This document shows positions 1 through 64,000 of a stretch of 64,000 nucleotides of DNA, piece after piece. The position numbers were made by a program, and so were the translations under genes. The number at the start of each line of letters is the position of its first letter. Within the stretch, counting starts at the first letter, position 1. This DNA is from an uncultured Alphaproteobacteria bacterium (GTDB taxonomy: Bacteria > Pseudomonadota > Alphaproteobacteria > HIMB59 > GCA-002718135), in the NCBI GenBank assembly GCA_902621305.1, contig CACNLM010000002.1:69812-133811 (forward strand). Reading direction: 5' to 3'. The notes beneath the pieces were generated by a model. The model was not told the origin of the DNA. It made no database searches and worked only from the letters and a program-made list of their open reading frames with translations.

Positions 1-16
1 CTAAAAATAACAACAT

Positions 17-1045
17 ATGAAATTACATAATTACATTCTATTACTATTTTTAAAAAGTATTTCTTTAACTTTTTTTTTAGTAAATGGAACTTTCGCAAAT
101 GAAATTAAAAATTCAGCTACTGTATTTATGTATCATAAATTTGGAGTTTCAAAATATCCTTCAACAAGTGTTACTATTGATCAACTTAACAGTCACATTG
201 AAGAGCTAACTAAAGAAAAATATACGATAAAATCATTAGATTTTATTATTGATACAATTATTAATGATGGCGATCTTCCAGAAAATACTATTGGTATAAG
301 TGTAGATGATGCAGATAAATCTTTTTTAGAGGTTGGGTGGCCTTTATTTAAAAAAAATAATATTCCTGTTACCTTATTTGTAACAACGGGAACAATTTCA
401 AATAATAAAAAATATATTAGTTGGGATCAAATAAGAAAACTCAAAGAAGAGGGTGTGGTAATCGGTGCACACTCTCATACACATGCTCACATGCCAGATA
501 TCAGTATTGAAGAAGTAAGAAATGAAATAGAGACATCTAATAAAATTTTTTTAAAAGAACTTGGAGAAATACCAACTTTATTTGCATTTCCATATGGTGA
601 GACAACAGATGAAATAATCGAACTAGTAAAAGAATTTAAATTTAAAGTTGCTTTTGGACAACATTCAGGAATAATTAATGAAACTTCTAACATGTACTAT
701 CTACCGAGATTTTCATTAAATGAAAGATATGGTGAAATAGATAGAGTAAAGTTTGCTGCTTCGTCTAAAGGATTAGGAGTTTATGACTTCATACCTCAAA
801 ACCCAACTATTAAACAAAACCCACCATTTATAGGTTTCTCTCTTCTTGATGATAAGAAAGCCCAATCTCTAGATTGTTTTATATTTGATAGCAAAGGGCA
901 AGTTGATAGAGAAATTTATAAATTTAATGAAAGAATTGAAATAAGGCTTTCAAGAGAATTGTCACCTGGAAGATCTAGAATGAATTGTACTGTTAAAGAT
1001 AGTGAAGGAAATTGGAGATGGTTTGGTCACCAATTTTATTTTTAA
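17..1045 (+). CDS. polysaccharide deacetylase family protein (NodB-homology domain), probably exported
   Basis: 342-aa ORF with a hydrophobic N-terminal signal-like segment. 'SVDDADKSF' Asp-Asp motif and 'HSHTHAH' His cluster are typical of CE4 deacetylases. It has an extra C-terminal domain of unknown function. Confidence 0.6.
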   Translation: MKLHNYILLLFLKSISLTFFLVNGTFANEIKNSATVFMYHKFGVSKYPSTSVTIDQLNSHIEELTKEKYTIKSLDFIIDTIINDGDLPENTIGISVDDADKSFLEVGWPLFKKNNIPVTLFVTTGTISNNKKYISWDQIRKLKEEGVVIGAHSHTHAHMPDISIEEVRNEIETSNKIFLKELGEIPTLFAFPYGETTDEIIELVKEFKFKVAFGQHSGIINETSNMYYLPRFSLNERYGEIDRVKFAASSKGLGVYDFIPQNPTIKQNPPFIGFSLLDDKKAQSLDCFIFDSKGQVDREIYKFNERIEIRLSRELSPGRSRMNCTVKDSEGNWRWFGHQFYF

Positions 1046-2026
1046 TTAATAAGAAATAGTTTTTTGATCAAAGATAATAAAGTTATTTGTTTTAATAACC
1101 TGTCTTATTGTATTAATATAATTTTTGTCTTCTGCATAAGTACTTAGTTTATTAACTAGTAAGTTAACGTTTGAAAAATTATTTCGCTCTCTCATTATAT
1201 TTCGGATATCACGAAAATCTTCATAGGCATTATGAGAGTTAATATTATTGAAATATGATTCAACACTGTTACTATAAGAACTAAATGCTTTAATTAAATG
1301 TGTATCACCATTTTCTCTTTCAAGTGGAATAACACCTTTGGAATTATCATATGTATACTCACCAAAAAGTGCATTATATTCTTTTGCAAATCTAGATTTA
1401 CCCCAACCACTTTCGATTGCTGCTTGGGCTAATGCTATTGAATTTGGTATTATATCAACATTTGAAAGAATCTCATCAACCAGGTCTAATTTATGTTTGT
1501 TATTATGTTTAATGTTATATTTTTTAGCAATTTCATTAAGTTTTCTTATTTCATTATTGTTCAGAGTTCTAAAGGTTTCTAACTTACCCTTAAGTTCACT
1601 AACGAAGCTTCTAATCATCAAAATATTTTGATTTTCATTAATAATTATTGGTAAAACTTTTTTTACAAATTCTTTTTTATTTGAATCAAGGTAATCAAAA
1701 TCTTTATCTGATAATGTTACCTGCATACTAGGATTAATTTGCTCTTTAATCTTTGACGTGATTATAGGATTAATAGGCTTTATTCTTACTTTAACAATTA
1801 ATTTTTCATTCACTATTTCTGTAATAGGCGGACCTTTAAGGGTAATTTCTTTTTCGGATGGTGTAATTTCTTTTTCAGAATATAAATTGTTTATTTGATT
1901 TGCAGTTTGTATGTTATTCTTAGTTTCGATAGCGTTATTTTCAACAAACCCAACAAAGCCGTTACTTATAAATATTAATCCGAGTAGTAATAAAGGGAAG
2001 CAAAAAAAATTATACAGTCTATCCAT
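1046..2026 (-). CDS. glucosaminidase-domain protein (Bax / FlgJ-C-like muramidase)
   Basis: N-terminal membrane anchor. The C-terminal 'AQAAIESGWGKSRFAKEYNALFG' matches the mannosyl-glycoprotein endo-beta-N-acetylglucosaminidase signature. Confidence 0.6.
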   Translation of the reverse strand: MDRLYNFFCFPLLLLGLIFISNGFVGFVENNAIETKNNIQTANQINNLYSEKEITPSEKEITLKGPPITEIVNEKLIVKVRIKPINPIITSKIKEQINPSMQVTLSDKDFDYLDSNKKEFVKKVLPIIINENQNILMIRSFVSELKGKLETFRTLNNNEIRKLNEIAKKYNIKHNNKHKLDLVDEILSNVDIIPNSIALAQAAIESGWGKSRFAKEYNALFGEYTYDNSKGVIPLERENGDTHLIKAFSSYSNSVESYFNNINSHNAYEDFRDIRNIMRERNNFSNVNLLVNKLSTYAEDKNYINTIRQVIKTNNFIIFDQKTISY

Positions 2027-2582
2027 CGATAGGCCTTACTTCTTGTACTTCTGGAACATAGTGTTTTAGCATATTTTCAATACCCATTTTTAACGTAGCA
2101 GTTGAGCTTGGACATCCGGAACATGCTCCTTGCATATGTAGATATACGACACCATCCTTAAAACTATCGTAAATGATATCACCACCATCCATAGCAACAG
2201 CTGGTCTTACTCGTGTATCCAGTAATTCTTTAATTTGTTTTACAATATCAGTATCGTTTTCATCAATTTCAAGGGATTTATCTTCTGCCTTTTTACTTTT
2301 ATTTATTGTTGTATCTCCAGAATTATAATGATCCATTATTGAACCTAAGATCAAGGGTTTCATCACTTGCCAATCTAAAGATTGGTTTTTAGTAATAGTA
2401 ATAAAATCACTTCCAAAAAACACTCCTTCAACTCCATCGACATCAAATAAGCGTTTTGCAAATGGTGAGTCAGCAGCTTCACCAACATTTTGGAAAAAAG
2501 CAGTTCCATCATCCATTACAACCTTTCCTGGAAGAAATTTTAATGTTTGTGGATTGGGAGTTTGTTCAGTTTGTATAAACAT
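2019..2582 (-). CDS. NifU/Nfu-type Fe-S cluster scaffold protein
   Basis: Nfu_N-like N-terminus 'FIQTEQTPNPQTLKFLPG' and a C-terminal NifU domain with 'GACSGCPSS' (CxxC). Confidence 0.8.
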   Translation of the reverse strand: MFIQTEQTPNPQTLKFLPGKVVMDDGTAFFQNVGEAADSPFAKRLFDVDGVEGVFFGSDFITITKNQSLDWQVMKPLILGSIMDHYNSGDTTINKSKKAEDKSLEIDENDTDIVKQIKELLDTRVRPAVAMDGGDIIYDSFKDGVVYLHMQGACSGCPSSTATLKMGIENMLKHYVPEVQEVRPIDG

Positions 2583-2656
2583 ATGAACTATATATAGTTA
2601 TTAATATGTCTTTAGTATGAATTTTCTAAAAAAAAATTTAAAATTTGGGGAATTTT

Positions 2657-3664
2657 TTAGGATAAAAAACCAATAATTTCTTTAGTTTTTTGCAAAACAG
2701 GTTCTGCTACTGCTATAGCGTTCTCTTTTCCCTGATTTAAAATAGAATCGATGTAAGAAACATCACTCATAAGTTTATTCATTTCACTGGTAATTGGTTC
2801 TAATTTAGATACGGATAAATCTGCTAAATCTTTTTTAAAGATGGAGAATTCTTTACCTGCATAATCTTTAATAACACTTTCAATTGATGTATCTTGCAAA
2901 GAAGCAAATATCGAGATTAGGTTTTCTGCCTCCGGTCTCTTTTCTAAACTAGTTTTATCTTGCGGTAATGGTTCAGGGTCTGTTTTTGCCTTTTTAATTT
3001 TTTGTGTAATATTTTCTGCTGTATCAGTTAACATTATTCTCGAATAATCAGAAGGATCTGATTTACTCATTTTTTTTGAACCATCGCGGAGACTCATCAC
3101 TCTTGTGGCTTCTCCTAAAATTAATGGTTCAGGAATTGGAAAAAAATCTGTCTTAAAATCATTATTGAATTTTTGTGCAATATCTCTTGTTAATTCCAAA
3201 TGTTGTTTTTGATCATCGCCTACTGGGACGTGCGTTGCTAAATAAATTAATATATCTGCTGCCATTAATGTTGGGTAAGAAAATAAACCAACAGAAACGT
3301 TCTCACTATTTTTACCAGCTTTATCTTTAAATTGTGTCATCCGGTTTAACCATCCCATTCGGGCAACACAATTGAACAGCCATCCAAGCTGTGCATGTTG
3401 AGGAACTTGTGATTGAACAAAAATATTATTTTTTTTTGGATCAATGCCAGAGGCGATAAAAGCTGCAGTTACTTCTCGTGTTTTATTTGCTAACACTTTT
3501 GGATCTTGCCAAACGGTAATGGCATGCAAATCGACTACACAAAAAAAACATTCGTATTCTTTTTGAAGAGAAACAAAATTTTTTATCGCACCAAGATAAT
3601 TTCCTAAATGCAAATCACCAGATGGTTGCACACCAGATAGAATTCTTTTTGTTGGTTTTTCCAT
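2657..3664 (-). CDS. trpS: tryptophan--tRNA ligase
   Basis: Class I aaRS motifs '[10 protein letters not shown]' (HIGH-type) and 'KMSKS'. Length of 335 aa is typical for TrpRS. Confidence 0.93.
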
Positions 3665-3665
3665 T

Positions 3666-5213
3666 TTATTTTTTTAAATATTCTCTTAACTGATTTACCG
3701 AAAGGACTTTTAACATAATTACTAATCCAAAATAAATAATTATAGCTAAAAAGATTATCAGAAGTAAAAGTGTTGAATTTAATAACTCTGAATTACCACT
3801 AATATTTGTAAAGAATAGTCCATTTAATACGTATATTCCTACAAATAATAGGGATGAACTTAGTAAAATTTTAATAGAATTCCTTACTAATAGATCATCA
3901 AATTTCATATGATTCCTAATAGCTAAAAAGAAGTACAGTAATAATGCATTTACCCATGCACTAATTGCTGTTGCAACAGCAATTCCCATTTCTCTCATTG
4001 ATCCAATTAAAAGTAGCGATAACACAACATTAGTAATCACACTGACAATAGATATGTATAGTGGTGTTTTAGTATCTTCTCTTGCAAAGATACAGGAAAC
4101 TAAAACTTTAATTATAATGTATGCAGGTAGACCTAAAGCAAAGTAACTTAGCACTTTGGCAGTATAAAAAGTATCTTCTTTTACAAATGCGCCTCGTTCA
4201 AATAAAATATGGATAATAGGTTCAGCTAAAATAAATAATCCTATGGCTGATGGTAAAGAAATTAATAAGGAAAATTCAATAGATCTATTTTGAATATTAT
4301 TTGTTGTTTCTTGATCTGATTGTTTTATAGCTTTTGATAAACTTGGTAAAAGAACAATACCAAGTGCTATTCCAAATATCGCAAGTGGCAATTGGTTAAG
4401 ACGATCCGCGTAATAAATATGACTGATTGCACCAACAGGTAAAAAAGAAGCAATGATAGTTCCAATGACAATATTTAATTGAATAACACCTGAGCCAACA
4501 ACACCTGGTAAAAATAATTTGAAAAACTTTTTTAATTTTTCATTTAAAACTGGAAGGATAATACGTGGTCGGTAAAAATTTAAAACTGCTCTGTATAAAT
4601 ATAAAAATTGTAAAACTCCTCCTATTAATACACCATACGATAATGCGTGACCTGCAGTAGTTACAAAAGGTGTTAAAAAAAATAATGACAAAATAAAACT
4701 TATATTCAAAATCGCAGGAGCAAATGCACCAGCAGCAAAACGTTCATGAACATTATTAATTGAAGCAAAGTGAGCAGCTAAGGAAATAAAAATAATATAG
4801 GGAAAAATTATTTTTCCAAAATGCACAGCAAGTTCATAGGCTTCTTTATTATCAGTAAAACCTGGTGCTAAAACTTGAATGATATAAGGCATCCCAAAGA
4901 AAAAAAGGATCGTTAATACTACCGTAGCAAAAAGTAACATTGAGGTTGTGTTTTCAACAAAATCAGAAGCCTCGCGTTCATCTTTTGGATTGAGAACAAC
5001 ACCAGAGAAAACAGGGATTAATGCAGCACTGTATGCTCCTTCTGCTAGGACACGACGAAAAAAATTAGGAATACGAAATGCTACGAAGAATGCGTCAGCA
5101 ATGACTGTCGATCCAAGATATCTTGCTATTAATATGTCACGAATAAAACCTAATACTCGACTTAAAAATGTATAGAAGCTGACAGTAAAGAATGATCTAA
5201 AAAGACTCTTCAT
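3666..5213 (-). CDS. murJ: lipid II flippase MurJ/MviN
   Basis: 515-aa polytopic membrane protein. The N-terminus '[17 protein letters not shown]' and '[13 protein letters not shown]' are hallmark MurJ motifs. Confidence 0.85.
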
Positions 5214-5267
5214 ATGGTGGTTTTATAGTTTGGGAAGTGATTTGTATAAGTGAAATTTATGGCTTAA

Positions 5268-5951
5268 TTACGAGCCAAAACAATATCCTGCTGATCTCAC
5301 GGTTCTTATAAAATCTTCTTTTACGTCATTATTAATAGCCTTTCGCAGTCTTCTTATATGAACATCAACTGTTCGAGGTTCTACATAAGCATCGTTTTTC
5401 CAAACATGATTTAGTAATTGTTCACGGCTAAAGACACGACCAATATTTTCCATGAAGAAAGCTAATAAATTAAATTCTGTTGGACCAAGATGAAGAGTTT
5501 CTCCATCTCGTGATGCTGAGTGAGATACAAGGTCAATTACTATTCCTTTATAAGTTAAAACTTCATCAACGAACATTGGTCTAATTCGTCGAAGAACAGC
5601 TTTTACTCTTGCCACTAATTCGTTAACCGAAAAAGGTTTTGTTATGTAATCATCTGCTCCAGTTTCTAAGCCGCGAAGTTTATCTTGTTCTTCACCTTTT
5701 GCTGTTAACATTATTATAGGAATATTCTTATGTTCTTTATGTTTTCTAATTCTTCTACAAAGTTCAATTCCTGATAACTCTGGTAACATCCAATCAAGAA
5801 TAATTATGTCAGGTGGTTTATATAATATTTTTTCTAAAGCAGTTTCACCATCCGTTGCAGTATCTATTTTATATCCTTCTTTGTTAAAATTAAATTTTAA
5901 AAGATCTAATAATGCTTCTTCATCTTCAACGATAAGCATTTTAAGTTTCAT
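5268..5951 (-). CDS. phoB: phosphate regulon response regulator PhoB (OmpR family)
   Basis: Receiver domain ('IVEDEEAL', 'LDWMLPELSG', 'LTAKG') plus winged-helix C-terminus ('VDVHIRRLRKA', 'IRTVRSAGY'). It lies directly downstream of phoU-pstB. Confidence 0.85.
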   Translation of the reverse strand: MKLKMLIVEDEEALLDLLKFNFNKEGYKIDTATDGETALEKILYKPPDIIILDWMLPELSGIELCRRIRKHKEHKNIPIIMLTAKGEEQDKLRGLETGADDYITKPFSVNELVARVKAVLRRIRPMFVDEVLTYKGIVIDLVSHSASRDGETLHLGPTEFNLLAFFMENIGRVFSREQLLNHVWKNDAYVEPRTVDVHIRRLRKAINNDVKEDFIRTVRSAGYCFGS

Positions 5952-5992
5952 GAATCTTTACTATTAAAATTTTGTTACAATAATATTACAAT

Positions 5993-6703
5993 TTATTTCT
6001 TCTTTGGAAGAATTGCTTCCCAGGTTGGGTCTGGATTACTATCAAATAGGGGCTCACCAGAAACTGCGTAATAAATATCTTCTGCAATATTTTGAACATA
6101 GTCACCTATTCGCTCTAGGTCTTTAACCATATATAAAAGACTTGTACATGCTGTGATTCTTTTTGGTTCTTCCATCATGTAGGTTAATAGTTGTCTTAAT
6201 ATTCCAAGATATTCTTCATCAATTTGTCTATCCATTAACCAAACTTTTTTTGCGGCTTGATCTGAAAATTCTAAAAAAGCTTTTATTACTTCACTGATCA
6301 TAATATTAACTTGTGCACCCATATTAATAATATCTCTCGAAGGTTTTTCTGGCAAAACTATTTCTGCTACTGCTACTCTTTTGGCAATATTTGTTGCATG
6401 ATCTCCTATTCTTTCTAGATCTTTATTGATTTTAATTGCTGAAAAAATTGTTCGTAAGTCTGCAGCCATCGGTTGTCTTTTGCCAAGTATTTCAACTAAG
6501 CTTTGATCAAGAGTATTATATGCTTTATCAATTACATCATCGTTTTCTATAATTTTTTCGGCAAATTCTGTATCTTTATCCTTTAAACATTGAAGTGAGT
6601 CTTTTAGTTGATTTTCAACTAAACTGCCCATATCAACAATATTATTTTTAATGTCTCTAATTTCTTCATCATATGATTTTACAATATGTCCTTCTTGTTT
6701 CAT
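5993..6703 (-). CDS. phoU: phosphate signalling protein PhoU
   Basis: Two PhoU repeats each carry 'DLERIGDHATNIA' / 'DLERIGDYVQNIA'. Its start abuts the pstB stop. Confidence 0.9.
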   Translation of the reverse strand: MKQEGHIVKSYDEEIRDIKNNIVDMGSLVENQLKDSLQCLKDKDTEFAEKIIENDDVIDKAYNTLDQSLVEILGKRQPMAADLRTIFSAIKINKDLERIGDHATNIAKRVAVAEIVLPEKPSRDIINMGAQVNIMISEVIKAFLEFSDQAAKKVWLMDRQIDEEYLGILRQLLTYMMEEPKRITACTSLLYMVKDLERIGDYVQNIAEDIYYAVSGEPLFDSNPDPTWEAILPKKK

Positions 6704-7464
6704 TAACCAAATCTCCCTGTAATGTAATCCTGTGTTTTTGTATTATCAGGATTTGTAAAAATTTTGTTTGTCTCACCCGTTTCTATTAATTCTCCTAAAT
6801 GGAAGAAACATGTTTTCTGCGAAACCCTGGCTGCCTGTTGCATAGAATGAGTTACTATAATAATTGTATAGTTTAATCTTAACTCATCAATTAATTCTTC
6901 TATAATAGCAGTTGCTATTGGATCTAAAGCAGAGCAAGGTTCATCCATTAGGATTATTTCAGGATTAACAGCAATTGCTCTTGCAATACATAATCGTTGT
7001 TGTTGACCGCCTGATAAACTTGTTCCAGGTTCATTTAATCGATCTTTTACTTCATCAAATAGACCTGCCTTTTTTAATGATGAATGTACAATTTCTTCTA
7101 ATTCATTTTTTGAGTCAACTAAACCATGTATAGTTGGGCCATAAGCAACATTATCAAAAATAGATTTAGGAAAAGGATTTGGTTTTTGAAATACCATTCC
7201 AATTTTAGATCTTAGACTTACAACATCGGTTTTTTCACTAATAATTTCTTCGTTATCTACTTTTATTGATCCCGATACTTTACATATTTCAATTAAATCA
7301 TTCATTCTGTTTATACATCTTAAGAAAGTTGATTTACCACATCCTGAAGGACCGATTAATGCCGTAACTTCTTTCTCCTTGATATCCATTGAGATTCCAA
7401 AAAGAGCTTGTTTGGATCCATAATATACATCTACACCATTTGCCAATATTTTAGAGTTACTCAT
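6703..7464 (-). CDS. pstB: phosphate ABC transporter ATP-binding protein PstB
   Basis: Walker A 'GPSGCGKST', signature 'LSGGQQQR', Walker B 'ILMDEP'. PstB-typical 'RMNDL' and a C-terminal '[10 protein letters not shown]'. Confidence 0.95.
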
Positions 7465-7467
7465 GTT

Positions 7468-8748
7468 TTACCACTTCCTTTCAAATCTATTTCTTAAGAA
7501 CACTGCAATGGCATTCATCATAAACAAAAATATTAAAATTACCATTATTGCTGCGGCTGATTTTTCTTGAAAACCTCTTTCTGCACTTTCCACCCAAAGA
7601 TATATTTGAACAGGTAGTGCTGCTGAAGGTTCTGTTAAACCAGTTGGAATATTAGGAATAAATGCAATCATGCCAATCATTATTAGTGGTGCTGTTTCTC
7701 CTAATGCTTGTGCTAATCCAATAATAGTCCCTGTTAAAGTCCCTGGTAGTGCAAGGGGTACGACATGATGAAATACCGCTTGTGTTTTTGTTGCTCCAAC
7801 TGCAAGTGCTCCTTCTTTAATTGAAGGAGGAACAGCTTTCAATGAAGCTCGACAGGCAATGATAATGGTTGGTAACGTCATTAAGGCTAATACGGACCCT
7901 CCAACTAACGGTGTACTCCTTGGAAGACCAAAAACATTAAGCAATACCCCCAACCCAAGTAGTCCAAAAACTATTGATGGGACTGCTGCTAGATTTGAAA
8001 TATTTACTTCTATTAATTCAGTTATTCTATTTTTTGGAGCAAATTCCTCAAGATAAACAGACGCTCCTATAGCAATTGGAAAAGATAAAATAAAAACAGT
8101 AAAAAGAGTAAATAATGATCCCATAAATGAACCAGCTACACCAGCAATTTCAGGATGCCTTGAATCTGCTTTAGTAAAAAAGAAATTATTAAAAACTTGT
8201 TTAACTCTATTTTCTTCAACTAATTGATCAACATAACTTAATTGAATATCATTTAATTTTCTTCTATCTTCTGGCACATCCCTTCTTGAATTACCTTTTA
8301 ATAGTTGATCCACATCACTATGGGCGGTTACCCAAATTTGTTGCTTAGTATTAATAACTTCAGGATTATCTAAGAAGTAGTCTTTAATTTCCTTATCTAC
8401 ATTTATAGAAAATAATTTTTTTACTAATTTAATATCTGATTTTGAGAGATCAGGGAAAAAATTTTCAATAGCCTGTTTTTTAACTCTAAAAAATTTTCCT
8501 TTTTCCATATCTTCATCTGAAGAGTCAGGTGTTAGTTTTAAAACCTTTTGATTATAATCAACTTCTAGGAGAACAATTGTTTTTTGAAAAGCAGTGTATC
8601 CTTTAGAAAATATTGTATACAAAAGAAAAACTAAAACTGCTAAAGATAAACACATAGCTGTAAAGCCGTAATACTTAAATCGCATATCTTCTAGGCTTCT
8701 CTTTTTTCTCAAAGAAACAATTTTTTCTTTAGCAATAGAATTATTCAT
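7468..8748 (-). CDS. pstA: phosphate ABC transporter permease PstA (long form)
   Basis: Polytopic permease with an EAA-type loop 'ACRASLKAVPPSIKEGALAVGATK'. Positioned between pstC and pstB. Confidence 0.9.
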   Translation of the reverse strand: MNNSIAKEKIVSLRKKRSLEDMRFKYYGFTAMCLSLAVLVFLLYTIFSKGYTAFQKTIVLLEVDYNQKVLKLTPDSSDEDMEKGKFFRVKKQAIENFFPDLSKSDIKLVKKLFSINVDKEIKDYFLDNPEVINTKQQIWVTAHSDVDQLLKGNSRRDVPEDRRKLNDIQLSYVDQLVEENRVKQVFNNFFFTKADSRHPEIAGVAGSFMGSLFTLFTVFILSFPIAIGASVYLEEFAPKNRITELIEVNISNLAAVPSIVFGLLGLGVLLNVFGLPRSTPLVGGSVLALMTLPTIIIACRASLKAVPPSIKEGALAVGATKTQAVFHHVVPLALPGTLTGTIIGLAQALGETAPLIMIGMIAFIPNIPTGLTEPSAALPVQIYLWVESAERGFQEKSAAAIMVILIFLFMMNAIAVFLRNRFERKW

Positions 8749-10114
8749 AACGCTCCCTGTATCTCTTTACTATTTGTAGAGCTATAATGTTAAGAAATAA
8801 TGTAATAACAAATAAAACTAATCCTAAAGCAAATGCTGATAATGTTCTTGGGTTATCAAATTCTTGATCACCTATTAAGGCCACAACAATTTGAACTGTA
8901 ACTGTTGTTACGTTTTCAAAAGGATTGCCCGTAAGATTGGGGGCTGTGCCTGCTGCAACTACAACAATCATAGTCTCCCCTATCGCTCTGGATATTGCTA
9001 ATAAAAATGCTCCTACAATTCCAGGTAAAGCTGCTGGTAAAATTACTTTTTTAATAGTTTCTGCTTTATTAGCGCCAATACCAAGAGATGCTTCCCTTAG
9101 ACTTTGTGGGACAGAGTTTATTACATCATCAGATAAAGAAGAAATAAAAGGAATAATCATAACCCCCATTACCATGCCGGCTGCAAGAGCGCTTGTTGGT
9201 GAAGCATCAATTCCAATTGATTGTCCAAATGCTTTAACGAAAGGTGCAACACTAACAAAAGCAAAGAACCCGTAAACTATTGTTGGTATCCCTGCCAAAA
9301 TTTCGAGAAGAGGTTTAACTATTTTTCTAACTCTTTGACTTGCGTATTCTGCTAAATAAATTGCTGTTAATAATCCAAGAGGTGCCGCAACACACATGGC
9401 TACTACCATTACTAAAAATGTTCCAGCAAATATTGGTACTGCACCAAAGGATCCCTCTGCAGCTGTTTGACCTTCTCTAATTGGAATAAAAGGATACCAC
9501 TCAGTACTAAATAAAAATTCGAAGATTGATACTTCTGCAAAAAAGCGAAGGCTTTCAAATATTAGTGAAAAAACTATTCCTATTGTAGTGAAAATAGCAA
9601 CAGATGAACAAAATATAAGTATATATTGAATATATTTTTCAATTGTATGTTGAGCATGAAATTCTGGTTTTAATTTTTGTGAAGCGTATAAGGCTCCAAG
9701 TAACATTATAATGATTATTGAGGTATAAAAAGATATTTGACTTATTTGTCTTAAGGAAGAATAATGAGCTGCAGCATTAATTATTTCTATAGATTTACCA
9801 TCAGCAAAAGAAGGGTTATTAGCAACATTTCTAATCTCTGCTAACAATAATCCTTCGTTGTAAACTGCGCCCTCAATATATTCAAAGTTACTAATAACTA
9901 TGTTTTGAATAATCTGTTCTTGAAAAATAGCCCATGAAAAATAAACAATTAGTGCAGGAAACAAACACCACATTAAAACGTATTGTGCGTAATAATTGGG
10001 AAGAGATTTGCTTTTCGTACCTTGTTTTTTAGAGTTTAATTTAATTCTTGATCTTCCGTATATAAAGGATGAGAAAATTCCGACTGCAATTAAAACTAAA
10101 GACCAAAAAAACAT
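8741..10114 (-). CDS. pstC: phosphate ABC transporter permease PstC (long form)
   Basis: Polytopic permease with loop 'VPQSLREASLGIGANKAETI'. Overlaps pstA by 8 nt. Confidence 0.9.
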   Translation of the reverse strand: MFFWSLVLIAVGIFSSFIYGRSRIKLNSKKQGTKSKSLPNYYAQYVLMWCLFPALIVYFSWAIFQEQIIQNIVISNFEYIEGAVYNEGLLLAEIRNVANNPSFADGKSIEIINAAAHYSSLRQISQISFYTSIIIIMLLGALYASQKLKPEFHAQHTIEKYIQYILIFCSSVAIFTTIGIVFSLIFESLRFFAEVSIFEFLFSTEWYPFIPIREGQTAAEGSFGAVPIFAGTFLVMVVAMCVAAPLGLLTAIYLAEYASQRVRKIVKPLLEILAGIPTIVYGFFAFVSVAPFVKAFGQSIGIDASPTSALAAGMVMGVMIIPFISSLSDDVINSVPQSLREASLGIGANKAETIKKVILPAALPGIVGAFLLAISRAIGETMIVVVAAGTAPNLTGNPFENVTTVTVQIVVALIGDQEFDNPRTLSAFALGLVLFVITLFLNIIALQIVKRYRERYE

Positions 10115-10129
10115 TTATAACTTAGTATT

Positions 10130-10155
10130 AAAAAAAAGGGGGCTTGTATGCCCCC
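10130..10155 (-). terminator. rho-independent terminator/attenuator between pstS and pstC
   Basis: On the minus strand, a GGGGGC-ATACAA-GCCCCC hairpin (10138-10155) is followed by an 8-nt T run (A run at 10130-10137 on plus). It lies 23 nt after the pstS stop. Confidence 0.8.
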
Positions 10156-10177
10156 ATTTTATAAAAATTTAAGATTT

Positions 10178-11185
10178 TTATTTATAATTTGTTTGATTAG
10201 AAATAGCATCAAGAACAGCTGCTCTATCCGCAGGACTTAGTTGAACAAGTCCAGCATCTAGTAAGTAACCTTCTGTTGCTTCTTCACTTACAAACTCATT
10301 AACATAATCCATTAAACCAGGAATAACACCAATGTGTGCTTTTTTAATGTAGAAGAATAAAGGTCTTGCTATTGGATATGAATAATCTTGGATACCTTCC
10401 ATAGAGATTTCAACACCGTTAATCATTGACGCTTTAACTTTATCAGAATTATTAGATACAAAACTATAACCAAAGATACCGAATGCACCTTGTTCTTTAG
10501 TTATATGCTCAACATACAGTTCATCATTTTCACCACCTTCAATAACATGGCCATCTTCACGATACGCTTGACAATCACCGTCAGCAACTAACATATCTTT
10601 AACACAACCCTTTTTCATTACAAGTGAGTCAAATGCATCTCTTGTTCCAGAAGTTGGAGGAGGTGCCATGATAGAAATTTCAACTTTTGGTAATCTTTTA
10701 TCTATTTCATACCAAGTTGTTGGAGCATTTGCATTATCTCTAGCCATTGCCTGCCAGATTTCTTCTTTAGTTAAATCAATGCCACCTTTCATTGTAGCAC
10801 CGTTAGTATATTTCCATTCATAATCTGCAGCGTATGCAAAAGCTATACCATCATTACCAACTCTAACTTCGATGATATCGGTTACACCACCATCTTGACA
10901 AAGTTTGAATTCTTTATCTTTTTGTGCTCTTGAAGAGTTAGTGATATCTGGATGTTCAACTCCAACACCTGCACAAAATAATTTGTGTCCTCCACCAGAA
11001 CCAGTTGATTCAATTACGGGTGCTTTCATTCCTTGAGATGCCATTTTTTCAGCAACTAAAGTAGCGAAAGGATAAACTGTGGAAGATCCTACAATTGAAA
11101 TATAGTCTCTTGCTGAAACTGAAGTAGTTCCAAATAAAGCAAGGACAGCAATTAATTTGATTACATTTTTCATATTAAGCCTCAT
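10178..11185 (-). CDS. pstS: phosphate ABC transporter substrate-binding protein PstS
   Basis: Signal peptide, then 'SIVGSSTVYPFAT' and 'TGSGGG', typical of the PstS/PhoT family. An alternative start at 11173 (MKNVIK) has a GAGG about 8 nt upstream. Confidence 0.85.
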   Translation of the reverse strand: MRLNMKNVIKLIAVLALFGTTSVSARDYISIVGSSTVYPFATLVAEKMASQGMKAPVIESTGSGGGHKLFCAGVGVEHPDITNSSRAQKDKEFKLCQDGGVTDIIEVRVGNDGIAFAYAADYEWKYTNGATMKGGIDLTKEEIWQAMARDNANAPTTWYEIDKRLPKVEISIMAPPPTSGTRDAFDSLVMKKGCVKDMLVADGDCQAYREDGHVIEGGENDELYVEHITKEQGAFGIFGYSFVSNNSDKVKASMINGVEISMEGIQDYSYPIARPLFFYIKKAHIGVIPGLMDYVNEFVSEEATEGYLLDAGLVQLSPADRAAVLDAISNQTNYK

Positions 11186-11215
11186 TTAAAATAAGGTTGT
11201 CCTACAGAATATATA

Positions 11216-12268
11216 TTAAGGATTTATTACAGTTTGCTGAAATACTGGTAAAGAAATAGTAAATGTTGAACCCTTATCTACCTTGCTTTTTATCGATAAT
11301 TTACCATTATGCCTATTAGTTATATGTTTAACAATAGATAAACCCAAACCCGTACCGCCTTGATTTCGAGATCTATTTTTATCTACTCTATAAAATCTTT
11401 CAGTAAGTCTAGTTAAATGCTCTTTCGATATGCCTTCTCCCTTATCTATAAAACTTATTTGGCAAAAGGTGGTATTGTCATCAATTACACTCTCAAGCTC
11501 AATTTCAATAGTAGAATTTTCTTTGCTATATTTGATTGCATTATCAGTTAGATTTAAAAAAACTTGAATCAAAGCATCTTTGTTTGCTGATATTGTAGAC
11601 TTATCAAAATCATCCTTGATTTGAACTTCAATTTTTTTTGCCATTAACTTGTTTTGTAAATTATCTACTACGCCATCAATTAATTGCCTTATATTCGCTT
11701 CTTGAAATTCTATCGGCTTATCTTCAGTCTCATATTTACTTAGTAATAATAAATCTTCGACTAATCTAGTCATACGCCAAGCCTGATCTTCCATTGTGTC
11801 TAAAAATTTACCAACCGTTTTGTCTTTGTTCTTATCTTCATTGAGTGAATTTTTAATTGTTTCAACATAGCCTAGAATTGAGGAAAGAGGAGTTCTCAAT
11901 TCATGACTTACATTAGCCACAAAATCTGTTCGCATTTGTTCGTAGTTTTTAAGAAGACTTTGATCGTTTAGTGATATTAATAATTCTTCATAATCTTTTT
12001 CAACAAATATTAAGTCAGCAATAAAATACATATCACTAAAATTAGATGGGGTGAATTCAAACCTAAAATCTTCTTTCTCCCTAAAGGCTTTATCAATAAA
12101 AGTATTTAACTCTGTTGATCTAATAATATTATTGAGATCTCTTCCTTCATCTATAAATAAAAATTTTTGTTTAGCTGCATTATTGTAAAAAATTATTTCC
12201 TTATTTGTATCAATTGCAATAATAATCGAAGGTATCTTACTTAGACTTAGTCTTAGTTTTTTTTTCAT
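11216..12268 (-). CDS. phoR: phosphate regulon sensor histidine kinase PhoR (no predicted membrane anchor)
   Basis: PAS-like N-terminus, HisKA 'FVANVSHELRTPLSSILGY', and HATPase motifs 'NLTDNAIKY', 'DKGEGI', 'GGTGLGLSIVKH'. Genomic context is the pst operon. Confidence 0.8.
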   Translation of the reverse strand: MKKKLRLSLSKIPSIIIAIDTNKEIIFYNNAAKQKFLFIDEGRDLNNIIRSTELNTFIDKAFREKEDFRFEFTPSNFSDMYFIADLIFVEKDYEELLISLNDQSLLKNYEQMRTDFVANVSHELRTPLSSILGYVETIKNSLNEDKNKDKTVGKFLDTMEDQAWRMTRLVEDLLLLSKYETEDKPIEFQEANIRQLIDGVVDNLQNKLMAKKIEVQIKDDFDKSTISANKDALIQVFLNLTDNAIKYSKENSTIEIELESVIDDNTTFCQISFIDKGEGISKEHLTRLTERFYRVDKNRSRNQGGTGLGLSIVKHITNRHNGKLSIKSKVDKGSTFTISLPVFQQTVINP

Positions 12269-12737
12269 ATTTCTTTAATTTTGGCCAATCATTGTCACTT
12301 AAAATATAACCTACACAATTTCTAGAACCACACTTACAAATGTGATCCACAAAATCTGTATCAAAAGGATAACCATAGTTATAGAAAAGTTCGTCTCCTT
12401 TTTTTATTCGTTTAATAGAAGAAATCCAAATCTCATTATCTATGATGTCTACTTCACAATTCGGATTACATGAGTGATTAATAAATTTTGCAAAGTTATA
12501 ATCAACATCACCGTCTATGTCGTATCGCTTGTTTAGTTCAAAAACATAGACCATGCCGTTATTTTTATCTTTTTTTGCTTTGCGGATTTGTTTATCTGCT
12601 CTTTTGTCACCCTCTCTTTTAGTAACTTTATCACCAATATATTGGATTACTTTCTGGCCTTTTTTAATATTAGTTTTTGCAAATAATCCAGAACCGTGAA
12701 GGGGTGATTTTTTTTTAAACCAAATTTTCTGCGTCAT
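12237..12737 (-). CDS. SET-domain (plus post-SET) protein, putative protein lysine methyltransferase
   Basis: Motifs 'SPLHGSGLFA', 'INHSCNPNCE', 'ELFYNYGY' and the Cys-rich post-SET 'CKCGSRNCVGY'. The start was moved to the ATG at 12737 (MTQKIW); the 90-codon N-terminal extension of the tracked ORF has no SET homology and overlaps the divergent plcP gene. Confidence 0.75.
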   Translation of the reverse strand: MTQKIWFKKKSPLHGSGLFAKTNIKKGQKVIQYIGDKVTKREGDKRADKQIRKAKKDKNNGMVYVFELNKRYDIDGDVDYNFAKFINHSCNPNCEVDIIDNEIWISSIKRIKKGDELFYNYGYPFDTDFVDHICKCGSRNCVGYILSDNDWPKLKKYEKKTKTKSK

Positions 12738-12823
12738 ACTGTTATTTTTATACAATACACACATATAATAATAAATTGTATTATAAAATGATACTTTTAT
12801 GTATAAGAACAAATCTTTAATTA

Positions 12824-13636
12824 ATGAAATTTGAAAGTAATAAAAAATTTTACCGCACAATTTGGATTTCGGATACCCACCTAGGAACCAGTGGTTGTAA
12901 AAGCAAAATGCTTTTAGAATTCTTAGAAGAAACAGATTCGGAATATTTATTTTTAGTAGGCGACATTGTTGATGGATGGCGCATGCGTAAGAAAATGTAT
13001 TGGCCACAAGAACATAACGACGTGGTTCAAAAAGTTTTAAAGAAAGCGAAAAATGGAGCTAGGGTAGTGCTTATCCCAGGAAATCATGATGAAGTATTAA
13101 AAGATTTTACAAATTTTTCCTTTGGAGAAATTTCAATAAAAAATGAAGATACGCATCAATTAGCTGATGGAAGGAAAGTACTGATTACACACGGAGATGA
13201 ATTTGATGCTGTGATAATTAATGCGAGGTGGTTAGCCAAAGTGGGATCAGCACTTTATGAATATTTACTAAAGTTAAATAATGTATTCAATTTTATTCGA
13301 CGAAAGATGGGCTTGTCTTATTGGTCACTGTCTCAATATTTAAAAAAGAAAACTAAGCATGCAACAAACTTTATTAGTAACTTTGAGTTTGCTGTATCTG
13401 ACAGAGCTAGAAGAGAAAATGCCGATGTTGTTGTGTGCGGGCATATACATAGACCAGAAATAAAGGAATTAAATGGTGTTCTCTATTGTAATGATGGTGA
13501 CTGGATTGAAAGTTGCACAGCACTCGTTGAAGATGAAATTGGCAATTTATCAATTCTTAATTGGCCCGAAGAAAGAGAAAAATTAAAATTAATTTCTTTA
13601 GAAGAAAGACGAAAAATAAAAGAGGATGCAGCCTAA
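12824..13636 (+). CDS. plcP: LpxH-like metallophosphoesterase, PlcP-type phospholipase C candidate (copy 1)
   Basis: Calcineurin-fold motifs 'ISDTHLG', 'VGDIVDGW', 'GNHDE', 'HGDEFD', 'CGHIH'. It overlaps a GT4 glycosyltransferase, the arrangement described for the SAR11/roseobacter lipid-remodelling plcP-agt operon. Confidence 0.7.
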   Translation: MKFESNKKFYRTIWISDTHLGTSGCKSKMLLEFLEETDSEYLFLVGDIVDGWRMRKKMYWPQEHNDVVQKVLKKAKNGARVVLIPGNHDEVLKDFTNFSFGEISIKNEDTHQLADGRKVLITHGDEFDAVIINARWLAKVGSALYEYLLKLNNVFNFIRRKMGLSYWSLSQYLKKKTKHATNFISNFEFAVSDRARRENADVVVCGHIHRPEIKELNGVLYCNDGDWIESCTALVEDEIGNLSILNWPEEREKLKLISLEERRKIKEDAA

Positions 13637-14627
13637 AAAAATCGCGTTAATTAGTGATGCGTGGGTTCCTCAGGTAAATGGCGTAGTTACGACATTTCAA
13701 AGCGTTATACCTATTCTAGAAAAAAAAGGTTTTGAAATTAAAATATTACATCCTGAGATGTTTAATAATTTTAGTTATCCTAGGTACAAAGAAATAAAAA
13801 TTTCTTACAATACTAAAAAAGTTACTGAAAAATTTTTTAAAGAATTTAATCCAGATATTGTTCATATAATGACTGAAGGTCCAGTAGGTTTTGCTGGTCG
13901 TAAGTACTGCCTTAAAAATAAACTACAATACACTTCTTCCTTTCACACCCGTTTTCCTGACTACATGAAGCAAAGAGCTTTTATCCCAAAGAGATTTACA
14001 TACTCCATATTAAGAAGACTACATAGTGATTCAGAAAGAGTTCTTGTTCCATCAGTTTCAATGCTAAATGAGTTAAAAAAATATGATTTTAAAAATTTAG
14101 TAGTTTGGAATAGAGGTGTTGATACAGAATTATTTAATCCAAATAAAAGAGACACAAACAGTAAAGATAGACAACTGACTTATGTTGGTAGAGTAGCAAT
14201 TGAAAAAAATATTGAAGAATTTTTAAAACTTAAAGGAAATTATAATAAAACTGTTGTGGGTGATGGTCCCGAATTACAAAAATATATTAATAAATATCCT
14301 GAAGTAAATTTTGTCGGTGTAAAAACTGGAGATGAACTAGCAAAATATTATGCAAACGCAGATGTATTTGTCTTTCCTTCTAAAACAGACACTTTAGGAA
14401 ATGTAATACTTGAAGCATTGGCTAGTGGAACACCAATTGCTGCATATCCAGTAACCGGGCCCATAGATGTGTTAACAGATGAAAAGATTAACACTTTAGA
14501 TAATAACTTGTTACAATCAGTTAAGAAGGCACTTAAAGTAAAAAGAGTTGATTGTAGAAATTTTACTCTTAAATTAACTTGGGACAAATGTGTGAATGAA
14601 TTTTTAGAATTCATGGTAAACGTTTAG
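13626..14627 (+). CDS. agt: GT4-family glycosyltransferase, glycosyl-diacylglycerol synthase candidate (Agt, copy 1)
   Basis: GT-B fold motifs 'SDAWVPQVNGVV', 'VGDGP' and 'FPSKTDTLGNVILEALASGTPI' (EX7E-like). Overlaps plcP by 11 nt. Confidence 0.7.
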   Translation: MQPKKIALISDAWVPQVNGVVTTFQSVIPILEKKGFEIKILHPEMFNNFSYPRYKEIKISYNTKKVTEKFFKEFNPDIVHIMTEGPVGFAGRKYCLKNKLQYTSSFHTRFPDYMKQRAFIPKRFTYSILRRLHSDSERVLVPSVSMLNELKKYDFKNLVVWNRGVDTELFNPNKRDTNSKDRQLTYVGRVAIEKNIEEFLKLKGNYNKTVVGDGPELQKYINKYPEVNFVGVKTGDELAKYYANADVFVFPSKTDTLGNVILEALASGTPIAAYPVTGPIDVLTDEKINTLDNNLLQSVKKALKVKRVDCRNFTLKLTWDKCVNEFLEFMVNV

Positions 14628-14641
14628 TTATTTAGGGTAAT

Positions 14642-15304
14642 TTGATAGTGACATTTTCTTTAAGACAAAAAATACTAGCAGAATTTATCGGGACATATTT
14701 TCTTGTACTAACAGTTGTAGGTAGTGGAATTATGGGAGAGTTAATGTCAAATGACCTTGGTATAATATTACTAGGAAACACTATCGCAACAGGTGCCATT
14801 TTATATGTAATTATTTCTATGTTTATTAATATCTCAGGAGCGTACTTTAATCCTGCTGTTGTATTAAGTGATATTATCCAAAAAAATATTCCTATTAATT
14901 ACGGAATAATTTTTATTATTACTCAGATTATTGCTGCTATATTTGGTTGTTTAACTGCAAATTGGTATTTTGAATATCCTATAATTGAATGGTCACTCAA
15001 TGAAAGAGTTGGGGTATTTAAATTCTTTTCAGAAATAATTGCAACTGTTGGATTATTATTAACTATTTTTATATTAAAAGAGGTAAACAAGGAAAGAATA
15101 GCTATTGGTGTAGCTCTATTTATTACCGCAGGATATTGGTTTACTTCATCAACAAGTTTTGCAAATCCAGCAGTAACTATAGGAAGAATGTTTACAGATA
15201 GCTTTAGTGGGATAAGTCCATCAAGTGTTCTAGGTTTTATTTTAGCTCAGATTATTGGTGCTCTTATTGCTACAGTTATTGTTAGATTGTTTTTTAAAAA
15301 TTAG
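14642..15304 (+). CDS. MIP-family channel (aquaporin/aquaglyceroporin-like)
   Basis: Six hydrophobic segments and two NPA boxes ('GAYFNPAVV', 'SFANPAVTIG'). TTG start as tracked; GTG at 14648 is an alternative. Confidence 0.85.
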   Translation: MIVTFSLRQKILAEFIGTYFLVLTVVGSGIMGELMSNDLGIILLGNTIATGAILYVIISMFINISGAYFNPAVVLSDIIQKNIPINYGIIFIITQIIAAIFGCLTANWYFEYPIIEWSLNERVGVFKFFSEIIATVGLLLTIFILKEVNKERIAIGVALFITAGYWFTSSTSFANPAVTIGRMFTDSFSGISPSSVLGFILAQIIGALIATVIVRLFFKN

Positions 15305-16206
15305 TTCAACATATTGTACAAGTAGCCTTCACGGATTCCATATCTTACAAAAATAATATTTTTAATGTTATAAAATGAAGCAAGGCTAAATAAAATATAT
15401 GTAGATAATTTTAATTTATCTAATCGATTGGGTTGGACAACATTCAATTTTTGAATTTGTTTTTTTTCCATAGAGTATAATTTGTGATAAAATATTTCTA
15501 ACTCTGAAAATGGTATCATGTACCCATGTAATTTATTTTTCTTGATTCCATTTAGGTGCAAATGAAGTTTTGCAAGATTGCGCCACATGCCTCCAATAAC
15601 ATAAATATTTTCTACGTTTTTAGAAAATTTAAGAGATTGGTTTTTAAATTTAGAAAATAAAAAATTATCAAATTTAATTTTAGTAGTTTTGTACATATCA
15701 GATTCACTTCTTAAGATGCCAATTTTTAAACTTTTAGTTTCAAGTATGTTTTCATTTTTTATAGTACTAAGTTCTAAACTTCCACCTCCCAAGTCAGCAA
15801 CTAAACCGATTGGATTTTTTATTGAACTAATTACACCTAGGGATCCGCATTTAGCCTCATTTTTTGGTGAGAGCACTTCTACTCTAACTGACTTTTTTTT
15901 CTTGAAGGGTTCAATAATTTCTTTTCCATTTATTGTTTCACGAATTGCGGCCGTTGCAATCATATGAATATCTGAGGACTCATAATCTTTTGCAATCTTA
16001 ATATATTCTTCTAAGCATTTTATAGCTTCTTTTATTTTTATCGATGGGAGTTTACCTATTTTAATACTTTCACCTAATTTTAAGAATTCTCTTTTTTGAT
16101 AAAGTATTGGAAAAGGATGAATAGCTTGCGCGTATATAACTAGTCTAAATGTATTAGAGCCTAGATCAATAACTGTTATGGGATTTTTATTTTTCTTTTT
16201 AGCCAT
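15301..16206 (-). CDS. ppx: Ppx/GppA-family phosphatase (short exopolyphosphatase, N-terminal domains only)
   Basis: 'VIDLGSNTFRLVIY' and 'DLGGGSLEL' ASKHA-fold phosphate-binding motifs. At 301 aa it lacks the E. coli-type C-terminal domains. Confidence 0.75.
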   Translation of the reverse strand: MAKKKNKNPITVIDLGSNTFRLVIYAQAIHPFPILYQKREFLKLGESIKIGKLPSIKIKEAIKCLEEYIKIAKDYESSDIHMIATAAIRETINGKEIIEPFKKKKSVRVEVLSPKNEAKCGSLGVISSIKNPIGLVADLGGGSLELSTIKNENILETKSLKIGILRSESDMYKTTKIKFDNFLFSKFKNQSLKFSKNVENIYVIGGMWRNLAKLHLHLNGIKKNKLHGYMIPFSELEIFYHKLYSMEKKQIQKLNVVQPNRLDKLKLSTYILFSLASFYNIKNIIFVRYGIREGYLYNMLN

Positions 16207-16238
16207 GGAAATGTATACATCTAAAGTATTAAACTCGA

Positions 16239-16697
16239 ATGCTACAAGTCTATTTATTACGTCACGCCAAATCTAGTTGGGATAATTTAGAACTTGATGA
16301 CATTGATAGGCCGCTGAATAAAAGAGGTATGAGAAACGCAAAACAATTTTCTAAAATATTAGATAAAAGAAAATTTCAAATTAATCAGATAATATGTTCT
16401 CCTTCTAAAAGAACAACTAGCACATATGATATAATTTCTAATTCATTTGATCGCTCAGTAAAATTTACAATTGATAACGATATTTATGAATGCCCACCAA
16501 ATATACTTGTAAGAAAAATTAAAAAATTAAAAAAAAATACTCTTATCATTGGACACAACCCTAGTTTGATAGAATCAATTAATATTTTATGTAATTCAAA
16601 TATTGAACATTTTCCAACCTGTGCTTTTGCTATAATATCCTTTAAAAATAGCTGGACTATTGATAAAATTTTAAAACCAAAAAATAAAAATTATTAA
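16239..16697 (+). CDS. histidine phosphatase superfamily protein (SixA-like)
   Basis: 'VYLLRHAKS' RHG-type catalytic motif and a distal 'IIGHNP'. Size of 152 aa is typical of the SixA branch. Confidence 0.6.
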   Translation: MLQVYLLRHAKSSWDNLELDDIDRPLNKRGMRNAKQFSKILDKRKFQINQIICSPSKRTTSTYDIISNSFDRSVKFTIDNDIYECPPNILVRKIKKLKKNTLIIGHNPSLIESINILCNSNIEHFPTCAFAIISFKNSWTIDKILKPKNKNY

Positions 16698-16757
16698 AGA
16701 AATATGAATTTTTTATGAACATGTTTTTTTTATACCTAAAAAATATAAAAAAAAATT

Positions 16758-18857
16758 ATGTTAAAAAAAAATACCACTTATAACTATGCAAACAGGGAAT
16801 TGTCTTGGCTAAAATTCAATGAAAGAGTCTTAAGTCAGACATCTGATAGTAAAATTCCACTTTTAGAAAGGGTTAGATTTTTATCAATAGCATTCTCTAA
16901 TTTAGATGAATTTTTTATGGTTAGAGTAGCAGGATTGAATGTTCAAAAATTTTCACGAAATAAAAGTTTTGATGGATTAACACCACAACAACAACTCAAG
17001 CTGATAGATAAAGAAACATCGAAGATGATTTCAAATATAAAATCAATATGGATAGATTTACTAAGAGAGCTTTCAGAAAACAAAATCCATATAGATGTAG
17101 AAAAAACTCTGAAAACAAAAGATAAAACATTTATTAAAAATTATTTAGAAGAAAATAATTGGGGAGTTTTAACACCAATTATTATTGATCCATCTCACCC
17201 ATTTCCTTTTATACCAAATAAAGAAACAACCTTAGTATGTCGTTTAATAAATAATAAAAAAACTTTTTATGGAATACTGAGAGTGCCAGAGGGATTAGAA
17301 AAATTTATTAAATTACCTGGTAAAAAAACACGTTTTGTATCTATGGAGACAGCCCTACTTATTTCTCTAAAAGAAATTTTCCAGTGTGATAGGGTTTTGG
17401 ATAAAGGTGTTTTTAGACCAATTAGGAATAGTGAATTAGAATTAGGGGGTGAGGGAGAAGATTTATTTTTAGTATTTCAAAAAGCTATTTTTGAGAGAAG
17501 AAGACAAGAGGTAATAAGAATTGATTTTGATGAAAACATATCTAGTCACTTAATTAAATTCATAAATAAAAAACTTAACTATAAGGATGTAAATACATAT
17601 AAACTGCCAATACCCGTTAATCTTTCGAGTATAGAGTCAATTTTTTTGAAAGATTTTAAAAAATTATTTTTTCCAAAATTTAAGGTACGATTTCCTGAAA
17701 GAATTAAAGATTTTAAAAATGATTATTTTAAAGCTATAGCAAATAAAGATATTGTTATTCATCACCCTTTTGAATCTTTTGAAGTAGTCACTCAGTTTAT
17801 TGATCAAGCTGCAGATGACCCAAAAGTCTTATCAATAAAACATACTTTATACCGAACTACTGATGACTCACCAATAGAAGCAAGTTTAGTTAGAGCAGCA
17901 CAAAAAGGAAAATTAGTAACTGTCATTATAGAGTTGCAAGCACGTTTTGATGAAGAGCGTAACTTAAAATGGGCAAAAGAATTAGAATTTGCTGGAGCGC
18001 AAGTTGTTTTTGGCAATATTGATATGAAAACTCATGCAAAAATTACACTTGTAACAAGGAAGCAAATGAATTCTGTTGTAAATTACGCACATTATGGAAC
18101 AGGTAATTATCACCCAAGAAATGCAAGAATTTATATGGATTTATCTTACTTCACCTGTGACAAAACATTAACAAATGATGCTGCAAAAATGTTTAATTAT
18201 TTAACTAGTTATTCAGAACCAACCACAATAAAAAAAATAGTATATTCTCCAATAACTGCAAGAAACAAATTAAATGAACTAATTAGAAATGAAATTACAA
18301 ATGCTGGAAAAAATAAACCATCTGGAATAGTATGTAAGTGTAATTCTCTTGTTGATAAACAAATTATTGATGAATTTTATAAAGCATCTCAAAAAAATGT
18401 AAAAATTGAATTGTTGATAAGAGGAATTTGCTCTCTAATACCTGGTAAAGAAAATCTATCGGAAAATATAGTTGTTAAAAGTATAATTGGTCGTTTTTTA
18501 GAACATACGAGAATATATTGTTTTTATAACGGTCATAAATTCCCTCATAGAAAAAATATCTTGTTTATTTCTTCTGCCGATTTAATGCAAAGAAATCTAG
18601 ATAGGCGGGTTGAAACATTCATCCCTATTGAAAATGAAACTGTACATGAACAAATATTAAATCAGATCTTAATTGCCAGTATGGCAGATAATACAAATTC
18701 TTGGCAAATGTTGAGTAATGGCAATTATCAGAAAAAAGAAATATCAAGCAAAGAAAAAAAATTTTCCTCTCACAATTTTTTTATCAAAAATCCAAGCTTG
18801 TCTGGGAGGGGTTCAGCAAAACTCAAATCTAGAGCTAAGTCTAATTTAAAAATTTGA
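16758..18857 (+). CDS. ppk: polyphosphate kinase 1
   Basis: 699 aa. N-terminus 'NRELSWLKFNERVL', the 'HAKITLV' autophosphorylation His region and two PLD-like C-terminal domains. Confidence 0.93.
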   Translation: MLKKNTTYNYANRELSWLKFNERVLSQTSDSKIPLLERVRFLSIAFSNLDEFFMVRVAGLNVQKFSRNKSFDGLTPQQQLKLIDKETSKMISNIKSIWIDLLRELSENKIHIDVEKTLKTKDKTFIKNYLEENNWGVLTPIIIDPSHPFPFIPNKETTLVCRLINNKKTFYGILRVPEGLEKFIKLPGKKTRFVSMETALLISLKEIFQCDRVLDKGVFRPIRNSELELGGEGEDLFLVFQKAIFERRRQEVIRIDFDENISSHLIKFINKKLNYKDVNTYKLPIPVNLSSIESIFLKDFKKLFFPKFKVRFPERIKDFKNDYFKAIANKDIVIHHPFESFEVVTQFIDQAADDPKVLSIKHTLYRTTDDSPIEASLVRAAQKGKLVTVIIELQARFDEERNLKWAKELEFAGAQVVFGNIDMKTHAKITLVTRKQMNSVVNYAHYGTGNYHPRNARIYMDLSYFTCDKTLTNDAAKMFNYLTSYSEPTTIKKIVYSPITARNKLNELIRNEITNAGKNKPSGIVCKCNSLVDKQIIDEFYKASQKNVKIELLIRGICSLIPGKENLSENIVVKSIIGRFLEHTRIYCFYNGHKFPHRKNILFISSADLMQRNLDRRVETFIPIENETVHEQILNQILIASMADNTNSWQMLSNGNYQKKEISSKEKKFSSHNFFIKNPSLSGRGSAKLKSRAKSNLKI

Positions 18858-18866
18858 AAATAGAAT

Positions 18867-19062
18867 TTAATCCCACTCACAACAATTGGACATAGCAGGA
18901 AGAAATAATATTGTGAGTGGTAAAGAGTACTTAAATTTTATTTTTTACAGACGTGTTAATAGAATATTAAATTTTTATAAATTAAACTTATTTTTAAATT
19001 TATTAGTTTTCAAATAAATTTTTTAGTTCTTTCAATTTAATAAAAATTAAGTCTCTTACTTT
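18867..19062. repeat. direct repeat copy R1 (left flank of the agt2-plcP2-acyltransferase cassette)
   Basis: Aligns by eye, colinearly, with 21878-22073 (offset 3011 nt) at roughly four-fifths identity. It begins 10 nt after the ppk stop and contains a long hairpin (18873-18920) and an arsC 3' relic. Confidence 0.85.
19003..19062 (-). pseudogene. relic of the arsC 3' end (19 codons plus stop)
   Basis: Minus-strand translation gives KVRDLIFIKLKELKNLFEN*, versus the intact ArsC C-terminus EVRDSIFDKLKELKNLFEN* at 22015-22074. There is no upstream coding continuation. Confidence 0.8.
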
Positions 19063-19083
19063 TTAGTAACTATAATTTTAAAA

Positions 19084-20079
19084 TTAATTTTTTGCATTTA
19101 CAATATTTGATAGAAATTGATTTGCACATTTATCCCAAGTAAATTGCATTGCAAATTTTCTGCAATCATTTCTATCAATCTTTAAAGCTTTTTTAAGTGA
19201 TTTTTCAATATTGTTATCAAGGGTGTCAATTAATGAGTTTTTTAAAATATCTTTAGGACCTGTTACTGGGTAAGCAGCCACTGGTGTTCCAGAGGCTAAA
19301 GACTCTAAAATTACATTTCCAAATGTATCTGTTTTGGATGGGAATACCAACGCTTCAGCATTTGCATAATAATTTGCTAAGTCTTGACCTTTTTTCATCC
19401 CAACGAAAGATACATATGGATATTTGTTTTGTAGTCGTTGTTTTTCTGGACCATCTCCAACAACAATTTTATCCATCTTAGTTCTTATTTCTAAAAACGC
19501 TTCGATGTTTTTTTCTAATGAAACTCTACCAATGTAAACAATATACTTTTTCAGTCCTTTTCTTCTTTTTAAAGGATTAAATAATTCAGTATTAACTCCC
19601 CTTGACCAAATTTTAAGATTTTGAAATTGATATTTAGTTAATTCGTTACGCATAGATATTGTTGGGACCAATACATTACATGCATTTTTATGAAAATTTT
19701 TTAAAAAAGAGTACCCAATTATTTTTGGTATCATTATTCTTTGCTCTATATATTCTGGAAATCTCGTATGAAAAGAGGTTGTATATCTCAACTTATTATT
19801 CTCACAGAATTTTTTCCCCGCAATTCCAACTGGTCCTTCAGTGGCAATATGTATAACATCAGGATCATAATCACCAAAAAATTTTTCTGTTATTTTTTTT
19901 GTATTAATTGCTATTTTTATTTCCTTATACCAAGGATAACTAAAATTAGTAAACATCATTGGGTGGAGTACTTCAATTTGATACTTTTGTTTTAAAAATG
20001 GATTAATATGTAGGTATGTATTTACAACACCATTAACTTGAGGAAGCCAAGCATCGGTAATGATCGCTAATTTTTTCAA
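19084..20079 (-). CDS. GT4-family glycosyltransferase, Agt paralogue (copy 2)
   Basis: Colinear with the 13626-14627 product at roughly 60% identity by eye, with the same motifs ('TDAWLPQVNGVV', 'FPSKTDTFGNVILESLASGTPV'). Confidence 0.7.
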   Translation of the reverse strand: MKKLAIITDAWLPQVNGVVNTYLHINPFLKQKYQIEVLHPMMFTNFSYPWYKEIKIAINTKKITEKFFGDYDPDVIHIATEGPVGIAGKKFCENNKLRYTTSFHTRFPEYIEQRIMIPKIIGYSFLKNFHKNACNVLVPTISMRNELTKYQFQNLKIWSRGVNTELFNPLKRRKGLKKYIVYIGRVSLEKNIEAFLEIRTKMDKIVVGDGPEKQRLQNKYPYVSFVGMKKGQDLANYYANAEALVFPSKTDTFGNVILESLASGTPVAAYPVTGPKDILKNSLIDTLDNNIEKSLKKALKIDRNDCRKFAMQFTWDKCANQFLSNIVNAKN

Positions 20080-20882
20080 ACTAATACACTTTCTGCTAGT
20101 TTGTTATGTTTATGTTGAAAAATTTTTTCTCTTTCAATTGACCAGTCAATAAGGGATAATTGTCCCTCTTTATTTTCCACTAGCGCAGAACAACTCTCAA
20201 CCCAATCACCATCATTGCAATATAACACTCCGTTTAATTTTTTTATAACGGGCTTATGAATATGGCCGCACACAACAACATCGGCATTTGCTCTTTTAGC
20301 GCTATCAGATACGGCAAACTCAAAGTTAGAAATAAAATTCGTGGCTCTTTTTGTTTGATGTTTGAGAAATTGAGATAATGACCAATAAGATAGACCTAGT
20401 TTTCTTCTGACAAAATTTAGATAGTTATTCAACTTTAATATAAATTCGTATAGAGATGACCCAATACTTGCCAGCCATTTAGCGTTTAATATAACTGCAT
20501 CAAATTCATCACCATGTAAAACAAGGGCATTTCTTCCATCAGCTAATTTGTGTGTAAACTTATTTTTTATTGATATATTCCCTAGTGAAAAACTTGTGTA
20601 ACTTTTCACAAGTTCGTCATGATTACCTGGGATAAATATTACTTTTGTACCTTTTCTTGCTTTACGCAAAATCTTCTGGATAATGTCATTATGAGTTTGA
20701 TGCCAATAAATTTTTTTTTTCATTCTCCATGCATCAATAATATCGCCAACTAAAAATAAATATTTTGAATCTGTTGATCTCAAAAATTCAAGAAGCATTT
20801 CACTCTTGCTATTTTCTGTTCCAAGATGAAGATCAGATATCCATATAGTTCTATAATATGAAACTGATTGCTGATCTTTCAT
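20076..20882 (-). CDS. LpxH-like metallophosphoesterase, PlcP paralogue (copy 2)
   Basis: Colinear with the 12824-13636 product at roughly two-thirds identity by eye ('YRTIWISDLHLGT', 'GNHDE', 'HGDEFD', 'CGHIH'). Overlaps agt2 by 4 nt. Confidence 0.7.
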   Translation of the reverse strand: MKDQQSVSYYRTIWISDLHLGTENSKSEMLLEFLRSTDSKYLFLVGDIIDAWRMKKKIYWHQTHNDIIQKILRKARKGTKVIFIPGNHDELVKSYTSFSLGNISIKNKFTHKLADGRNALVLHGDEFDAVILNAKWLASIGSSLYEFILKLNNYLNFVRRKLGLSYWSLSQFLKHQTKRATNFISNFEFAVSDSAKRANADVVVCGHIHKPVIKKLNGVLYCNDGDWVESCSALVENKEGQLSLIDWSIEREKIFQHKHNKLAESVLV

Positions 20883-20960
20883 TTTATTAATAAATAATAG
20901 AAAGAATTTGTTAAAATTTTATTTCAATTACATTAACTAAATTTTTTTTTTACAGAAGTA

Positions 20961-21803
20961 TTAATTAAATATTGAGTTTTTATTACTTGGATCTAATCTA
21001 TAAGTGCTATTCCTTAAAAATTTTGTAATCTCAATAAGATTGCCAATTTCTTTTATGGTTTCAAAGGGTATTCTTTGTCCAATATGAACATCAATTTTTT
21101 TTCCCATTCTTCTTTTAAGTTCATATATCATTAAAGAATATCGAAAGACTTGCCCAATTTTATCAGCAACATGAAAAAGTTCGCTATTTTGTCCTTCAAA
21201 AAAAATTGGGAGGACAGGTGATTGAGTTTTCATTATTATTTTTGAAGTAAATTGTTTCCATTCACGATCTATTGCTTTGATTCCTTTTTTTAATTTTGGT
21301 TTCGTTGAAACTGATCCTGATGGAAAAATGATTAGTGCCCCATTATTTCTTAAGTGTTCTTCGCATTCTTTACGTGCAGCGATATTATTTATTAAAGCAT
21401 TTCTATTTTTTGAAAAATCAAGAGGAATAATTTTATTCTTAATAAGATCTGCTCCTTGTAAAACTTTATGCGTAATAATTTTGTAATCTTGTCTAATTTT
21501 ACTAATTAAAGAGCATATTGTAAGACCATCAGCTATTCCAAATGCATGGTTAGCGATTACTACAAGTTTGCCATTTTTAGGAATATTACTTTTAGAATGA
21601 TAATGTGTCTGAATACGGAGACCTAATCTTTCAATTGCATCATGCCAAAAATTCTCTGGAGGTAAATTTTCTCTTAAATAATCCTCATACAACTTACGTA
21701 ACTTAATTTTACCCGTTCCCAATTCGGTTAATTGAATAATAATCTTTCCAACAGGATTAACTTCGGAGTTAGAAAAGGTAAGCGCTGGTTTATTAATTTT
21801 CAT
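20961..21803 (-). CDS. PlsC-like (lysophospholipid/glycerolipid) acyltransferase family protein
   Basis: 'VVIANHAFGIADG' acyltransferase His/Asp box (spacing deviates from strict HX4D) followed by 'IFPSGSVS'. Co-oriented upstream of plcP2-agt2. Confidence 0.55.
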   Translation of the reverse strand: MKINKPALTFSNSEVNPVGKIIIQLTELGTGKIKLRKLYEDYLRENLPPENFWHDAIERLGLRIQTHYHSKSNIPKNGKLVVIANHAFGIADGLTICSLISKIRQDYKIITHKVLQGADLIKNKIIPLDFSKNRNALINNIAARKECEEHLRNNGALIIFPSGSVSTKPKLKKGIKAIDREWKQFTSKIIMKTQSPVLPIFFEGQNSELFHVADKIGQVFRYSLMIYELKRRMGKKIDVHIGQRIPFETIKEIGNLIEITKFLRNSTYRLDPSNKNSIFN

Positions 21804-21877
21804 AAAATTTACTTTAAATTCTTAATTTTATAATGTTAAACAATTGTTAAAGTACTCGAAAAAGGAGAAATAAAAAA

Positions 21878-22073
21878 TTAATCCCACTCACAATTATTGG
21901 TAATTAGCAGGAGGAAATAATACTGTGAGTGGTAAGAAACATTTAAATTTTATTGTTTACAAATAGATTAATGGAATATTAAATTTTTATAAATTTAATT
22001 AATTTTTAACTTCATTAATTCTCAAATAAATTTTTTAGTTCTTTCAATTTATCAAAAATTGAATCTCTTACTT
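21878..22073. repeat. direct repeat copy R2 (right flank of the cassette; includes the genuine arsC 3' end)
   Basis: Partner of 18867-19062. It contains the hairpin at 21884-21932 and the last ~19 codons of intact arsC. Confidence 0.85.
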
Positions 22074-22434
22074 CTCTAAATTTATCTAATTGGTTTAAAC
22101 TAAAATGATCTGATGCCGGATCATCAAATGGTATTGAAAATATCTGAGCTTTGGAATTTAAAACTGGACATACCTCTTCTTTACAAAGCGTAAAAACGGT
22201 ATTTAATTCATCTCTAAATTTGTTGTCTAAACTTTCAAAATCTTTTGAATAATGTTTTGATATATCAATATCGATTTCACCCATAACCTCGATAGCATTA
22301 GGATTAACTTCTTTGGGCACTGATCCTGCACTTTGAATAATGCAATTAGGATATAATTTTTTTGCAATTCCTTCAGCCATTTGACTTCTTGCTGAATTAG
22401 CAACACACATAAAAAGAATATTTTTATTTTTCAT
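22015..22434 (-). CDS. arsC: arsenate reductase, LMW-PTP (thioredoxin-coupled) type
   Basis: 'ILFMCVANSARSQMAEG' CX5R(S/T) P-loop plus downstream Cys residues ('LCKEEVCP'). 139 aa. Confidence 0.85.
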   Translation of the reverse strand: MKNKNILFMCVANSARSQMAEGIAKKLYPNCIIQSAGSVPKEVNPNAIEVMGEIDIDISKHYSKDFESLDNKFRDELNTVFTLCKEEVCPVLNSKAQIFSIPFDDPASDHFSLNQLDKFREVRDSIFDKLKELKNLFEN

Positions 22435-22658
22435 GTTAGCAAATAAATATATCCAAAAATAAATAGTGGGAGTTGTAAACCAAAGTTTGTGAGCAGAGCT
22501 CTATCTTTTGTCATATAACCAACAATTGACCAACCAACAGCACCTGTACCGTGAATAATTATGTTAATTGGATACGCATTTAAATTGGTTAATAATATTC
22601 CTGATAAAATTAACGCGGTGCTAAACCACTTAATTCTATTAATTGATAAATCTGTCAT
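22431..22658 (-). CDS. small integral membrane protein of unknown function
   Basis: 75 aa with two or three hydrophobic helices. Its stop overlaps the arsC start by 4 nt (ATGA-type coupling). No recognisable family. Confidence 0.45.
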   Translation of the reverse strand: MTDLSINRIKWFSTALILSGILLTNLNAYPINIIIHGTGAVGWSIVGYMTKDRALLTNFGLQLPLFIFGYIYLLT

Positions 22659-22781
22659 ATCTTCTCCTAAATTCTATATATTGCGAATATTACACTTTAC
22701 TTAAAGATAAAGATATTAATCAAATTGTAACAAAAATTTAACATTTCTTTCTTTTTTTTTGAAAAGTTCTATAAGCACGCC

Positions 22782-23444
22782 ATGTTTGGATTAAAAAGTG
22801 CATCATTATTTGGTGATACCAAAAAGCTTGAAAGAGAAATTGATGAGTTTGTTGATATTGTCTCTGAAGTGGGCTTAGTATTTAAATCGATAGTTCCAAC
22901 TTATCTCAATCATTCCGCCAATGGTAAATTTGAGGAAATGGTTGAAAAAGTTAAAGAAATGGAAAGTAAAGCCGACAAAATTACAAAAGATGTTGAGCAT
23001 ACTCTTTATGAAGAAACACTAATCCCAGATGCAAGAAGTGATGTGTTACGACTTCTAGAACACATCGACGAATTAATTGGAATGTACCAAGGAAATTGCT
23101 ATCACTTCTCTATTCAAAAACCTAATTTTCCAAAAGAATTTCATGAAGATCTTATTGAGTTAACAGAGACTGTTGTAAATTGTGTTGAGTCACTTTGTTT
23201 GACTGTCCGATCATTTTTTAGAGATATTAAATCTGTTAGAGATAATGCTCATAAAGTAACTTTTTATGAAAAAGAATCTGATATAAAATTTAGTTCACTT
23301 GCAAGAAGAATTTTTGATTCTGAATTACCTCTAGATCAAAAAATGCATCTTCGATATTTTGTAGAAAAGATTGATCGTATTTGTGATCAAGCAGAAGACA
23401 TAGCTGACGAGGTTCAAATTTACGCTATTAAACGTTCCGTTTAA
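22782..23444 (+). CDS. DUF47 / TIGR00153-family protein (PhoU-like Pit accessory protein)
   Basis: 220-aa helical protein immediately upstream of a PiT transporter, the conserved DUF47-pit pairing. C-terminal 'DRICDQAEDIADEV' resembles a PhoU repeat. Confidence 0.7.
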   Translation: MFGLKSASLFGDTKKLEREIDEFVDIVSEVGLVFKSIVPTYLNHSANGKFEEMVEKVKEMESKADKITKDVEHTLYEETLIPDARSDVLRLLEHIDELIGMYQGNCYHFSIQKPNFPKEFHEDLIELTETVVNCVESLCLTVRSFFRDIKSVRDNAHKVTFYEKESDIKFSSLARRIFDSELPLDQKMHLRYFVEKIDRICDQAEDIADEVQIYAIKRSV

Positions 23445-23450
23445 TTTTCA

Positions 23451-24503
23451 ATGGAAATTACAATTCTAATTTTTTTATTTGGTGGTCTTTTTTTAGGTTG
23501 GTCACTTGGTGCCAATGATGCAGCAAATGTTTTTGGAACTGCAGTTGGAACACGAATGGTTAGTTTCACAAGTGCAGCAATAATTTGTAGTGTCTTTGTT
23601 ATTCTAGGTGCAATTATTAGCGGAGCAGGTACAACAGAAACCTTAGGAAAGTTAGGTGCTATTAATGCATTGCCTGGTGCTTTTGCAGCATGTGTTGCTG
23701 CAGGAATATCTGTTTATTTAATGACTAAAGTTGGCTTGCCTGTTTCAACAACGCAAGCGATTGTTGGAGCAATTGTTGGTTGGAATTTATACACAGGATC
23801 TTCAACTAATCTTCAAGTTTTAATTACTATTTTAGGAACATGGATACTCTGTCCTATTATTGCAGGAGTTATTGCAATGGGTTTATTTACTTTTACAAAA
23901 AGAGTTATACTCAATAGAAAGTTACATATTCTCAGACTTGATGCCTATACAAGAACAGCTTTACTTTTAGCGGGTGCTTTTGGTGCTTATAGTTTAGGTG
24001 CAAACAATATTGCCAATGTAATGGGTGTCTTCGTACCTATATCACCGTTTACTGATGTTACTATTGGAAATTTATTTGTCTTTTCCTCAAAAGAACAATT
24101 ATTTCTGCTGGGTGGTTTAGCAATAGCTGTTGGTGTTTTTACTTACTCGAAAAGTGTTATGTTTACCGTGGGTAATGATCTCTTAAAAATGACACCAGTG
24201 GCAGCATTTATTGTTGTTATATCGCATTCTATTGTTTTATTTTTATTTGCATCCCAGGGTATAAGTGCTTTTTTACAATCTATAAATCTTCCCTCTATAC
24301 CTTTGGTACCAGTATCAAGTTCCCAAGCTGTTGTCGGCGGCGTAATTGGAATTGGTCTTTTAAAAGGAGGAAAAGAGGTTCAATGGTCAATTGCAGGTAG
24401 AATTTCTTTGGGTTGGATGACGCTACCTATAATTGCAGCTTTAATTTCTTTAATTGTTTTATTTATTCTAGAAAATATTTTTAATTTAACGGTCTCTTTT
24501 TAA
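23451..24503 (+). CDS. pit: PiT-family inorganic phosphate transporter
   Basis: Duplicated PiT signature 'GANDAANVFGTAVG' / 'GANNIANVMGVF' in a polytopic membrane protein. Confidence 0.88.
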   Translation: MEITILIFLFGGLFLGWSLGANDAANVFGTAVGTRMVSFTSAAIICSVFVILGAIISGAGTTETLGKLGAINALPGAFAACVAAGISVYLMTKVGLPVSTTQAIVGAIVGWNLYTGSSTNLQVLITILGTWILCPIIAGVIAMGLFTFTKRVILNRKLHILRLDAYTRTALLLAGAFGAYSLGANNIANVMGVFVPISPFTDVTIGNLFVFSSKEQLFLLGGLAIAVGVFTYSKSVMFTVGNDLLKMTPVAAFIVVISHSIVLFLFASQGISAFLQSINLPSIPLVPVSSSQAVVGGVIGIGLLKGGKEVQWSIAGRISLGWMTLPIIAALISLIVLFILENIFNLTVSF

Positions 24504-25024
24504 TTAACTGCTCGATAAGAAAAAATAAAATCTTCTTGGATTTTTGACTCAATAGCTCCTTTTCTTCTTGATCGTACTAGATCAATAGCTTCTTGTTTTT
24601 CATAATTAAATTCAACAAGTAAAATAGCAGCTATAGTGCCAGCTCTTCCTTTTCCTCCACGGCAATGTAAAACTATGTTTTTACCATCTATCAATTCGTT
24701 CTTTAATAAAACTTTTGTTGTTTCCCATTTATATTTAAAATCTTTATTTGGTGCTCCCATGTCATAAATGGGTAAATGGTACCAATGTAATTTATGTTCA
24801 TAAATATTTTTGACAAACGAAGTTTTATCACACAATTTTTCAAATTCGCTATCTTCAACAAAAGAAGTAATAGAACTACAATTATTATTTTTAAATATTT
24901 CTAATTCGTTTGCTAAAATTGTTTCTTCAAATAAACCATTAGAGTTAAGACCTGGGAAAGAAGTTAATATAATTTTGCCTGCAAATGACTTAGAGTCAAT
25001 AAAATCATAATTGCTAAATTGCAT
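24500..25024 (-). CDS. dual-specificity / Cys-based phosphatase (CX5R)
   Basis: 'VLHCRGGKGRAGT' P-loop and an upstream 'LPIYDMGAP' general-acid loop. Its start abuts the stop of the PhnZ-like gene with a 0-nt gap. Confidence 0.65.
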   Translation of the reverse strand: MQFSNYDFIDSKSFAGKIILTSFPGLNSNGLFEETILANELEIFKNNNCSSITSFVEDSEFEKLCDKTSFVKNIYEHKLHWYHLPIYDMGAPNKDFKYKWETTKVLLKNELIDGKNIVLHCRGGKGRAGTIAAILLVEFNYEKQEAIDLVRSRRKGAIESKIQEDFIFSYRAVN

Positions 25025-25600
25025 TTACGCTTGTTTAGCTAAAAAAGACTGTCTTGCTTCTTCTAAATAGGGGCGGAAATGTTCAACATCGGGAGTTTTT
25101 TTATCTAGAATTTTTGCTAAATCATCAAATCTTCTAAGCTCTACTGCTTCATCCATAAAAGGTTTGCTTATAAACGCATCTGCTTCTTCTTTTGTGAAAG
25201 GACCACCTTGAACTTTTAACGAAAGTTTCGATGCTTCTGATAGACTATCATAATAACCTTCTTCAACACTTGATAAATATCTTTTTGAGTCAACATGTGC
25301 TCTAATTGGTAGAATAACATCCTCACTAAAATATTTTTTTAAAAAATCAGCACCTAAATTTTCATGATGACCATCTTTCCCTTCATGAATGGGATCGCCG
25401 TCCTCATAGATAAGGTGGCCAACATCATGCAGTAATGCTGCAGCAATTGTTGGTCCTGGTAATTTATGTTTTTCAGCAAGTTCAGCACATTGGAGTGCGT
25501 GCTCAAGCTGGGTCACGTCCTCATTACCATATTGAATATCAGCACCTTTTGTTTTCAAAAGATGTAAGAGATAGTCTACAATATTTTCTTCCATTTTCAT
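25025..25600 (-). CDS. phnZ: HD-domain phosphonate oxygenase, PhnZ family
   Basis: 'QLEHALQCAELA', 'AALLHDVGH', 'HHENLGADFL', 'RAHVDSKRYL' and 'QGGPF' are colinear with the PhnZ / Phn-HD family as I remember it. Divergent from phnW. Confidence 0.75.
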   Translation of the reverse strand: MKMEENIVDYLLHLLKTKGADIQYGNEDVTQLEHALQCAELAEKHKLPGPTIAAALLHDVGHLIYEDGDPIHEGKDGHHENLGADFLKKYFSEDVILPIRAHVDSKRYLSSVEEGYYDSLSEASKLSLKVQGGPFTKEEADAFISKPFMDEAVELRRFDDLAKILDKKTPDVEHFRPYLEEARQSFLAKQA

Positions 25601-25688
25601 TTATAATTAACTTATTAGAAAATAAATTCAATTCCAACTTTAATAAGATTGATCAAATTTATAATAATATTTATTAAGTAAATATTTA

Positions 25689-26786
25689 ATGGATAAAAAA
25701 TTATTAACCCCTGGTCCTCTCACGACATCGATGTCAACAAAAGAGGCTATGCTTCATGATTGGGGTTCGAGGGATACAAAATTTATTGATCTCAATGCAT
25801 CAATTAGAGATTCCCTTGTTAAATTAATAGACGGTGAAGATAAATATCAATGTGTTCCAATGCAGGGAAGTGGAACTTTTGCCGTAGAGTCGATGGTAAG
25901 CTCTCTTACTCAAAAAGATTCTAAAATTCTGATTCTGATCAATGGTGCTTACGGACAAAGAATGAAAAAAATGTGCACATATTTAGGGAGAGATTTTATT
26001 GAATATGAAGTTGCTGAACATGAAATACATGACATCAATAAAATTGAAGACTTAATTGATAGCAACAACTTAACACACGTCTTTGCTGTATATTGTGAAA
26101 CAACATCGGGTATTTTAAATCCTATTGAAGACATTGCAAAATTGGTTGAGGGGAAAAATTTATCGTTATTCATCGATGCAATGAGTGCCTTTGGTGCATT
26201 ACCCTTAAGTTCTAAAACAATTACTTTTGATGCTGTAGCCGCTTCATCAAACAAATGCTTAGAAGGTGTGCCAGGTGTTGGTTTCATTCTTGTTAAAAAT
26301 GAAGTTATTCAAAATGCAAAAGGCAATAGTCACTCACTAAGTCTAGACTTGTATGATCAATGGCAAGCAATGGAAAAAAATAAACAATGGCGATTTACAC
26401 CTCCAACACACGTATTAGCTGCATTCAACCAAGCTATTGAAGAACATAAAGAACAAGGCGGTGTAAAAGGAAGAGGTAAAAGATATAAAAAAAATTGTGA
26501 AATTATTTGTAATGGAATGAAAGAGTTGGGATTTGAGCAACTACTTCCTGATAATTTACAAGCACCAATTATTATTACGTTTAAACAACCTAATGATCCT
26601 AAATTTAACTTTGAGAAATTTTATAATGCTCTTAGTGAAAAAGATTTTTTAATTTATCCAGGAAAACTAACAGTGGCAGAAACTTTTAGAATTGGGTGTA
26701 TTGGTAATTTAGATGAACAAGACATGATGGATACAATAAAAGCTGTAAAAGAAGTCGTTACTGAATTGGGATTAACATTAAACTAA
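25689..26786 (+). CDS. phnW: 2-aminoethylphosphonate--pyruvate transaminase
   Basis: N-terminus 'LLTPGPLTTSMSTKEAMLHDWGSRD', class V aminotransferase fold with 'SSNKCLEG' (PLP Lys). 365 aa. Confidence 0.85.
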   Translation: MDKKLLTPGPLTTSMSTKEAMLHDWGSRDTKFIDLNASIRDSLVKLIDGEDKYQCVPMQGSGTFAVESMVSSLTQKDSKILILINGAYGQRMKKMCTYLGRDFIEYEVAEHEIHDINKIEDLIDSNNLTHVFAVYCETTSGILNPIEDIAKLVEGKNLSLFIDAMSAFGALPLSSKTITFDAVAASSNKCLEGVPGVGFILVKNEVIQNAKGNSHSLSLDLYDQWQAMEKNKQWRFTPPTHVLAAFNQAIEEHKEQGGVKGRGKRYKKNCEIICNGMKELGFEQLLPDNLQAPIIITFKQPNDPKFNFEKFYNALSEKDFLIYPGKLTVAETFRIGCIGNLDEQDMMDTIKAVKEVVTELGLTLN

Positions 26787-26793
26787 CAAAATA

Positions 26794-27426
26794 ATGACAA
26801 AAGAAATTGAAATACCATTAGTTAAAGCAACAAATGAAAATCTTAAAGGATACGGATATTTAATCGATAGTTTTGAAAATAGTGATATTGAAATTGTTAC
26901 TTGGCCAAAACAAGGATGGCGCGACATAGAAGAGGGAACTGGTAATGAAGGTGGAACTACCGAAGGTTCTTTTGATACCTGGTGGCAAGGTGATGTGCTT
27001 TATGGACAAAATAATGCTGTCCAACATAAGAGCGATTATGAAGTAGATGGAAAATATATACTGGGTTATGCCAATAACCCCGATCAAGAATTGCAAAAAG
27101 ATAAATATTCAGATCCAACAAAAATATTTCTATGGCATGCAAATTATCATCCTGATGGAGGTCAGCTTTTTTTTCCTGCAGAAAATAAACCATTTATTTG
27201 TCCTTTAGCTTTACCAACAGACGACATCGAACCAGAACATTTCAAAGCATTTTATTGTGATGGATCAAAAGGTTTGTATATTCATCCAAACATTTGGCAT
27301 GAAGGGGTGTTTCCAGTTAAAGAAAAACAATCATTTCATGGAAAACAAGGTAAAGTACATGCAAGAGTTAGCATCGACTTAAAAGAGGAATTTAATAAGT
27401 ATGTTTATTTTAAAACTGCGATCTAA
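26794..27426 (+). CDS. ureidoglycolate lyase (AllA)-like cupin-fold protein, function unknown in this context
   Basis: 'NLKGYGYLI' near the N-terminus. 'GGQLFFP...FKAFYCDGSKGLYIHPNIWHEGVFP' parallels the AllA 'GTQAFIP...LRAF..G.QGVNYHRNVWHHP' pattern. Lies 7 nt after phnW. Confidence 0.5.
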   Translation: MTKEIEIPLVKATNENLKGYGYLIDSFENSDIEIVTWPKQGWRDIEEGTGNEGGTTEGSFDTWWQGDVLYGQNNAVQHKSDYEVDGKYILGYANNPDQELQKDKYSDPTKIFLWHANYHPDGGQLFFPAENKPFICPLALPTDDIEPEHFKAFYCDGSKGLYIHPNIWHEGVFPVKEKQSFHGKQGKVHARVSIDLKEEFNKYVYFKTAI

Positions 27427-27446
27427 TTATAAATTTGTATAAAATA

Positions 27447-28235
27447 ATGAAAATTATTCATCTTTCAGACCCTCATATTTATATAGATAAGATTCATGGC
27501 ATAGATCCTGTCAGTAAATTTAAAAAAGCATTAAGTCATATAAAAAATAATCATGGTGATGCAGATTTATTTGCCATCACTGGCGATATTACAGACTTAG
27601 GTGATAAAGATTCTTATCAGTTATTTATAAAAATCATTGATGAAGCAGAGCTGCCAAAGAATTTAAATCCTCAACTCATTATAGGTAATCATGATAACAG
27701 AGATGAGTTTAAAATAAACTTTCCTAATATTGAAACCGATCCAAATGGCTTTATTCAATACTTTAAGGATATAGATAATAAACGTTTAATTTTTATAGAT
27801 ACTAATCTGATTAATACTCACCAAGGACATTACTGTGAAGAGAGGCAAGAATGGTTAAATAATATTTTAGGTAAAACTAATACAGATACGTACATCTTTA
27901 TGCATCATAATCCACTGGCATTAGTAAAAGAGGAAAGTGATGGAATAGGATTACAACAAAAAAAAGAGTTTCAACAAATTTTAACTAAAAATAATAAGAT
28001 AATAAAACATATTTTTTTTGGTCATCAACACATTACAAGTTCTGGTTCTTATTGTGGTATTACTTTTTCCTCCCCAAGAAGTACTTGGTCTCCTCTAATA
28101 CCTAACTTTTCAAATGAATATCGTTTAGGAACGGCTAATACAGATACAAATTATAATGTTGCAATAATTCGATCTGACGCCTTAATTATTCATACAGAGG
28201 ATTTTTTAAAAACAGAAGTTAATTGGTTTAAATAA
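27447..28235 (+). CDS. metallophosphoesterase (CpdA/GpdQ-like phosphodiesterase)
   Basis: 'IIHLSDPH', 'TGDITDLG', 'GNHDN', 'MHHNP' and 'GHQH' calcineurin-fold motifs. ATG at 27447 is preferred over the tracked TTG at 27435. Confidence 0.7.
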   Translation: MKIIHLSDPHIYIDKIHGIDPVSKFKKALSHIKNNHGDADLFAITGDITDLGDKDSYQLFIKIIDEAELPKNLNPQLIIGNHDNRDEFKINFPNIETDPNGFIQYFKDIDNKRLIFIDTNLINTHQGHYCEERQEWLNNILGKTNTDTYIFMHHNPLALVKEESDGIGLQQKKEFQQILTKNNKIIKHIFFGHQHITSSGSYCGITFSSPRSTWSPLIPNFSNEYRLGTANTDTNYNVAIIRSDALIIHTEDFLKTEVNWFK

Positions 28236-28239
28236 AAAA

Positions 28240-29346
28240 TTATTTTTTTTCAATTACAAATATTTCATTGTTAAAATAAAGGCCTTTATTTTTAGCAACA
28301 ATATTTTGAACTACTTTTTCGTAATTTTTTGTTTTTTCTACCTTAATTACTTTATCATCATCCATTTGATTGACATATATGGAGGCATTCCAAGCAGAAA
28401 AAACTAATGATGTCGCTATACCTCCACTGATTTCTGTTGGTAGAGCTCTCAATTTACATTTAATAATTTTTTTTTCTCCAAAAGATAAACTACTTAATAA
28501 ATCTTTATCTAAATTTTTCTTAAGATAAGAAATGATACTATTTCCAAGAGAAGGAAAAGGGTCCTCTTTTGGCCAAATTTTACGAATTATTTCATTAGCA
28601 GGATCTTTTCCTGAAGCATGAATAGTTAATAATTTCCCTTTTGATTTTAACGCTCGAATCATTGGTTCGATGACATATTTTGATTTCTTTTCTGCTGAAA
28701 TTCTTGAACGATAAGGCTGTGAAGCAATAATAAGATCAAATTTATTATCTGATTTTTTTTTGGTTGGTATTAATTCATTAACATTAAATTCTTGATCTTC
28801 ACGGTAAATAACCATGACTGAAGGCTCCTTATAAGTATGGTTACCTGACTTTTTATTAATTTCTATATTCCATTTTTTTTCTAAAAATTCATTTTGTTTT
28901 CTTAATTGTTGGGCAAATTCAAGAGAGGTGTCACCTTTTAATTTAATAATATTCCAATTAATTTTTTTCTGTTTAACGTCATTTTTTGATTTTAGGTTTG
29001 CGGCTTCAGCGTAGTGTAAATTTGAAATTACAAAAACAGTATTCTTATGCTCAACAAACCTATCGGGTAATTTTTCCAAACCTAATCTTACATCTTCAAT
29101 ACTTATTTCTTTTGTGCAAACTAATAGAGGTACGTTAGGCCTGGCCTCGTGGCACTGACGCATAACATTCATAAGTAAGGAACCATCACCCATACCAGCA
29201 TCAAATATTTTTATACCAGGTTTTTGCGGTTTAATTTTATTTACGTGAGGGCGTATCGCATCAGCAATTTGATTTTTTTCATTTGTTGTTGTGACAAATA
29301 ATAAGTATTTTTGTCTGTTATCATAAAACCTGAAATTTTTTTTCAT
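28240..29346 (-). CDS. putative class I SAM-dependent methyltransferase-like protein, unknown function
   Basis: 'KIFDAGMGDGSL' resembles SAM motif I; later 'FDLIIASQPY' and 'GKLLTIH'. A long insertion separates the motifs. I recognise no specific family. Confidence 0.4.
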   Translation of the reverse strand: MKKNFRFYDNRQKYLLFVTTTNEKNQIADAIRPHVNKIKPQKPGIKIFDAGMGDGSLLMNVMRQCHEARPNVPLLVCTKEISIEDVRLGLEKLPDRFVEHKNTVFVISNLHYAEAANLKSKNDVKQKKINWNIIKLKGDTSLEFAQQLRKQNEFLEKKWNIEINKKSGNHTYKEPSVMVIYREDQEFNVNELIPTKKKSDNKFDLIIASQPYRSRISAEKKSKYVIEPMIRALKSKGKLLTIHASGKDPANEIIRKIWPKEDPFPSLGNSIISYLKKNLDKDLLSSLSFGEKKIIKCKLRALPTEISGGIATSLVFSAWNASIYVNQMDDDKVIKVEKTKNYEKVVQNIVAKNKGLYFNNEIFVIEKK

Positions 29347-29348
29347 TA

Positions 29349-30461
29349 CTAATAAAGTCCCATTGATTTAGCAGAAGAGATGAAGGCTTCTTTATTGCCA
29401 ATAAAGTTTTTACCTCGTTCTCCTAAAAACGCATCATCTACTATATTATTCCATTCTTGAACAGGAACTTTTATTTCATTTAAGTTAAGAGGAACCTCTA
29501 AAGAACGCATAAATTCACTCAGATGATTTGCGGCATTCTCTAGGTTATCGTTAAAAATTAGTTTTAGTCTTTCTTCAGCTACACTATCAATTCCAACCAT
29601 ACTTTTAGTAATCATGGGTAATGTAAATGAGCAAGCAATACCATGTTGAATGCCGTAATTGAGCGTCACAGGGTATGATAGATTGTGCGCAATAGCAGTT
29701 TTTGTATTGGAAAACGCTAAGCCAGCATGAACGCATGCCAGTGCAATGTTTGAACGTAATTCAACGCTTCTTAAATCTTTAGCGAGAAGTGGTAAATTTT
29801 CTAATACTAATTTTGATGCTTGTATTGCATGAGAAGCAGAAATTGGGTTTGCATTAATATTCCAAATACTTTCCATTGAATGAGAGAGAGCATCTAAACC
29901 TGTTGAAATGGTCAAGCCTAAAGGCTTATCAACCATAATTGATGGATCGATAATTGCTTTTTCTGCATAAAGAGATTTATGCGCCAAAGATAATTTATTG
30001 TTTTTTTCTTTATCCCAAATTGTGGCCCAACACGTAAGCTCACTTGATGTTCCTGAAGTTGTAGGTATTGCAATAATCTTGATTGGATTTTCGACTCTTG
30101 GACTTTTCTTATTGCGAACGAAATCTGTTAGATATTCTTGTTTATCTTTAAAAGCAGCAATTGCTTTAGCTGTGTCTGTAACAGAGCCACCACCTATAGC
30201 TAAAATATAATCTACCGATTCATTGATTGAAGAAAATTTTTTTTGTAGCTCTAAAATATCCTTATAATCTGGATTAGGTTGAACATCCGTCATAATGGAT
30301 AGTGGTGGATTTGAAGAAGATTTTAATTCATCGCTATATTTTTTAAAAATTTCTTCTGGATGAGTGATTATGATGTAGTTCTTATTTTTAAGAGCATCAT
30401 GTACTTCTTTAAATCTATTTTCTCCAAAGATAATTTCAACAGGATTAAAATAATTCCACAT
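29349..30461 (-). CDS. iron-containing (group III) alcohol dehydrogenase, phosphonate-cluster associated
   Basis: 'AIGGGSVTDTAK' and the His cluster 'DALSHSMES...HNLSYPV..HG', typical of Fe-ADH. The neighbourhood recalls the phosphonoacetaldehyde reductase-type Fe-ADH clade. Confidence 0.7.
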   Translation of the reverse strand: MWNYFNPVEIIFGENRFKEVHDALKNKNYIIITHPEEIFKKYSDELKSSSNPPLSIMTDVQPNPDYKDILELQKKFSSINESVDYILAIGGGSVTDTAKAIAAFKDKQEYLTDFVRNKKSPRVENPIKIIAIPTTSGTSSELTCWATIWDKEKNNKLSLAHKSLYAEKAIIDPSIMVDKPLGLTISTGLDALSHSMESIWNINANPISASHAIQASKLVLENLPLLAKDLRSVELRSNIALACVHAGLAFSNTKTAIAHNLSYPVTLNYGIQHGIACSFTLPMITKSMVGIDSVAEERLKLIFNDNLENAANHLSEFMRSLEVPLNLNEIKVPVQEWNNIVDDAFLGERGKNFIGNKEAFISSAKSMGLY

Positions 30462-30465
30462 TACA

Positions 30466-31545
30466 TTAAATTGATTTTGCCGCTTTAGTTAAAATTGTCA
30501 TTTTCTCAATTGCTTGTTCTCGAGTAAAGAAACCTAAACCACAATCTGGTGCAGCTATTAAGCGGTGTTCATCAATATGTTCAAGTGAATCTTTGATACG
30601 AACTCTTACTTCTTCAACAGATTCCATTCTGCTTTTTGCAATATCAATAAATCCAAAAATTACTTTTGTTTTAGTAAATTTTTCTAAAAGATTTAAATCA
30701 TTATGCCTATGTGAATCTTCTAAAGATACTTCATCAATAGTTGAATCATCTACAAGTGATGCAATTCTATCATAAGCATCTAAATCAGCCTTTTTATAAC
30801 CTTCTGAATCTAATGAATTAGGATAACCACAACAAATATGGCAAACACGTTGCACTTCTTTAGGTATACCATGCATCATTCTTTCTAAATTTTCCATACC
30901 ATATGAATGAGCTTCATCGGGCTTTCTAGCAAATACTGGTTCATCAATTTGAATATACTGACAACCTGCATCTACAAGTGCTTTAACTTCTTTATTAAGG
31001 GCTAATGCTAAATCAAAACCAAGTTTTTTCATGTCATCATAGTAGTTGTTAGCAATTGAATCTGTTATTGTCATTGGTCCAGGTAGGGTAATTTTAACTG
31101 GATTTTTTGTAAATTGTTGTGCACTCTTCCAGTCTAGATGCATACGTATTTCTTTACTTGAAATCGGTGCAACAATAGTTGGAAGATCAGCTTCGAACGC
31201 GCCTTGTCTTACTGACTTATGTGTAACTTCTTTAAAACTTACTCCATTTAAAAATCGACATTGATATAATACGTAACTCTCACGTCTGACTTCTCCATCT
31301 GTTGGAACATCAATACCCGCATTTACTTGATCAGTTATAACTTCTTTAATTGCTGCTAAAAATAATTTTTCAGCATCTGCACCTGCAGACTCTAATGCTT
31401 TTTCATATGCGCCAGGTGACCAATTTGATAATAATCCTTTTGACGCTTTTCTCTCTTCTTCTGATTTTGTCCCTAAAAACCAATCTTGAATAGGTGTTTG
31501 TTTCGGTTTTGGATAAGCACCTATTGTAGTTGTTTTAAGAGGCAT
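30466..31545 (-). CDS. MetE C-terminal-domain-like Zn-dependent alkyl/methyl-transferase (Meth_synt_2 family)
   Basis: 'TTTIGAYPKP' N-terminus. Zn-ligand pattern 'VCHICCGYP', 'EVSLED', 'IAAPDCGLGF' matches the MetE His/Cys/Glu/Cys set. At 359 aa it is the single-domain form. Confidence 0.7.
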   Translation of the reverse strand: MPLKTTTIGAYPKPKQTPIQDWFLGTKSEEERKASKGLLSNWSPGAYEKALESAGADAEKLFLAAIKEVITDQVNAGIDVPTDGEVRRESYVLYQCRFLNGVSFKEVTHKSVRQGAFEADLPTIVAPISSKEIRMHLDWKSAQQFTKNPVKITLPGPMTITDSIANNYYDDMKKLGFDLALALNKEVKALVDAGCQYIQIDEPVFARKPDEAHSYGMENLERMMHGIPKEVQRVCHICCGYPNSLDSEGYKKADLDAYDRIASLVDDSTIDEVSLEDSHRHNDLNLLEKFTKTKVIFGFIDIAKSRMESVEEVRVRIKDSLEHIDEHRLIAAPDCGLGFFTREQAIEKMTILTKAAKSI

Positions 31546-31577
31546 CTATTTTTACTCCCATTTAAATTTAAAATAAA

Positions 31578-31602
31578 ACAGCGGCTTTTATAAAGCCGCT
31601 GT
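31578..31602 (-). terminator. rho-independent terminator/attenuator after the phosphonate-cluster SBP gene
   Basis: ACAGCGGCTTT / AAAGCCGCTGT 11-bp stem. On the minus strand it is followed by TTTTATTTTAAATTT. Lies 31 nt after the SBP stop and upstream of the MetE-like gene. Confidence 0.75.
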
Positions 31603-31632
31603 AATAAAAAGTTAATAATAAATAATCTCAAA

Positions 31633-32886
31633 TTACATAAGATCGTTTATTTCTTCCATCATTTCTTCTTGGAGATCACCCATATCATCAGCGTCGCCTG
31701 TAGCAATTTCTTCTGTGTAATCATAGATTACCTGCGTAACAGCTAATCCATTTTCTCCAGGATATGCAAACCAATCTGCAAGAAGTGGAAGTTGTTCAAC
31801 TGCAGTAAGTTTATTAGGGTTTTTACTATAGAAATCACCTAATAATTCATTCGCTGCTTTGTTTGGTGGAACATATCCAGTTGTTTCAGCAACTAATGCA
31901 GCACCGATACCTGATGTAATGAACTTTAAGAAAGTCCATGCAGCATCAACTCTTGCTGGATCATCAGATGTAGACACTAACATTGCAGCGTTTCCACCTG
32001 CTGGTAATCTTGCAGGTGTTCCATTGTTAACTCCAGCCATTCCAGGGAATGGTGCAGTCTTTAAAACAAAGTCTGCCTTTGCAGCATTAACTGAACCCAA
32101 GCTTGAAGTAGACCAGAACATCATACCAATTGTACCTGCGTTAAACGCAGCTTGACCATCAGCAATTGAATAGTTTGGCATATTACATCCGCTCATGATT
32201 GCTTTCATTTGCTCTAACGTTGCAAGTCCTGCATCACCACCCATATTTACAGCTCCATCTTTAACCATTGGAACATTCTGAGTGTGCATTAATGCTTGGT
32301 GGAACCAGTTACCTGTGATGTTCCAACCAAAGTATAGAGTTCCTTTACCTGCTGCTTCCAATTTATTACATGCTGCAATAACTTCGTCCCAGTTAGTTGG
32401 AATACTATTTACACCTGCTTCAGCTAATAAATCCATGTTATAATATCCAACTGGCGTTGATACAGAAAATGGTAATCCATAAACTTCACCACCAAATGTT
32501 GAAAGACTTAACATAGCAGAATGGTAACCATCTTTTTCAAAAGCAGCTTCTTTTGCAATAAATGGCTCTAAAGACTTAGCAATACCTTTGTCAACTAGAG
32601 GTGCTTGTCTGTTAAGACCTTGCATTGTTACATCTGGTAAATTACCTGAAGTAGACTCTCTGAAGATTGTTGCAGTTGCATCCTCATAGTTTTCATAAGT
32701 TGCTCTAAATTTAACTTGAATATCTGGATGTGCTTTTTCAAACTCTGGCATAATAGCTTGGAAAGTTACATCGAATAATCCTGAATAAGGATAAGCAACT
32801 TCTATTTCAATAGACTTAGCTGAATTAACAGAACCATAAAAACCAAAAGCTAATACGGCTGCAAATCCTGTAATTAATTTTTTCAT
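31633..32886 (-). CDS. ABC transporter substrate-binding protein (family 1, UgpB-like); candidate aminoethylphosphonate-binding protein by context
   Basis: Signal peptide and a 417-aa family-1 SBP architecture. A strong SD (GGAGGGA) precedes the start. G+C is markedly higher than in neighbours (a hand count of one 60-nt line at 32101 gave about 45%). Confidence 0.7.
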   Translation of the reverse strand: MKKLITGFAAVLAFGFYGSVNSAKSIEIEVAYPYSGLFDVTFQAIMPEFEKAHPDIQVKFRATYENYEDATATIFRESTSGNLPDVTMQGLNRQAPLVDKGIAKSLEPFIAKEAAFEKDGYHSAMLSLSTFGGEVYGLPFSVSTPVGYYNMDLLAEAGVNSIPTNWDEVIAACNKLEAAGKGTLYFGWNITGNWFHQALMHTQNVPMVKDGAVNMGGDAGLATLEQMKAIMSGCNMPNYSIADGQAAFNAGTIGMMFWSTSSLGSVNAAKADFVLKTAPFPGMAGVNNGTPARLPAGGNAAMLVSTSDDPARVDAAWTFLKFITSGIGAALVAETTGYVPPNKAANELLGDFYSKNPNKLTAVEQLPLLADWFAYPGENGLAVTQVIYDYTEEIATGDADDMGDLQEEMMEEINDLM

Positions 32887-33020
32887 TTAATCCCTCCGAT
32901 TCAAATATAGTATTAATCTAACACGTAGCCTCAAAGGGTTACAATTTTATTACGAAAATATTACTAAAATAAGCTTATTTTTCCACAGCATTAAGAAAAA
33001 TTAGAGAAAAACTGGTTTAT

Positions 33021-34463
33021 TTACCAAGGTAGCGAAAAGGTTTTTACATTAGTAAAACTTTTCATTGCTTCAATAACACCCTCTTTGTAACCAAGACCTG
33101 AATCTTTAATTCCTCCAAAAGGAGACATTTCAATTCTATAACCTGGAACCTCCCAAATATTTACCGTACCAACATTTAAACCTTGAATATATTTTTTTGC
33201 TCGCATGAAGTTATTTGTACATACACCAGATGATAATCCGAATGCGGTTGAATTAGATATTTTCATTACAGCTTCATCGTCATTAGGCACACGAATGATT
33301 GGGATAACTGGACCAAATGTTTCTTCTAAAACTAATTCACTTTTAGGATCAACATGATCTACAACTATTGGAGGTAACAAAGCACCCTTTCTTCCAGGGT
33401 GATATAAAATTTTTGCGCCGTCTTCTTCAGCCATAGAAACTCTTTTATCAAAAAGTTCTGCAGCTTGAGCATTAACAACTGTACCTAAGTCTGTTTCCAT
33501 ATTCATAGGATCACCAAATTTAATTTTCTTTGCACGCTCAAGAGCCATTTCAACAAATTGATCTGCAATGGATTCTTGAACCAATATTCTTTTAACAGCT
33601 GTACAACGTTGACCAGAATTTTTCGTTGCTCCCGTAACAGCTAGTTCAACAGCTTTTTTAAGATCATCACCATCTAAGTCATTTAAAACAATTAATGGAT
33701 CATTACCACCAAGCTCAAGAACAGTTCTTTTGTATCCAGCTTGTTCAGCAATTAATTTTCCTACACCCACACTGCCTGTAAAAGTAATTAGATCAATGTT
33801 TGGATTTTTGATCATTTCTGATCCAATGTCTTGAGGCCATCCAGTTACAACTGAAAACATTTCGGGTGGCAGGCCTGCTTCATATAAAACATCGGCGAGT
33901 ACCATTGCTGTTAAAGGTGTTAATTCTGTTTGTTTACATACAGTACAATTATTAGTTGCAATTGAAGGTGCAATTTTATGCGCTACCATATTCAAAGGAT
34001 GATTAAATGGGGTGATTGCTGAGATTGCCGTTAAAGGTTCTCTTATGGTAAATATTTTTCTGGCTTTTCCATGTGGAGTTAAATCACAAGAAAATATTTC
34101 TCCATCATCATGAATACAAAGTTGAGCCGTTAATGAAAATACATCGAAAGCTCTTCCTACTTCGTATAAAGAATCTTGTTTTGAGATACCAAGTTCTAAA
34201 GTAATAATATCAGAAATTTCTTCTTTTCTTTTAACAAGTACTTCTGCAGCAGTTTGAAGAATTTTTTGTCTCTCATATCTTGTAAGTTTAGGTTGGTAAT
34301 TTGCAGCAATATCTAGAGCCTTTCTTGCATGCTCTGCGGTACCGGCTGGAACCGTTCCGATTACTTCACCTGTAAAAGGGTACTCAACATTTATTGTTTT
34401 ATCTGAAGTAACTTTTTCTCCAGCAATACGCATTGCTTCATTAATCATTTTTTTGTGCATCAT
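33021..34463 (-). CDS. phnY: NAD(P)-dependent aldehyde dehydrogenase, phosphonoacetaldehyde dehydrogenase candidate
   Basis: ALDH motifs 'ELGGNDP' and 'NSGQRCTA' (catalytic Cys), plus 'EETFGPV'. Its start overlaps the phnA stop by 4 nt. Confidence 0.75.
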
Positions 34464-35701
34464 AGGGCTCCATTTATTGCATAATAAAATGCATCATAGT
34501 TATATAATTGTTTGCTAGTATCTAAGTTTTGTAATTTTAAATTTGATATGAATGGCACTTCTCTTTCATGGAGTCCTCCATGAGAACGTAAAGGTTCATT
34601 TAATCCAGAAAGATTGTGTTTATCTTCCGATGAACCAATAGTCATAAATTCTGAAGACATACATATAATATCTCCCATTCTATCAGGAGGTAAATTGTAA
34701 GTAGAACATCCTTCATCTTTTGTTAAAACAACTTCTATATCTTTTATTTCTTTAATAGCATTTACAACTGAATCTACCTTGCTCTTGTCTTCTAAATAAA
34801 TTGTTGCAAAAGAACCAAGTGAACCATGATGAACAACATATGGATCTGTAATTGGTAGGATGACTTTAGCCATGTTTGGTTCAAATTTTTTATCTAAATA
34901 ATCTTGTAAAAATATTGCATTAGGTGAACCATCTTCTTTTGATTTTGGTTTCATTCCGTGATCTGCTGTGATGATTATAGAAACATTCTCCTTATTTAAA
35001 AGTCCAATATATTTATCAAACATTGCATAAAATTTATTTGCTGTTTCATTTCCCGGTGCATATTTGTGTTGAATATAATCCGTAGTCGATAAATACATAA
35101 TATTTGGTTTAAACTCCTCAAGAAGTTTTACACCTGCAGCCATTACAAATTCAGAAAGTCCTTCAGAATATACTTCTGGCACTGGCATCCCCAACCAATC
35201 GTTTACATTATCTATACCATTGAGATCTTTTGTTGCTTGATCAGATTTTTCAGCAGAAAAACAAATAGCTCTCTCATCATCAAAACTTAATCCGTTTCCT
35301 AAAAGTGTTCTCAACTTGTCTTTTGCAGTAACAAGAGCAATTTTAGAACCAGAATTGTAAAATTTTTCAAAAATAGTTGGTGCTCGCATATATTTTGGGT
35401 CATTCATCATTACTTCTTCACCCGTCTCAGGTGTATAAAAGAAGTTTCCGCATATACCGTGTACAGAACTTGGTTGGCCTGTTACAATCGAAATGTTATT
35501 TGGATTTGTAAAACTTGGAATAGCGCTGTGAACAAGTAGGTTTTCACCACTTGCAATTAATTTATCAAGATTTGGTGTAAGATTAGATTTTGATGCTTCT
35601 TCGAGATACTCTTTTTGACTACCATCAAGGCATATAACAATAGCAGTTTTTGAGAAAGAGCTTGGATATTCTCTTTTATTAATTTCTAAATTATCGGACA
35701 C
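34460..35701 (-). CDS. phnA: phosphonoacetate hydrolase
   Basis: Long colinear matches to the remembered Pseudomonas PhnA: 'IVICLDG', '[28 protein letters not shown]', 'VTAKDKLR', '[15 protein letters not shown]', 'ITADHGM', '[16 protein letters not shown]', 'PLRSHGG'. Confidence 0.88.
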
Positions 35702-35877
35702 GAATTCAACTAATATATATTATTAAAAATACGAATTTATAGTTATCTGCTAGTTAAACTCAATCATAATTTGAATATTTGTTAATAAAATTGAAATAAA
35801 ACTGAAATAAATAGATTTAAAATATTCTCAAATTTAATAAAATTTTGTAGATTAAAGTTAAGATACAGGGGGAATGA

Positions 35878-37011
35878 GTGGGGACAATATCACTTAAAAA
35901 TATTTCAAAGTCATTTGGGTCTACACAAGTACTTAATAATTTGAATGTTGATATAAACGATGGAGAATTCTTAACGTTAGTTGGTCCATCTGGTTGTGGT
36001 AAATCTACATTACTTAGAATAATTGCAGGATTGGAACAGCAGACTTCAGGTGATGTATTAATAGATAATAAAAATGTAAATAGAGTTAGAGCCAGTGAAA
36101 GAGATTTGGCAATGGTCTTCCAATCATATGCTCTTTATCCTCATCTCACAGTAAGAAGAAATTTAGAAACTCCATTAAGACTTAGAGATTATAATGGATT
36201 TGAAAGACTACCCTTGATTGGTAATTTTTCTCCAAGCAAAAAAGAGAAAACAGAATCTATTAATCAATTAGTAAATAAAACTTCTGAAACTCTAAAAATT
36301 TCAGAACTATTAGATAGAAAACCAGGACAATTGTCAGGTGGTCAAAGACAAAGAGTTGCTCTTGGTCGTGCCATGGTTAGGGAGCCTGTTGCCTTTTTAA
36401 TGGATGAACCTCTTTCAAATTTAGATGCGGCTCTGAGAGTTCACATGCGATCTGAATTATCTGAACTTCATAATTCACTTAAAACTACTTTTGTGTACGT
36501 AACACATGATCAAGCAGAAGCGTTAACTATGTCTTCTAGAATGGCTGTGATGATTGATGGAAATTTATTACAACTAGATACACCTCAAGAAGTATATGAC
36601 AATCCTTCCTCATTAAGTGTAGCTCAATTTGTTGGAAGTCCAAAAATAAATATATTTAAAGGAACTGCGGACTCTAGTGGGACGATAAGTTTTCTCAACG
36701 TTAATCTAAAAAGAAAAAGTTCTGAAAGTAATACAGATTTACATATTGGTATTCGACCAGAACATTTAGAAATTACAAATGAAAGAAATGAAAATACATT
36801 TAGTGGAACAGTTGCATATAGAGAAAATTTAGGTTCAGATATTTTCTTTCATGTAAATATTGAAGACGGTTCAAATAAAATAATTGTAAGAGGCTTACCA
36901 CAATTTACACACCAAATTTCAAATGGTTCTAGTGTAAATATAAAAAGAGTTTCAGATAAAGCATTACTATTTAATCAAGCAGGAATGAGGGTTCAATTTA
37001 CTAATGCATAA
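35878..37011 (+). CDS. ABC transporter ATP-binding protein (MalK/UgpC-like, with C-terminal regulatory domain)
   Basis: Walker A 'GPSGCGKST', 'LSGGQRQR', 'LMDEPLSNLD'. GTG start is preceded by AGGGGGA. Confidence 0.85.
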   Translation: MGTISLKNISKSFGSTQVLNNLNVDINDGEFLTLVGPSGCGKSTLLRIIAGLEQQTSGDVLIDNKNVNRVRASERDLAMVFQSYALYPHLTVRRNLETPLRLRDYNGFERLPLIGNFSPSKKEKTESINQLVNKTSETLKISELLDRKPGQLSGGQRQRVALGRAMVREPVAFLMDEPLSNLDAALRVHMRSELSELHNSLKTTFVYVTHDQAEALTMSSRMAVMIDGNLLQLDTPQEVYDNPSSLSVAQFVGSPKINIFKGTADSSGTISFLNVNLKRKSSESNTDLHIGIRPEHLEITNERNENTFSGTVAYRENLGSDIFFHVNIEDGSNKIIVRGLPQFTHQISNGSSVNIKRVSDKALLFNQAGMRVQFTNA

Positions 37012-37960
37012 TTCAAAAGCTCACATATGGTTTATTGCACCAGCAATCATACTGATGATAATTATTTTAATTTTTCCTCTTTTTCTTGCAGGAGGAATTT
37101 CTTTTACTGACTATAATTTAGGAAACAAAACATTCGAGTGGGTTGGACTAGAAAATTATGACAAGATGTTCAATCGAAAAACATATGTCAAAATGATTTG
37201 GGCCACAGCGACGTATGTTATTGTTGTTGTTCCAATTTCTGTTGTACTTGGATTATGTGCTGCTATGCTCTTAAATTCACTAAGGTTTGGCGCTGATATA
37301 TATAAAACAATTTTCTTTCTTCCAGTTATGGCAACTCTTCTTGCAATGGCAATTGCATGGGAATTTACTCTTCATCCAACATTAGGAATTGTAAATAGTT
37401 TTTTAGCAAATGGGTGTGGAGGAGTTAGGGAATTCATTCTTGGTTTTCATTGGTTGCCATGGGTAGACTCACAAGAAAGCTGGTACGCTGTAGCATGTGC
37501 AAACAACATGGATTTTCCTTATTGGTTAAAACAAAAAAATACTGCGATTTGGACAGTATGTTTCATAGGAATTTGGCAGGCTTTTGGTTTTAACATGGTT
37601 TTATATTTAGCTGGTTTAACAAGCATACCAAGAGAGTTATACCAAGCTGCAGAAATGGATGGGGCTAAATCTACTTGGGAACAATTTAAGCTTGTTACAT
37701 GGCCAATGCTTGGTCCAACAACGTTGTTTGTTGTCACTATTACTACCATTAGAACGTTTCAAGTATTTGATACCATCGAAATACTCACCAAGGGTGGTCC
37801 ATCAAAAACAACGTATGTCATGATGTATGCAATCTTTGAAAAAGCTATTCAACAAAACTTAACAAGTATCGGTGCAGCAATCACTGTTGTCTTTATTGGA
37901 TTTATTCTTGTGTTAACGTTTTTCCAAAGATATGTCATTGAGAAGAGGGTTCATTATTAA
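37004..37960 (+). CDS. ABC transporter permease (binding-protein-dependent family)
   Basis: Six TM segments and the EAA loop 'LYQAAEMDGAKSTWEQF'. Overlaps the ATPase gene by 8 nt. Confidence 0.8.
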   Translation: MHNSKAHIWFIAPAIILMIIILIFPLFLAGGISFTDYNLGNKTFEWVGLENYDKMFNRKTYVKMIWATATYVIVVVPISVVLGLCAAMLLNSLRFGADIYKTIFFLPVMATLLAMAIAWEFTLHPTLGIVNSFLANGCGGVREFILGFHWLPWVDSQESWYAVACANNMDFPYWLKQKNTAIWTVCFIGIWQAFGFNMVLYLAGLTSIPRELYQAAEMDGAKSTWEQFKLVTWPMLGPTTLFVVTITTIRTFQVFDTIEILTKGGPSKTTYVMMYAIFEKAIQQNLTSIGAAITVVFIGFILVLTFFQRYVIEKRVHY

Positions 37961-38853
37961 TGGAAGCTAAACAATATATTGGAGAAGGTTGGAAACATGC
38001 AATCTTAATTATTGGTGCTATCGTAGTGATGCTCCCTTTTTATATGATGGTTTCTATGTCATTAAAATCTCAGCAAGAAATCCAATCAATTTCTGGTGGT
38101 CTTATTGGTGCGCAAGAAACTCAAACGTTTCCTGTATGTGTTAAAACTGGTTATTCAGAAGAAACATGTACAATGAAGCCATATCAATACAACTATTGGT
38201 TCGCTTTTGAAAAAGCTCCTATTCCTAGATACTTAATGAATGGTGTCATTGTTACTTTATCAATCTTCATCATTCAGGTTCTAGTCGCCTTACCGTGCGC
38301 GTATGCACTCGCCAAGTTACGGTTTTACGGACGAGAATTTGTTTTCTCGATGGTTTTATTTTGCTTGCTCATTCCAGTTCACGGAATTGCACTTCCATTA
38401 TATGTTATGTTGGCCCAGGCAGGACTGGTTGACACCTATTCCGCCTTAATACTCCCCTGGACCATATCGGTGTTTGGAATCTTTTTAATGCGGCAATTCT
38501 TTATGACTGTTCCAGATGAATTAATTGATGCCGCCAGGATGGATGGCATGGGAGAGTACGCAATCGTATGGAAAGTAATGCTTCCAACTGCAATACCAGC
38601 GTTACTTGCTTTTGCAATATTCTCAGTTGTTGCGCACTGGAATGATTATTTCTGGCCTCGCATGGTAATAACAGGAAATAGAGATCTCTTTACTCCACCA
38701 CTTGGTATAAGAGAATTTAGAGGTGGGATTGATAGTGACGAATTTGGTCCTATGATGGCTTCAATAGTTACTGTAACTGTTCCTCTCATTGTTGCTTTTA
38801 TAATCGCACAAAAACGATTTATTGAAGGAATTACTTTGACAGGCATGAAGTAA
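37960..38853 (+). CDS. ABC transporter permease (binding-protein-dependent family)
   Basis: EAA loop 'LIDAARMDGMGEYAIVWKVMLP'. Its start overlaps the previous stop. Confidence 0.8.
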   Translation: MEAKQYIGEGWKHAILIIGAIVVMLPFYMMVSMSLKSQQEIQSISGGLIGAQETQTFPVCVKTGYSEETCTMKPYQYNYWFAFEKAPIPRYLMNGVIVTLSIFIIQVLVALPCAYALAKLRFYGREFVFSMVLFCLLIPVHGIALPLYVMLAQAGLVDTYSALILPWTISVFGIFLMRQFFMTVPDELIDAARMDGMGEYAIVWKVMLPTAIPALLAFAIFSVVAHWNDYFWPRMVITGNRDLFTPPLGIREFRGGIDSDEFGPMMASIVTVTVPLIVAFIIAQKRFIEGITLTGMK

Positions 38854-38867
38854 ATTCTTATCTACTG

Positions 38868-39716
38868 ATGACATTGTCAGTAAATTTTATTTTTATCTTA
38901 ATTCTTGTTTCTGCTCTATGTCATGCAGTTTGGAGTGCTATAATAAAATCAAGCAAGAACCCTTTATCGTTAATGGGTATAACATCTGTCTTGGAAGTTA
39001 CTATTTTTTTACCTTTAACATTTACTGTTCCATTTCCAACTTTAGAGGTTTGGTATTTTTTAATAGCAACCGTAATCATTCATGTCTTCTACAGACTAAA
39101 TGTTATCTACTCATATAGGTACGGTGATCTCTCTTACATATATCCAATTTCTAGAGCAAGTTCATGTTTGTTTGTAGCAATCATTAGTATTTTATTTTTA
39201 AGTTCCGATATTAGTGTTGCTGGTTTTGTTGGAATATTAATTGTTTGTATTGGATTATTTTTAATTTCTTATTCTAAAAATTTATCTTTTAACTTCAGAG
39301 GTTTTGCTCTCGCAATATCAACAGCTATTCTAATTACTGCTTACACTTTAGTTGACGGAGTCGGGGTTAGACTTTCTGAAAATGGTTTTTCTTATATTTA
39401 CTGGCTCTTCACACTTAATGGAATACCTTTGCTAATTATTGGTTTGATCTCGAAAGATGGTTTACGAAAAAGAGAAACATACACATTTAGATCGGGGATT
39501 GCTGCTGGTGTCTTTGCAACAAGTAGTTACGCAATTGTTGTTTGGAGTATGCAATTTATAGAAATAGCTTATGTCTCTAGTATTAGAGAAATAAGCATTG
39601 TGTTTGCTGCAATTATTGGAATGCTTTTCTTATTTGAGAAGAATGCAAAATCTCGAATAATACCTTCTATTTTAATAGTGAGTGGTATTTCGGTTGTTTA
39701 TTTTCAGATTCTTTAA
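38868..39716 (+). CDS. EamA/DMT-superfamily transporter
   Basis: 282 aa with about 10 hydrophobic helices arranged as two EamA-like halves. Confidence 0.6.
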   Translation: MTLSVNFIFILILVSALCHAVWSAIIKSSKNPLSLMGITSVLEVTIFLPLTFTVPFPTLEVWYFLIATVIIHVFYRLNVIYSYRYGDLSYIYPISRASSCLFVAIISILFLSSDISVAGFVGILIVCIGLFLISYSKNLSFNFRGFALAISTAILITAYTLVDGVGVRLSENGFSYIYWLFTLNGIPLLIIGLISKDGLRKRETYTFRSGIAAGVFATSSYAIVVWSMQFIEIAYVSSIREISIVFAAIIGMLFLFEKNAKSRIIPSILIVSGISVVYFQIL

Positions 39717-39751
39717 GGAAAAAATATAGACTTTTTATACGAAAATTTTAT

Positions 39752-39922
39752 ATGACTTTTATGACTGAGAATATTGTGGAAGTAGATCCAAAAACCGAAA
39801 CTATCTCTTGCGATGGTGGTGAAGATGGTTTAGGACATCCCGCAGTTTATTATACCTTCAATAATGAGAACAAAATTGTCTGTGGTTATTGTGGTAAAAT
39901 ATTTATAAAAAAAGAAGAGTAG
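39752..39922 (+). CDS. small zinc-finger protein (zf-CHCC / NDUFS6-like), absent from the supplied ORF track
   Basis: Hand translation: MTFMTENIVEVDPKTETISCDGGEDGLGHPAVYYTFNNENKIVCGYCGKIFIKKEE*. It shows the C..G..GHP...C.YCG pattern of the CHCC zinc finger. An alternative start is at 39761. Confidence 0.6.
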   Translation: MTFMTENIVEVDPKTETISCDGGEDGLGHPAVYYTFNNENKIVCGYCGKIFIKKEE

Positions 39923-39924
39923 AA

Positions 39925-40278
39925 ATGTATAAAGAATCTTGGGGTCAAAAAAGAATTTGTCCAATGTGTAGTAAACAATACTACGACCTAGGAAGAACAG
40001 AGCTTGAATGTCCAGAATGTGGTAAACTAATTGAAGTTACTACCATGACTAGACCAAGACGTGGCAGAAAACCTGGTAGTACTAATGCTGCTCCTCTAAC
40101 GAATCCTATTCCTGCAAAACCAAAAGAAAAAGATGATGATCTTGATATCGATAATTTGGATTTGGATAACAACGAAGATAATCTTGAGGATGATACTGTT
40201 TTATTAGAAGACGAAACAGAAATTGATCCAATAGCCGAAGGTATTAAACCTAAAGAAGACGGCGAAGAAGAATACTAA
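39925..40278 (+). CDS. TIGR02300-type zinc-ribbon protein with acidic tail ('FYDLN_acid' family)
   Basis: 'KRICPMCSKQYYDLGRTELECPECG' four-Cys ribbon, then a basic stretch and a D/E-rich C-terminus. Confidence 0.7.
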   Translation: MYKESWGQKRICPMCSKQYYDLGRTELECPECGKLIEVTTMTRPRRGRKPGSTNAAPLTNPIPAKPKEKDDDLDIDNLDLDNNEDNLEDDTVLLEDETEIDPIAEGIKPKEDGEEEY

Positions 40279-40299
40279 AATTTCAATAAAATTTAGAAG

Positions 40300-41538
40300 A
40301 TGTTTAAGGTACTACAAAACACTTGGGCCCTTTTTTTTGGCTTTGCTTTAATTAGTCTTGGTCATGGTTTGCAAGGAACGCTAATCGGTGTTCGTTCTGT
40401 TTTAGAAGGTTTTAGTTTTTTTGCATCAGGGCTTATTATAGCTGGTTATTACGTTGGATACTTAACTGGCGCGTTAACAATTCCAATTTTTTTACAACGT
40501 GTTGGTCACATAAGAGTTTTTGCCGCTTTAGCATCGCTTGCTTCTATCGCTATATTATTACACTCAGTATTTGTTCATCCTTATTCATGGATGTTTATAC
40601 GAATATTAACTGGTTTAAGTCTTGCTGGAATTTATGTAATCATGGAGAGTTGGTTGAATGAAAAATCAACTAATCAAACTCGTGGTCAATTACTTTCCGT
40701 TTACATGATTATTACTTTTGTATTTGTTGGGGCAGGACAATTTTTATTAAATTTAGGTGATCCAGCTAAAGTTGATTTATTTATTTTAGTATCAATCTTA
40801 TTATCATTCGCCCTTCTTCCTATTCTTTTATCTTCAACAGAACAACCTAATACAGAAAGTCCTAAATTTTTTTCTTTAAGCGAATTTTATGCTTTATCAC
40901 CTTTAGGTTTTGTTGGTGCGTTAGCAACTGGTTTATCGCATAGTGCGGTTTTTGGATACGGTGCAATTTATGCATCATCTATTAATTTAAGCTTATTTGA
41001 AATTTCTCTGTATATGATGATTATAACGTCAGCTGGCGCTCTATCGCAGTGGCCTATTGGATATTTGTCAGATAGGATTGATAGACGTGTTATTCTTATT
41101 GGTGTTTCTTTTATGGCTTCAGGTTTGAGTTTATTTTTTGTTTTTGCAAACTTTATGCCGCTAACATTGTTCTTAATTTTTACTGGTCTTTTTTCAGTTG
41201 CATGTTTACCAATGTATTCACTTACGGTTGCTCATACAAATGACTTCTTACAACCTAATGAGATAGTATCAGCAAGTGCAACCTTTGGCATACTTATTGG
41301 TATTGGATCAATTATCGGACCTTTGTTTGTTTCTGGATTTATGGAAATTTTGGGAGCGGTAGGTTTTTACATCTATTTATTTTTAATACATGGACTACTA
41401 GGACTGTTTGGTTTGTATAGAATGACACAAAGAACTAAACCACGTGATCTTGAATCACAATACAATCCTTTACCACGAAATATTAGCCCTGCCGGTATGG
41501 AAATGAACCCCGTTACTGAACCAAATGAGGACGAGTAA
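40300..41538 (+). CDS. MFS transporter
   Basis: 412 aa with about 12 TM helices and an 'LSDRIDRR' loop motif typical of MFS. Confidence 0.7.
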   Translation: MFKVLQNTWALFFGFALISLGHGLQGTLIGVRSVLEGFSFFASGLIIAGYYVGYLTGALTIPIFLQRVGHIRVFAALASLASIAILLHSVFVHPYSWMFIRILTGLSLAGIYVIMESWLNEKSTNQTRGQLLSVYMIITFVFVGAGQFLLNLGDPAKVDLFILVSILLSFALLPILLSSTEQPNTESPKFFSLSEFYALSPLGFVGALATGLSHSAVFGYGAIYASSINLSLFEISLYMMIITSAGALSQWPIGYLSDRIDRRVILIGVSFMASGLSLFFVFANFMPLTLFLIFTGLFSVACLPMYSLTVAHTNDFLQPNEIVSASATFGILIGIGSIIGPLFVSGFMEILGAVGFYIYLFLIHGLLGLFGLYRMTQRTKPRDLESQYNPLPRNISPAGMEMNPVTEPNEDE

Positions 41539-42118
41539 GTCTTTTAAATATTCTGTGAAGTAATAAGAGAATAATTATTCCCATATAAATAACTGGTTCA
41601 GTTTTATCAGCGCGAACTAGAACATAAAAATGCATACTAGCCAGAATGGCTACTGGGTAAATTAAATAATGAATTTTCTTCCATAATTTAAAACCTAGTC
41701 GTTTAATCATATTGTTTGTTGAAGTGCTAGCAAGTGGAATTAAAAAGAGAAAACTTATAAAACCAAAAGTTATAAAAGGTCTTTTTATAATATCTTGTAT
41801 AATAAATTGCATATCTAAAAAATGATCTAAAACTATGTAAGTGGAGAAATGCAAACAAACATAATAGAAAGCAAAAAGACCAATCATTCTTCGTAAGACA
41901 ACTATTGATTTTAAATTTTTAATATTTGATAGAGTAGTAATCATAAGAGTTATGATTATTAATCTAAGCGCCATCAGACCCAATTCATCCATTAATTTTT
42001 CGATTGGATTTACACCTAGATTTCCAGTAACAAATTGGTACGCCCAGAGTAGACTAGGAAATAGAATTAAAATAAATAAGACAGGTTTACTGCGGTTAAA
42101 ATTTCTTGTTGAAAACAT
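41513..42118 (-). CDS. msrQ: protein-methionine-sulfoxide reductase haem-binding subunit MsrQ (YedZ)
   Basis: Ferric-reductase-like TM protein with conserved His in the helices ('CLHFSTY', 'IHYLIY'). Immediately downstream of msrP. Confidence 0.8.
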   Translation of the reverse strand: MFSTRNFNRSKPVLFILILFPSLLWAYQFVTGNLGVNPIEKLMDELGLMALRLIIITLMITTLSNIKNLKSIVVLRRMIGLFAFYYVCLHFSTYIVLDHFLDMQFIIQDIIKRPFITFGFISFLFLIPLASTSTNNMIKRLGFKLWKKIHYLIYPVAILASMHFYVLVRADKTEPVIYMGIIILLLLHRIFKRLTRPHLVQ

Positions 42119-42122
42119 TCAT

Positions 42123-43040
42123 TTAATAAAATTTAGTCAAATCTAAATCTTTGTAGAGATGTGCTACTTCTTCTTCATAGCCATTAAACATAAGTGTCTC
42201 TCTTCTTTTAAACTCTCCAATTCGTCTCTCTGTTCCTTGACTCCATCTTGGATGATTAACATTAGGATTAACATTAGCATAAAAACCATATTCCCAAGGA
42301 GCTAAAGTTTCCCAAGATGTTTCAGGTTGAGTATCTAAAAATCTAATTTCCACAATTGATTTAATTGATTTGAAACCATACTTCCATGGAACAACTAATC
42401 TTATGGGTGCACCATTTTGATTAGGCATTTCATGACCATACAATCCAGTTGCTAATATTGTTAAAGGATTCATTGCTTCATCCATTCGAAGCCCTTCTCT
42501 ATATGGCCAAATAATTGTTCTTTTTTGCTGACCTGGCATTTCTTCTGGTCTGAACACAGTTACAAATTGGACATACTTTGCTGAACTTAAAGGTTCAGCC
42601 ATTTTTATAAGTTCAGATAGTTGAAAGCCTTGCCAAGGAATAACCATGGACCATGCTTCAACACATCGTAATCGATAAACCCTATCTTCTATTGTTACAT
42701 TTGATAAAATTTTTTCTAAGTCAAATGTTTGAGGTTTTTTCACCAGACCATCTATTTTTATTGTCCATGGCCTAGGCTTAAAATTTCCAGAGTTTAAATG
42801 CGGATGTTTTTTGTGAGTTCCAAATTCATAAAAATTATTATACGTTGTGATTTCTTCGTAAGAATTGAGTTTATCGTTTTCATTTAAATTTTTACTATAA
42901 ATTGAAGGATCGTTTTCATGATTTGCAAGTGCTGATGATGTAACAGTAGCTAGCATAGCACTAGCCAAAGATCCCTTTATAAACTTTCGTCTATTTAAAT
43001 ATGTCTTGTAGGGTGTAATTTCAGATCCTAAAATTTTCAT
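42123..43040 (-). CDS. msrP: protein-methionine-sulfoxide reductase catalytic subunit MsrP (YedY, molybdopterin)
   Basis: Tat signal 'NRRKFIKGSLASAMLA'. 'YNNFYEFG', 'RLRCVEAWSMVIPWQG' and 'NGAPIRLVVPWKYGFKSIKSI' are YedY hallmarks. Confidence 0.88.
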   Translation of the reverse strand: MKILGSEITPYKTYLNRRKFIKGSLASAMLATVTSSALANHENDPSIYSKNLNENDKLNSYEEITTYNNFYEFGTHKKHPHLNSGNFKPRPWTIKIDGLVKKPQTFDLEKILSNVTIEDRVYRLRCVEAWSMVIPWQGFQLSELIKMAEPLSSAKYVQFVTVFRPEEMPGQQKRTIIWPYREGLRMDEAMNPLTILATGLYGHEMPNQNGAPIRLVVPWKYGFKSIKSIVEIRFLDTQPETSWETLAPWEYGFYANVNPNVNHPRWSQGTERRIGEFKRRETLMFNGYEEEVAHLYKDLDLTKFY

Positions 43041-43091
43041 ACTAATAATATATATCTTAAATATTAAAATTGAAGTTTTGCTTCAATAATT

Positions 43092-43526
43092 CTAACTCTT
43101 AAAATGGGAATTATATTTTTTTAGTAATTTTTCTGGCCATGTACTTTTGATAAATTCGATAATAGACCAAACATCATCATCTGATAACGTTTCATTACCA
43201 AGCATTTTTCCTTCATAATCAGGAATTATTTTTTTAAAACCATATTTAGTAACCTGAAATAAATATTTAGGGGAGTGATGCCAGGTATGGCCTGTGCCAT
43301 TAAGTGGCGGCGCTCTTCGATGACCGTCTTCATCTAAAGATTTATTCCACTCTTCATGACCAGCTAAATTACCCATATGACAGCCAGCACAATTTTCGGC
43401 ATATAATTTCATACCTTTAGAAATATCAATTTCTTCCGCATGAATACTTGACCCAATACATAATATTGTAATTAGTGAAATTAATTTAAGACACTGCATT
43501 ATATTTATATAATTTTTTAGATTCAT
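43092..43526 (-). CDS. class I c-type cytochrome
   Basis: Signal peptide, a single 'CAGCHMG' haem-binding motif and a distal Met-containing region. Confidence 0.7.
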   Translation of the reverse strand: MNLKNYINIMQCLKLISLITILCIGSSIHAEEIDISKGMKLYAENCAGCHMGNLAGHEEWNKSLDEDGHRRAPPLNGTGHTWHHSPKYLFQVTKYGFKKIIPDYEGKMLGNETLSDDDVWSIIEFIKSTWPEKLLKKYNSHFKS

Positions 43527-43567
43527 ATTTCATTACAAATCTGTCTTTTTTTTGATAGAATAAATTA

Positions 43568-45358
43568 ATGAAAAAAATTTTCATTTTTTTTGTCGTTTTA
43601 ACTTCAGTAATTTCATTTAATAATCATGCATACAGTGAAAAGGTTCACGGTATTGCAATGCATGGAATACCAAAGTATGCCAGTGATTTTGAAAATCTAG
43701 ATTATGTAAACCCAAATGCACCTAAGGGTGGTAGTGTGAAATTTGGATCATATGGATCTTTTGATAATCTTAATAGGGTAGCATTTAAAGGTTCTAAAGC
43801 TGCTGGCCTTGGGTACGTCAATGATACATTAATGAGAAGAGTTTGGGATGAAGCATTCTCTCTCTATGGATTGATAGCTGAGAAGGTTGAATTACCTAAA
43901 GATAGATCGTCTATAACTTTTTATTTAAATTCAAATGCAACCTTTCATGATGGCTCGCCAATAACACGTGATGACGTATTATTTAGTCTAGAAACGTTTC
44001 AAACAAAAGGTACGCCAAATCAGAAAAAAACTTATGGCAAAGTTATTAAAACTGAATTGATTGGAAATGATGGAATAAAAATGATTTTTGAAAATAATGA
44101 AGATAAAGAATTGCCTCTAATTATTGCAGGCTTTCTTCCTATCATTCCAAAAAAGTTTTATGAAAATCTTGATGTTACAAAAACATTTTTAGATATCCCT
44201 CTAGGCAGTGGGCCCTACCAGATTGATAGTCTCGATCCTGGGCGTCAAATAAAATACAAACGCGTTGAAAATTACTGGGCAAAAGATTTACCAGTGAATA
44301 AAGGTCTCTATAACTTTGATACAATTATTTATGATTATTATAAAGACTCAAATGTCTTAGTTGAGGCTTTTAAGGTTGGTGAATACGACTTTAGAAGAGA
44401 GTACAACGTTAAACGTTGGTTATCAGAATATGATTTCAAAGCTGTCCAGAATGGCGAAGTAATACTTACAGAAATGAATAATGATAGACCTGTTGGAATG
44501 AATGGTCTTGTGATGAATACAAGACGTGACATATTTAATAACAGAAATGTAAGACTTGCTTTAAGTTATGCCTATGATCATGAATGGATTAATAAAACAA
44601 TATATCAAAATGCATATGTCAGAACAGATAGTTATTTTGATAACTCACCATTAGCTTCTTCAGGTTTACCGTCAAAAAATGAGCTAGAATTATTGAATGT
44701 ATGGAAAGATGAGATTCCAGCAGAAGTATTTACGGAAACATTTACCCCACCTCTTACGGATGGAAGTGGAAATGATCGTAAAAATTTATTGAAAGCAAAA
44801 GAGATACTAGAAAAAGAAGGATGGATAGTTGAAAATGGAAAGCTATTCAAAGATGGGCAAGAATTTAAATTTGAATTTTTAATTGTCAGTCCTTCAGATG
44901 AAAAAATAGCTTTAGCATATCAAAGTAACTTAAAAAAACTTGGCATTACTATGGATGTTAGAACAGTTGATTCCTCACAATATCAAGAACGTCTTTTAAG
45001 TTATGATTTTGATATGATTAAGAGATATTGGGGAGTGAGTCTAAGCCCTGGAAATGAACAACAATTTTATTGGGGCTCTGAAGTAGGAAAAAAAGATGGG
45101 AGTAGAAATTATCCTGGAATTGATAGTCCCGCAGTTGATGCATTAATTGAAAAACTAATAAATGCCTCAAATAGACAGGAGCTAACTACTGCAATTCACG
45201 CTCTTGATAGAGTTTTATTGTGGGGTCACTATGTTGTTCCACTCTATCATAGTAACAAAGATCGAATTGCTTATTGGGATTTTTTTGAGTATCCCGATGA
45301 AATTCCACTTTACGGGATAGTAATTGAATCTTGGTGGATTAATAAAGATAAACAATAA
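43568..45358 (+). CDS. ABC transporter substrate-binding protein, family 5 (YejA/oligopeptide-like), orphan
   Basis: 596 aa with a signal peptide and family-5 SBP architecture ('FHDGSPITRDDV', 'YQIDSLDPG'). No adjacent permease or ATPase genes. Confidence 0.7.
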   Translation: MKKIFIFFVVLTSVISFNNHAYSEKVHGIAMHGIPKYASDFENLDYVNPNAPKGGSVKFGSYGSFDNLNRVAFKGSKAAGLGYVNDTLMRRVWDEAFSLYGLIAEKVELPKDRSSITFYLNSNATFHDGSPITRDDVLFSLETFQTKGTPNQKKTYGKVIKTELIGNDGIKMIFENNEDKELPLIIAGFLPIIPKKFYENLDVTKTFLDIPLGSGPYQIDSLDPGRQIKYKRVENYWAKDLPVNKGLYNFDTIIYDYYKDSNVLVEAFKVGEYDFRREYNVKRWLSEYDFKAVQNGEVILTEMNNDRPVGMNGLVMNTRRDIFNNRNVRLALSYAYDHEWINKTIYQNAYVRTDSYFDNSPLASSGLPSKNELELLNVWKDEIPAEVFTETFTPPLTDGSGNDRKNLLKAKEILEKEGWIVENGKLFKDGQEFKFEFLIVSPSDEKIALAYQSNLKKLGITMDVRTVDSSQYQERLLSYDFDMIKRYWGVSLSPGNEQQFYWGSEVGKKDGSRNYPGIDSPAVDALIEKLINASNRQELTTAIHALDRVLLWGHYVVPLYHSNKDRIAYWDFFEYPDEIPLYGIVIESWWINKDKQ

Positions 45359-45375
45359 ATTTACATACATTTTCT

Positions 45376-46260
45376 ATGAGTCATACAAGAGCAAATATAA
45401 TGATGCTTATTGCATCACTTATATGGGGAACAGCATTTGTTAGTCAGACTACAGGTATGGGTGCCATTGGACCATTTACTTTTAGTTTTGGAAGATTTTT
45501 CTTTGCTTTTTTAACTGTGATTCCCTTTGCTATTTACCTTGAACAAAAAAATGTTTCAAAAATTTTGCATGATAGGAAAAAAATTTATCTTTGTATTGCA
45601 ACAGGAATTTTTCTGTTTGGTGGTATGGGCCTACAACAATATGCTCTCCAAAAATCGTTAATATCAAATGCTGCTTTTCTAAGCACACTTTATGTTCCAT
45701 TTGTTGGAATCATTTCAAGATTTATAATTAAAAAACAAGTTCACTGGATTATATGGGTTGCGATATTACTCTGTTTGTATGGGTCTTACCTCTTATCTTC
45801 AAATCAATCAGTTGAGATACAACAATCTGATAGTCTTTTATTTATAGCAGCCTTGTTTTTTGCTTTGCATATTATTTGTATTGATATTTTTATGAAGGAA
45901 CTCAATAGTCCTTTTTTGTTTGGTAGCATTCAATACTTTATAGTTTTTATATTATCTATGATTTTAGCATTCTGGTGGGAAGAACCAAAATTATCAAATA
46001 TGCAAATTGAATGGTTTGAAATTTTGTATACAGGAATTTTCTCTGCGGGAATTGGTTATACATTACAAATAATAGCTCAACAAAAAGCTAATCCTGCGCC
46101 AGCCGCAATTATATTATCGATGGAATCTGTATTTGCAGCAATTGCAGGATGGATACTTTTAAATCAAATCTTAGACACACAAAAAATACTGGGATGCCTT
46201 GCAATATTTATTGGAGTGATTATAGTACAACTTGTACCAATAATAATTAAACAAAAATGA
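45376..46260 (+). CDS. EamA/DMT-superfamily transporter
   Basis: 294 aa with ten hydrophobic helices. N-terminal 'LIASLIWGTAFV' is typical of the EamA domain. Confidence 0.65.
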   Translation: MSHTRANIMMLIASLIWGTAFVSQTTGMGAIGPFTFSFGRFFFAFLTVIPFAIYLEQKNVSKILHDRKKIYLCIATGIFLFGGMGLQQYALQKSLISNAAFLSTLYVPFVGIISRFIIKKQVHWIIWVAILLCLYGSYLLSSNQSVEIQQSDSLLFIAALFFALHIICIDIFMKELNSPFLFGSIQYFIVFILSMILAFWWEEPKLSNMQIEWFEILYTGIFSAGIGYTLQIIAQQKANPAPAAIILSMESVFAAIAGWILLNQILDTQKILGCLAIFIGVIIVQLVPIIIKQK

Positions 46261-47231
46261 GTGAAAAATTAGACGTAGTAGGAATTGGAAACGCAATGGT
46301 TGATGCGATTATTCCATCCGATCAAAGCGAAATTGAAAAACATGAAATAAATAGAGATTCTATGAATCTTATTGATGAAGGTTTGAAAAATAATTTACAT
46401 GATAGTTATTCAATCAGAGAAATGGCAGGTGGCGGATCACTTGGTAATTCTATGTTTGGAATTACATCATTCGGTGGCAATGGAAGCTTTATTGGAAAAA
46501 TAAAAAATGATGAAATTGGTATTTATCTTCAAAAAGATATGGTTCGTGAAGGATTAAAATTTCCTTTAGGTTTTACATCACCTGATATTTCAACAGGATG
46601 TTGTACAATATTTGTAGAAGAAGATGGAACAAGAACAATGTGTACCTTTTTGGGTGCGGGAACATTGATTGGCCCTGAAGATATCAAAGAGGATGATATT
46701 AAAAATCATAAGATTGCTTATTTAGAAGGATATTTGTGGGATAATGAAAATGCAAAAAAAGCTATGAAAAAAATGGTGGATATTTGTAAAGCCGATAACC
46801 AAAAAATTGCTTTTACTCTTTCAGATCTTTTTTGTGTTGATAGACACCGTGACTCTTTTAAAGAATTAATAACAGAGAATGTTGATATTTTATTTGCCAA
46901 TGAAGATGAAATCAAAGCTATGGCAGAAACAGATAGTTTTGATGAAGGTTTAGAATATGCAAAATCATTAAATATTGTTGCAGCTATTACTAAAGGAAGT
47001 AGTGGATCAGTAATTGTATCGGGAAGTGAAGTAACTGAAGTTTCGGCAAAAAAAGTAGAAAAGGTTATTGATACTACTGGTGCAGGAGATTTATTTGCAG
47101 CTGGCTTTTTGTTTGGTTATTCAAAAGATAAGAGCATGGAAGAATGCGGAAACTATGCATCGATTGCTGCAGCAGAAATTATTTCGCACTACGGAGCAAG
47201 ACCTTTAGTAAAACTATCTAGCTTAATTTAG
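46257..47231 (+). CDS. PfkB-family kinase, adenosine kinase candidate
   Basis: PfkB motifs 'GGGSLGNS' and the C-terminal 'DTTGAGDLFAAGF'. Converges on the adenosine deaminase gene. Confidence 0.65.
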   Translation: MSEKLDVVGIGNAMVDAIIPSDQSEIEKHEINRDSMNLIDEGLKNNLHDSYSIREMAGGGSLGNSMFGITSFGGNGSFIGKIKNDEIGIYLQKDMVREGLKFPLGFTSPDISTGCCTIFVEEDGTRTMCTFLGAGTLIGPEDIKEDDIKNHKIAYLEGYLWDNENAKKAMKKMVDICKADNQKIAFTLSDLFCVDRHRDSFKELITENVDILFANEDEIKAMAETDSFDEGLEYAKSLNIVAAITKGSSGSVIVSGSEVTEVSAKKVEKVIDTTGAGDLFAAGFLFGYSKDKSMEECGNYASIAAAEIISHYGARPLVKLSSLI

Positions 47232-48198
47232 ATAATAATTTATTTTTATTTTCATCATCACAAAAAGAATACTTAATGGCATTATGAGTTAGTGACGTAA
47301 GTTCTTTTTCATTCAAACCTAATTCTTCCATAACTTTGTATTCACCTTGAATAGTGGCATTGAAAAATGGAGGGTCATCTGAATTAACTGTAACTTTAAC
47401 ACCTTGATCAAATAACGATTTAACTGGATGACTTTCATAATCTTCATAAATTTTTGTTGCGATATTACTTGTTGGACAAGTTTCAAGAATAATATCTTTT
47501 TCAATAATCTCTTTTACAAGATCAGGATCCTCAATTGATCTTACACCGTGACCTAATCTAGTCGGGTGTAATAAATTGATAGCATTACGAATATTTTCTG
47601 GACCATCCCACTCACCAGCATGAACAGAAATGGGGAAATTCATCTCTTTCAGCATATCAAATGTTTTTACAAATAGATTTGGAGGAAAATGTAACTCATC
47701 ACCAGCTAAACCAAAACCAACTAAAAATGGATGAGGGTTATCAAGGACTTCTTTAGCTGTATTTTGAACAGACTCTGGTCCAAGATGTCTAATTCCATTC
47801 ATTATATATCGAGACACAATACCAAAATCATCTTCGGCTTTTTTAGAAGCTTCGTATACCCCTTCAATAAACGAATGATATGTCATGCCCTTTGCTTTGG
47901 CATGAGTTGATGAAATCATCGCTTCAACATAGAGGACATTGTTAGCAGCACATTCTTTTAAATATTCATACGTTAATTCAAAATAGTCTTCTGGTGTATG
48001 AATAACAGAAGTGACAATGTCGTACTTTTTTATAAAATCATAAAAATCATCCCACTGGTATGCGTACTTTGAGCCAAACATTTCTTCTGGTATTTCATGA
48101 TTATTGCGCATAGCAAATTTTTTACAAAGATCTGGTGTAATAGTAGCTTCTAAATGAACATGAATTTCTGCTTTTTTAACTGAATTAAAAATATTCAT
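47218..48198 (-). CDS. add: adenosine deaminase
   Basis: 'EIHVHLEA', 'SVHAGE', 'RLGHG' and 'VNSDDPPFF' metal and catalytic motifs. The start was moved to the ATG at 48198 (MNIFNS); the tracked 68-codon extension overlaps the divergent M48 gene and has no homology. Confidence 0.85.
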   Translation of the reverse strand: MNIFNSVKKAEIHVHLEATITPDLCKKFAMRNNHEIPEEMFGSKYAYQWDDFYDFIKKYDIVTSVIHTPEDYFELTYEYLKECAANNVLYVEAMISSTHAKAKGMTYHSFIEGVYEASKKAEDDFGIVSRYIMNGIRHLGPESVQNTAKEVLDNPHPFLVGFGLAGDELHFPPNLFVKTFDMLKEMNFPISVHAGEWDGPENIRNAINLLHPTRLGHGVRSIEDPDLVKEIIEKDIILETCPTSNIATKIYEDYESHPVKSLFDQGVKVTVNSDDPPFFNATIQGEYKVMEELGLNEKELTSLTHNAIKYSFCDDENKNKLLSKLS

Positions 48199-48227
48199 AT
48201 AAATAAAATTACCTATATAATAATAAT

Positions 48228-49139
48228 ATGGAAGCAAGATTAAACAGAAGAAGCTTTGTTTTTGGCGCAAGTTGCTCTTTATGTGGTTCGATGATTTTAC
48301 CATCTTGTACACAAGTTCCACTAACAAATAGGAGTCAGTTAAATTTATATGATAGCAACCTTCCCATAATTTTAATGGGCGGAGGTATCCTTGGCACACC
48401 AAAGATTTATCCCAATGAACGATCTCTTAATCAAGAAGTTGAAAAAACATATTCAAGATTTTTATCTAAAGCTAAAGAAGATAAAATTCTTTTAGATAAC
48501 ACCGATGAATCAAAAAAAATTGAAGAAATAGGAAAAGAAATTTATACCTCTCTAGATACATATTATCTTAATAAGCGTGAAAAAAATCCTGTAGAAAATT
48601 TTAATTGGCAATTTGCTTTAATTGAGTCTGAAACAAAAAATGCATGGTGTATGCCTGGTGGAAAAATTGCTTTTTATACAGGTATACTTCCTATATGTAA
48701 AAATGATGATGGTATTGCAGCAGTCATGGGCCATGAAATTGCGCATGCATTTGCTAGACACACTGTTGAAAAATTAACCCAAGCATCTATGATGCAAATG
48801 GCAACAATTGGAATATCGCGAAGTAAATACGCTGAACTTTTAAATAAATCTTTTAGAGTTGGTAACGTAGGTGGTAATGTTTATAACTCAGTGGTTAAGT
48901 ATGGTATTTTTCTTCCATTTAGTAGAAAAATGGAAAGTGAAGCTGATTATTTAGGTATGGGATTTATGAATCTTGCTGGATTTAATATTAAAGAACCTGC
49001 TAAATTATGGCAAAGAATGATGGCAGGTCAAGAAGGAAGAGTGCCTGAATTTATGGGATCACATCCAAGTCCTGATAATAGATCAAAAAAGTTTCTTGAA
49101 TGGGAAAGTGAAATTTTAGATAAATTTCCCCAAGTTTAA
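48228..49139 (+). CDS. M48-family zinc metallopeptidase (exported/lipoprotein)
   Basis: 'MGHEIAHAFARH' HExxH motif, a downstream 'ESEADYLG' third-ligand region, and an N-terminal 'RRSFVFGASCSLCGS' signal. Confidence 0.8.
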   Translation: MEARLNRRSFVFGASCSLCGSMILPSCTQVPLTNRSQLNLYDSNLPIILMGGGILGTPKIYPNERSLNQEVEKTYSRFLSKAKEDKILLDNTDESKKIEEIGKEIYTSLDTYYLNKREKNPVENFNWQFALIESETKNAWCMPGGKIAFYTGILPICKNDDGIAAVMGHEIAHAFARHTVEKLTQASMMQMATIGISRSKYAELLNKSFRVGNVGGNVYNSVVKYGIFLPFSRKMESEADYLGMGFMNLAGFNIKEPAKLWQRMMAGQEGRVPEFMGSHPSPDNRSKKFLEWESEILDKFPQV

Positions 49140-49160
49140 TTTTAGTGTAATAGGTATTTT

Positions 49161-50207
49161 ATGATTGCTGTTGAAGTTAAAGATCTTACTCATTCGATTA
49201 ATAATAAAAAAATTTTAAATAATATTAATTTTAATCTCAATAAAGATAGTATCTCTTGTATTTTGGGACCGTCAGGTAGTGGAAAAACTACTTTATTAAA
49301 GCTCATAGCAGGTCTTGAAAAAGTACAGTCAGGTAAAATTATTATTAATGGTGAAGAAGTAAGTAGTACTGCAAAACACTTACCTACAGAAAAAAGAAAG
49401 ATTGGTTTTTTATTTCAAGATTACGCTTTATTCCCACATTTGACAGTAAAAGAAAATTTGAGATTTCCAACTAATACTAAGAATTCAACTAATAATGTTG
49501 ATGAAATTATTGAACTAATAAAATTACCTAATTCACTAGATAAATACCCACACGAGTTAAGTGGTGGTGAACAACAAAGAGTTGCACTTGCACGATCTAT
49601 AATTTCACAACCCGATTTACTTTTATTAGATGAGCCTTTTTCAAGTTTAGATTTAAGCCTTCGAGAAGAGGTGAGAGATGATACGCTGCATCTATTACAA
49701 AAATCAAATGTGTCTGTAATTATAGTCACTCATGATCCTTTCGAAGCAATGTTTATCTCAAATCATATAAATATTTTTGATAAATCAGGTTCGATTGTAC
49801 AGTCAGGAACTCCGAATGATCTCTATAACAATCCAAAAAATTCATATGTTACAGGTTTTTTTGGTGAAACAAATAAATTTGAAGGTGTTGTTAAAGAATC
49901 TCACATTTACACACCGGTTGGGAAAATTAAAACACCTGGAAATTTAGAAGGTGAGAAAGTTGTAGTACACATAAGACCTCAAGGTATAAAACTCAACAAA
50001 CAACCAACACCAGTTAATGGAATTAAGGGGACCGTTATGGCGTCAAAATTAATGGGGTCATTTAGTTTTATCCATTTATCTGTGTTAGATAATAATAATG
50101 AAGTTGTTCATGTTCATAGCCACATGCCTGCTGACTTTAATCCAAAACAATCATCTGCAGTCGAGATAGAAATTGATAATGATCAGGCTTATATTTTTAA
50201 GAATTAA
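49161..50207 (+). CDS. ABC transporter ATP-binding protein (FbpC/PotA-like)
   Basis: 'GPSGSGKTT', 'LSGGEQQR' and 'LLLDEPFSSLD', plus a C-terminal TOBE-like domain. Converges on the fbpB-fbpA genes. Confidence 0.75.
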   Translation: MIAVEVKDLTHSINNKKILNNINFNLNKDSISCILGPSGSGKTTLLKLIAGLEKVQSGKIIINGEEVSSTAKHLPTEKRKIGFLFQDYALFPHLTVKENLRFPTNTKNSTNNVDEIIELIKLPNSLDKYPHELSGGEQQRVALARSIISQPDLLLLDEPFSSLDLSLREEVRDDTLHLLQKSNVSVIIVTHDPFEAMFISNHINIFDKSGSIVQSGTPNDLYNNPKNSYVTGFFGETNKFEGVVKESHIYTPVGKIKTPGNLEGEKVVVHIRPQGIKLNKQPTPVNGIKGTVMASKLMGSFSFIHLSVLDNNNEVVHVHSHMPADFNPKQSSAVEIEIDNDQAYIFKN

Positions 50208-50210
50208 GTT

Positions 50211-51806
50211 TTAGTTTTTTATTGATTTAGTAATTGTTCTGTTAAGAAAAATTACCGGTCCTAATCCAGCAATAACTATAATTAGAGCTGCAAATGCTGA
50301 CTCCTCCAACATTTCATCAGAGGCATATTGATAAACATAGGTTGCTAGTGTCTCAAAATTAAATGGTCTTAATAAAAGTGTTATTGGAAGTTCTTTTAAG
50401 ATGTCTACGAAAACTAATATTCCTCCAACTAATAAATTTGTATACAGCAAGGGTAATATAATTTTTCTTATACTTTTGAAAAAGCTAACACCCATTGTTC
50501 TTGATGCGTCTAATAAGTTTGGATGAATTCTTGAAATACCTGATGTAATTGCTCCATTACCAACAGCTAAAAATCTTATACTATACGCAAATAATAAAAT
50601 TATAAATCCGCCAACGGCATAACTCATACGAAAATAAATTAAATCATTAAGCCACCCAACAAATACGACTATTCCAACAGCAAGAATTGTTCCTGGAAAA
50701 GCATAACCAGAAGAAGCAAAAAATATTAAAATTTTTTGGAAATTATTTGATTTATATGCTCCAACTATAATCATTAATAAGGATAGCAACATTATGAATG
50801 ATGAAGAAATAAATGCTAAAGATATACTTGATAGTGTTATTTGAAAAATTTCAAAAAAATTTATTACAGAATAACCTTTAATTACAAAATTCAATAAAAT
50901 TGAAACAGGTATTATAAAACCAAGACTTAAAGGTATTAAGCAAATTAAAAACAATAAAGAATTTTTGATACCAGAAACTGTTTGGGTTGGTGTATAAGAT
51001 GCACCACTATATTTTTCATGAAATTTTCTGCTACGCCTACCCAAATACTCTAAAGTTAAAAGTACTATAACAATCATAAATAAAATACTAGAAATCTGTG
51101 ATGCGCCAGATAGACTATTCATTCCTAACCAAACATTAAATACGCCTAAGGTTAATGTTTCAATTGCAAAATAATCAACTGTCCCAAAATCAGAAATTGT
51201 TTCCATTAGTACTAAGGCCAAGCCAGCAATTATACCAGGACGACCAAATGGAATAGCAACATTGAAGAAGGAATTCCTTCCATAAATAGAACTAGTTTGA
51301 AAAAAAGATATAGGTGTCGTTATAAATGATGCTCTAGTCATTAAATATACGTATGGATACAATACAGAAGACATTACCAAAATTGCACCTCCCATTGATC
51401 GCACATTTGGAAACCAGTAATCTTTTGAGCTCGTCCAACCAAATATGTCTCTTAGCAATGATTGAAGAGGACCAGCATATTCAAAAAAATCAGTATAAGT
51501 ATAGGCAATAATATAAGCTGGGACAGCAGCTGGTAATAATAACATCCATTCAAAAAATTTTTTCCCAAAAAAATTATATCTTGTCACTATCCAAGCAGTA
51601 GTCAAACCAAAGACTAAACTTAATCCTCCAACACCAAACATTAGAATTATTGTATTGGTAAGATATCTGGGCAAAACAGTAGAAAAAAGATGTGGCCATA
51701 GTGATGTATCACCTAAGATTGCGTAATAAAATATTGAAAAAATAGGGGCGATAATTACTAAAGCAATTATCGCCACAGAATTAGACCATAAATTAAAATT
51801 TATCAA
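50211..51806 (-). CDS. fbpB: Fe(3+) ABC transporter permease (fused two-domain FbpB type)
   Basis: 531 aa made of two tandem permease modules, located downstream of an FbpA-like SBP. Confidence 0.78.
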   Translation of the reverse strand: MINFNLWSNSVAIIALVIIAPIFSIFYYAILGDTSLWPHLFSTVLPRYLTNTIILMFGVGGLSLVFGLTTAWIVTRYNFFGKKFFEWMLLLPAAVPAYIIAYTYTDFFEYAGPLQSLLRDIFGWTSSKDYWFPNVRSMGGAILVMSSVLYPYVYLMTRASFITTPISFFQTSSIYGRNSFFNVAIPFGRPGIIAGLALVLMETISDFGTVDYFAIETLTLGVFNVWLGMNSLSGASQISSILFMIVIVLLTLEYLGRRSRKFHEKYSGASYTPTQTVSGIKNSLLFLICLIPLSLGFIIPVSILLNFVIKGYSVINFFEIFQITLSSISLAFISSSFIMLLSLLMIIVGAYKSNNFQKILIFFASSGYAFPGTILAVGIVVFVGWLNDLIYFRMSYAVGGFIILLFAYSIRFLAVGNGAITSGISRIHPNLLDASRTMGVSFFKSIRKIILPLLYTNLLVGGILVFVDILKELPITLLLRPFNFETLATYVYQYASDEMLEESAFAALIIVIAGLGPVIFLNRTITKSIKN

Positions 51807-51823
51807 AACAGTTAACCTATAAT

Positions 51824-52837
51824 TTACCAGCCTACTCTATCAATGATTTTCTGAGCTATGGGAACAAGTTCTGCTAGTTTTTCAACAGGCAGTTTATCTT
51901 CTTTAAATTCACCCCATGATTTTAACTCATCAGTTAATTTCATATCTGGATTAACCGGATATTCATAGTTTATAGAACTGTAGAGGACTTGGGCTTTTGG
52001 TTGAGTCAAAAATTCAAGTAGTGCAATCGCGTTGTCTTTATTTTTAGAGTACTTAATTACACCTCCACCAGCAACATTTATGTGATTACCTCTGTCTTCT
52101 TGGTTAGTAAAAACTAACTCTATTGAGTTAGCCCATTCTTTTTGTTCTGGATTCTTTTCATTAAATTTCATTTTTCCAAAATAATAGGTATTCATTACAG
52201 CAATATCACAAACACCTTCATAAATTGCTTTTGCTTGAGCTCTATCATTACCTTCAGGTTTTCGTGCTAAATTTGCAACGATGCCTGCTGCCCATTCTTC
52301 AGCTATAGCTTCTCCATTTGCAGCAATTATTGAAGCTAAAAGTGATCTATTGTAGTCATGGCTGCCAGGTCTTGTACAAATTTTACCTTTCCATTTTGGA
52401 TCAGATAAATCTTCTATTCTTTTAATTGAGTCTGTAGATACTCTTTCTTTTGATATTGCAACAATTCTAGCTCTCTTTGAAAGTGCAAACCATTTATTAT
52501 TACTGTCTCTTAAATGATTTGGAATATTCATATTCAAAATATCTGAATTAATTGGTTGCAAAATATCCTTTTCAACAAATTGGTTTAATCTTGCTATATC
52601 AACTGTTAATACCAAGTCAGCAGGTGTATCTACACCTTCAGCTAAAACTCTTTCTAGCAATCCTTTTTTTGCATGTAAAACATTTACCTTTATGCCAGTC
52701 AATTTTGTAAATTCCTCAAAGAAAGGATCTATTAAAATTGGCTGCCTGTAAGAATAAACATTAACCTCTTTGGCAAACAAGTTTAGTGAAATCATAGATG
52801 CAATTAGTATCAATAGTAATCTAAAAATAATTTTCAT
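51824..52837 (-). CDS. fbpA: Fe(3+) ABC transporter substrate-binding protein (FbpA/AfuA type)
   Basis: Signal peptide, 'VNVYSYRQP', 'NKWFALSKRARI', 'NTYYFGKM' and 'EYPVNP', typical of ferric-binding proteins. Confidence 0.8.
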   Translation of the reverse strand: MKIIFRLLLILIASMISLNLFAKEVNVYSYRQPILIDPFFEEFTKLTGIKVNVLHAKKGLLERVLAEGVDTPADLVLTVDIARLNQFVEKDILQPINSDILNMNIPNHLRDSNNKWFALSKRARIVAISKERVSTDSIKRIEDLSDPKWKGKICTRPGSHDYNRSLLASIIAANGEAIAEEWAAGIVANLARKPEGNDRAQAKAIYEGVCDIAVMNTYYFGKMKFNEKNPEQKEWANSIELVFTNQEDRGNHINVAGGGVIKYSKNKDNAIALLEFLTQPKAQVLYSSINYEYPVNPDMKLTDELKSWGEFKEDKLPVEKLAELVPIAQKIIDRVGW

Positions 52838-52854
52838 ATAACCTTCTTTTTTTT

Positions 52855-52877
52855 GTGGAGATAATAAATATCTCCAC
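52855..52877. promoter_or_regulatory. perfect 9-bp inverted repeat with a Fur-box-like core, upstream of fbpA
   Basis: GTGGAGATA-ATAAA-TATCTCCAC lies 18-40 nt upstream of the fbpA ATG. The core AGATAAT-A-AATATCT matches the 7-1-7 Fur motif TGATAAT-N-ATTATCA at 11 of 14 positions by hand count. Confidence 0.4.
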
Positions 52878-53007
52878 GTTCTATGATTAAGAATCTTATT
52901 AAAAATTATCAGAATACGAATGTAGATCTATATGAATTTTTTTTTAATATCAGTGTTGTTAAAATTCATAAAATTAGATTTATTCTAAATTTAAAGTTAA
53001 AAATGTT

Positions 53008-53025
53008 GGGGCCACTTTGGGCCCC
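53008..53025 (-). terminator. rho-independent terminator of the sHSP gene
   Basis: A GGGGCC / GGCCCC stem lies 9 nt after the sHSP stop. On the minus strand it is followed by AACATTTTTAACTTT. Confidence 0.7.
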
Positions 53026-53033
53026 TATCAAAA

Positions 53034-53471
53034 CTATTTTATTGAAATAAGTCTAGCTTTTTTTTCTTCTGGAATAATTCTCTCCAAATCAATCGCTAAA
53101 AGTCCATTCTTCAATTCAGCATCTTTGACTTTGATGTCTTCTGAAATTGTGAACGATCTTTCAAACTGTCTTGTTGAGATTCCTTTATGGATTACACCAT
53201 TGCCATTTTCATTAACCACTTTTTCTTTAGGTTTATTTCTAACAGTTAGGTTGTTTTCTTTTAATTCAATCTCAATATCTTCTTTACTATATCCAGCAAG
53301 AGCAACTTCAATTTTATAGTTATGCTCATCAACTCTATGAATATTGTAAGGTGGATAATTTGTATTGTATCGTTCCGTAGACTCCAACATTCTATCAAAT
53401 TCATCAAAAATTGAGTCAAATCCAACAGAGAATGGTCTTAGAGAATTCCAAACGGATAGGTTTCTAGTCAT
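53034..53471 (-). CDS. Hsp20/alpha-crystallin small heat-shock protein
   Basis: 'YPPYNI', 'YKIEVALAGYSKEDIEIE', 'GISTRQFERSF' and 'NGLLAIDL' alpha-crystallin-domain motifs. The start was moved to the ATG at 53471, which is preceded by AAGGAG; the tracked extension lies in the promoter/5'UTR. Confidence 0.88.
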   Translation of the reverse strand: MTRNLSVWNSLRPFSVGFDSIFDEFDRMLESTERYNTNYPPYNIHRVDEHNYKIEVALAGYSKEDIEIELKENNLTVRNKPKEKVVNENGNGVIHKGISTRQFERSFTISEDIKVKDAELKNGLLAIDLERIIPEEKKARLISIK

Positions 53472-53534
53472 AATAACTCCTTTATTAAGCAAGTTTATTT
53501 TTTCTGCACCCACAATGGCATACAGACAATTATG

Positions 53535-53562
53535 ATGTGGGGATGATTGTGTTAAATTCAAG
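53535..53562 (-). promoter_or_regulatory. sigma-32 (RpoH)-type heat-shock promoter of the sHSP gene
   Basis: The minus strand reads CTTGAA-N14-CCCCACAT, against the consensus CTTGAA-N13-17-CCCCATNT. A CCCC run is conspicuous in this AT-rich DNA. Lies about 65-90 nt upstream of the ATG. Confidence 0.7.
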
Positions 53563-53568
53563 TCTTTA

Positions 53569-54225
53569 TTATTTTTTTCTTATAAACGATAATCCATCAG
53601 ATAATGGGAGAAGAGAGAATTCCACTCTTGTGTCATTTTGAATTTTTAAATTTAAATCACGGATAGTTTGTGTTTGAGAGTCTTGTATAGTTTCGTCAGC
53701 AACATCACCATGCCAAAGCATATTATCAATAACTATTATTCCATTAGAAACTAATAGGTTTAACGACAGTTCGTAATAATTTGGATAATTATTCTTATCA
53801 GCATCTATAAAAATTAAATCATAACTTTGTTGACGATCTATCATGCTTTGCATTACCTCAACACCATCTCCAATAATCGATTCAATTTTTGAACTTATAT
53901 TATCTAATTCCCAATATTTTTTTGCTAAGGGTAAAAATTCATCTGAATTATCAACAGTTACAATTTTTCCTGATTCAGGTAGACCTCTTGCCAAAAACAA
54001 AGTACTCATCCCTGTAAATCTTCCAATTTCTAAACAATTTTTAGCATTAGAAATTTTAGTTATCATTTCTAAAAACTGACCTTGTTCTTTTGCAATCTGC
54101 ATTTGTGAAACACTGCCAAGTTTTAAAGTTTCATTTTCTAGTTCACTAATTATTTTATCTTCTCTGTAACCTACGGTTTGTAAATATTGAACAAGTGCTT
54201 CATTAATTTCAGTTTGGGTACTCAT
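53569..54225 (-). CDS. class I SAM-dependent O-methyltransferase (family 3, caffeoyl-CoA OMT-like)
   Basis: 'LEIGRFTGMSTL' (SAM motif I), 'FIDADKNNY' and 'GIIVIDNMLWHG', typical of the Methyltransf_3 family. Confidence 0.7.
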   Translation of the reverse strand: MSTQTEINEALVQYLQTVGYREDKIISELENETLKLGSVSQMQIAKEQGQFLEMITKISNAKNCLEIGRFTGMSTLFLARGLPESGKIVTVDNSDEFLPLAKKYWELDNISSKIESIIGDGVEVMQSMIDRQQSYDLIFIDADKNNYPNYYELSLNLLVSNGIIVIDNMLWHGDVADETIQDSQTQTIRDLNLKIQNDTRVEFSLLPLSDGLSFIRKK

Positions 54226-55535
54226 TAGTTTATGGTTTCAAATATTTCAGATAGTTTGTGAGTTTTTTTATCTGAAATGATGAAACAACTTTGTATTTTA
54301 TTTATTAAATTATCATCTATATTTTTATTTGAGTATAAACTTAATAAAGGAGTTGATGAATTCACTTCATCACTAATATTGAGTACATTATCATATCCAA
54401 CTCCGTAATCTATTTTATCGGTAACCTGTTTTCTTCCACCTCCTAGTTCAATAAGTATAAGGCCTAATTCTCTGGTATGAATTTTTTCTATCCAGCCTTG
54501 TTCACTAGAAAATACATCTTTTCGAACTGAAGTATTTATTAAATCCTTTTCATAAGATGATAAAATATTTTTTGGTCCACCTAAGGCCGCAACCATCATT
54601 TCAAATTTTTCTGCAGCTAGTCCATTATTAATAACCGTATTAATTTTATTATAAGCCTCTTCTTTCGAAATTTTATAAATGTTTACTAATAGCGAAGATA
54701 TTAATTCATTAGTGATCTTTTCTAATCGGTGATCTTTAAAATCATTTTTAATATATTTTATGCATTCTAATATCTCCAGTGTATGACCAGCACTTTTACC
54801 TAGGACCTGATTCATATCCGTTAATATAGCTTCGCAATGTAAACCTGCTCCTTTAGCGACTTTTACTAAGGAGTTGGATAAATCTCTTGCTATATCAATA
54901 GTGCTATTAAAAGATCCATTACCAACTTTTACATCAAGTACTAAAGATGAAAGACCACTTGCAATTTTTTTTGAAAGAATAGATGATGTTATTAAAGGTA
55001 AAGATTCTACTGTACCTACAATATCCCTTATAGAATATAATTTTTTATCAGCTGGTGCTAAATTAGAGGTTTGACCAATAATTGCACAACCAACGTCTTT
55101 TACAACTTTTTTAAAAGTTTCTAAATCAGGCTTTGTATTGTACCCAGGTATTGAATCAAATTTATCTAGAGTACCACCGGTATGACCCAAACCTCTACCT
55201 GAAATCATAGGTACATACAGTCCACAAGCTGCAAGAATTGGTGCTAAAATAATGCTCGTCTTGTCTCCAACACCACCAGTTGAGTGCTTATCACAAACCA
55301 ACTCAGAATCTACAATCTCAGACCAATTTATTGTATCGCCTGAGTTCGTCATCGCTTCAGTTAAACAAACAGTTTCTTCAGGAGTCATTCCATTTGAAAA
55401 TATTGCCATGCTCATTGCTGCAATTTGCGCGTCTGAAAAAGATCCATTTGTTAAACCGTCTACAAAAAAGTTGATATCTTCTTTTGATAGATCTTGGTTA
55501 TCTCTTTTCTTTCTAATTATCTCTTGAGGTATCAT
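54225..55535 (-). CDS. deoA: thymidine (pyrimidine-nucleoside) phosphorylase
   Basis: 'IIRKKRD', 'DKHSTGGVGDKTS' and 'SGRGLGHTGGTLDK' signatures. 436 aa. Confidence 0.9.
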   Translation of the reverse strand: MIPQEIIRKKRDNQDLSKEDINFFVDGLTNGSFSDAQIAAMSMAIFSNGMTPEETVCLTEAMTNSGDTINWSEIVDSELVCDKHSTGGVGDKTSIILAPILAACGLYVPMISGRGLGHTGGTLDKFDSIPGYNTKPDLETFKKVVKDVGCAIIGQTSNLAPADKKLYSIRDIVGTVESLPLITSSILSKKIASGLSSLVLDVKVGNGSFNSTIDIARDLSNSLVKVAKGAGLHCEAILTDMNQVLGKSAGHTLEILECIKYIKNDFKDHRLEKITNELISSLLVNIYKISKEEAYNKINTVINNGLAAEKFEMMVAALGGPKNILSSYEKDLINTSVRKDVFSSEQGWIEKIHTRELGLILIELGGGRKQVTDKIDYGVGYDNVLNISDEVNSSTPLLSLYSNKNIDDNLINKIQSCFIISDKKTHKLSEIFETIN

Positions 55536-56343
55536 CGAATTGAACTTCTTGTATAAATTGTTTAATTAAATTTAAAACATTGTTCTCTGCTAAACTTGCA
55601 TTCTCTAAAGTTTCTTGATGACTTAATTTTGTTTTATTCATACCAGCAGCTAAGTTGGTGATTACACTGATACCAATAACAGGAAGTCCGCAATGATTAG
55701 CAACTAAAACTTCTGGTACTGTAGACATTCCAACTGCATTTCCGCCTATTACTTTTAAGGCATTGATTTCAGCAGGTGTTTCAAAGTTTGGTCCTGAGTA
55801 CATACAATAAATACCTTCATAAATTTTTTGATCTATTTTTTTAGCGACTTGCATTAACTGATCTCTATAAAACTTATGATACCCATCACTCATATCATGA
55901 AAGCGAGGGCCATACTCTTCAGCATTGGGTCCAATAAGTGGATTGAAACCACTCCAGTTAATATGATCTTTAATTGCCATTAGACTGCCAGCCGGCATAG
56001 CTTCATCTAAACTACCTGCTGCATTTGTAACAACTAATAACTTGCACCCAATGTCCTTTAATACTCTTATGGGTGAAGCTAAGCTTTGAGGATTGTGTCC
56101 TTCATAAATATGGGATCTTCCATACATACAAACAACATTTAAAGTATTTATTTTTCCTAAAACTAATTTACCTGCGTGACCTTTGACAGTTGGCTGTGGA
56201 AAATCAGTTAACTGTTCATATGAAATTGATTCTTGAATATCTTTTTCTTCAAAAAAATTAGTTAGTCCACTTCCTAAAATTACGGCAATATCAGGTGAAG
56301 TATTATTTGTTATGTCTAAAAATTTTTTGGCCGAAGGTAGCAT
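55513..56343 (-). CDS. purine-nucleoside phosphorylase (trimeric PNP/PunA type)
   Basis: 'VILGSGL', 'VKGHAGKLVLG', 'GRSHIYEG', 'TNAAGSL', 'GPNFETPAE' and 'GMSTVPEV'. Confidence 0.88.
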   Translation of the reverse strand: MLPSAKKFLDITNNTSPDIAVILGSGLTNFFEEKDIQESISYEQLTDFPQPTVKGHAGKLVLGKINTLNVVCMYGRSHIYEGHNPQSLASPIRVLKDIGCKLLVVTNAAGSLDEAMPAGSLMAIKDHINWSGFNPLIGPNAEEYGPRFHDMSDGYHKFYRDQLMQVAKKIDQKIYEGIYCMYSGPNFETPAEINALKVIGGNAVGMSTVPEVLVANHCGLPVIGISVITNLAAGMNKTKLSHQETLENASLAENNVLNLIKQFIQEVQFDDTSRDN

Positions 56344-56759
56344 TAAAGATTCTCTGGGCCAAAAGAATCTGGAAGTAATTCTTCGAGCGTAGATGTTTTC
56401 ATATGACCATTTTCGTTACACATATGAATCTTAGTATCTAAAGTAGCAAATTCTCTTAACCTCTGTCTACAACCGCCACAAGGTGAGCATAATAATTCAC
56501 CTGAACCTATAACCACAACTTCTAAAATTTTTTTGTTTCCATTAGATATCATATTTCCAATTGCTGTTGCTTCGGCACACTGGGATTGAGGATAGGCTGC
56601 ATTTTCAACATTACAACCAGTAATAATTTTACTATCTTCTGTTAGAAAAGCTGCTCCTACTTTAAAATTTGAATATGGCACATGAGCTTGCTCTCTAACT
56701 TTTTTTGCAGCCTTGAATAAACTATCAAAATTTTCTGAAACCATATTCTTGTTTAACAT
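56343..56759 (-). CDS. cdd: cytidine deaminase
   Basis: Zn motifs 'CAEATAI' and 'PCGGCRQ'. 138 aa (homotetrameric type). Confidence 0.88.
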   Translation of the reverse strand: MLNKNMVSENFDSLFKAAKKVREQAHVPYSNFKVGAAFLTEDSKIITGCNVENAAYPQSQCAEATAIGNMISNGNKKILEVVVIGSGELLCSPCGGCRQRLREFATLDTKIHMCNENGHMKTSTLEELLPDSFGPENL

Positions 56760-56785
56760 GAAATTACTAAAAAAATTATTTATTT

Positions 56786-57937
56786 CTAAATCTTAAACAA
56801 ATCTTGAGACAAATCAGGAAGTTCATCTCCCCAAAAAACTTCTTTACGTAAAAATTCTGGATCTTGGTTAAAACAAACAGACATTGCAGAATTATAAACA
56901 GCCCTTGAGTCAATAGTCGAATTTAGATCTCTTCCCTCAAACAATTCTTTCTTTTTTAGTCCAGGCCAATCTGTATAAACTTGAGATTTTTTTAACAAAC
57001 CTCCAGCCATTAGTATTGCACTTCCATATCCGTGCTCAGTTCCATAGCCTCCATTTTGTTTTATAGTTCGGCCAAATTCAGTGAGAGTAAGAATTAGTGT
57101 ATTATCAAATGCTTGGCCAAGATTTTCATGAAGAATAGTAACAATCTTATTTACTTCTTCTAGTTCATCAGCATGCGCTCCATCAACACCTCCTTGAGCA
57201 GCATGGGTATCAAAACCATCTAAATCAAATACAGCAACTCTAGGACCACTTTTATCTTTTAATTGTTTAGCAGCTTCAAGAGCAAGTTTTTTTCTATCAT
57301 CAGAGTCAGTAGCTATTTGCATAGACAATGGTCTTTGTCTAATTGTATCAAGTGTAGATTTAATTAGCTCGTTATGTTCACCTTTAAATTCATTATAAAT
57401 TTGATCTATTAACTTTGTTTCAACAAAATCTGGTGATGGGAAGAAATTATTATTCTGTGGCACACCTCTTAATAAAAGTGGCATTGGTAAAGATATTGCC
57501 AAACCTTTTCCTATAATATTAGAAGCTAGTAATCCCCTACCAAGCCATCCTGTTTTTTCTTTGTATGGAATGTGTGCTCCAGTTTCCATTAAATTTTGCC
57601 CATCAAAATGTGATCTGCCTGTGTAAGGAATGTTTGTGGCATGAACAAATGCCGCTTGATTAGTTTGCCAGAGCTTATGAAAAATTTCTAATTTAGGGTG
57701 AAGACCAAAATCACTATTCAAATTAAGAACATCTTCCAAAATAAGTTTTTTTCTTAATTTTTTTAGACGTTTATCTCCAATAACAGGAACAGCTGTTAAA
57801 CCATCCATCCCTCCGCGAAGTGATATAATAATTAGATTTTTTTTCTGCATTGAAGCAAAACTAATTTTTGGAAAATATCCTGAAAGAAATAGTGTTGTTG
57901 ATCCTCCAATTAAAAAATTTCTTCTTGTGCAATTCAT
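56786..57937 (-). CDS. DUF1501-family protein (alkaline-phosphatase/sulfatase-superfamily fold), Tat-exported
   Basis: Tat motif 'TRRNFLIGGS'. 'FDLDGFDTHA' and 'TEFGRT...GTEHG' are typical of DUF1501. Overlaps the DUF1800 gene by 4 nt. Confidence 0.7.
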   Translation of the reverse strand: MNCTRRNFLIGGSTTLFLSGYFPKISFASMQKKNLIIISLRGGMDGLTAVPVIGDKRLKKLRKKLILEDVLNLNSDFGLHPKLEIFHKLWQTNQAAFVHATNIPYTGRSHFDGQNLMETGAHIPYKEKTGWLGRGLLASNIIGKGLAISLPMPLLLRGVPQNNNFFPSPDFVETKLIDQIYNEFKGEHNELIKSTLDTIRQRPLSMQIATDSDDRKKLALEAAKQLKDKSGPRVAVFDLDGFDTHAAQGGVDGAHADELEEVNKIVTILHENLGQAFDNTLILTLTEFGRTIKQNGGYGTEHGYGSAILMAGGLLKKSQVYTDWPGLKKKELFEGRDLNSTIDSRAVYNSAMSVCFNQDPEFLRKEVFWGDELPDLSQDLFKI

Positions 57938-59370
57938 ACTTTTAATACTCCAGGTAAATTACAAATGACTCCATACTTTTGGCCTAAATCAAAATCTAAT
58001 GTGCCGAACCTAAAATTTTCAATAAGTGATGCCATATTTTCATGATCTTCAAAATTATTTTTAAGACAAGCTAAAATAAAATCATGGGATCTGTTTCCAG
58101 ATTTAACAAGTATTGGAAGCTCAACAGAAGAGAACCAAAAGCGACGTAATAATAATTCTGGTGATACCCAATCTACCTCAAAATCACTCCAACCATTTGG
58201 TTGTTTTGCACGATAAGGTGAATGACCAATTTCTCTAAGTATCCATGATAGTTGTCTTTGTCTTCTATTTGGCTTTGAACTGAAAGAATAATTCATTTTT
58301 TCAGAAGAAAGAGGAATATTTAAATCAAACATTTTAGATAATTGCATCAACCATATTTCTGGTGGATGAAATTTATGTGTATTCTCATTATGTTTGTAAG
58401 CTTGAGTAATAACTGCTTTGTGAATTTCAATTAGACTTCCATTGGACTTGTTCCATGCTTCTATTACTGGGTAAATCATATCTTCAGTTGGTTCATCTGT
58501 AATAAAATGCCTACATAATTTTGTTGAAACAAATTTGATACAGATTGGGTGTGTTGCCAAATCATGAATTACTTTTGCAAGTTCTCTTTTTGCATCATTT
58601 TTATATTTAACTCCTAAAACTATTTTGTCTCCTTTTTGATGCATTTCTTGATCAAACCATATATCCCCAGTCTCTAAATTTTTTCTATCCCATTTGTGTG
58701 CCCAACCTGTCATGATATAGGCTAACTGAATCACATCTTCCTGAGTGTATCCAGCATTTGGAGATACTGTATGTAATTCTAATAATTCTCTTGCATGATT
58801 TTCGTTTATAGTTTCCCCCCACTCCATTCCTTTTTTAGAATTGGGACCAAAAGATTCTGAGTTATCAAGATGGTGAATCATACACCATGAAGTAGTAACT
58901 GACTGAACCATCTCTTCAAAAGTTTTAACCATATTAGGTCTTATAATCTCACGTTGATAAGGCCCAGTGCTAAACTCTGCTAAAAAATCTTTTTCACTTA
59001 TTGCAAAATGATTTCCCCAAAAAAGCCAAAAACGCTCAAAAACAGGCTGTTTGGAATACTTAGTTTGATAATGACGAATAGCATGTTCGTTTAATTCAAA
59101 ATACTTTTCACCAGTTTTTATTCTTAATTCATCTTTTGCTTTTTTATAGGCATGTTTGTCATTTTTAAATTTTTTTCTTAAAACTTCTCTATCTCCGTAT
59201 ACCCACTCTCCATATTTTTTTCTTAATTCTTTTTCTGTTGGAATTATTCCAGGCCATAAGAGATTGGGTATAGTATCTAGTTGATTTAATGCCCAATTAA
59301 GAGGATCTTTATCTGGTTTATCATTTGGTGATAAACCAAACGCTACTCGTCTATAAAATTTTAATGACAT
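57934..59370 (-). CDS. DUF1800-family protein
   Basis: 478 aa. Motifs 'FWGNHFA' and 'ARELLELHTV' and the canonical pairing with DUF1501. Confidence 0.65.
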   Translation of the reverse strand: MSLKFYRRVAFGLSPNDKPDKDPLNWALNQLDTIPNLLWPGIIPTEKELRKKYGEWVYGDREVLRKKFKNDKHAYKKAKDELRIKTGEKYFELNEHAIRHYQTKYSKQPVFERFWLFWGNHFAISEKDFLAEFSTGPYQREIIRPNMVKTFEEMVQSVTTSWCMIHHLDNSESFGPNSKKGMEWGETINENHARELLELHTVSPNAGYTQEDVIQLAYIMTGWAHKWDRKNLETGDIWFDQEMHQKGDKIVLGVKYKNDAKRELAKVIHDLATHPICIKFVSTKLCRHFITDEPTEDMIYPVIEAWNKSNGSLIEIHKAVITQAYKHNENTHKFHPPEIWLMQLSKMFDLNIPLSSEKMNYSFSSKPNRRQRQLSWILREIGHSPYRAKQPNGWSDFEVDWVSPELLLRRFWFSSVELPILVKSGNRSHDFILACLKNNFEDHENMASLIENFRFGTLDFDLGQKYGVICNLPGVLKV

Positions 59371-59422
59371 ATTTAAAAAAAAATAGTTTACATATATTTA
59401 TAATATTTAAAAATAAAATTTA

Positions 59423-60073
59423 ATGAAAAAAATACCCTTAAAAATTTGTGGCATAACAAATGTAAAATCAGTTGAAGTTGCACATAAAAATAAAATAAAA
59501 TCATTAGGTTTTGCGAGTAAAAGTTTAAATGGACCAAACACAGCTAGTGATAAGAAAATTCAATCATTAATTAAAGAGTGTAAAAATTATAAAATAGAAT
59601 CAGTTCTTTTGACTCGGTATGTATCATTAGATAAGATAATTGAACAAATAGATTTCACAAAACCAAAGACAATTTCATGTTCGTATCATTTTTCCAAAAA
59701 AGACTTATTAAAAATAAAAAATATATTTAAAAGATTAAAAATTGGGATTGCTATTAATCCTGAAAATTTTAATAAAAATTATATTGAGTCAATTAAAAAA
59801 ATTGTTGATGTAGTTTATTTTGATATGAATGTTTATAGAAAAAAAAGCATTAAAAAATACTCATTGAAAAAAAGTATTAAACAAATAGAATTTATTAAAA
59901 ATAAAAATATTCCTGTTTATATTGGTGGTGGTATAGATAAGAAAAATGTTTCGAATATTCTGAAACAAACTTCACCTTTTGGTTTGGATATTTCAAGAGG
60001 TTTAAAGAATAACCGTAATTTAATATCTCAAGAAAAGCTTAAAGATTTATTAAATCAAATTTCTATAGGATAA
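59423..60073 (+). CDS. phosphoribosylanthranilate isomerase (TrpF)-like TIM-barrel protein
   Basis: 'LKICGITN' catalytic-Cys motif, 'YFDMN', and 'YIGGGIDKKNV...PFGLDISRG' phosphate-binding end. Very K/N/I-rich and divergent. Confidence 0.55.
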   Translation: MKKIPLKICGITNVKSVEVAHKNKIKSLGFASKSLNGPNTASDKKIQSLIKECKNYKIESVLLTRYVSLDKIIEQIDFTKPKTISCSYHFSKKDLLKIKNIFKRLKIGIAINPENFNKNYIESIKKIVDVVYFDMNVYRKKSIKKYSLKKSIKQIEFIKNKNIPVYIGGGIDKKNVSNILKQTSPFGLDISRGLKNNRNLISQEKLKDLLNQISIG

Positions 60074-60550
60074 TTTTTTAATAATATATTTATTTGTTAA
60101 TTCTTTAGATAATTGATTGATAGATTTTTTTTCAACTGGATGGAGAAGAAAGGGTTTAATATCTAATATAGGATATAAAACAAAATCTCTTTCTTTGGCT
60201 CTTGGATGCGGAATAATTAGATTGTTGTAATAATACTTACTAATTCCAAAAAAAATTATATCAATATCGATACTTCTTGGTCCGTTAACTATTCTTTTAT
60301 TTTTTTTTAATTTTCTTTCAATTTTTTGAATAGAATTGATTAATTGAAGAGGCTGTTGATTTGTTTTTAAGATAATTGCACTATTGTAAAAGTTTGACTG
60401 ATATTTATATCCATATGGCGCAGATATATAAATATTAGCAAACTTACTTATGTGACCAATTTTATTTAACTCTTTTACTGCACTACGTAAATTAAGTATT
60501 GAATTACCTACATTTGACCCAAGGGCTATGATAGTTTCAGTTTGAAACAC
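60050..60550 (-). CDS. folK: 2-amino-4-hydroxy-6-hydroxymethyldihydropteridine diphosphokinase
   Basis: 'IALGSNVG', 'GPRSIDIDII' and 'IPHPRAKERDFVLYPI'. Confidence 0.85.
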   Translation of the reverse strand: MFQTETIIALGSNVGNSILNLRSAVKELNKIGHISKFANIYISAPYGYKYQSNFYNSAIILKTNQQPLQLINSIQKIERKLKKNKRIVNGPRSIDIDIIFFGISKYYYNNLIIPHPRAKERDFVLYPILDIKPFLLHPVEKKSINQLSKELTNKYIIKKLSYRNLI

Positions 60551-60881
60551 TTACTGACTCTGCTCCATATTTTTTGGCAACAGCTGTTTTATTTATCTTT
60601 ATTTTTATATTTTTGATTTTAAATTTTTTTTCAAGCGCCTTCGATGTTTTAGAAATTAAATGTTCAAGAGTGTGTGACTTTGATTCTGTAATATAAGTCT
60701 TAAGAAATTTTGTAATGGCAGAATAATCTTTAACATTATTGATACTATTCAAATTTAAAGAGTCTTTTACTTTATAGTCAAAGGATAGAGTAACTTTGAG
60801 AAGTTGCTTTTTCTTTCTTTCAAGTTCTGTGATACCTAAATTTGCACTAATGGATAAGTTTTTTATTTCTACTTTAAACAT
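60537..60881 (-). CDS. folB: dihydroneopterin aldolase
   Basis: 114 aa. 'ANLGITELERKKKQLLKVTLS' and a 'DYS' motif, in a position between folP and folK. Confidence 0.65.
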   Translation of the reverse strand: MFKVEIKNLSISANLGITELERKKKQLLKVTLSFDYKVKDSLNLNSINNVKDYSAITKFLKTYITESKSHTLEHLISKTSKALEKKFKIKNIKIKINKTAVAKKYGAESVSVSN

Positions 60882-61687
60882 AACTTTTGAAAAATTTTTA
60901 ATGACTGTGAAGTTTCTTTAACATCATGAACCCTAAATATATCAACACCCTTTTGATAACAATATAAAGCCGAAGCAATAGAGCCTCCTAATCTTTCGTC
61001 AGCATTACTTTGATCAATTAGATTTATCCAGCTTTTTCTTGAAGAGCCCAGCAACAATCCATAACCTTTAAACTTAAACTGTTCAATTTTTTGCATGATC
61101 TCAATATTTTGATTTAAATTTTTGCCAAAACCTATTCCAGGATCAAACCATACTTTAGTTGAAGGTATTCTTAATTTTTCTAATTGTTTAATTTTTTTTA
61201 AAAAAATTTTCTTAATATCCTGTACTACATTTTTATAAGAATTAATTTTAGATTGCATTGTCTTAGGTGGAGCAGGTGTGTGCATTAAGATTAAACCTGT
61301 TTTGAATTTTTTAGATAAATAAAATAAATCCTCAGAACCACCAAACACATCATTAATTATATGAGCACCCATGCTTAATGCATATTCTTGTGTCTCAATT
61401 TTATTAGTATCAACAGAGATAACAAATTTGTTTTTTGGTAATTTTTTTAATATAGGATCTAGCCTTTTAACTTCTTCCTTATAGGTAAGAGGTTCAGAAC
61501 CAGGCCTCGTACTTTCAGCTCCAATATCAATGATATCTGCTCCATTTTCTGTCATTTTCTTGATATTATTTAGAGCATCCTTTGTCTTAAAACTTTTTCC
61601 ACCATCACTAAAAGAGTCGGGCGTTACATTGCATATGCCCATAACTGTTGGTTTATTAAATTTAAAATTATGTTTGCCCAATTTCAT
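60869..61687 (-). CDS. folP: dihydropteroate synthase
   Basis: 'VMGICNVTPDSFSDGG', 'DIIDIGAESTRPG', 'SVDT', 'INDV', 'DPGIGFGK' and 'GSSRKS'. Confidence 0.9.
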   Translation of the reverse strand: MKLGKHNFKFNKPTVMGICNVTPDSFSDGGKSFKTKDALNNIKKMTENGADIIDIGAESTRPGSEPLTYKEEVKRLDPILKKLPKNKFVISVDTNKIETQEYALSMGAHIINDVFGGSEDLFYLSKKFKTGLILMHTPAPPKTMQSKINSYKNVVQDIKKIFLKKIKQLEKLRIPSTKVWFDPGIGFGKNLNQNIEIMQKIEQFKFKGYGLLLGSSRKSWINLIDQSNADERLGGSIASALYCYQKGVDIFRVHDVKETSQSLKIFQKLCLK

Positions 61688-61688
61688 T

Positions 61689-62438
61689 TTATAAAACTTT
61701 TGAATATTCTTTTAATATAGACTTGTACATCTTAAGAGAAGATCTGTACCAATTTAATTGATCAATAGAAGAAATACTTACAACTCCCTTGCCAGATCCA
61801 ACCAAAAGTATTTCACTGTATTCATATAATTTAGATATTAGAATATCTATTTTTTTAATCTTGTATGGAATTGTTTTTATTAAATATGATAAGGTTATTC
61901 CAAAATAATATGAATTCTTCGGAATAAATAATTGATTATTTTTTACAAAAATTAAGTTTGTGGTCGACCCCTCTAAAATCTTACTTTTATTATAAAAAAG
62001 AATTTCTTCTTTTTGTAAATTAATTTTTTTTTGTAAAGAAAGTATTTTTTTATATTGTAAGTTTTTAAAAGAAGGCAAGGTTCTTTGGTATCTATAGATA
62101 TGAGCAGTAAAATTTTTTTCTTCTTTATTTCTTTTTCGTAAAGATAAAGAAATTAATTTTTTTGTAACTGCCACTCTTAATAAGTGATCATATTTTTTAA
62201 TTTTAGAATTAGTATGTATAAAATTAATAAGAAATTGTTCTGAAACTTTAAAACTAATACCAAAGAAATTTGAATCTTTGTTAAGTTTTTTTAAATGTTG
62301 ATCTATTAAAACCAAGTTTGGTTTATTTCCTGAAATCCTTATAGTTGTAAAAACACCGTTATACCCCCAAAGAGAATTAAACTTTACAGTTTTTAAATCT
62401 TTAACGTGATATGATTTTTTTAATAAGATATTTTCCAT
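61689..62438 (-). CDS. pabC: class IV aminotransferase-fold protein, aminodeoxychorismate lyase candidate
   Basis: 'ILEGSTTNLIFVKNNQLFIP', 'GITLSYLI' and 'VGSGKGVVSI' fold-type IV motifs. Position between pabA and folP. Confidence 0.6.
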   Translation of the reverse strand: MENILLKKSYHVKDLKTVKFNSLWGYNGVFTTIRISGNKPNLVLIDQHLKKLNKDSNFFGISFKVSEQFLINFIHTNSKIKKYDHLLRVAVTKKLISLSLRKRNKEEKNFTAHIYRYQRTLPSFKNLQYKKILSLQKKINLQKEEILFYNKSKILEGSTTNLIFVKNNQLFIPKNSYYFGITLSYLIKTIPYKIKKIDILISKLYEYSEILLVGSGKGVVSISSIDQLNWYRSSLKMYKSILKEYSKVL

Positions 62439-62958
62439 TTGGAGTTAAAAAAGAGTCTGGGTGAAACTGAAATCCATATACTTGGTTCATATCATCTTCA
62501 ATTGCCATTGCCACGTTTGTTTTTGCACAACGCATTGTAATTGTCATTGATTTTGAAATAAATGGCTCTTCTAATTTAAGTGAATGATATCTGCCTCCGA
62601 GGAGATCAGTATTTTTTTTAAAAATTGATTTGTCACTTATAATTTTTATACGACTTTGATAACCATGTAAGATATTTTTTTGTTGAATTATTTTACCTCC
62701 TTCAGAGTGCACTATGTGTTGGAAACCTAGGCAGATTCCAAGAATTTTTTTCTTTCCCTTATATTTTCTATAAATCTCTGAAGTTAAGGGATAATCTTTT
62801 GGCTCACCGGGGCCGGGTGAAAGAACTATTGTTGAAGCTTTACGAAGTTTTTTATAATTAATTTCATAGTAATTAGATACGATAGTTGGCTCTATACTAT
62901 CTAATAAGTGAGCAAGATTGTATGTAAATGAGTCTTCGTGATCGATTAGATAAATCAT
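62401..62958 (-). CDS. pabA: aminodeoxychorismate/anthranilate synthase glutamine amidotransferase component
   Basis: 'LSPGPGEP', 'ILGICLGFQ' (catalytic Cys) and 'FQFHPDS' (His). Confidence 0.85.
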   Translation of the reverse strand: MIYLIDHEDSFTYNLAHLLDSIEPTIVSNYYEINYKKLRKASTIVLSPGPGEPKDYPLTSEIYRKYKGKKKILGICLGFQHIVHSEGGKIIQQKNILHGYQSRIKIISDKSIFKKNTDLLGGRYHSLKLEEPFISKSMTITMRCAKTNVAMAIEDDMNQVYGFQFHPDSFLTPNGKYLIKKIISR

Positions 62959-64000
62959 TAAATAAACAAATCTAATAGAGATTTGGCCTTTATATAGTTT
63001 TCATTATATTCTTTTTTTGCAGTGCTTCCCAATATTACTCCACTAGCGACAGATAATTCAATAGTATTTTTAAAATTAAGTAGTGTCCTTATCATTATAT
63101 TAAAACGCATATCTCCATTCGAATGTATGATACCAAAACTGCCAGTATAAATATTTCTATCAGATTTCTCTTTTTGATTTAAAAGTTGAATAGTGCTTAT
63201 TTTTGGACAACCAATTACTGATCCACCAGGCATTAACGATGAGATTATTTCATGATTGGTTATTTTGTTTTTCAAAACACCTTTGATTGTTGTAACGTAA
63301 TGGAAGAGATCTCTATATTCTTCAACTGTTTTTAATTTATCTATTTTTACTGAACCAGTTTTACAAATTTTTGAAAGATCGTTTCTTTCCATGTCCACTA
63401 TCATATTGTGTTCTTTAGTTTCTTTTTCATTTCTTCTAAAAAAAGTTAATGCTTTATTGTGATTTATTTTTTTAGTTTTTCTTAAAGTACCTGCGATAGG
63501 TTTAGTTTTTATCAGATCTCCTTTTTTTAATAGCAGTGTTTCAGGTGAGCAACTAATGATACTATAACCTTTATCTCTAATTAGAAAACTTTCTGGAGAC
63601 TCATTAATTTGCATTAATTTCCAGAAAAGATCTATCGCGTTTATATTGCCTCTTTTTGAGTAAGTCTGAGCAATTTTTATTTGATAAGTTTTCCCTTGTC
63701 TAATATTTTTTGAGAAATCATCAAACAGTTTAGAATACTGTTTTAGAGTTAAATTTAAATTAAAATTCTTATTTAATTTCGAGTATTTTTTTGAATTAGT
63801 TTTAATATTTCTAAAATTGGTTTTGGTACTTTGAATTAAAATTTTTTTACCAATACTAATTTTTGTTTTAGGTTTATAAAAAAGTCCACTATAAAAATTC
63901 GTAGTTTTTTGTTTTGGAAGTTTTATTCCAATATTGTCACAAAGTAGTTTGTATCCAAAAAAACCTATGTAACAATTTAAACCGTCAATACTTGAGCTCT
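62958..64000 (-). CDS. pabB: aminodeoxychorismate synthase component I (5' end beyond the window)
   Basis: The C-terminal chorismate-binding domain carries 'PIAGT', 'KETKEHNMIVDMERNDL', 'LMPGGSVIGCPK' and 'IYTGSFG'. Hand translation shows the same frame stays open with no stop from 63615 to 64000 ('GFFGYKLL', 'IRQGKTYQIKIAQ', 'ESPESF'). The tracked ATG at 63614 is therefore internal. Confidence 0.85.
   Translation of the reverse strand, partial: SSSIDGLNCYIGFFGYKLLCDNIGIKLPKQKTTNFYSGLFYKPKTKISIGKKILIQSTKTNFRNIKTNSKKYSKLNKNFNLNLTLKQYSKLFDDFSKNIRQGKTYQIKIAQTYSKRGNINAIDLFWKLMQINESPESFLIRDKGYSIISCSPETLLLKKGDLIKTKPIAGTLRKTKKINHNKALTFFRRNEKETKEHNMIVDMERNDLSKICKTGSVKIDKLKTVEEYRDLFHYVTTIKGVLKNKITNHEIISSLMPGGSVIGCPKISTIQLLNQKEKSDRNIYTGSFGIIHSNGDMRFNIMIRTLLNFKNTIELSVASGVILGSTAKKEYNENYIKAKSLLDLFI

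Follow-up and report, generated by a model that had tools for sequence, protein, structure and literature searches.

The repeated ppk/arsC junction

The locus studied here lies in the phosphate island of a SAR11 (Pelagibacter) genome, within a 64,000-nt stretch of DNA (the window), and raises the question of how three phosphorus-sparing lipid genes came to be bracketed by a pair of direct repeats. We consider it reasonably probable that insertion-duplication events where ppk and arsC converge left these repeats as their scar, with the multi-step history set out below; the locus would then be a natural and well-documented example of a mechanism already known. The flanking genes and repeats are as follows.

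16758..18857, plus strand: ppk (polyphosphate kinase), left flank; Pfam PP_kinase N, middle, C1 and C2 domains
18867..19062, minus strand: left repeat copy (E_L plus arsC relic); 84% identical to the right copy, with weaker similarity back to 18848
19003..19062, minus strand: arsC relic (c'), the last 19 codons plus stop; translation KVRDLIFIKLKELKNLFEN, then stop
21878..22073, minus strand: right repeat copy (E_R plus the real arsC 3' end); 98-100% identity among carriers, with weaker similarity from 21859
22015..22434, minus strand: arsC-like LMWP family gene, right flank; 139-aa LMWP/ArsC-type ORF (PF01451)

The two copies are colinear and direct, with 166 of 197 columns identical (84%) and one 1-nt indel in a global alignment. 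This exact alignment had been proposed in the initial annotation, where identity was put at roughly four-fifths by eye, and the estimate holds. By blastn the similarity of left to right copy extends over 215 nt (82.8%, E 4.6e-59). A repeat search of the window returned 18893-19061 versus 21905-22073 (169 nt, 85%) and a second segment, 18848-18889 versus 21859-21900 (42 nt, 79%), both covered by a spacing of 3012/3011. Low-complexity AT similarity was rejected as the source of the repeats: the pair has a local score of 134, whereas approximately 490 random 196-nt windows drawn from the same sequence (31% GC) average 14 and reach 32 at most.

The left copy begins 10 nt past the ppk stop at 18857 and carries the orphan 19-codon relic of arsC at 19003-19062(-), while the true arsC end lies inside the right copy, where 22015-22074(-) translates to EVRDSIFDKLKELKNLFEN and a stop; both had been read correctly from the sequence. 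The arsC-like gene scores 92 bits against NCBIfam arsC_pI258_fam, under the cut-off of 174.

As initially noted, signs of mobile-element machinery are lacking: no tRNA or tmRNA was found within the 64-kb window, no recombinase, transposase or integrase Pfam domain in the 58 window ORFs scanned, and no tyrosine or serine recombinase gene in the precomputed domains within 10 kb on either side in relatives. We infer a recombinase-less gene addition. An integrase-mediated island was rejected on the absence of a recombinase gene from the ORFs scanned and of tRNA/tmRNA, and on the repeats themselves, which at about 200 nt and 84% identity are unlike short near-identical att cores.

Genes between the repeats

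The bracketed genes, and a resident paralogue pair in the same phosphate island, are as follows.

19084..20079, minus strand: agt2, GT4 diacylglycerol glycosyltransferase paralogue (Pfam GT4/GT1)
20076..20882, minus strand: plcP2, PlcP-type metallophosphoesterase paralogue (Pfam Metallophos)
20961..21803, minus strand: acyltransferase of the OlsF-N-terminal/GlsA type (lyso-aminolipid O-acyltransferase-like; PF19576, PF01553)
12824..14627, plus strand: plcP1-agt1, resident paralogue pair (genes 12824-13636 and 13626-14627)

The window thus holds exactly three co-oriented genes between the repeats, all on the minus strand, as first described. As the original content of the site the description fails, since the three-gene form is derived by a 1,772-nt loss (see below).

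The plcP2 gene lies directly upstream of agt2 with a 4-nt overlap, and their Metallophos and GT4 domains would make the pair a PlcP/Agt gene arrangement. It resembles the PlcP/Agt lipid-remodelling operon (Sebastian et al. 2016, PMC4796936), in that plcP2 is immediately upstream of a GT4 Agt-type gene, a likeness known here from sequence. The acyltransferase scores 59 bits against PF19576, over the gathering score; this family has been placed in the lyso-aminolipid O-acyltransferase class (PMC11631085). Against NCBIfam OlsF (E 6e-42, 144 bits) and GlsA (E 2e-25, 89 bits) it stays under the cut-offs of 620 and 260, and its predicted product is related to the OlsF/GlsA class without being an equivalog.

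By protein comparison, plcP2-agt2 is an old paralogue pair, a relocated or re-imported island resident and not a novel import. plcP2 is 69% identical to plcP1, and agt2 61% to agt1. In a sister lineage, orthologues of plcP2-agt2 stand in tandem with pair 1: plcP2 is 75% identical to the sister-lineage plcPb, agt2 is 67% identical to its second agt, and the same values are found for a Sargasso scaffold (L122); plcP1-agt1 is orthologous to the sister lineage's first pair (87% and 71%). The region upstream of plcP2 in one relative (L082) is weakly similar to the 3' end of agt-a and the spacer in the sister tandem (71%, 84 nt, E 4e-4). Database homologues of agt2 are either at least 92% identical or at most 68%; none of 68-92% identity was found in a database of 5.8 billion proteins, and therefore no foreign donor lineage emerged from the search; the pair may have moved within the genome.

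The acyltransferase appears to have arrived separately. It is 83-84% identical in two unrelated contexts (L118 and L119), and the block comprising the acyltransferase, a full copy of the spacer element E described below, a gene for a 470-aa protein and a terminator is conserved in L118 (87% nt). The claim that acyltransferase, plcP2 and agt2 form one cassette was not upheld, given that the acyltransferase occurs without plcP2-agt2 in L122 and elsewhere in L118 and L119. The parts do recur in other contexts (the acyltransferase in L118 and L119, plcP2-agt2 orthologues beside pair 1 in the sister lineage), in which the initial annotation had proposed to look for the cassette.

Alleles of the site in relatives

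Relatives hold empty, half-filled and fuller versions of the site. In the sister lineage (ppk 74-75% identical at the amino acid level), 11 loci (L001, L108-L117) read ppk -> one copy <- arsC with no cassette; the ppk-arsC spacer is 140-154 nt, and its hairpin is the same hairpin, differing by two compensatory pairs. Three contigs of the same population as the window (L120, L123 and L124, from two projects) also have one junction copy and no cassette; L124 has a different right-hand context, and L120, covered 2x, has lost an internal part of ppk. These single-copy loci agree with the ancestral order ppk -> hairpin <- arsC that had been proposed.

The population empty sites are, on comparison of their sequences, probably excisions rather than ancestral sites, because the single repeat in each is a left/right hybrid and the contigs nest among carriers. 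The hybrid joins a right-type arsC half to a left-type ppk half (L081 haplotype), with the switch inside AAATTTATAAAAA in the AT-rich spacer, outside the hairpin, and the ppk genes differ by 0.1-0.3% from those of carriers L081, L094 and L084. Nested among carriers, these sites cannot serve as ancestral recipients. The search for empty junctions suggested in the initial annotation was fruitful in both lineages, while the population examples are likelier to be products of loss than the sought precursors.

The direct duplication around the insert, as insertion-duplication would leave it, is present in 21/21 single-cell genomes of the lineage. Seven of these 21 have a four-gene form (four-gene loci are L082, L083, L099, L100, L104-L106 and L121), in which the extra 470-aa gene is followed by 57 nt that repeat the ppk 3' end as a relic. 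In L082 the relic (12386-12442) is 91% identical to window 18813-18869 (E 4e-17), and within the same four-gene genome it is 89.5% identical to the real ppk end (E 2e-16); it duplicates segment 'p', the last ~45 nt of ppk plus the stop. As the ppk relic follows the 470-aa gene, plcP2-agt2 sits exactly between the ppk relic and the arsC relic, which is a signature of insertion-duplication: truncated copies of the flanking genes form the inner ends. Together with the single-copy alleles, the two relics substantiate the idea that the repeats are a duplicated ppk/arsC junction around inserted genes.

Only the arsC relic remains in the window because of a deletion. In the alignment of window 20801-21040 to L082, the match to 10764-10865 is followed directly by one to 12638-12777, so that 1,772 nt (L082 10866-12637) are gone at the junction 20939/20940 (L082 10865/12638). 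Lost there were the 470-aa gene and its terminator hairpin, the remainder of a third E copy (E3), the relic of the ppk 3' end and a further ~195 nt. The three-gene form of the window is thus a deletion derivative of the four-gene form.

L122 is half-filled, reading arsC-E-acyltransferase-(470-aa gene remnant)-terminator-real ppk stop, with no plcP2-agt2 between arsC and ppk. It joins terminator to ppk in just the way that carriers join terminator to ppk relic. Its ppk is 4.3-5.2% from those of the carriers, which differ mutually by at most 2.6%.

Hairpins and unequal conservation of the copies

18873..18920, minus strand: left-copy hairpin; stem CCACTCACAA / TTGTGAGTGG, pyrimidine-rich minus-strand loop UUUCUUCCU; z -3.6 to -3.8
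21884..21932, minus strand: right-copy hairpin; loop UUUCCUCCU, then a U-rich tract on the minus strand
20938..20988, minus strand: E3', third, partial repeat copy (47 nt, 85%, E 1e-8), the first ~50 nt of the hairpin-proximal half

Each full repeat copy carries an 11-bp hairpin. In the consensus, three of the 11 pairs show compensatory changes and none of the nine core pairs is broken; the loop motif is conserved, and the right-copy hairpin is identical across all carriers bar one loop substitution in L081. E, a ~145-nt spacer with this structurally conserved hairpin, is a probable bidirectional terminator. Neither Rfam nor any other model was found to match it, and searches of the rest of the window, of other SAR11 loci and of 2.9 million viral contigs found no further E.

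The third copy, and the 11-bp hairpin in each full copy, go beyond the initial annotation. E3' begins within the last 5-6 codons of the acyltransferase, at its 3' end; a full-length version of E3 including the hairpin is found downstream of the acyltransferase in L118 (3276-3405). In L119, which is without E, acyltransferase C-termini differ past ..NKN.

Diversity is distributed unequally between the copies. The right copy is nearly invariant (pi 0.001-0.004, about 0.002); it is functional, comprising the end and terminator region of arsC and the sequence upstream of the acyltransferase. The left copy varies more than any other stretch of the region (pi 0.06-0.08, about 0.07, 22 sequences; at least five haplotypes), and is a decaying relic of the ppk/arsC junction.

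Proposed history of the locus

From the ancestral state seen in relatives, ppk -> E <- arsC, the acyltransferase, the 470-aa gene and that gene's terminator would have settled between E and the ppk stop, leaving a second copy of E's hairpin-proximal half behind the acyltransferase; this first step is partly documented by L122, in which the state would survive. In a second step, evident in structure and conjectural in mechanism, a junction copy joined to plcP2-agt2 would have entered by homologous recombination. The incoming copy, contiguous, would take in the last ~45-57 nt of ppk, the whole of E and 59 nt of the arsC 3' end, and may have entered by Campbell-type single crossover of a circle, or as a linear fragment with one homologous and one short-homology crossover. 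The product would be ppk-[E_L-arsC relic]-agt2-plcP2-[ppk relic]-470aa-acyltransferase-[E_R]-arsC. If the first step preceded the second, the crossover had to fall within ~57 nt of homology. The 1,772-nt deletion in the window's sub-lineage, visible in the alignment to L082, then removed the 470-aa gene and the ppk relic, giving the three-gene form between E_L and E_R. Lying in direct orientation, the copies could recombine in a RecA-type manner and so excise the whole block, with the hybrid empty sites as likely products, and an excised circle could in principle re-insert. No circular intermediate or donor genome was found, and the predicted intermediate with plcP2-agt2 only (arsC-E-ppk relic-plcP2-agt2-arsC relic-E-ppk) was not seen. 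Of the single-crossover insertion of a three-gene cassette first envisaged, the junction duplicated around an insert stands; the single event is replaced by several steps and by cargo of separate origins.

The alleles give some indication of what came in. In the arsC-relic half, all left-copy haplotypes match the L122 allele and not the right copy at 5/5 diagnostic sites (at one of which the sister lineage has the right-copy state), and part of the left/right divergence was therefore probably already present in the incoming DNA. To this extent the diverged repeats may speak for a donor from another lineage, as first deduced; much of the divergence is, however, later decay of the left copy, as its pi indicates. 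In the hairpin half, E_L differs from the E of L122 at 8-13 positions and E_R at 16. The stretch ATTAAT(A/C)CGTCTG versus ATTAATCTA(TT/CC)TG is common to the copies in a pattern that no single tree explains, and with such reticulate alleles gene conversion blurs which half is 'native'.

Alternative explanations

That E_L is nearer than E_R to the E of L122, presumably of the recipient type, fits equally well with a rearrangement in cis that involves no donor, which we regard as rather unlikely overall. Here template switching (FoSTeS/MMBIR-like) or unequal exchange duplicates the segment from the ppk 3' end through E to the arsC 3' end, and the same event places a copy of the resident plcP2-agt2, which at that time would have followed agt1 in tandem, at the newly formed joint, the original pair being lost later; left/right divergence reflects later decay and recombinational replacement of the right copy. 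The plcP2-agt2 orthologues of the sister lineage do lie ~4 kb away in the same island, the divergence of plcP2 and agt2 (75% and 67%) is within the range of their neighbours (ppk 74%, arsC 68%), a closer donor is absent from the 5.8 billion proteins, E_L is nearest to the E of L122, a state-A relative, and the extremely low right-copy diversity is compatible with a recent sweep replacing the original sequence. Yet three template switches or several successive steps would be needed, along with precise loss of the original pair; all 16% of left/right divergence must come from decay and right-copy replacement; and the duplicated E half of the acyltransferase block is not predicted.

The alternation of genes and hairpins (arsC-E, acyltransferase-E3, 470aa-own hairpin, agt2-E_L), the stem with its compensatory changes and the conserved loop motif would suit site-specific recombination at E as an att/attC-like site, by a recombinase encoded elsewhere or lost, with gene-plus-hairpin units as integron-like cassettes. 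This is very unlikely: at 84% identity the repeats take in coding sequence of both arsC (59 nt) and ppk (~45 nt), which is duplicated homology with no short identical core; the 58 ORFs include no integrase or attI-like arrangement and there is no tRNA; E is confined to this site among the SAR11 loci and viral contigs searched; and the excision switch falls in the AT-rich spacer, outside the hairpin. Presence of both copies in 21/21 single-cell genomes and strong constraint on the right copy could also point to an old fixed structural or regulatory duplication of two functional terminator/promoter modules with the cassette always present. The strong form of this reading is already refuted, and we hold it highly improbable, as the left copy contains non-functional arsC relic codons and is the region's most variable part, the site is empty in the sister lineage and half-filled in L122, and the ppk relic has no conceivable regulatory role. 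An assembly artefact (false duplication in the window, or repeat collapse in the 'empty' contigs) is scarcely credible. Short metagenome contigs do stop or start at the very edge of the repeat (L085 and L088 begin 7 nt outside), and L120 combines 2x coverage with an internal deletion; but both copies, told apart by their own SNPs, are found in several metagenomes and in each of 21 single-cell genomes that were assembled independently, the empty form is known from three contigs from two projects, one with a different right-hand context (L124), and the switch falls in a 13-nt shared stretch, below assembler k-mer length.

Relation to known systems

Insertion-duplication remains our preferred reading. 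In Campbell-type integration, a single homologous crossover duplicates the target, as in mutagenesis with non-replicating circles or the integration of plasmids and excised circles. The present locus is alike in that the target segment occurs twice and directly around the insert, the inner ends are truncated flanking genes (the arsC and ppk relics), a single-copy allele exists, and recombination between the copies gives back a hybrid single copy. It differs in that no vector, replicon or selectable circle is known and the circle is conjectural, in the homologous segment (a ~260-nt convergent gene junction whose copies diverged, before or since, to 84%), and in the nesting of events, with three copies of part of E. 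Homology-facilitated illegitimate recombination, known from natural transformation, uses one long homologous anchor and one micro- or short-homology end; it likewise adds foreign or relocated genes beside a homologous anchor without a site-specific enzyme, and would fit the second-step crossover with its long ppk anchor and ~57-nt end, but normally produces no target duplication.

Within the same clade, tRNA-linked additive islands of SAR11 also lack canonical mobile elements, and a partial repeat of the boundary gene (tRNA) inside the island marks cassette insertion (Molina-Pardines et al. 2025, PMC11796062). Here, in contrast, the boundary consists of the 3' ends of two protein genes and their shared terminator, with no tRNA, and the repeats are longer and more diverged, with relics from both flanks. 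Phosphate-related flexible islands exchanged by homologous recombination (HIMB59, PMC10734472; SAR11 HTCC7211-type phosphate island) share the genes of this island (SET, GlpF/MIP, ppx, SixA, ppk, LMWP phosphatase, LpxH-like (PlcP), RfaG-like (Agt), phoR/B and pst) and similarly differ in version at a fixed genomic position. In that study homologous recombination was proposed because mobile-element hallmarks were absent, whereas the present locus offers a physical scar and intermediate alleles for one sub-block.

Integron cassettes show a comparable gene-plus-hairpin periodicity and an array that grows additively at one site, but there is no IntI or attI here, the repeats hold coding relics of flanking genes, and the junctions lie off the hairpin. 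An integron cassette array was rejected on the lack of an integrase and on boundaries that fall in coding relics and AT-rich spacer, away from the hairpin. A TTAAT-N6-TTAAT repeat in E, considered as a possible Pho box for the PlcP/Agt pair, resembles the sequence upstream of pstS; such a pattern turns up 4 times, against 4.15 expected by chance.

Genomic setting and gene content

SAR11 genomes are streamlined and nearly free of mobile elements, with a flexible gene content that varies between cells; the phosphate island belongs to this content and tracks phosphorus scarcity. In the window, the island runs phoB, phoU, pstBACS, phoR, SET, plcP1-agt1 (pair 1, 12824-14627), MIP, ppx, a SixA-like gene and ppk, followed by a block flanked by repeats, an arsC-like gene, DUF6552, a PhoU_div-Pit pair and phosphonate-related genes. 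The block contains the three co-oriented genes read there by the initial annotation:

Genes between the repeat copies
Between the copies, minus strand: acyltransferase (PF19576/PF01553)
Between the copies, minus strand: metallophosphoesterase (plcP2), 69% identical to a member of the pair at 12824-14627
Between the copies, minus strand: GT4 glycosyltransferase (agt2), 61% identical to a member of the pair at 12824-14627

PlcP/Agt pairs yield diacylglycerol and glycolipids, which take the place of phospholipids in phosphate-starved cells (PMC4796936, PMC8231724), and the lyso-aminolipid O-acyltransferases GlsA and OlsF (N-terminus) belong to the PF19576 class (PMC11631085). The window acyltransferase falls in this class, yet scores under the equivalog cut-offs. 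The cargo, with a function predicted from these families, can reasonably be called a lipid-remodelling block. The absence of an integrase, transposase or tRNA was also borne out: no recombinase or transposase domain was detected in 58 scanned ORFs, and no tRNA/tmRNA across the whole 64 kb.

The nearest public sequences are tropical single-cell genomes such as GCA_902538165; the window's arsC has no exact match in the genome collection, where the closest locus is L081 (99%). This gene (22015-22434) encodes the CX5R-S-Q-M-A-E-G motif of thioredoxin-type ArsC with an NCBIfam score under the cut-off, and a homologue is annotated Wzb in the HIMB59 literature. Because the homologue in distant SAR11 loci (L069-L078) adjoins a MIP channel (cf. 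window 14642-15304), the product may be either an arsenate reductase or a protein phosphatase.

Direct repeats flanking the block

The left (18867-19062) and right (21878-22073) copies are colinear direct repeats, and the identity of about four-fifths previously estimated by eye holds on global alignment (166 identities in 197 columns, one indel). Their local alignment score is 134; approximately 490 random 196-nt stretches drawn from the same 31%-GC sequence average 14 and reach at most 32. blastn aligns the two copies at 82.8% over 215 nt (E 4.6e-59). A repeat search of the window returned two segments: 18893-19061/21905-22073 (169 nt, 85%, offset 3012 nt) and 18848-18889/21859-21900 (42 nt, 79%, offset 3011 nt). 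Translation confirmed that the right copy carries the true arsC 3' end (the last 19 codons and stop of the LMWP/ArsC-type gene 22015-22434(-)) and that the left copy carries a 19-codon relic, KVRDLIFIKLKELKNLFEN*. Two features had not been remarked: a stable hairpin in each full copy, and a partial third copy at the acyltransferase 3' end (20938-20988). We refer to the ppk/arsC spacer with its hairpin, a probable terminator, as E, and to its copies as E_L (left), E_R (right) and E3' (partial).

The hairpin consensus has 11 pairs, with double changes in 3. It was not called by a terminator scan because its loop exceeds 8 nt, and E matches no Rfam family at the gathering threshold (window) or at E<=5 (region). 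On the ppk strand the loop reads AGGAGG/GGAAGG, with NUG-UGA 7-8 nt further on (UUG-UAA in L001, a sister-lineage locus), and on the arsC strand CCUCC/CUUCC. This motif (window 18895-18912 and 21907-21924; L001 2790-2810; L118 3355-3370) is held in all copies, including those of the sister lineage, and may be a Shine-Dalgarno (SD)-like start-stop, a small-RNA anti-SD loop or a coincidence of the stem sequence. The left copy also contains a short reading frame of 43 aa (18886-19017), which was discounted because it meets a stop after 13 codons in the right copy and is reduced to a start-stop in the sister lineage. TTAAT-N6-TTAAT in the repeat (21967-21982(-)) resembles GTAAT-N6-TTAAT upstream of pstS (11215-11230(-)), with 11-nt phasing; a Pho-box reading lacks statistical support, as the window contains 4 such motifs with 4.15 expected by chance.

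Natural alleles of the junction

A search for the empty ppk-arsC junction found single-copy sites in a sister lineage (L001 and ten marine metagenome contigs, L108-L117) and in three further loci (L120, L123 and L124). In the sister lineage, ppk (74-75% identical to the window's) and arsC are separated by 140-154 nt containing the same hairpin with two compensatory pair changes, followed by an eight-T run on the arsC strand. A ppk-based genome contig search was swamped by generic alphaproteobacterial ppk, L001 being the sole useful close locus; it also returned eight distant SAR11 loci of another order (ppk-ppx...MIP-arsC) that are uninformative on the junction.

Three occupied states were observed. 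The Sargasso scaffold L122, an acyltransferase-only state, has arsC-E-acyltransferase, then 6 nt, the ~60-nt tail of a 470-aa gene, the terminator hairpin of that gene and the real ppk stop codon. Its ppk differs by 4.3-5.2% from those of all carriers (loci with both repeats and inserted genes), which differ by at most 2.6% among themselves. Seven of 21 single-cell genomes and contig L121 have a four-gene form: arsC, E_R, acyltransferase, E3', 470-aa gene, terminator, 57-nt ppk 3' relic, ~195 nt, plcP2, agt2, arsC relic, E_L and ppk. The ppk relic is 89.5% identical to the real end in the same genome and 91% to that of the window (E 4e-17). The three-gene form (the window, 13 single-cell genomes and several metagenome contigs) is without 1,772 nt (L082 10866-12637), with the deletion junction at window 20939/20940. 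All 21 single-cell genomes of the lineage are occupied. The acyltransferase-only and four-gene alleles contradict the proposed arrival of one three-gene cassette in a single step.

The 470-aa protein (L082 10951-12363; it would sit at window 20939/20940) has an N-terminal signal peptide, is very acidic and Gly/Asp-rich, and has no Pfam or NCBIfam match. Presence of its gene varies among close single-cell genomes, and it has been lost twice independently: by the window-type deletion, and in L122, where the last ~60 nt are kept.

Origin of the inserted genes

The plcP2-agt2 pair of the four-gene form is bounded precisely by two truncated 3' ends, of ppk on one side and of arsC on the other, and outward of each relic is a complete copy of the matching flank. 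Homologous recombination between the chromosome and DNA bearing the junction (a contiguous ppk end-E-arsC end of ~260 nt) plus cargo would give this topology; the closest known process is Campbell-type insertion-duplication, or homology-facilitated illegitimate recombination (HFIR) of a linear fragment. The terminator/ppk joint of L122 is the terminator/ppk-relic joint of the carriers. From this shared joint, and from the branching of L122 outside the carriers, we infer an order in which the acyltransferase/470-aa block preceded the plcP2-agt2 event.

The acyltransferase block has a duplication of its own, in which homology to the hairpin-proximal half of E starts within the last 5-6 codons of the gene. 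In L118 this homology is complete, including the hairpin, and the acyltransferase-E-470-aa gene-terminator block lies in an unrelated context; in L119 the acyltransferase has core surroundings, another C-terminus and no copy of E. E is therefore not a dispersed element, and every copy of it traces to the ppk/arsC junction. Two other identities for E were rejected: as a dispersed repeat or MITE, since nhmmer and regex matches fell only at junction-derived positions (window and 18 SAR11 loci), and as a phage att site, since six viral-contig matches were unrelated hairpins on contigs of 28-64% GC with dissimilar flanks.

Our preferred reading of the plcP2-agt2 event is a Campbell or HFIR event with a foreign junction allele; a rearrangement in cis, with later recombinational replacement of the right copy, is a serious rival. 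Five sites in the arsC half separate every left-copy haplotype from the right copy, and at 5/5 the left-copy state is the one that L122 has in its functional arsC end and spacer; at the sole polarisable site of the five, the sister lineage has the right-copy state. From these sites, the left copy appears to come from another junction allele and not simply to have been copied from the present right copy. States in the hairpin half are distributed reticulately, some being common to the right copy and the E of L118, others to L122, the left copy and the carriers' E3'. Polarising left/right differences with the sister lineage is ambiguous because its spacer is too diverged. As for cargo, the sister lineage has plcP-agt twice in tandem, the second pair being the reciprocal best match of the window's plcP2-agt2 (75% and 67%, versus 73% and 61% for pair 1). 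A search of the protein database returned no agt2 homologue of 68-92% identity, and hence no donor lineage for the cargo; P0285 (92%) has the same genomic context. The apparent descent of the left copy from another junction allele fits the donor from another lineage suggested by the initial annotation.

The two tandem pairs lie between SET and MIP in L108 (193-3874) and L109-L117, a position at which L122 has a type-2-like pair only. At least three deeply diverged type-2 plcP-agt variants exist (67-78% identical).

A more ambitious model, which we consider improbable, makes E a reusable, recombinase-free landing pad. The acyltransferase, 470-aa gene and plcP2-agt2 blocks would each have been captured in succession, through homologous recombination, from junction-bearing DNA of other cells; every capture would duplicate part of the pad, and the direct repeats would let a block exit as a transferable, re-insertable circle. 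If true, the pad would be an integron-like platform for accretion and excision running on RecA alone in a genome without mobile elements.

Empty sites in the population

The single copy in each of L120, L123 and L124 is a hybrid: its arsC side is of the right type and its ppk side of the left type, with the switch within a 13-nt stretch, AAATTTATAAAAA. The left-type part is the L081 haplotype, private C included, and the ppk genes are 0.1-0.3% from those of particular carriers. Such hybrids are the expected product of recombination between left and right repeats; the reverse reaction would give the same picture. Repeat collapse by the assembler is unlikely because the switch stretch is shorter than the k-mers, the sites come from two projects, and the right-hand context of L124 differs.

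The L120 contig (2x coverage) has a ppk without 158 nt (window 18348-18505) and a first 208 nt unmatched to the window, indicating either a decayed ppk or a partly chimeric contig. In L124 (5177-8576), the last 69 codons of arsC are all that is left of it, joined in frame to a prepilin-like N-terminus, and pseudopilin-like, GspF-like and GspE-like genes come next; gene replacement has therefore also taken place on the arsC side of the junction.

Variation in the two copies

Among carriers, pi is 0.001-0.004 in E_R and the first ~150 nt of the acyltransferase, 0.01-0.035 in adjacent coding DNA and 0.06-0.08 in E_L, the maximum of the region. Given its low pi relative to its neighbours, the right copy is either under constraint or recently swept; the end of arsC, the terminator hairpin and the region upstream of the acyltransferase all lie in it. 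The left copy is decaying, and some of its haplotypes have additional changes and a frameshift within the relic. Across 21650-22100 (the right repeat with the opening ~150 nt of the acyltransferase) and 20660-20860 (the opening ~200 nt of plcP2), pi among carriers is 0.000-0.004, which points to strong 5'-region constraint or a recent sweep.

Comparison with other flexible loci

Earlier work on SAR11 took partial repeats of a boundary tRNA as a mark of cassette insertion (PMC11796062). Proposals that homologous recombination underlies flexible content rest mainly on the absence of mobile-element hallmarks (PMC10734472, PMC11796062), and the proposal for phosphate islands likewise rests on negative evidence (PMC10734472). 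The present locus is a physical record: a duplicated convergent junction with relics of both flanking genes. What is new is the junction type (two convergent protein genes and a terminator), the relics of both flanks, the nested duplications and a natural allele series covering empty, acyltransferase-only, four-gene and three-gene states, with hybrid single-copy sites of the kind expected from repeat-mediated loss. The locus shows how phosphorus-sparing lipid genes can join, be reshuffled and vanish within one population, and the mechanism is directly testable. It is a good natural example of a known mechanism, textbook recombination, in a setting of ecological importance, and not a new kind of system.

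Other indels occur in the island. L083 and L100-L105 lack the PhoU_div-Pit pair (window 22706-24498), and in them the PTP gene directly adjoins DUF6552; this junction is clean, with no long flanking repeat, and therefore has a different origin, so insertion-duplication is not the rule for every island indel. In one single-cell genome (L105 58-2842), the place of SET/plcP1 before agt1 is taken by Methyltransf_28, Cu-oxidase_4 and PRPP synthetase genes, reflecting either a further rearrangement, at the island's left end, or a chimeric assembly.

Follow-up and report, generated by a model that had tools for sequence, protein, structure and literature searches.

On balance, and with modest confidence, we read the HD-domain protein encoded in the window (the whole 64,000-nucleotide stretch of DNA analyzed) as a stand-alone PhnZ-family oxygenase that would act on already 1-hydroxylated phosphonates, with the adjoining CX5R phosphatase as a co-regulated add-on, both set in a SAR11 phosphate-starvation island. 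This reading is carried by family membership, intact catalytic residues, synteny, and the lack of a hydroxylase gene close by. The genes concerned are as follows.

22782..24503, + strand: PhoU_div (DUF47) and PHO4 (Pit-type phosphate transporter), convergent with the phosphatase gene
24500..25024, − strand: CX5R Cys phosphatase (PTP-SAK/DSP fold), 174 aa, without a signal peptide
25025..25600, − strand: HD-domain protein, PhnZ/TmpB-family mixed-valent di-iron oxygenase (Phn-HD clade), 191 aa
25601..25688, no strand: divergent HD/phnW intergenic region, 88 bp, presumed promoters, conserved among close relatives
25689..26786, + strand: phnW, 2-aminoethylphosphonate-pyruvate transaminase (NF010006, 511 bits, cutoff 296; TIGR02326, 459 bits, cutoff 401)
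26794..27426, + strand: AllA (ureidoglycolate lyase)-like cupin, 210 aa (PF04115, 42 bits)
27435..28235, + strand: GpdQ/SpdA-like metallophosphodiesterase (Metallophos, 62 bits; SpdA model, 174 bits, below cutoff)
28240..29346, − strand: 368-aa conserved protein of no family (sub-threshold methyltransferase match only)
29349..30461, − strand: phosphonate-associated Fe-alcohol dehydrogenase (TIGR03405, 362 bits, cutoff 424; Fe-ADH Pfam)
31633..32886, − strand: UgpB-like ABC substrate-binding protein
33021..34463, − strand: phnY, phosphonoacetaldehyde dehydrogenase (TIGR03250, 799 bits, cutoff 636)
34460..35701, − strand: phnA, phosphonoacetate hydrolase (TIGR02335, 468 bits, cutoff 408)
35878-38853, + strand: ATPase and two permeases of the UgpB-like ABC system

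The choice of substrates, the dependence of turnover on O2, co-transcription, and Pho control are inferences. The window represents a Pelagibacterales (SAR11) phosphate-starvation island with a complete PhnW-PhnY-PhnA route for 2-aminoethylphosphonate (AEP), in which the HD enzyme would form an ancillary branch in the role that PbfA plays in other AEP clusters and would therefore need no hydroxylase. It would take phosphonates with the 1-hydroxyl in place and, by O2-dependent C-P cleavage, yield phosphate together with glycine or formate as the acid. Its most likely substrate would be (R)-1-hydroxy-2-aminoethylphosphonate (R-HAEP), drawn from seawater or from phosphonolipid or glycan head groups, with hydroxymethylphosphonate as the other candidate. 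The CX5R protein, a putative cytoplasmic, metal-independent phosphomonoesterase that SAR11 would have added to the HD transcript, may serve as a co-regulated phosphorus-scavenging or regulatory enzyme rather than as an obligate partner of the oxygenase. Pelagibacterales supply 45% of marine phnZ reference sequences (PMC9381506). That the occurrence of HAEP is little documented (PMC12366243) counts against this reading. In other SAR11 contigs, the HD-phosphatase pair adjoins PhnS2/T2/U2 aminophosphonate ABC transporters, and because the characterized AepX is highly AEP-specific (PMC8316502), the transporters beside the pair may import AEP, not HAEP.

The HD-domain protein belongs to the PhnZ/TmpB oxygenase family

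A preliminary description of this DNA had proposed a PhnZ-type di-iron oxygenase colinear with PhnZ, and this assignment is right: the reading frame spans 25025..25600, the segments QLEHALQCA, LLHDVGH, HVDSKRYL, and QGGP are all in its translation, and alignment recovers the full ligand set, so the loss of ligands that had been named as grounds for refutation does not apply. In searches of the PDB, the protein aligned over its full length with TmpB (6NPA, residues 6-180, E 2e-32) and PhnZ (4MLM, residues 8-182, E 2e-29). Profile scores were 34 bits for Pfam HD and 202.1 bits for TIGR03276 (Phn-HD), the latter formally under its cutoff of 214.6 yet the nearest curated model, while the TmpB model NF049941 (155 bits) and the HMP dioxygenase PhnZ1 model NF052439 (151 bits) both fell below cutoffs of 300.

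These assignments were further examined at the level of catalytic residues across 33 sequences. The six di-iron ligands, H34, H58, D59, H79, H102, and D159 (H34, H58, D59, H80, H104, and D161 in PhnZ numbering), are invariant. Y24 of the YxxE substrate-gating loop is likewise invariant and E27 is present in at least 90% of the homologues, while the phosphonate-binding residues K106, S124, Q131, and R156 (PhnZ-numbered equivalents K108, S126, Q133, and R158) are all invariant, with Ser replacing PhnZ T129. The protein thus belongs to the PhnZ/TmpB-type HD-domain di-iron oxygenases, and is predicted to have a mixed-valent Fe(II)/Fe(III) site and to break the C-P bond of a 1-hydroxyphosphonate with O2. 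The HD fold, the six-ligand site, the YxxE loop, and the phosphonate-binding residues are common to PhnZ of the PhnY*/PhnZ pair (HF130_AEPn_1; 4MLM), TmpB of the TmpA/TmpB pair (Leisingera; 6NPA), and PhnZ1 of the Gimesia PhnY*/PhnZ1 pair, and the window protein probably also shares the chemistry of these enzymes, in which O2 is used to split the C-P bond of a 1-hydroxyphosphonate. Unlike these paired systems, the window protein stands at 37-39% identity with sub-cutoff scores, has no adjacent hydroxylase, and falls on another branch.

In a neighbor-joining (NJ) tree, PhnZ 4MLM and TmpB (37-39% identity) form separate branches, and the window protein clusters with the "phosphonate degradation HD-domain oxygenase" genes of Nostoc (pNsp_b) and Variovorax (SRS16 plasmid). 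These TIGR03276 Phn-HD oxygenases are its closest annotated relatives (46% identity) and share its ligand set and its lack of a 2OG-dioxygenase partner, but they lie inside C-P lyase/phnCDE operons, whereas the window has no C-P lyase. Further partner-less relatives were found in Novosphingobium, Hymenobacter, and Asticcacaulis, the last adjoining an FAD oxidoreductase and phnX, and HD relatives that are paired with a dioxygenase (TauD/BBOX-like or PhyH plus HD) fall on other branches.

The phosphonate island and its AllA-like cupin

The HD gene diverges from phnW across the 88-bp spacer, as had been described, and phnW, phnY, and phnA all lie within 10 kb of it with pbfA absent, an arrangement that matches the published phnWAY + phnZ clusters (PMC8154272). 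In that survey, phnZ homologues occurred in 24/75 phnWAY and 15/1186 phnWX clusters and were mutually exclusive with pbfA, only 7 phnY*Z clusters were found in 19,425 genomes, and the phnZ homologues beside phnWAY were read as separate processing of natural R-HAEP (Zangelmi et al. 2021, PMC8154272). Of the three explanations offered in the preliminary description for the missing hydroxylase, action on naturally 1-hydroxylated phosphonates is not only the best supported but also the reading already published for such clusters (PMC8154272). The window shares with them phnW, phnY, phnA, and a PhnZ-family HD gene, with neither phnY* nor pbfA. It differs from them in that the HD gene points away from phnW and has a CX5R phosphatase gene behind it, that phnW precedes the AllA-like cupin and GpdQ-like diesterase genes, and that the setting is a SAR11 Pho island. 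A partner-less PhnZ-family gene beside phnW-phnY-phnA is already reported; here it comes with a SAR11-specific phosphatase. Pfam and NCBIfam scans detected no class-III (PbfA-like) aminotransferase in the window. PbfA, the (R)-HAEP ammonia-lyase, would be the analogue in role, namely R-HAEP use by an AEP-degrading cluster, but it is a PLP lyase unrelated in fold and chemistry to a di-iron oxygenase; the HD route would need O2 and give glycine, whereas the PbfA route gives phosphonoacetaldehyde.

Among the remaining neighbors, the metallophosphodiesterase has GpdQ (2zo9/3d03) and Rv0805 as its best PDB matches, the 368-aa protein is syntenic in most SAR11 loci, and the Fe-alcohol dehydrogenase is predicted from its sequence to be of the type that interconverts 2-hydroxyethylphosphonate and phosphonoacetaldehyde. 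The latter was also considered as a PbfF HAEP racemase and rejected, PbfF belonging to a different family, pfam02826 (PMC12366243). The HD/phnW spacer contains a conserved sequence, TTCTAATAAGTTAA, that was rejected as a Pho-box-like motif, with 36 matches in the window against 42 expected from shuffles, and a promoter and terminator scan of the spacer was uninformative in this AT-rich DNA.

The cupin presents a separate possibility, namely that it converts an intermediate derived from AEP or HAEP, whether as an oxygenase, a hydratase/lyase, or an S-to-R HAEP epimerase, and so feeds the HD enzyme; we regard this as unlikely. Its gene adjoins phnW in 78/80 SAR11 loci, and the triad of a divergent HD gene and phnW-cupin recurs in these 78 loci and, at 71-80% identity and without the phosphatase, in a chemoreceptor-bearing, non-SAR11 lineage of 42-45% GC. 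This lateral sharing, together with the linkage of HD and phosphatase genes in 80/80 genomes, hints at functional links beyond the preferred reading. Residues H115, H119, D121, Q124, H164, H169, and H189 of the cupin are invariant, and D121 completes an HxD motif not present in E. coli AllA. The sole detectable homology, however, is to ureidoglycolate lyase rather than to an oxygenase: even with a profile, PDB searches returned AllA structures only, a result on which a HEPD/MpnS/HppE-like oxygenase identity was rejected. Moreover, seven SAR11 contigs (L002-L008) and L109 carry the HD-phosphatase pair without a nearby phnW-cupin, such a cupin is missing in the Nostoc and Variovorax relatives, and the AF2 model (pLDDT 52) is too poor for inspection or a fold search. 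An apparent occurrence of the cupin in a non-phosphonate context (L102) was discarded; that contig begins inside phnW, and in L111 this locus is seen together with phnW and HD.

No hydroxylase partner is detected in the window or in related loci

The preliminary description had recognized no 2OG-dioxygenase-like ORF, and our searches bear this out. Of the 65 window ORFs that reach 120 aa, 62 were scanned against Pfam (the other three being 138-185 aa) and gave no PhyH, TauD, or 2OG-FeII family, and phmmer with five 2OG-dioxygenase seeds found no match in the six-frame ORFs of at least 70 aa in the window and no dioxygenase within ±10 kb in 94 related loci. A tblastn search with a TmpA-like query likewise gave no match at the loci in 80 genomes (±10 kb). 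The description was right that the window shows no such gene, but its framing of this as an anomaly was overstated, because the HD protein sits in a clade that is generally without a 2OG-dioxygenase neighbor. Reports that marine data contain more phnZ than phnY* date back to 2010-2012, with GOS abundances of 9.4% and 1.6%, respectively (PMC3266647).

It is quite improbable, in our assessment, that a distant PhnY*/TmpA-type 2OG dioxygenase hydroxylates AEP, methylphosphonate, or trimethyl-AEP for cleavage of the product by the HD enzyme. A search that covered the 64-kb window and, in relatives, ±10 kb leaves room for such a gene, and in the 42-45% GC lineage a TauD-family gene lies 4.2 kb from a 72%-identical HD gene (L111); this TauD, however, fits no curated family and is located beyond the opposite-strand phnW operon, on the far side from HD. 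Neither the window nor the 94 loci yielded a dioxygenase, clade relatives in other phyla are likewise partner-less, characterized pairs are always adjacent, and phnY* is ~6-fold rarer than phnZ in marine data (PMC3266647).

Published surveys conflict over phnZ, which is the most abundant marine C-P-cleaving gene in one (PMC9381506), whereas true AEP-specific PhnY*Z is rare in another (PMC8316502). Since the SAR11 HD gene is of the partner-less type, its reading as "AEP oxidation" is probably wrong, and identification of the true substrate (R-HAEP, hydroxymethylphosphonate, or other) would alter metagenome-based inference of marine phosphonate turnover. Among genes that may encode further ancillary enzymes in phosphonate catabolism, those for the conserved phosphatase, cupin, and GpdQ-like protein are concrete and inexpensive candidates.

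The CX5R phosphatase and its pairing with the HD gene

The second protein had been described as a DSP-type Cys phosphatase, correctly so: the reading frame at 24500..25024 contains HCRGGKGRAGT, and at its 3′ end it shares 4 bp with the convergent PHO4 gene. Pfam PTP-SAK scored 48 bits, and homology matches were to SsoPTP and PRL. In its P-loop, H120-C121-R-G-G-K-G-R127, the residues H, C, G123, G124, G126, and R127 do not vary among 34 sequences, and the general acid D88 and Q-loop Q163 are also invariant, aligning with the "PIPDGG" and "QTYEQE" segments of SsoPTP. The AF2 model (pLDDT 91.8, pTM 0.88) matched KAP, PRL-1/2/3, Tk-PTP, and SsoPTP in Foldseek (probability 1.0, TM 0.68-0.78). The enzyme looks catalytically competent and PRL/KAP/SsoPTP-like, and a phosphomonoesterase is predicted from sequence and model. 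With SsoPTP, Tk-PTP, PRL/PTP4A, and KAP it shares the HCX5R P-loop, Asp general acid, Q-loop, and single-domain PTP fold of ~150-175 aa, but identity is 19-30%, and it differs in its nearly invariant Lys at the X4 position of the P-loop (Lys125), in the location of its gene in a phosphonate/phosphate island, and in forming an isolated SAR11 clade (only 7 representative clusters at E ≤ 1e-30). A literature search for a link between SAR11 DSPs and phosphonate returned only a mention of LMW-PTP (Wzb/ArsC-type) in HIMB59 islands.

The HD stop codon does directly abut the phosphatase ATG, as first described (25027-25025 before 25024-25022, ...GCG TAA ATG CAA...). Several other gene pairs in the window overlap or abut, and because this is typical of a streamlined genome, abutment alone is weak evidence of coupling. 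Better evidence is the conservation of the pair. The suggested co-occurrence check found both genes in 80/80 related Pelagibacterales genomes, adjacent in 77 and separated only by the stop codon in 66. The pairing is real, but it is SAR11-specific and positionally separable from HD, and a direct biochemical coupling would be conjectural: the phosphatase stays beside PHO4 even where a transporter intervenes between it and HD, and it is absent from the non-SAR11 triad and from all other HD contexts examined.

A hydroxylase-independent SAR11 route, in which the 1-hydroxyphosphonate is either unmasked from a 1-O-substituent by the CX5R phosphatase or made or epimerized by the AllA-like cupin with PhnW, is also doubtful, although if true, the island would mineralize a class of marine phosphonate not yet recognized. 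Its unmasking form, in which the CX5R enzyme frees the 1-OH of an imported or internally formed 1-O-phosphorylated or 1-O-esterified hydroxyphosphonate, releasing one phosphate before HD frees the second phosphorus, seems very unlikely. The constant company of the two mostly abutting genes and the minimal SAR11 modules that consist of a transporter, HD, phosphatase, and nothing else fit this scheme, as do a choline-kinase-like kinase gene divergent from HD in two loci (L109/L110) and Lys125, which recalls the P-loop Lys of PTEN and VSP, phosphatases of polyanionic substrates. Nevertheless, we know of no natural 1-O-phosphorylated or 1-O-esterified hydroxyphosphonate, the phosphatase keeps its PHO4-side slot and is missing from the non-SAR11 triad and the other HD contexts examined, as noted above, and no HD-phosphatase fusion (Rosetta-stone evidence) occurs among the best 150 representative clusters. 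One apparent hybrid (P0364) was an assembly chimera ending in adaptor-derived "LSLIHISEPTRPR".

Ser or Thr directly after the P-loop Arg is associated with fast phosphoenzyme hydrolysis in the Cys-based PTP/DSP superfamily, and PRL modulates CNNM through its phosphocysteine state. We give very little credence to the idea that the phosphatase is a PRL-like slow regulator whose phosphocysteine state modulates the adjacent PHO4/PhoU_div transporter: PRL-1/2/3 and KAP are among the top structural matches, residue 128 is Ala, as in PRLs, in the window and 26/34 homologues, and the convergent spacing to PHO4 is at most 7 nt in 70/80 genomes, with the adjacency also seen in diverse contigs, but the residue is Ser in 8/34, neither the general acid nor the Q-loop is disrupted, convergent genes do not share a transcript, and SsoPTP and Tk-PTP, ordinary active phosphatases, match equally well.

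Gene content and conservation of the locus

The preliminary description had placed a PhnZ-type HD-domain gene directly against a CX5R phosphatase gene and divergent from phnW, and its ORF positions and all of the motifs that it quoted were recovered in the translations. The HD stop codon is contiguous with the phosphatase start codon (GCG-TAA-ATG-CAA), and an 88-bp spacer separates HD from phnW. The genes are arranged as follows:

24500-25024, (-), CX5R phosphatase, 174 aa
25025-25600, (-), HD-domain protein of the PhnZ/TmpB family (HD), 191 aa
25689-26786, (+), phnW, scoring well above curated cutoffs
26794-27426, (+), AllA-like cupin
27435-28235, (+), GpdQ/Rv0805-like metallophosphodiesterase, last gene of the phnW operon
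28240-29346, (-), 368-aa orphan with no family assignment, convergent with the diesterase gene
within 29349-31545, (-), phosphonate-type Fe-alcohol dehydrogenase (TIGR03405, 362 bits) and MetE-like protein ("methionine synthase II")

Genuine phnY and phnA genes, for phosphonoacetaldehyde dehydrogenase (799 bits) and phosphonoacetate hydrolase (468 bits), and a UgpB-like ABC importer also belong to the phosphonate block. Pfam and NCBIfam scans of the island recovered pstSCAB-phoU-phoB-phoR, ppx, ppk, arsC, PhoU_div, the Pit-type phosphate transporter gene PHO4, and two PlcP-like/glycosyltransferase pairs. Given a G+C content of ~31% and a genome scan that returned 80 single-cell genomes with HD proteins 73-99% identical to that of the window (titled mostly "uncultured Alphaproteobacteria", with two Pelagibacteraceae/Pelagibacterales), the window is a SAR11 phosphate-starvation island. 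Across these 80 Pelagibacterales genomes, whose close relationship means that the counts are not independent events, the phosphatase gene lies ≤5 kb downstream of HD in all 80, immediately follows it in 77, and is separated by the stop codon only in 66; phnW is divergent from HD in 79, and the cupin gene follows phnW in 78.

The diesterase could free 2-aminoethylphosphonate (AEP) or 1-hydroxy-2-aminoethylphosphonate (HAEP) from phosphonate esters, and the synteny of its gene and that of the 368-aa protein is preserved across most of the 80 SAR11 loci. A MetE-like gene also adjoins a PhyH-HD pair on a Dietzia plasmid (L105 197-1348), which suggests a recurrent, unexplained link between MetE-like and phosphonate genes.

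An HD oxygenase without a hydroxylase in the window

HD aligns over its whole length with TmpB (6NPA, E 2e-32) and PhnZ (4MLM, E 2e-29). An incomplete di-iron site, which would have spoken against the assignment, was ruled out by this alignment: all six ligands are kept, as are the YxxE loop and the phosphonate-binding Lys/Ser/Gln/Arg, and these residues are invariant or nearly so among 33 homologues from SAR11 and six other genera. The top curated model, TIGR03276 ("phosphonate degradation HD-domain oxygenase"), gives 202 bits against a cutoff of 214.6, and HD falls below the cutoff of 300 on the TmpB (155) and hydroxymethylphosphonate-dioxygenase (151) models.

The reported absence of a 2OG-dioxygenase gene was borne out. 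Of the 65 window ORFs ≥120 aa, 62 were scanned against Pfam (the other three being 138-185 aa), and none proved to be a PhyH, TauD, or 2OG-FeII member. Similarly, phmmer with five dioxygenase seeds drawn from annotated PhnZ-family neighbourhoods (two TmpA-like proteins, a TauD, and the PhyH and 2OG oxygenase of a Dietzia plasmid) returned nothing at E≤1 among six-frame ORFs ≥70 aa of the window and 94 related loci.

Published surveys describe comparable loci. Among 19,425 genomes, phnZ homologues occur in 24 of 75 phnWAY and 15 of 1,186 phnWX clusters, never in one cluster with pbfA, and only seven phnY*Z clusters were found, which was interpreted to mean that (R)-HAEP, a natural compound, is processed separately (Zangelmi et al. 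2021, PMC8154272). GOS abundances are 9.4% for phnZ versus 1.6% for phnY* (2012, PMC3266647), 45% of marine phnZ is ascribed to Pelagibacterales (Lockwood et al., PMC9381506), and AEP specificity is limited to the rare PhnY*Z clade (Murphy et al., PMC8316502). PhnZ without PhnY* beside phnWAY is thus a described arrangement, and the locus is a variation on a known cluster type (phnWAY plus a phnZ homologue). The observation in the preliminary description therefore stands, while its interpretation holds in part: the orphan oxygenase had already been explained, by the naturally 1-hydroxylated phosphonates that were the second of its three explanations (PMC8154272). This matters for the interpretation of the abundant marine "phnZ" signal.

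Family membership, active-site residues, gene absence, and synteny are directly supported; what HD and the phosphatase act on, their turnover, and their regulation are inferred. We consider it somewhat better than an even chance that HD cleaves phosphonates already 1-hydroxylated, as an ancillary to PhnW-PhnY-PhnA, with the phosphatase as a co-expressed SAR11-specific enzyme. HD would oxidatively cleave R-HAEP and possibly hydroxymethylphosphonate, forming an ancillary branch of the pathway, and the phosphatase would serve in scavenging or regulation.

Possible other sources of the hydroxylated substrate

In aminophosphonate catabolism, the cupin is a candidate for a new ancillary enzyme. Its invariant residues are H115, H119, D121, Q124, H164, H169, and H189, and D121 creates an HxD motif not present in AllA (ureidoglycolate lyase) of E. 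coli. That this 210-aa protein supplies or epimerises the 1-hydroxy substrate would suit its place beside phnW and HD, but we regard this as unlikely. The HD / phnW-cupin triad (71-80% identity; cupin also at L111 8178-8819 and L099 10001-10639) is common to SAR11 (~30% GC) and a chemoreceptor-bearing lineage of 42-45% GC. More telling than the counts among the close SAR11 relatives is contig L111 (42% G+C, chemoreceptor-encoding): HD, phnW, and cupin are 72%, 80%, and 71% identical in the same arrangement and no phosphatase gene follows HD, so HD / phnW-cupin is the laterally shared unit and the phosphatase a SAR11 addition; L102 (45% G+C) represents this type of locus over the part from phnW on.

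A hydroxylase gene at a distant locus would also fit its absence from the window and seems a shade more doubtful still, the partner-less state being typical of the HD clade. In a neighbour-joining tree, SAR11 HD proteins cluster with those of Nostoc and Variovorax (46% identity), and PhnZ and TmpB (37-39%) lie on different branches. The Nostoc gene is flanked by C-P lyase genes, the Variovorax gene lies 3' of phnCDE, and that of Asticcacaulis is opposite an FAD oxidoreductase and phnX pair. Novosphingobium and Hymenobacter HD genes adjoin neither phosphonate genes nor a dioxygenase, their neighbours being phospholipase C, transporters, and outer-membrane receptors. A dioxygenase was seen next to HD only for proteins of other branches.

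The adjoining phosphatase

The phosphatase, which carries no signal peptide, best matches SsoPTP and PRL phosphatases, and its predicted structure (pLDDT 91.8) has a PTP fold, with KAP, PRL-1/2/3, Tk-PTP, and SsoPTP as the closest structures. D88, C121, R127, and Q163 are invariant among 34 homologous sequences, the P-loop Lys125 is kept in 33, and the position after the P-loop Arg is Ala in 26 and Ser in 8. Activity as a phosphomonoesterase is very likely. Its clade stands apart, with no more than 7 representative clusters at E≤1e-30 among 1.84 billion, and no HD-phosphatase fusion was found in the best 150 representative clusters. One metagenome protein resembling such a hybrid, P0364, was rejected: its C-terminal "LSLIHISEPTRPR" is translated sequencing adaptor, and this entry of the public protein collection is a product of chimeric assembly.

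Unmasking of a 1-O-substituted substrate by the phosphatase would fit the abutted genes; the triad exists without it on L111, and we judge this improbable. Least probable is a PRL-like regulatory role towards PHO4, which the PRL matches and the neighbouring transporter gene recall, SsoPTP and Tk-PTP matching equally well. No description of either accessory, the SAR11 phosphatase or the cupin found alongside phnW and HD, turned up in the literature searched.

An ABC importer lies between HD and the phosphatase in three genomes and on metagenome contigs L008 and L109 (PhnS2/T2/U2 type in both contigs), where the phosphatase gene comes after the permease gene, still convergent with PHO4. In the window, the phosphatase and PHO4 3' ends overlap by 4 bp (24500-24503), leaving no space for terminators, and the two genes are ≤7 nt apart in 70 of 80 related genomes. 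On contigs L002-L007, which have HD-phosphatase and PhnS2/T2/U2, phnW is not nearby. Two PhnS2 (AepX-type) binding-protein genes flank the pair on such SAR11 contigs, together with PhnT2/U2 (L002 2769-6767; L005 2-880), and the second paralogue might bind another aminophosphonate, e.g., HAEP. On some SAR11-like contigs (L109 9556-9954; L110 5173-6048), a choline-kinase/APH-family kinase (GntI-like, 153 bits) replaces phnW opposite HD, with a phage-type integrase in the vicinity and PhnS2/T2/U2 and the phosphatase gene downstream.

Other features of the window

A DUF1800 and DUF1501 pair (56786-59370, -) also occurs downstream of TmpA/TmpB-like genes on a Phyllobacterium plasmid (L098 8281-10549), possibly by coincidence. 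Two paralogous PlcP-like metallophosphoesterase and GT4 pairs (12824-14627, +; 19084-20882, -; 69% and 61% identity), inverted relative to each other, enclose MIP-ppx-His_Phos-ppk and look like a duplicated lipid-remodelling module. A SET-domain ORF (12237-13007, -), listed as 256 aa with GTG as start codon, shares 184 nt with the PlcP-like gene; since its orthologues on related contigs measure only 159-166 aa, the real start probably lies downstream of the listed one, which would make the overlap an ORF-calling artefact.

Follow-up and report, generated by a model that had tools for sequence, protein, structure and literature searches.

The window analysed here is a stretch of 64,000 nucleotides from contig CACNLM010000002.1 of assembly GCA_902621305.1, and the gene string under study occupies positions 53569-59370. 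Open reading frames and junctions agree to the nucleotide with the preliminary description of six co-oriented, tightly packed minus-strand genes. These are, in order, DUF1800, DUF1501, cdd, PNP, deoA and an O-methyltransferase gene, and the junctions between them measure -4, +26, -1, -23 and -1 nt. Past the O-methyltransferase the string continues to an hsp20 gene. The features of the locus are the following.

59423..60073, plus strand: divergent PRAI (TrpF)-like gene, 216 aa (PF00697, E 8e-7)
59371..59422, no strand: AT-rich spacer of 52 nt from which DUF1800 and the PRAI-like gene diverge, presumed promoter region of the string (read from the sequence)
57934..59370, minus strand: DUF1800 protein, 478 aa, without signal peptide (PF08811, E 9e-76)
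56786..57937, minus strand: DUF1501 protein, 383 aa, with Tat signal (PF07394, E 5e-24)
56760..56785, minus strand: seam of 26 nt joining the DUF pair to the nucleoside cassette (read from the sequence)
56343..56759, minus strand: cytidine deaminase (cdd), tetrameric type, cytoplasmic (TIGR01354, 156.8 bits, cut-off 113.65)
55513..56343, minus strand: purine-nucleoside phosphorylase, PunA or inosine-guanosine type, cytoplasmic (NF006054, 342.5 bits, cut-off 218; PF01048, E 7e-48)
54225..55535, minus strand: thymidine phosphorylase (DeoA), cytoplasmic (NF004490, 548 bits, cut-off 269; PF02885, PF00591, PF07831)
53569..54225, minus strand: class I SAM-dependent O-methyltransferase (Methyltransf_3; PF01596, E 4.8e-62)
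53535..53562, minus strand: sigma-32 (RpoH)-like promoter within the 97 nt that precede hsp20, CTTGAA-N14-CCCCACAT (read from the sequence)
53466..53527, minus strand: ROSE_3-like candidate RNA thermometer that runs up to the start codon of hsp20, scoring under the threshold (Rfam RF02523, 28.7 bits, gathering score 43, E 0.0087)
53034..53471, minus strand: small heat-shock protein (Hsp20/IbpA-like), 145 aa (PF00011, E 1e-15)
53008..53025, minus strand: GC-rich terminator-like hairpin (GGGGCC...GGCCCC), the first convincing one downstream of DUF1800 (pattern scan and sequence reading)

No signal peptide was found in cytidine deaminase, and the PRAI-like gene scored under the cut-off of every NCBIfam TrpF model. 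Classical nucleoside operons are deoCABD of E. coli, where cdd lies elsewhere, and dra-nupC-pdp of B. subtilis. Like these, the string unites a pyrimidine (thymidine) and a purine-nucleoside phosphorylase, fed by cytidine deaminase. Unlike them, it holds neither the deoC aldolase nor the deoB phosphopentomutase that accompany the phosphorylases in a deo-type catabolic operon, nor a nucleoside transporter, as a domain search of its genes established. Its PNP is of the PunA and not of the DeoD type, and its O-methyltransferase is translationally coupled to deoA, the start of the former overlapping the stop of the latter by 1 nt.

The tightness of the string is ordinary for this Pelagibacterales genome. 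Same-strand neighbours in the window (n=48 pairs) are separated by a median of 6.5 nt; 32 of the 48 pairs (67%) have gaps of at most 30 nt, 17 of the 48 overlap, and coding density is about 94%. Five tight junctions in a row form the longest run in the window, yet one or two such runs, approximately, would be expected.

Upstream of DUF1800 we read a weak sigma-70-like match, TTTTCA-18-TATTAT, on the minus strand at 59429-59400, and an Rfam search of 59371..59422 found no element. In pattern scans, promoter-like matches were no more frequent than in shuffled sequence, the DUF genes contained two weak terminator-like hairpins and nothing more, and no strong terminator appeared along the string upstream of 53025-53008. 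The six genes thus probably share one transcript. The true ATG of hsp20 lies at 53471, 97 nt past the O-methyltransferase, and the 145-aa product is called in homologous loci as well. The promoter in this gap we take to be sigma-32-like from the heat-shock promoter consensus of E. coli and alphaproteobacteria. The ROSE_3-like match recurs at the same position in locus L007 (E 0.16).

The DUF1501 protein and its DUF1800 partner

The Pfam match of DUF1501 (85.6 bits against a cut-off of 27) covers residues 228-351 only. Full-length alignments were obtained with 7,839 cluster representatives (clusters at 50% identity) at E<=1e-3, and 531 of these reached E<=1e-30. The N-terminus of the protein, MNCTRRNFLIGGSTTLFLSGYFPKISFAS, is a well-formed twin-arginine signal composed of TRRNFL, a hydrophobic stretch and SFA. 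Its R4 and R5 are invariant across 106 homologues, and the Tat signal noted in the preliminary description is borne out by both observations.

The same is true of the proposed alkaline-phosphatase/sulfatase-type fold. An AlphaFold2 model of DUF1501 (pLDDT 81, pTM 0.80) gave 73 Foldseek matches in the PDB at E<=1e-3, and all 50 listed belong to the alkaline-phosphatase superfamily, with probabilities of 0.99-1.00 but TM-scores of only about 0.4. They include S1 sulfatases, YejM/PbgA, choline sulfatase and NPP; the closest are S1_19 carrageenan sulfatases, which are carbohydrate sulfatases (best E 1.4e-6), followed by YejM/PbgA, which handles lipids and glycans. LtaS and EptC were matched only by a first, poorer model.

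With type I (S1) sulfatases and phosphonate monoester hydrolases, DUF1501 shares export and its closest structures (S1_19, choline sulfatase, PMH 4uph), at a sequence identity of 11-14%. It differs from S1 sulfatases at the formylglycine motif C/S-x-P-x-R, in place of which stands R107-S108-H109-F110; the family consensus at this position, P-Y-R/T-x-R-S-H-F-D-G-Q, is likewise devoid of CxPxR. DUF1501 was for this reason rejected as an S1 sulfatase, and its sequence speaks against a formylglycine sulfatase mechanism. The sulfatase family PF00884 gave no Pfam match at E<=10.

Invariant throughout the family are D44, D242, H244, E286, R289, N294 and H301, and S108-H109 are nearly so. In the model, D44 comes after strand 33-39 and D242-x-H244 after strand 233-238, S108 stands just ahead of helix 109-118, and E300-H301 lies within strand 299-302. 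Placed by conservation and secondary-structure order, the candidate nucleophile is most likely S108 and the candidate metal ligands most likely D44, D242, H244 and E/D300-H301.

These residues bear on the activity put forward in the preliminary description, a release of nucleosides and phosphate by the exported pair. In the model examined here, the pair turns extracellular nucleotides, oligonucleotides or nucleic acids into nucleosides and phosphate, and Cdd, PNP and DeoA, made from the same transcript, break down the nucleosides after import. We consider this distinctly unlikely, even though its premises of fold, Tat export and pairing stand. NPPs (Xanthomonas NPP 2gsn/7n1s, autotaxin) have the superfamily fold in common with DUF1501 (E 1.6e-4 for Xac NPP, 3.6e-4 for NPP3). 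Both NPPs and UshA-type 5'-nucleotidases are secreted or periplasmic and release nucleosides or nucleotides, as was proposed for the pair. The missing CxPxR, together with the conserved Ser, D-x-H and [D/E]-H, would bring DUF1501 nearer to two-metal phosphoesterases than to sulfatases. Against this, 5'-nucleotidase, Metallophos and Phosphodiest (PF01663) families had no Pfam match in it even at E<=10. Assignment to the PF01663 NPP family was rejected, the likeness being a distant fold match (E 1.6e-4, TM about 0.41); Ser stands as candidate nucleophile in place of the Thr of NPPs, and NPPs need no DUF1800-like partner. The fold of UshA is calcineurin-like and different from that of the alkaline-phosphatase superfamily. 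UshA-type 5'-nucleotidase was rejected too, Metallophos and 5_nucleotid_C domains and any UshA-family sequence match being absent in Pfam and NCBIfam searches.

DUF1800 has a hydrophilic N-terminus with a conserved FYRRVAFGL motif and the invariant polar motifs FWxNHF, YLDN and NENxARELLELHT; neither sequence nor profile search found a PDB relative. Its stop codon and the start codon of DUF1501 share a 4-nt ATGA overlap. DUF1800 lies immediately upstream of DUF1501 in all 47 metagenome loci with enough upstream sequence and likewise in all SAR11 and distant loci examined, so that the near-constant pairing claimed beforehand held without exception. A literature search found no function assigned to the pair, again as had been stated. 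In gene order (DUF1800 first), abutting or overlapping stop and start, a Tat signal on DUF1501 with none on DUF1800, and the same invariant residues, the window's pair is like other DUF1800-DUF1501 bicistrons (PF08811 + PF07394) of Proteobacteria. Modules of the PVC superphylum contain the same DUF1501 family, often with Tat signal and with an obligate neighbouring partner, which is there a large cytochrome-motif PSCyt/PSD1 protein (PMC3542564) instead of DUF1800.

Gene neighbourhoods of the pair

The comparison of neighbourhoods that had been suggested was carried out on 80 of 505 GTDB matches and 80 of more than 600 metagenome matches. The pair adjoins the nucleoside genes in all 67 assessable close GTDB species (DUF1501 identity at least 83%) and in L001, L007 and L009 (62-86%). 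It does not in any of nine loci from other SAR11 species (61-65%), in L004-6, L011-14 and L083, in any of 48 assessable metagenome loci outside the clade (at least 1.5 kb downstream), or in any of five distant loci, all of which have the bicistron by itself and no glycan genes. Other proteobacterial bicistrons stand alone or have secreted or glycan-related neighbours, unlike the pair in the window, which is followed by cytoplasmic nucleoside genes within 26 nt.

Wherever the adjacency occurs, it is embedded in a longer stretch of synteny that extends from cysS and the folate genes to hsp20, and the O-methyltransferase always comes next after deoA. The adjacency persists no further than this general synteny, and its conservation equals that of the unrelated neighbours folK and the PRAI-like gene; the latter keeps its place beside the pair throughout the linked clade and in L006 too. 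A functionally coupled operon would be expected in several independent lineages beyond background synteny; we found the adjacency in one Pelagibacterales super-clade only.

The seam is the only length-variable junction (22-210 nt): 22 nt in L009, 25-35 nt in the window clade, 72-74 nt in L075 and L078, and 210 nt in L007/L008. The junctions within cdd-PNP-deoA and on to the O-methyltransferase are fixed. A recombination breakpoint falls at the seam as well. To its left the window is 98-99% identical to L052-type genomes, and to its right 98-100% identical to L049-type genomes, while identity to the L052 type falls from 98-99% to 74-86% across the region.

The preliminary description took the place of the pair in a nucleoside operon as a pointer to its function. 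Because the adjacency occurs in this one lineage only, the neighbourhood says little about the role of the pair. For the nucleotidase/phosphodiesterase proposal this means that the inference from operon context falls. Absence of nucleoside genes beside the pair outside the super-clade (0/48, 0/5 and 0/9 loci), conservation within it no better than that of folK and the PRAI-like gene, the variable, recombinogenic seam and the want of transporter, deoB and deoC in the string all weigh against it. In its favour, no break in the adjacency was seen throughout a deep SAR11 clade. A faint independent hint comes from an unrelated marine lineage in which genes for secreted proteins follow the pair; in L154, L156 and L157 the one directly downstream of DUF1501 has an SNase nuclease domain (E 8e-8, 4e-9 and 3e-4). 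However, these are three loci of one lineage, and SNase-like domains occur in polysaccharide contexts too (ExoI). The remaining nucleotide-related neighbours of the pair are just a housekeeping CBS-less IMPDH and a YtoQ protein.

Another set of neighbours may point to the cell envelope. A GT2 glycosyltransferase gene lies immediately upstream of the pair in Pelagibacteraceae (L013/14, L086-L094) and in metagenome loci L105, L113, L120 and L124, preceded in L086 by a PMT_2 gene. In L086-L094 the pair is followed by zero to four PF14099 polysaccharide-lyase-family genes with abutting stops and starts and by one alginate-lyase-like gene; a PF14099 gene also follows it in the unrelated locus L158 (E 7e-14), and PAP2 and PMT_2 genes lie near it in L011. 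The pair might accordingly remove or transfer sulfate, phosphate or a phospho-alcohol on an envelope or extracellular glycan or lipid, for example a polysaccharide, with the nucleoside genes as bystanders. This we regard as rather unlikely, although the carbohydrate sulfatases and YejM/PbgA at the head of the structural matches agree with it. Several points tell against it: the pair is alone in the five distant loci, the CxPxR sulfatase motif is absent, TM-scores to all known structures are about 0.4, and the PF14099 genes may be no more than unrelated cargo of the hypervariable island that contains them. SAR11, moreover, is not known to degrade polysaccharides. Published contexts lend the glycan reading further support: in gamma- and alphaproteobacteria, DUF1800 and DUF1501 are reported to have been transferred together with genes for a bacterial chitin synthase and a sugar epimerase (PMC5122149), and in PVC bacteria DUF1501 is reported to adjoin PSCyt/PSD proteins that bear carbohydrate-binding domains (PMC3542564).

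Origin and meaning of the string

The string is, in our moderately confident opinion, a real juxtaposition of independent modules brought about by SAR11 genome streamlining and not a functional fusion. The first module would be the widespread, self-contained DUF1800-DUF1501 bicistron. In it DUF1501 would act as a Tat-exported periplasmic phospho- or sulfo-ester hydrolase or transferase with S108 as its Ser nucleophile. DUF1800, which has no signal peptide and appears translationally coupled through the ATGA overlap, would most likely form a 1:1 complex with DUF1501, and may either leave through Tat together with it or mature it in the cytoplasm. The second module, cdd-punA-deoA with the O-methyltransferase, would be an ordinary cytoplasmic cassette for nucleoside salvage and catabolism. 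The hsp20 gene comes next, presumably under its own heat-shock control by the sigma-32-like promoter and ROSE-like leader. In L011/L117 the nucleoside cassette is missing and hsp20 comes straight after the DUF pair. The string is mixed in content anyway, including as it does an O-methyltransferase and then hsp20 with signals of its own, in support of independent modules.

Two observations run counter to this modular view. The adjacency is old in its clade (DUF1501 identity down to 62%) and unbroken there, and the SNase-domain partners elsewhere fit a nucleic-acid or nucleotide substrate. Further, pattern scans of the window found neither a terminator nor a strong promoter between the two modules, so that the two are likely to be expressed together, and this could be put to functional use. 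At its boldest, the pair would be the missing periplasmic organophosphate scavenger of SAR11, a two-subunit, Tat-exported phosphodiesterase or nucleotidase with a Ser nucleophile, forming a new branch of the alkaline-phosphatase superfamily. It would cleave phosphate off dissolved nucleotides or oligonucleotides and, together with Cdd, PNP and DeoA co-expressed in this clade, harvest phosphate as well as nucleoside carbon and nitrogen. We hold this to be very doubtful; if true, the SNase-fused partner elsewhere would be a second case of the same logic.

As a lineage-specific juxtaposition in a streamlined genome, the nucleoside context is unfit for annotating the DUF1800/DUF1501 family. What the family gains are candidate catalytic residues for experiments (D44, S108, D242, H244, E300 and H301) and a record of recurrent alternative partners, namely GT2 glycosyltransferases, PF14099 lyase-like proteins and SNase-domain proteins. 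The pair is very widespread, as the thousands of cluster representatives attest, and the most abundant marine heterotroph has it too; research on marine phosphorus and nucleotide cycling would profit from a true functional lead on it.

The six genes, their packing and their flanks

The preliminary description placed six genes on the minus strand, and all of them were found at exactly the positions below. Domain and model searches reproduced all six family assignments as well.

57934-59370, minus strand: DUF1800 protein (PF08811, E 9e-76)
56786-57937, minus strand: DUF1501 protein (PF07394, E 5e-24)
56343-56759, minus strand: cytidine deaminase, cdd (TIGR01354, above cut-off)
55513-56343, minus strand: purine-nucleoside phosphorylase (PNP), PunA-type (NF006054, above cut-off)
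54225-55535, minus strand: thymidine phosphorylase, deoA (NF004490, above cut-off)
53569-54225, minus strand: O-methyltransferase (OMT), Methyltransf_3 (PF01596, E 5e-62)

NCBIfam has no model for DUF1800 or DUF1501, and neither protein matched a second Pfam family at E<=10. Reading from DUF1800 to OMT, neighbouring genes first overlap by 4 nt (ATGA), are then 26 nt apart, and at the last three boundaries overlap by 1, 23 and 1 nt. Homologues place the organism in Pelagibacterales (SAR11), with a G+C content of about 30%. The window as a whole is dense, about 94% of it coding; its same-strand neighbour pairs (n=48) are separated by a median of 6.5 nt, with 32 gaps of 30 nt or less and 17 overlaps. 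Five tight junctions in a row make up the longest run in the window, and about one or two such runs are to be expected in a window of this kind. Packing alone is thus not informative, and, with an O-methyltransferase among its members, the string is functionally mixed. The sole strong terminator-like hairpin found by pattern scan lies after hsp20 (53025-53008), which makes co-transcription of the six genes plausible as judged from sequence features. Neither DUF1800 nor cdd is preceded in the window by a riboswitch or leader that Rfam recognises; the same is true of the 210-nt gap before cdd in L007, a locus of a deeper relative, where a pattern scan detected no terminator either.

The genes cdd, punA and deoA encode standard enzymes of nucleoside salvage and catabolism that act in the cytoplasm, and none of the cdd, PNP, deoA and OMT proteins carries a signal peptide. 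Pfam and NCBIfam searches detected no deoB, deoC or nucleoside transporter within the string, and the binding protein of the adjacent ABC transporter is PotD/PhnS/ThiB-like, not of the nucleoside (BMP) type. Our literature search returned nothing specific on nucleoside catabolism in SAR11. Every linked locus shows stop/start coupling between deoA and the O-methyltransferase gene. The family of this methyltransferase includes the tRNA 5-hydroxyuridine methyltransferase TrmR/YrrM, which makes a nucleoside-related substrate conceivable.

On the other side of the string, a divergent gene (59423-60073, plus strand, 216 aa) matches PRAI/TrpF weakly in Pfam (E 8e-7) and scores far below cut-off with every TrpF model of NCBIfam. 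It ends a pabB-pabA-pabC-folP-folB-folK string and still adjoins the DUF pair in L006, a Pelagibacterales locus where the nucleoside cassette is absent.

Downstream of the O-methyltransferase, hsp20 follows after a 97-nt gap, with its true ATG at 53471. Within this gap, CTTGAA-N14-CCCCACAT can be read on the minus strand at 53562-53535, which we take to be a near-consensus sigma-32-type promoter. A sub-threshold Rfam match to the ROSE_3 thermometer (53466-53527, E 0.009) ends at the hsp20 ATG, and L007 has a match in the same place (E 0.16); a ROSE-like thermometer may therefore precede hsp20 in SAR11. The gene appears to be under its own control region (53466-53562, minus strand).

Conservation of the neighbourhood

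All 47 metagenome loci that could be assessed have DUF1800 directly 5' of DUF1501, and so does every further locus inspected, in agreement with the pairing originally described. In the window's clade, the order folK, PRAI-like gene, DUF1800-DUF1501-cdd-PNP-deoA-OMT-hsp20 is present in all 67 assessable loci of GTDB species (DUF1501 identity at least 83%), and it recurs in deeper relatives (loci L001-3, 86%; L009-10, 65%; L007-8, 62%). Such persistence through a deep clade speaks for the interpretation put forward in the preliminary description, namely that the exported pair is a nucleotide-scavenging nucleotidase or phosphodiesterase. In every linked locus, however, synteny extends over the entire block, from cysS and the folate genes as far as hsp20, so the DUF-cdd adjacency is kept no better than that of unrelated neighbours.

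Moreover, in the loci examined the nucleoside link is confined to the window's clade. It is absent from other Pelagibacterales at similar distance, as listed here.

Gene order around the DUF pair in Pelagibacterales loci without the nucleoside link (identity in brackets)
L004-6, L083 (65%): DUF1800-DUF1501-SOUL
L085 (64%): Liv-type ABC transporter, pair, CBS-less IMPDH
L011-12, L117 (60%): pair, then hsp20 directly
L013-14, L086-L094 (58-63%): GT2, pair, 0-4 PF14099 genes, umuDC on the opposite strand

Metagenomes were scanned with distant DUF1501 seeds, and 80 loci of more than 600 hits were inspected (32-93% identity). Three of the 80 have cdd, PNP and deoA beside the pair, and all three belong to the window's clade. 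The argument from fusion into a nucleoside operon fails on this comparison: outside the clade, the link occurs in none of 48 metagenome loci with at least 1.5 kb of downstream sequence (32 with at least 3 kb) and in none of five distant loci on contigs of 0.1-1.8 Mb. In these five (DUF1501 at 32-37% identity) the pair is a lone bicistron, surrounded by unrelated or opposite-strand genes. Deep nodes of a DUF1501 neighbour-joining tree have bootstrap values of 27-41%, at which one gain and several losses of the linkage are not separable.

Among linked loci, the DUF1501-cdd junction is the single variable one, measuring 22, 25-35, 72-74 or 210 nt, and the junctions inside the cassette are fixed. 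The folK-to-DUF1800 part of the window shares 98-99% identity with one type of genome (represented by locus L052), and the part running from cdd to the ABC transporter shares 98-100% with another (L049). In the L052 type, cdd to OMT shows 76-88% DNA identity to the window (12-24% different), beside a nearly identical DUF pair. Evidently, the window is a recombinant at this seam, with the switch at about 56800-57800; the pair and the cassette therefore travel independently. We consider it probable that the arrangement is a lineage-specific juxtaposition, in a streamlined genome, of an autonomous DUF1800-DUF1501 bicistron and a nucleoside salvage cassette. The premises of the preliminary interpretation hold, but its operon-fusion argument was lost to the comparative analysis.

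In one SAR11 lineage (L011, L012 and L117), hsp20 directly follows the pair without the nucleoside cassette and is 47-48% identical to the hsp20 of the window. This order suggests that cdd-PNP-deoA-OMT was either gained, at a point between DUF1501 and hsp20, in the ancestor of the window or lost in that lineage.

Predicted properties of the two DUF proteins

The N-terminus of DUF1501, MNCTRRNFLIGG..., is a canonical twin-arginine signal, as had been claimed, and its motif is invariant among aligned homologues. A first AlphaFold2 model from a shallow, SAR11-only alignment was poor (pLDDT 59); rerun with 106 sequences, it reached pLDDT 81 and pTM 0.80. Foldseek comparison of the predicted structure with the PDB supports the alkaline-phosphatase/sulfatase-type fold, giving 73 matches at E<=1e-3, with this superfamily in all 50 listed. 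Among the matches listed, S1_19 carrageenan sulfatases were best (1.4e-6), others being YejM/PbgA, choline sulfatase, phosphonate monoester hydrolase, Xanthomonas NPP and NPP3. With TM-scores of only about 0.4, DUF1501 is a distant branch of the superfamily, lacking a close relative of solved structure. Sequence and profile queries of the PDB with DUF1501 (as a single sequence and as A1 and A2) gave chance matches only.

Family members at 30-47% identity share invariant D44, D242, H244, E286, F287, G288, R289, N294, H301 and G302 and nearly invariant R107-S108-H109-F110 and D/E300. In the model, obtained as the preliminary description had proposed, the conserved residues fall at the predicted positions of the superfamily's catalytic elements: an Asp follows strand 1, the candidate nucleophile stands at the N-terminus of a helix, D-x-H comes after a central strand and D/E-H lies in a late strand. 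DUF1501 lacks the C/S-x-P-x-R formylglycine motif typical of sulfatases. The modelled ligand pattern looks more like that of two-metal phosphoesterases than that of sulfatases, and we infer that DUF1501 is probably a periplasmic serine-nucleophile metallo-esterase or transferase. Fold, export and a non-sulfatase nucleophile are all consistent with a nucleotidase; the best structural matches, being carbohydrate sulfatases, are consistent with an envelope or glycan role. We found no biochemical function reported for the pair in the literature searched and nothing specific on DUF1501 biochemistry.

DUF1800 has no signal peptide in the window or in any locus examined. Its alignment (A5) contains the invariant polar motifs FWxNHF, YLDN and NENxARELLELHT, and a conserved N-terminal motif reads FYRRVAFGL in the window and ANRFGLGARPG in distant members; the protein may itself be catalytic or cofactor-binding rather than a passive partner. 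PDB sequence and profile searches (single sequence and A5) yielded chance matches only and no known relative. Translational coupling, together with the missing signal peptide, suggests either a 1:1 complex, in which DUF1800 would hitch-hike out on the Tat signal of DUF1501, or a role in maturation within the cytoplasm. The DUF1800 gene falls into two ORFs of 181 and 280 aa in the metagenome contig L002 (6556-8004) and is frameshifted or truncated in L099 (5602-6914; two tblastn segments in different frames), reflecting either assembly errors or occasional pseudogenisation.

Partners of the pair in other lineages

In a Pelagibacteraceae clade, a GT2 gene lies immediately upstream of the pair (L086-L094, about 11150-15300; L013/L014, L105, L113, L120, L124), preceded by PMT_2 in L086. 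On the 3' side, a variable array of 0-4 genes of the PF14099 polysaccharide-lyase family is followed by umuDC, and L090 has an alginate-lyase-like gene in addition. The locus resembles a hypervariable SAR11 island that encodes secreted lyase-like proteins.

Eleven loci of a separate marine lineage with 35-45% G+C (L133, L138, L139, L148, L150-L152, L154, L155, L157, L164) encode, directly after DUF1501, a signal-peptide protein with a conserved domain of about 200 aa. This domain has no Pfam or PDB match (profile query A6 gave chance matches only), and local HMM search and hhalign showed no relationship to PF14099, so that a divergent lyase of this family was rejected. In the same lineage, PG_binding-like proteins occur in L142-L146 and a PF14099 lyase-like gene in L158. 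A C-terminal SNase nuclease domain and a Sel1 repeat are added to the 200-aa-domain protein in L154 and L157, and L156 has a separate SNase-Sel1 gene instead. Other neighbours with a "nucleotide" flavour, a housekeeping CBS-less IMPDH and a YtoQ protein, were rejected as support.

The secreted SNase-domain proteins next to DUF1501 offer a hint in favour of a nucleotidase or phosphodiesterase, which is limited to one lineage and three loci, and such a function of the pair seems to us quite unlikely. An envelope or glycan role, likewise unlikely though slightly less so, draws on the GT2, PMT_2 and PF14099 neighbours of one SAR11 clade and on the recurrence of PF14099 at L158. In published work, the pair was co-transferred with a bacterial chitin synthase and a sugar epimerase (PMC5122149), and in PVC bacteria carbohydrate-binding partners lie beside DUF1501 (PMC3542564). 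Independent support for the envelope or glycan role is at least as great as that for a nucleotidase.

The arrangement occurs in many public SAR11 genomes, and its families were already known. What is gained for assay design are candidate catalytic residues, evidence against a formylglycine mechanism and a list of recurrent alternative partners of the pair.
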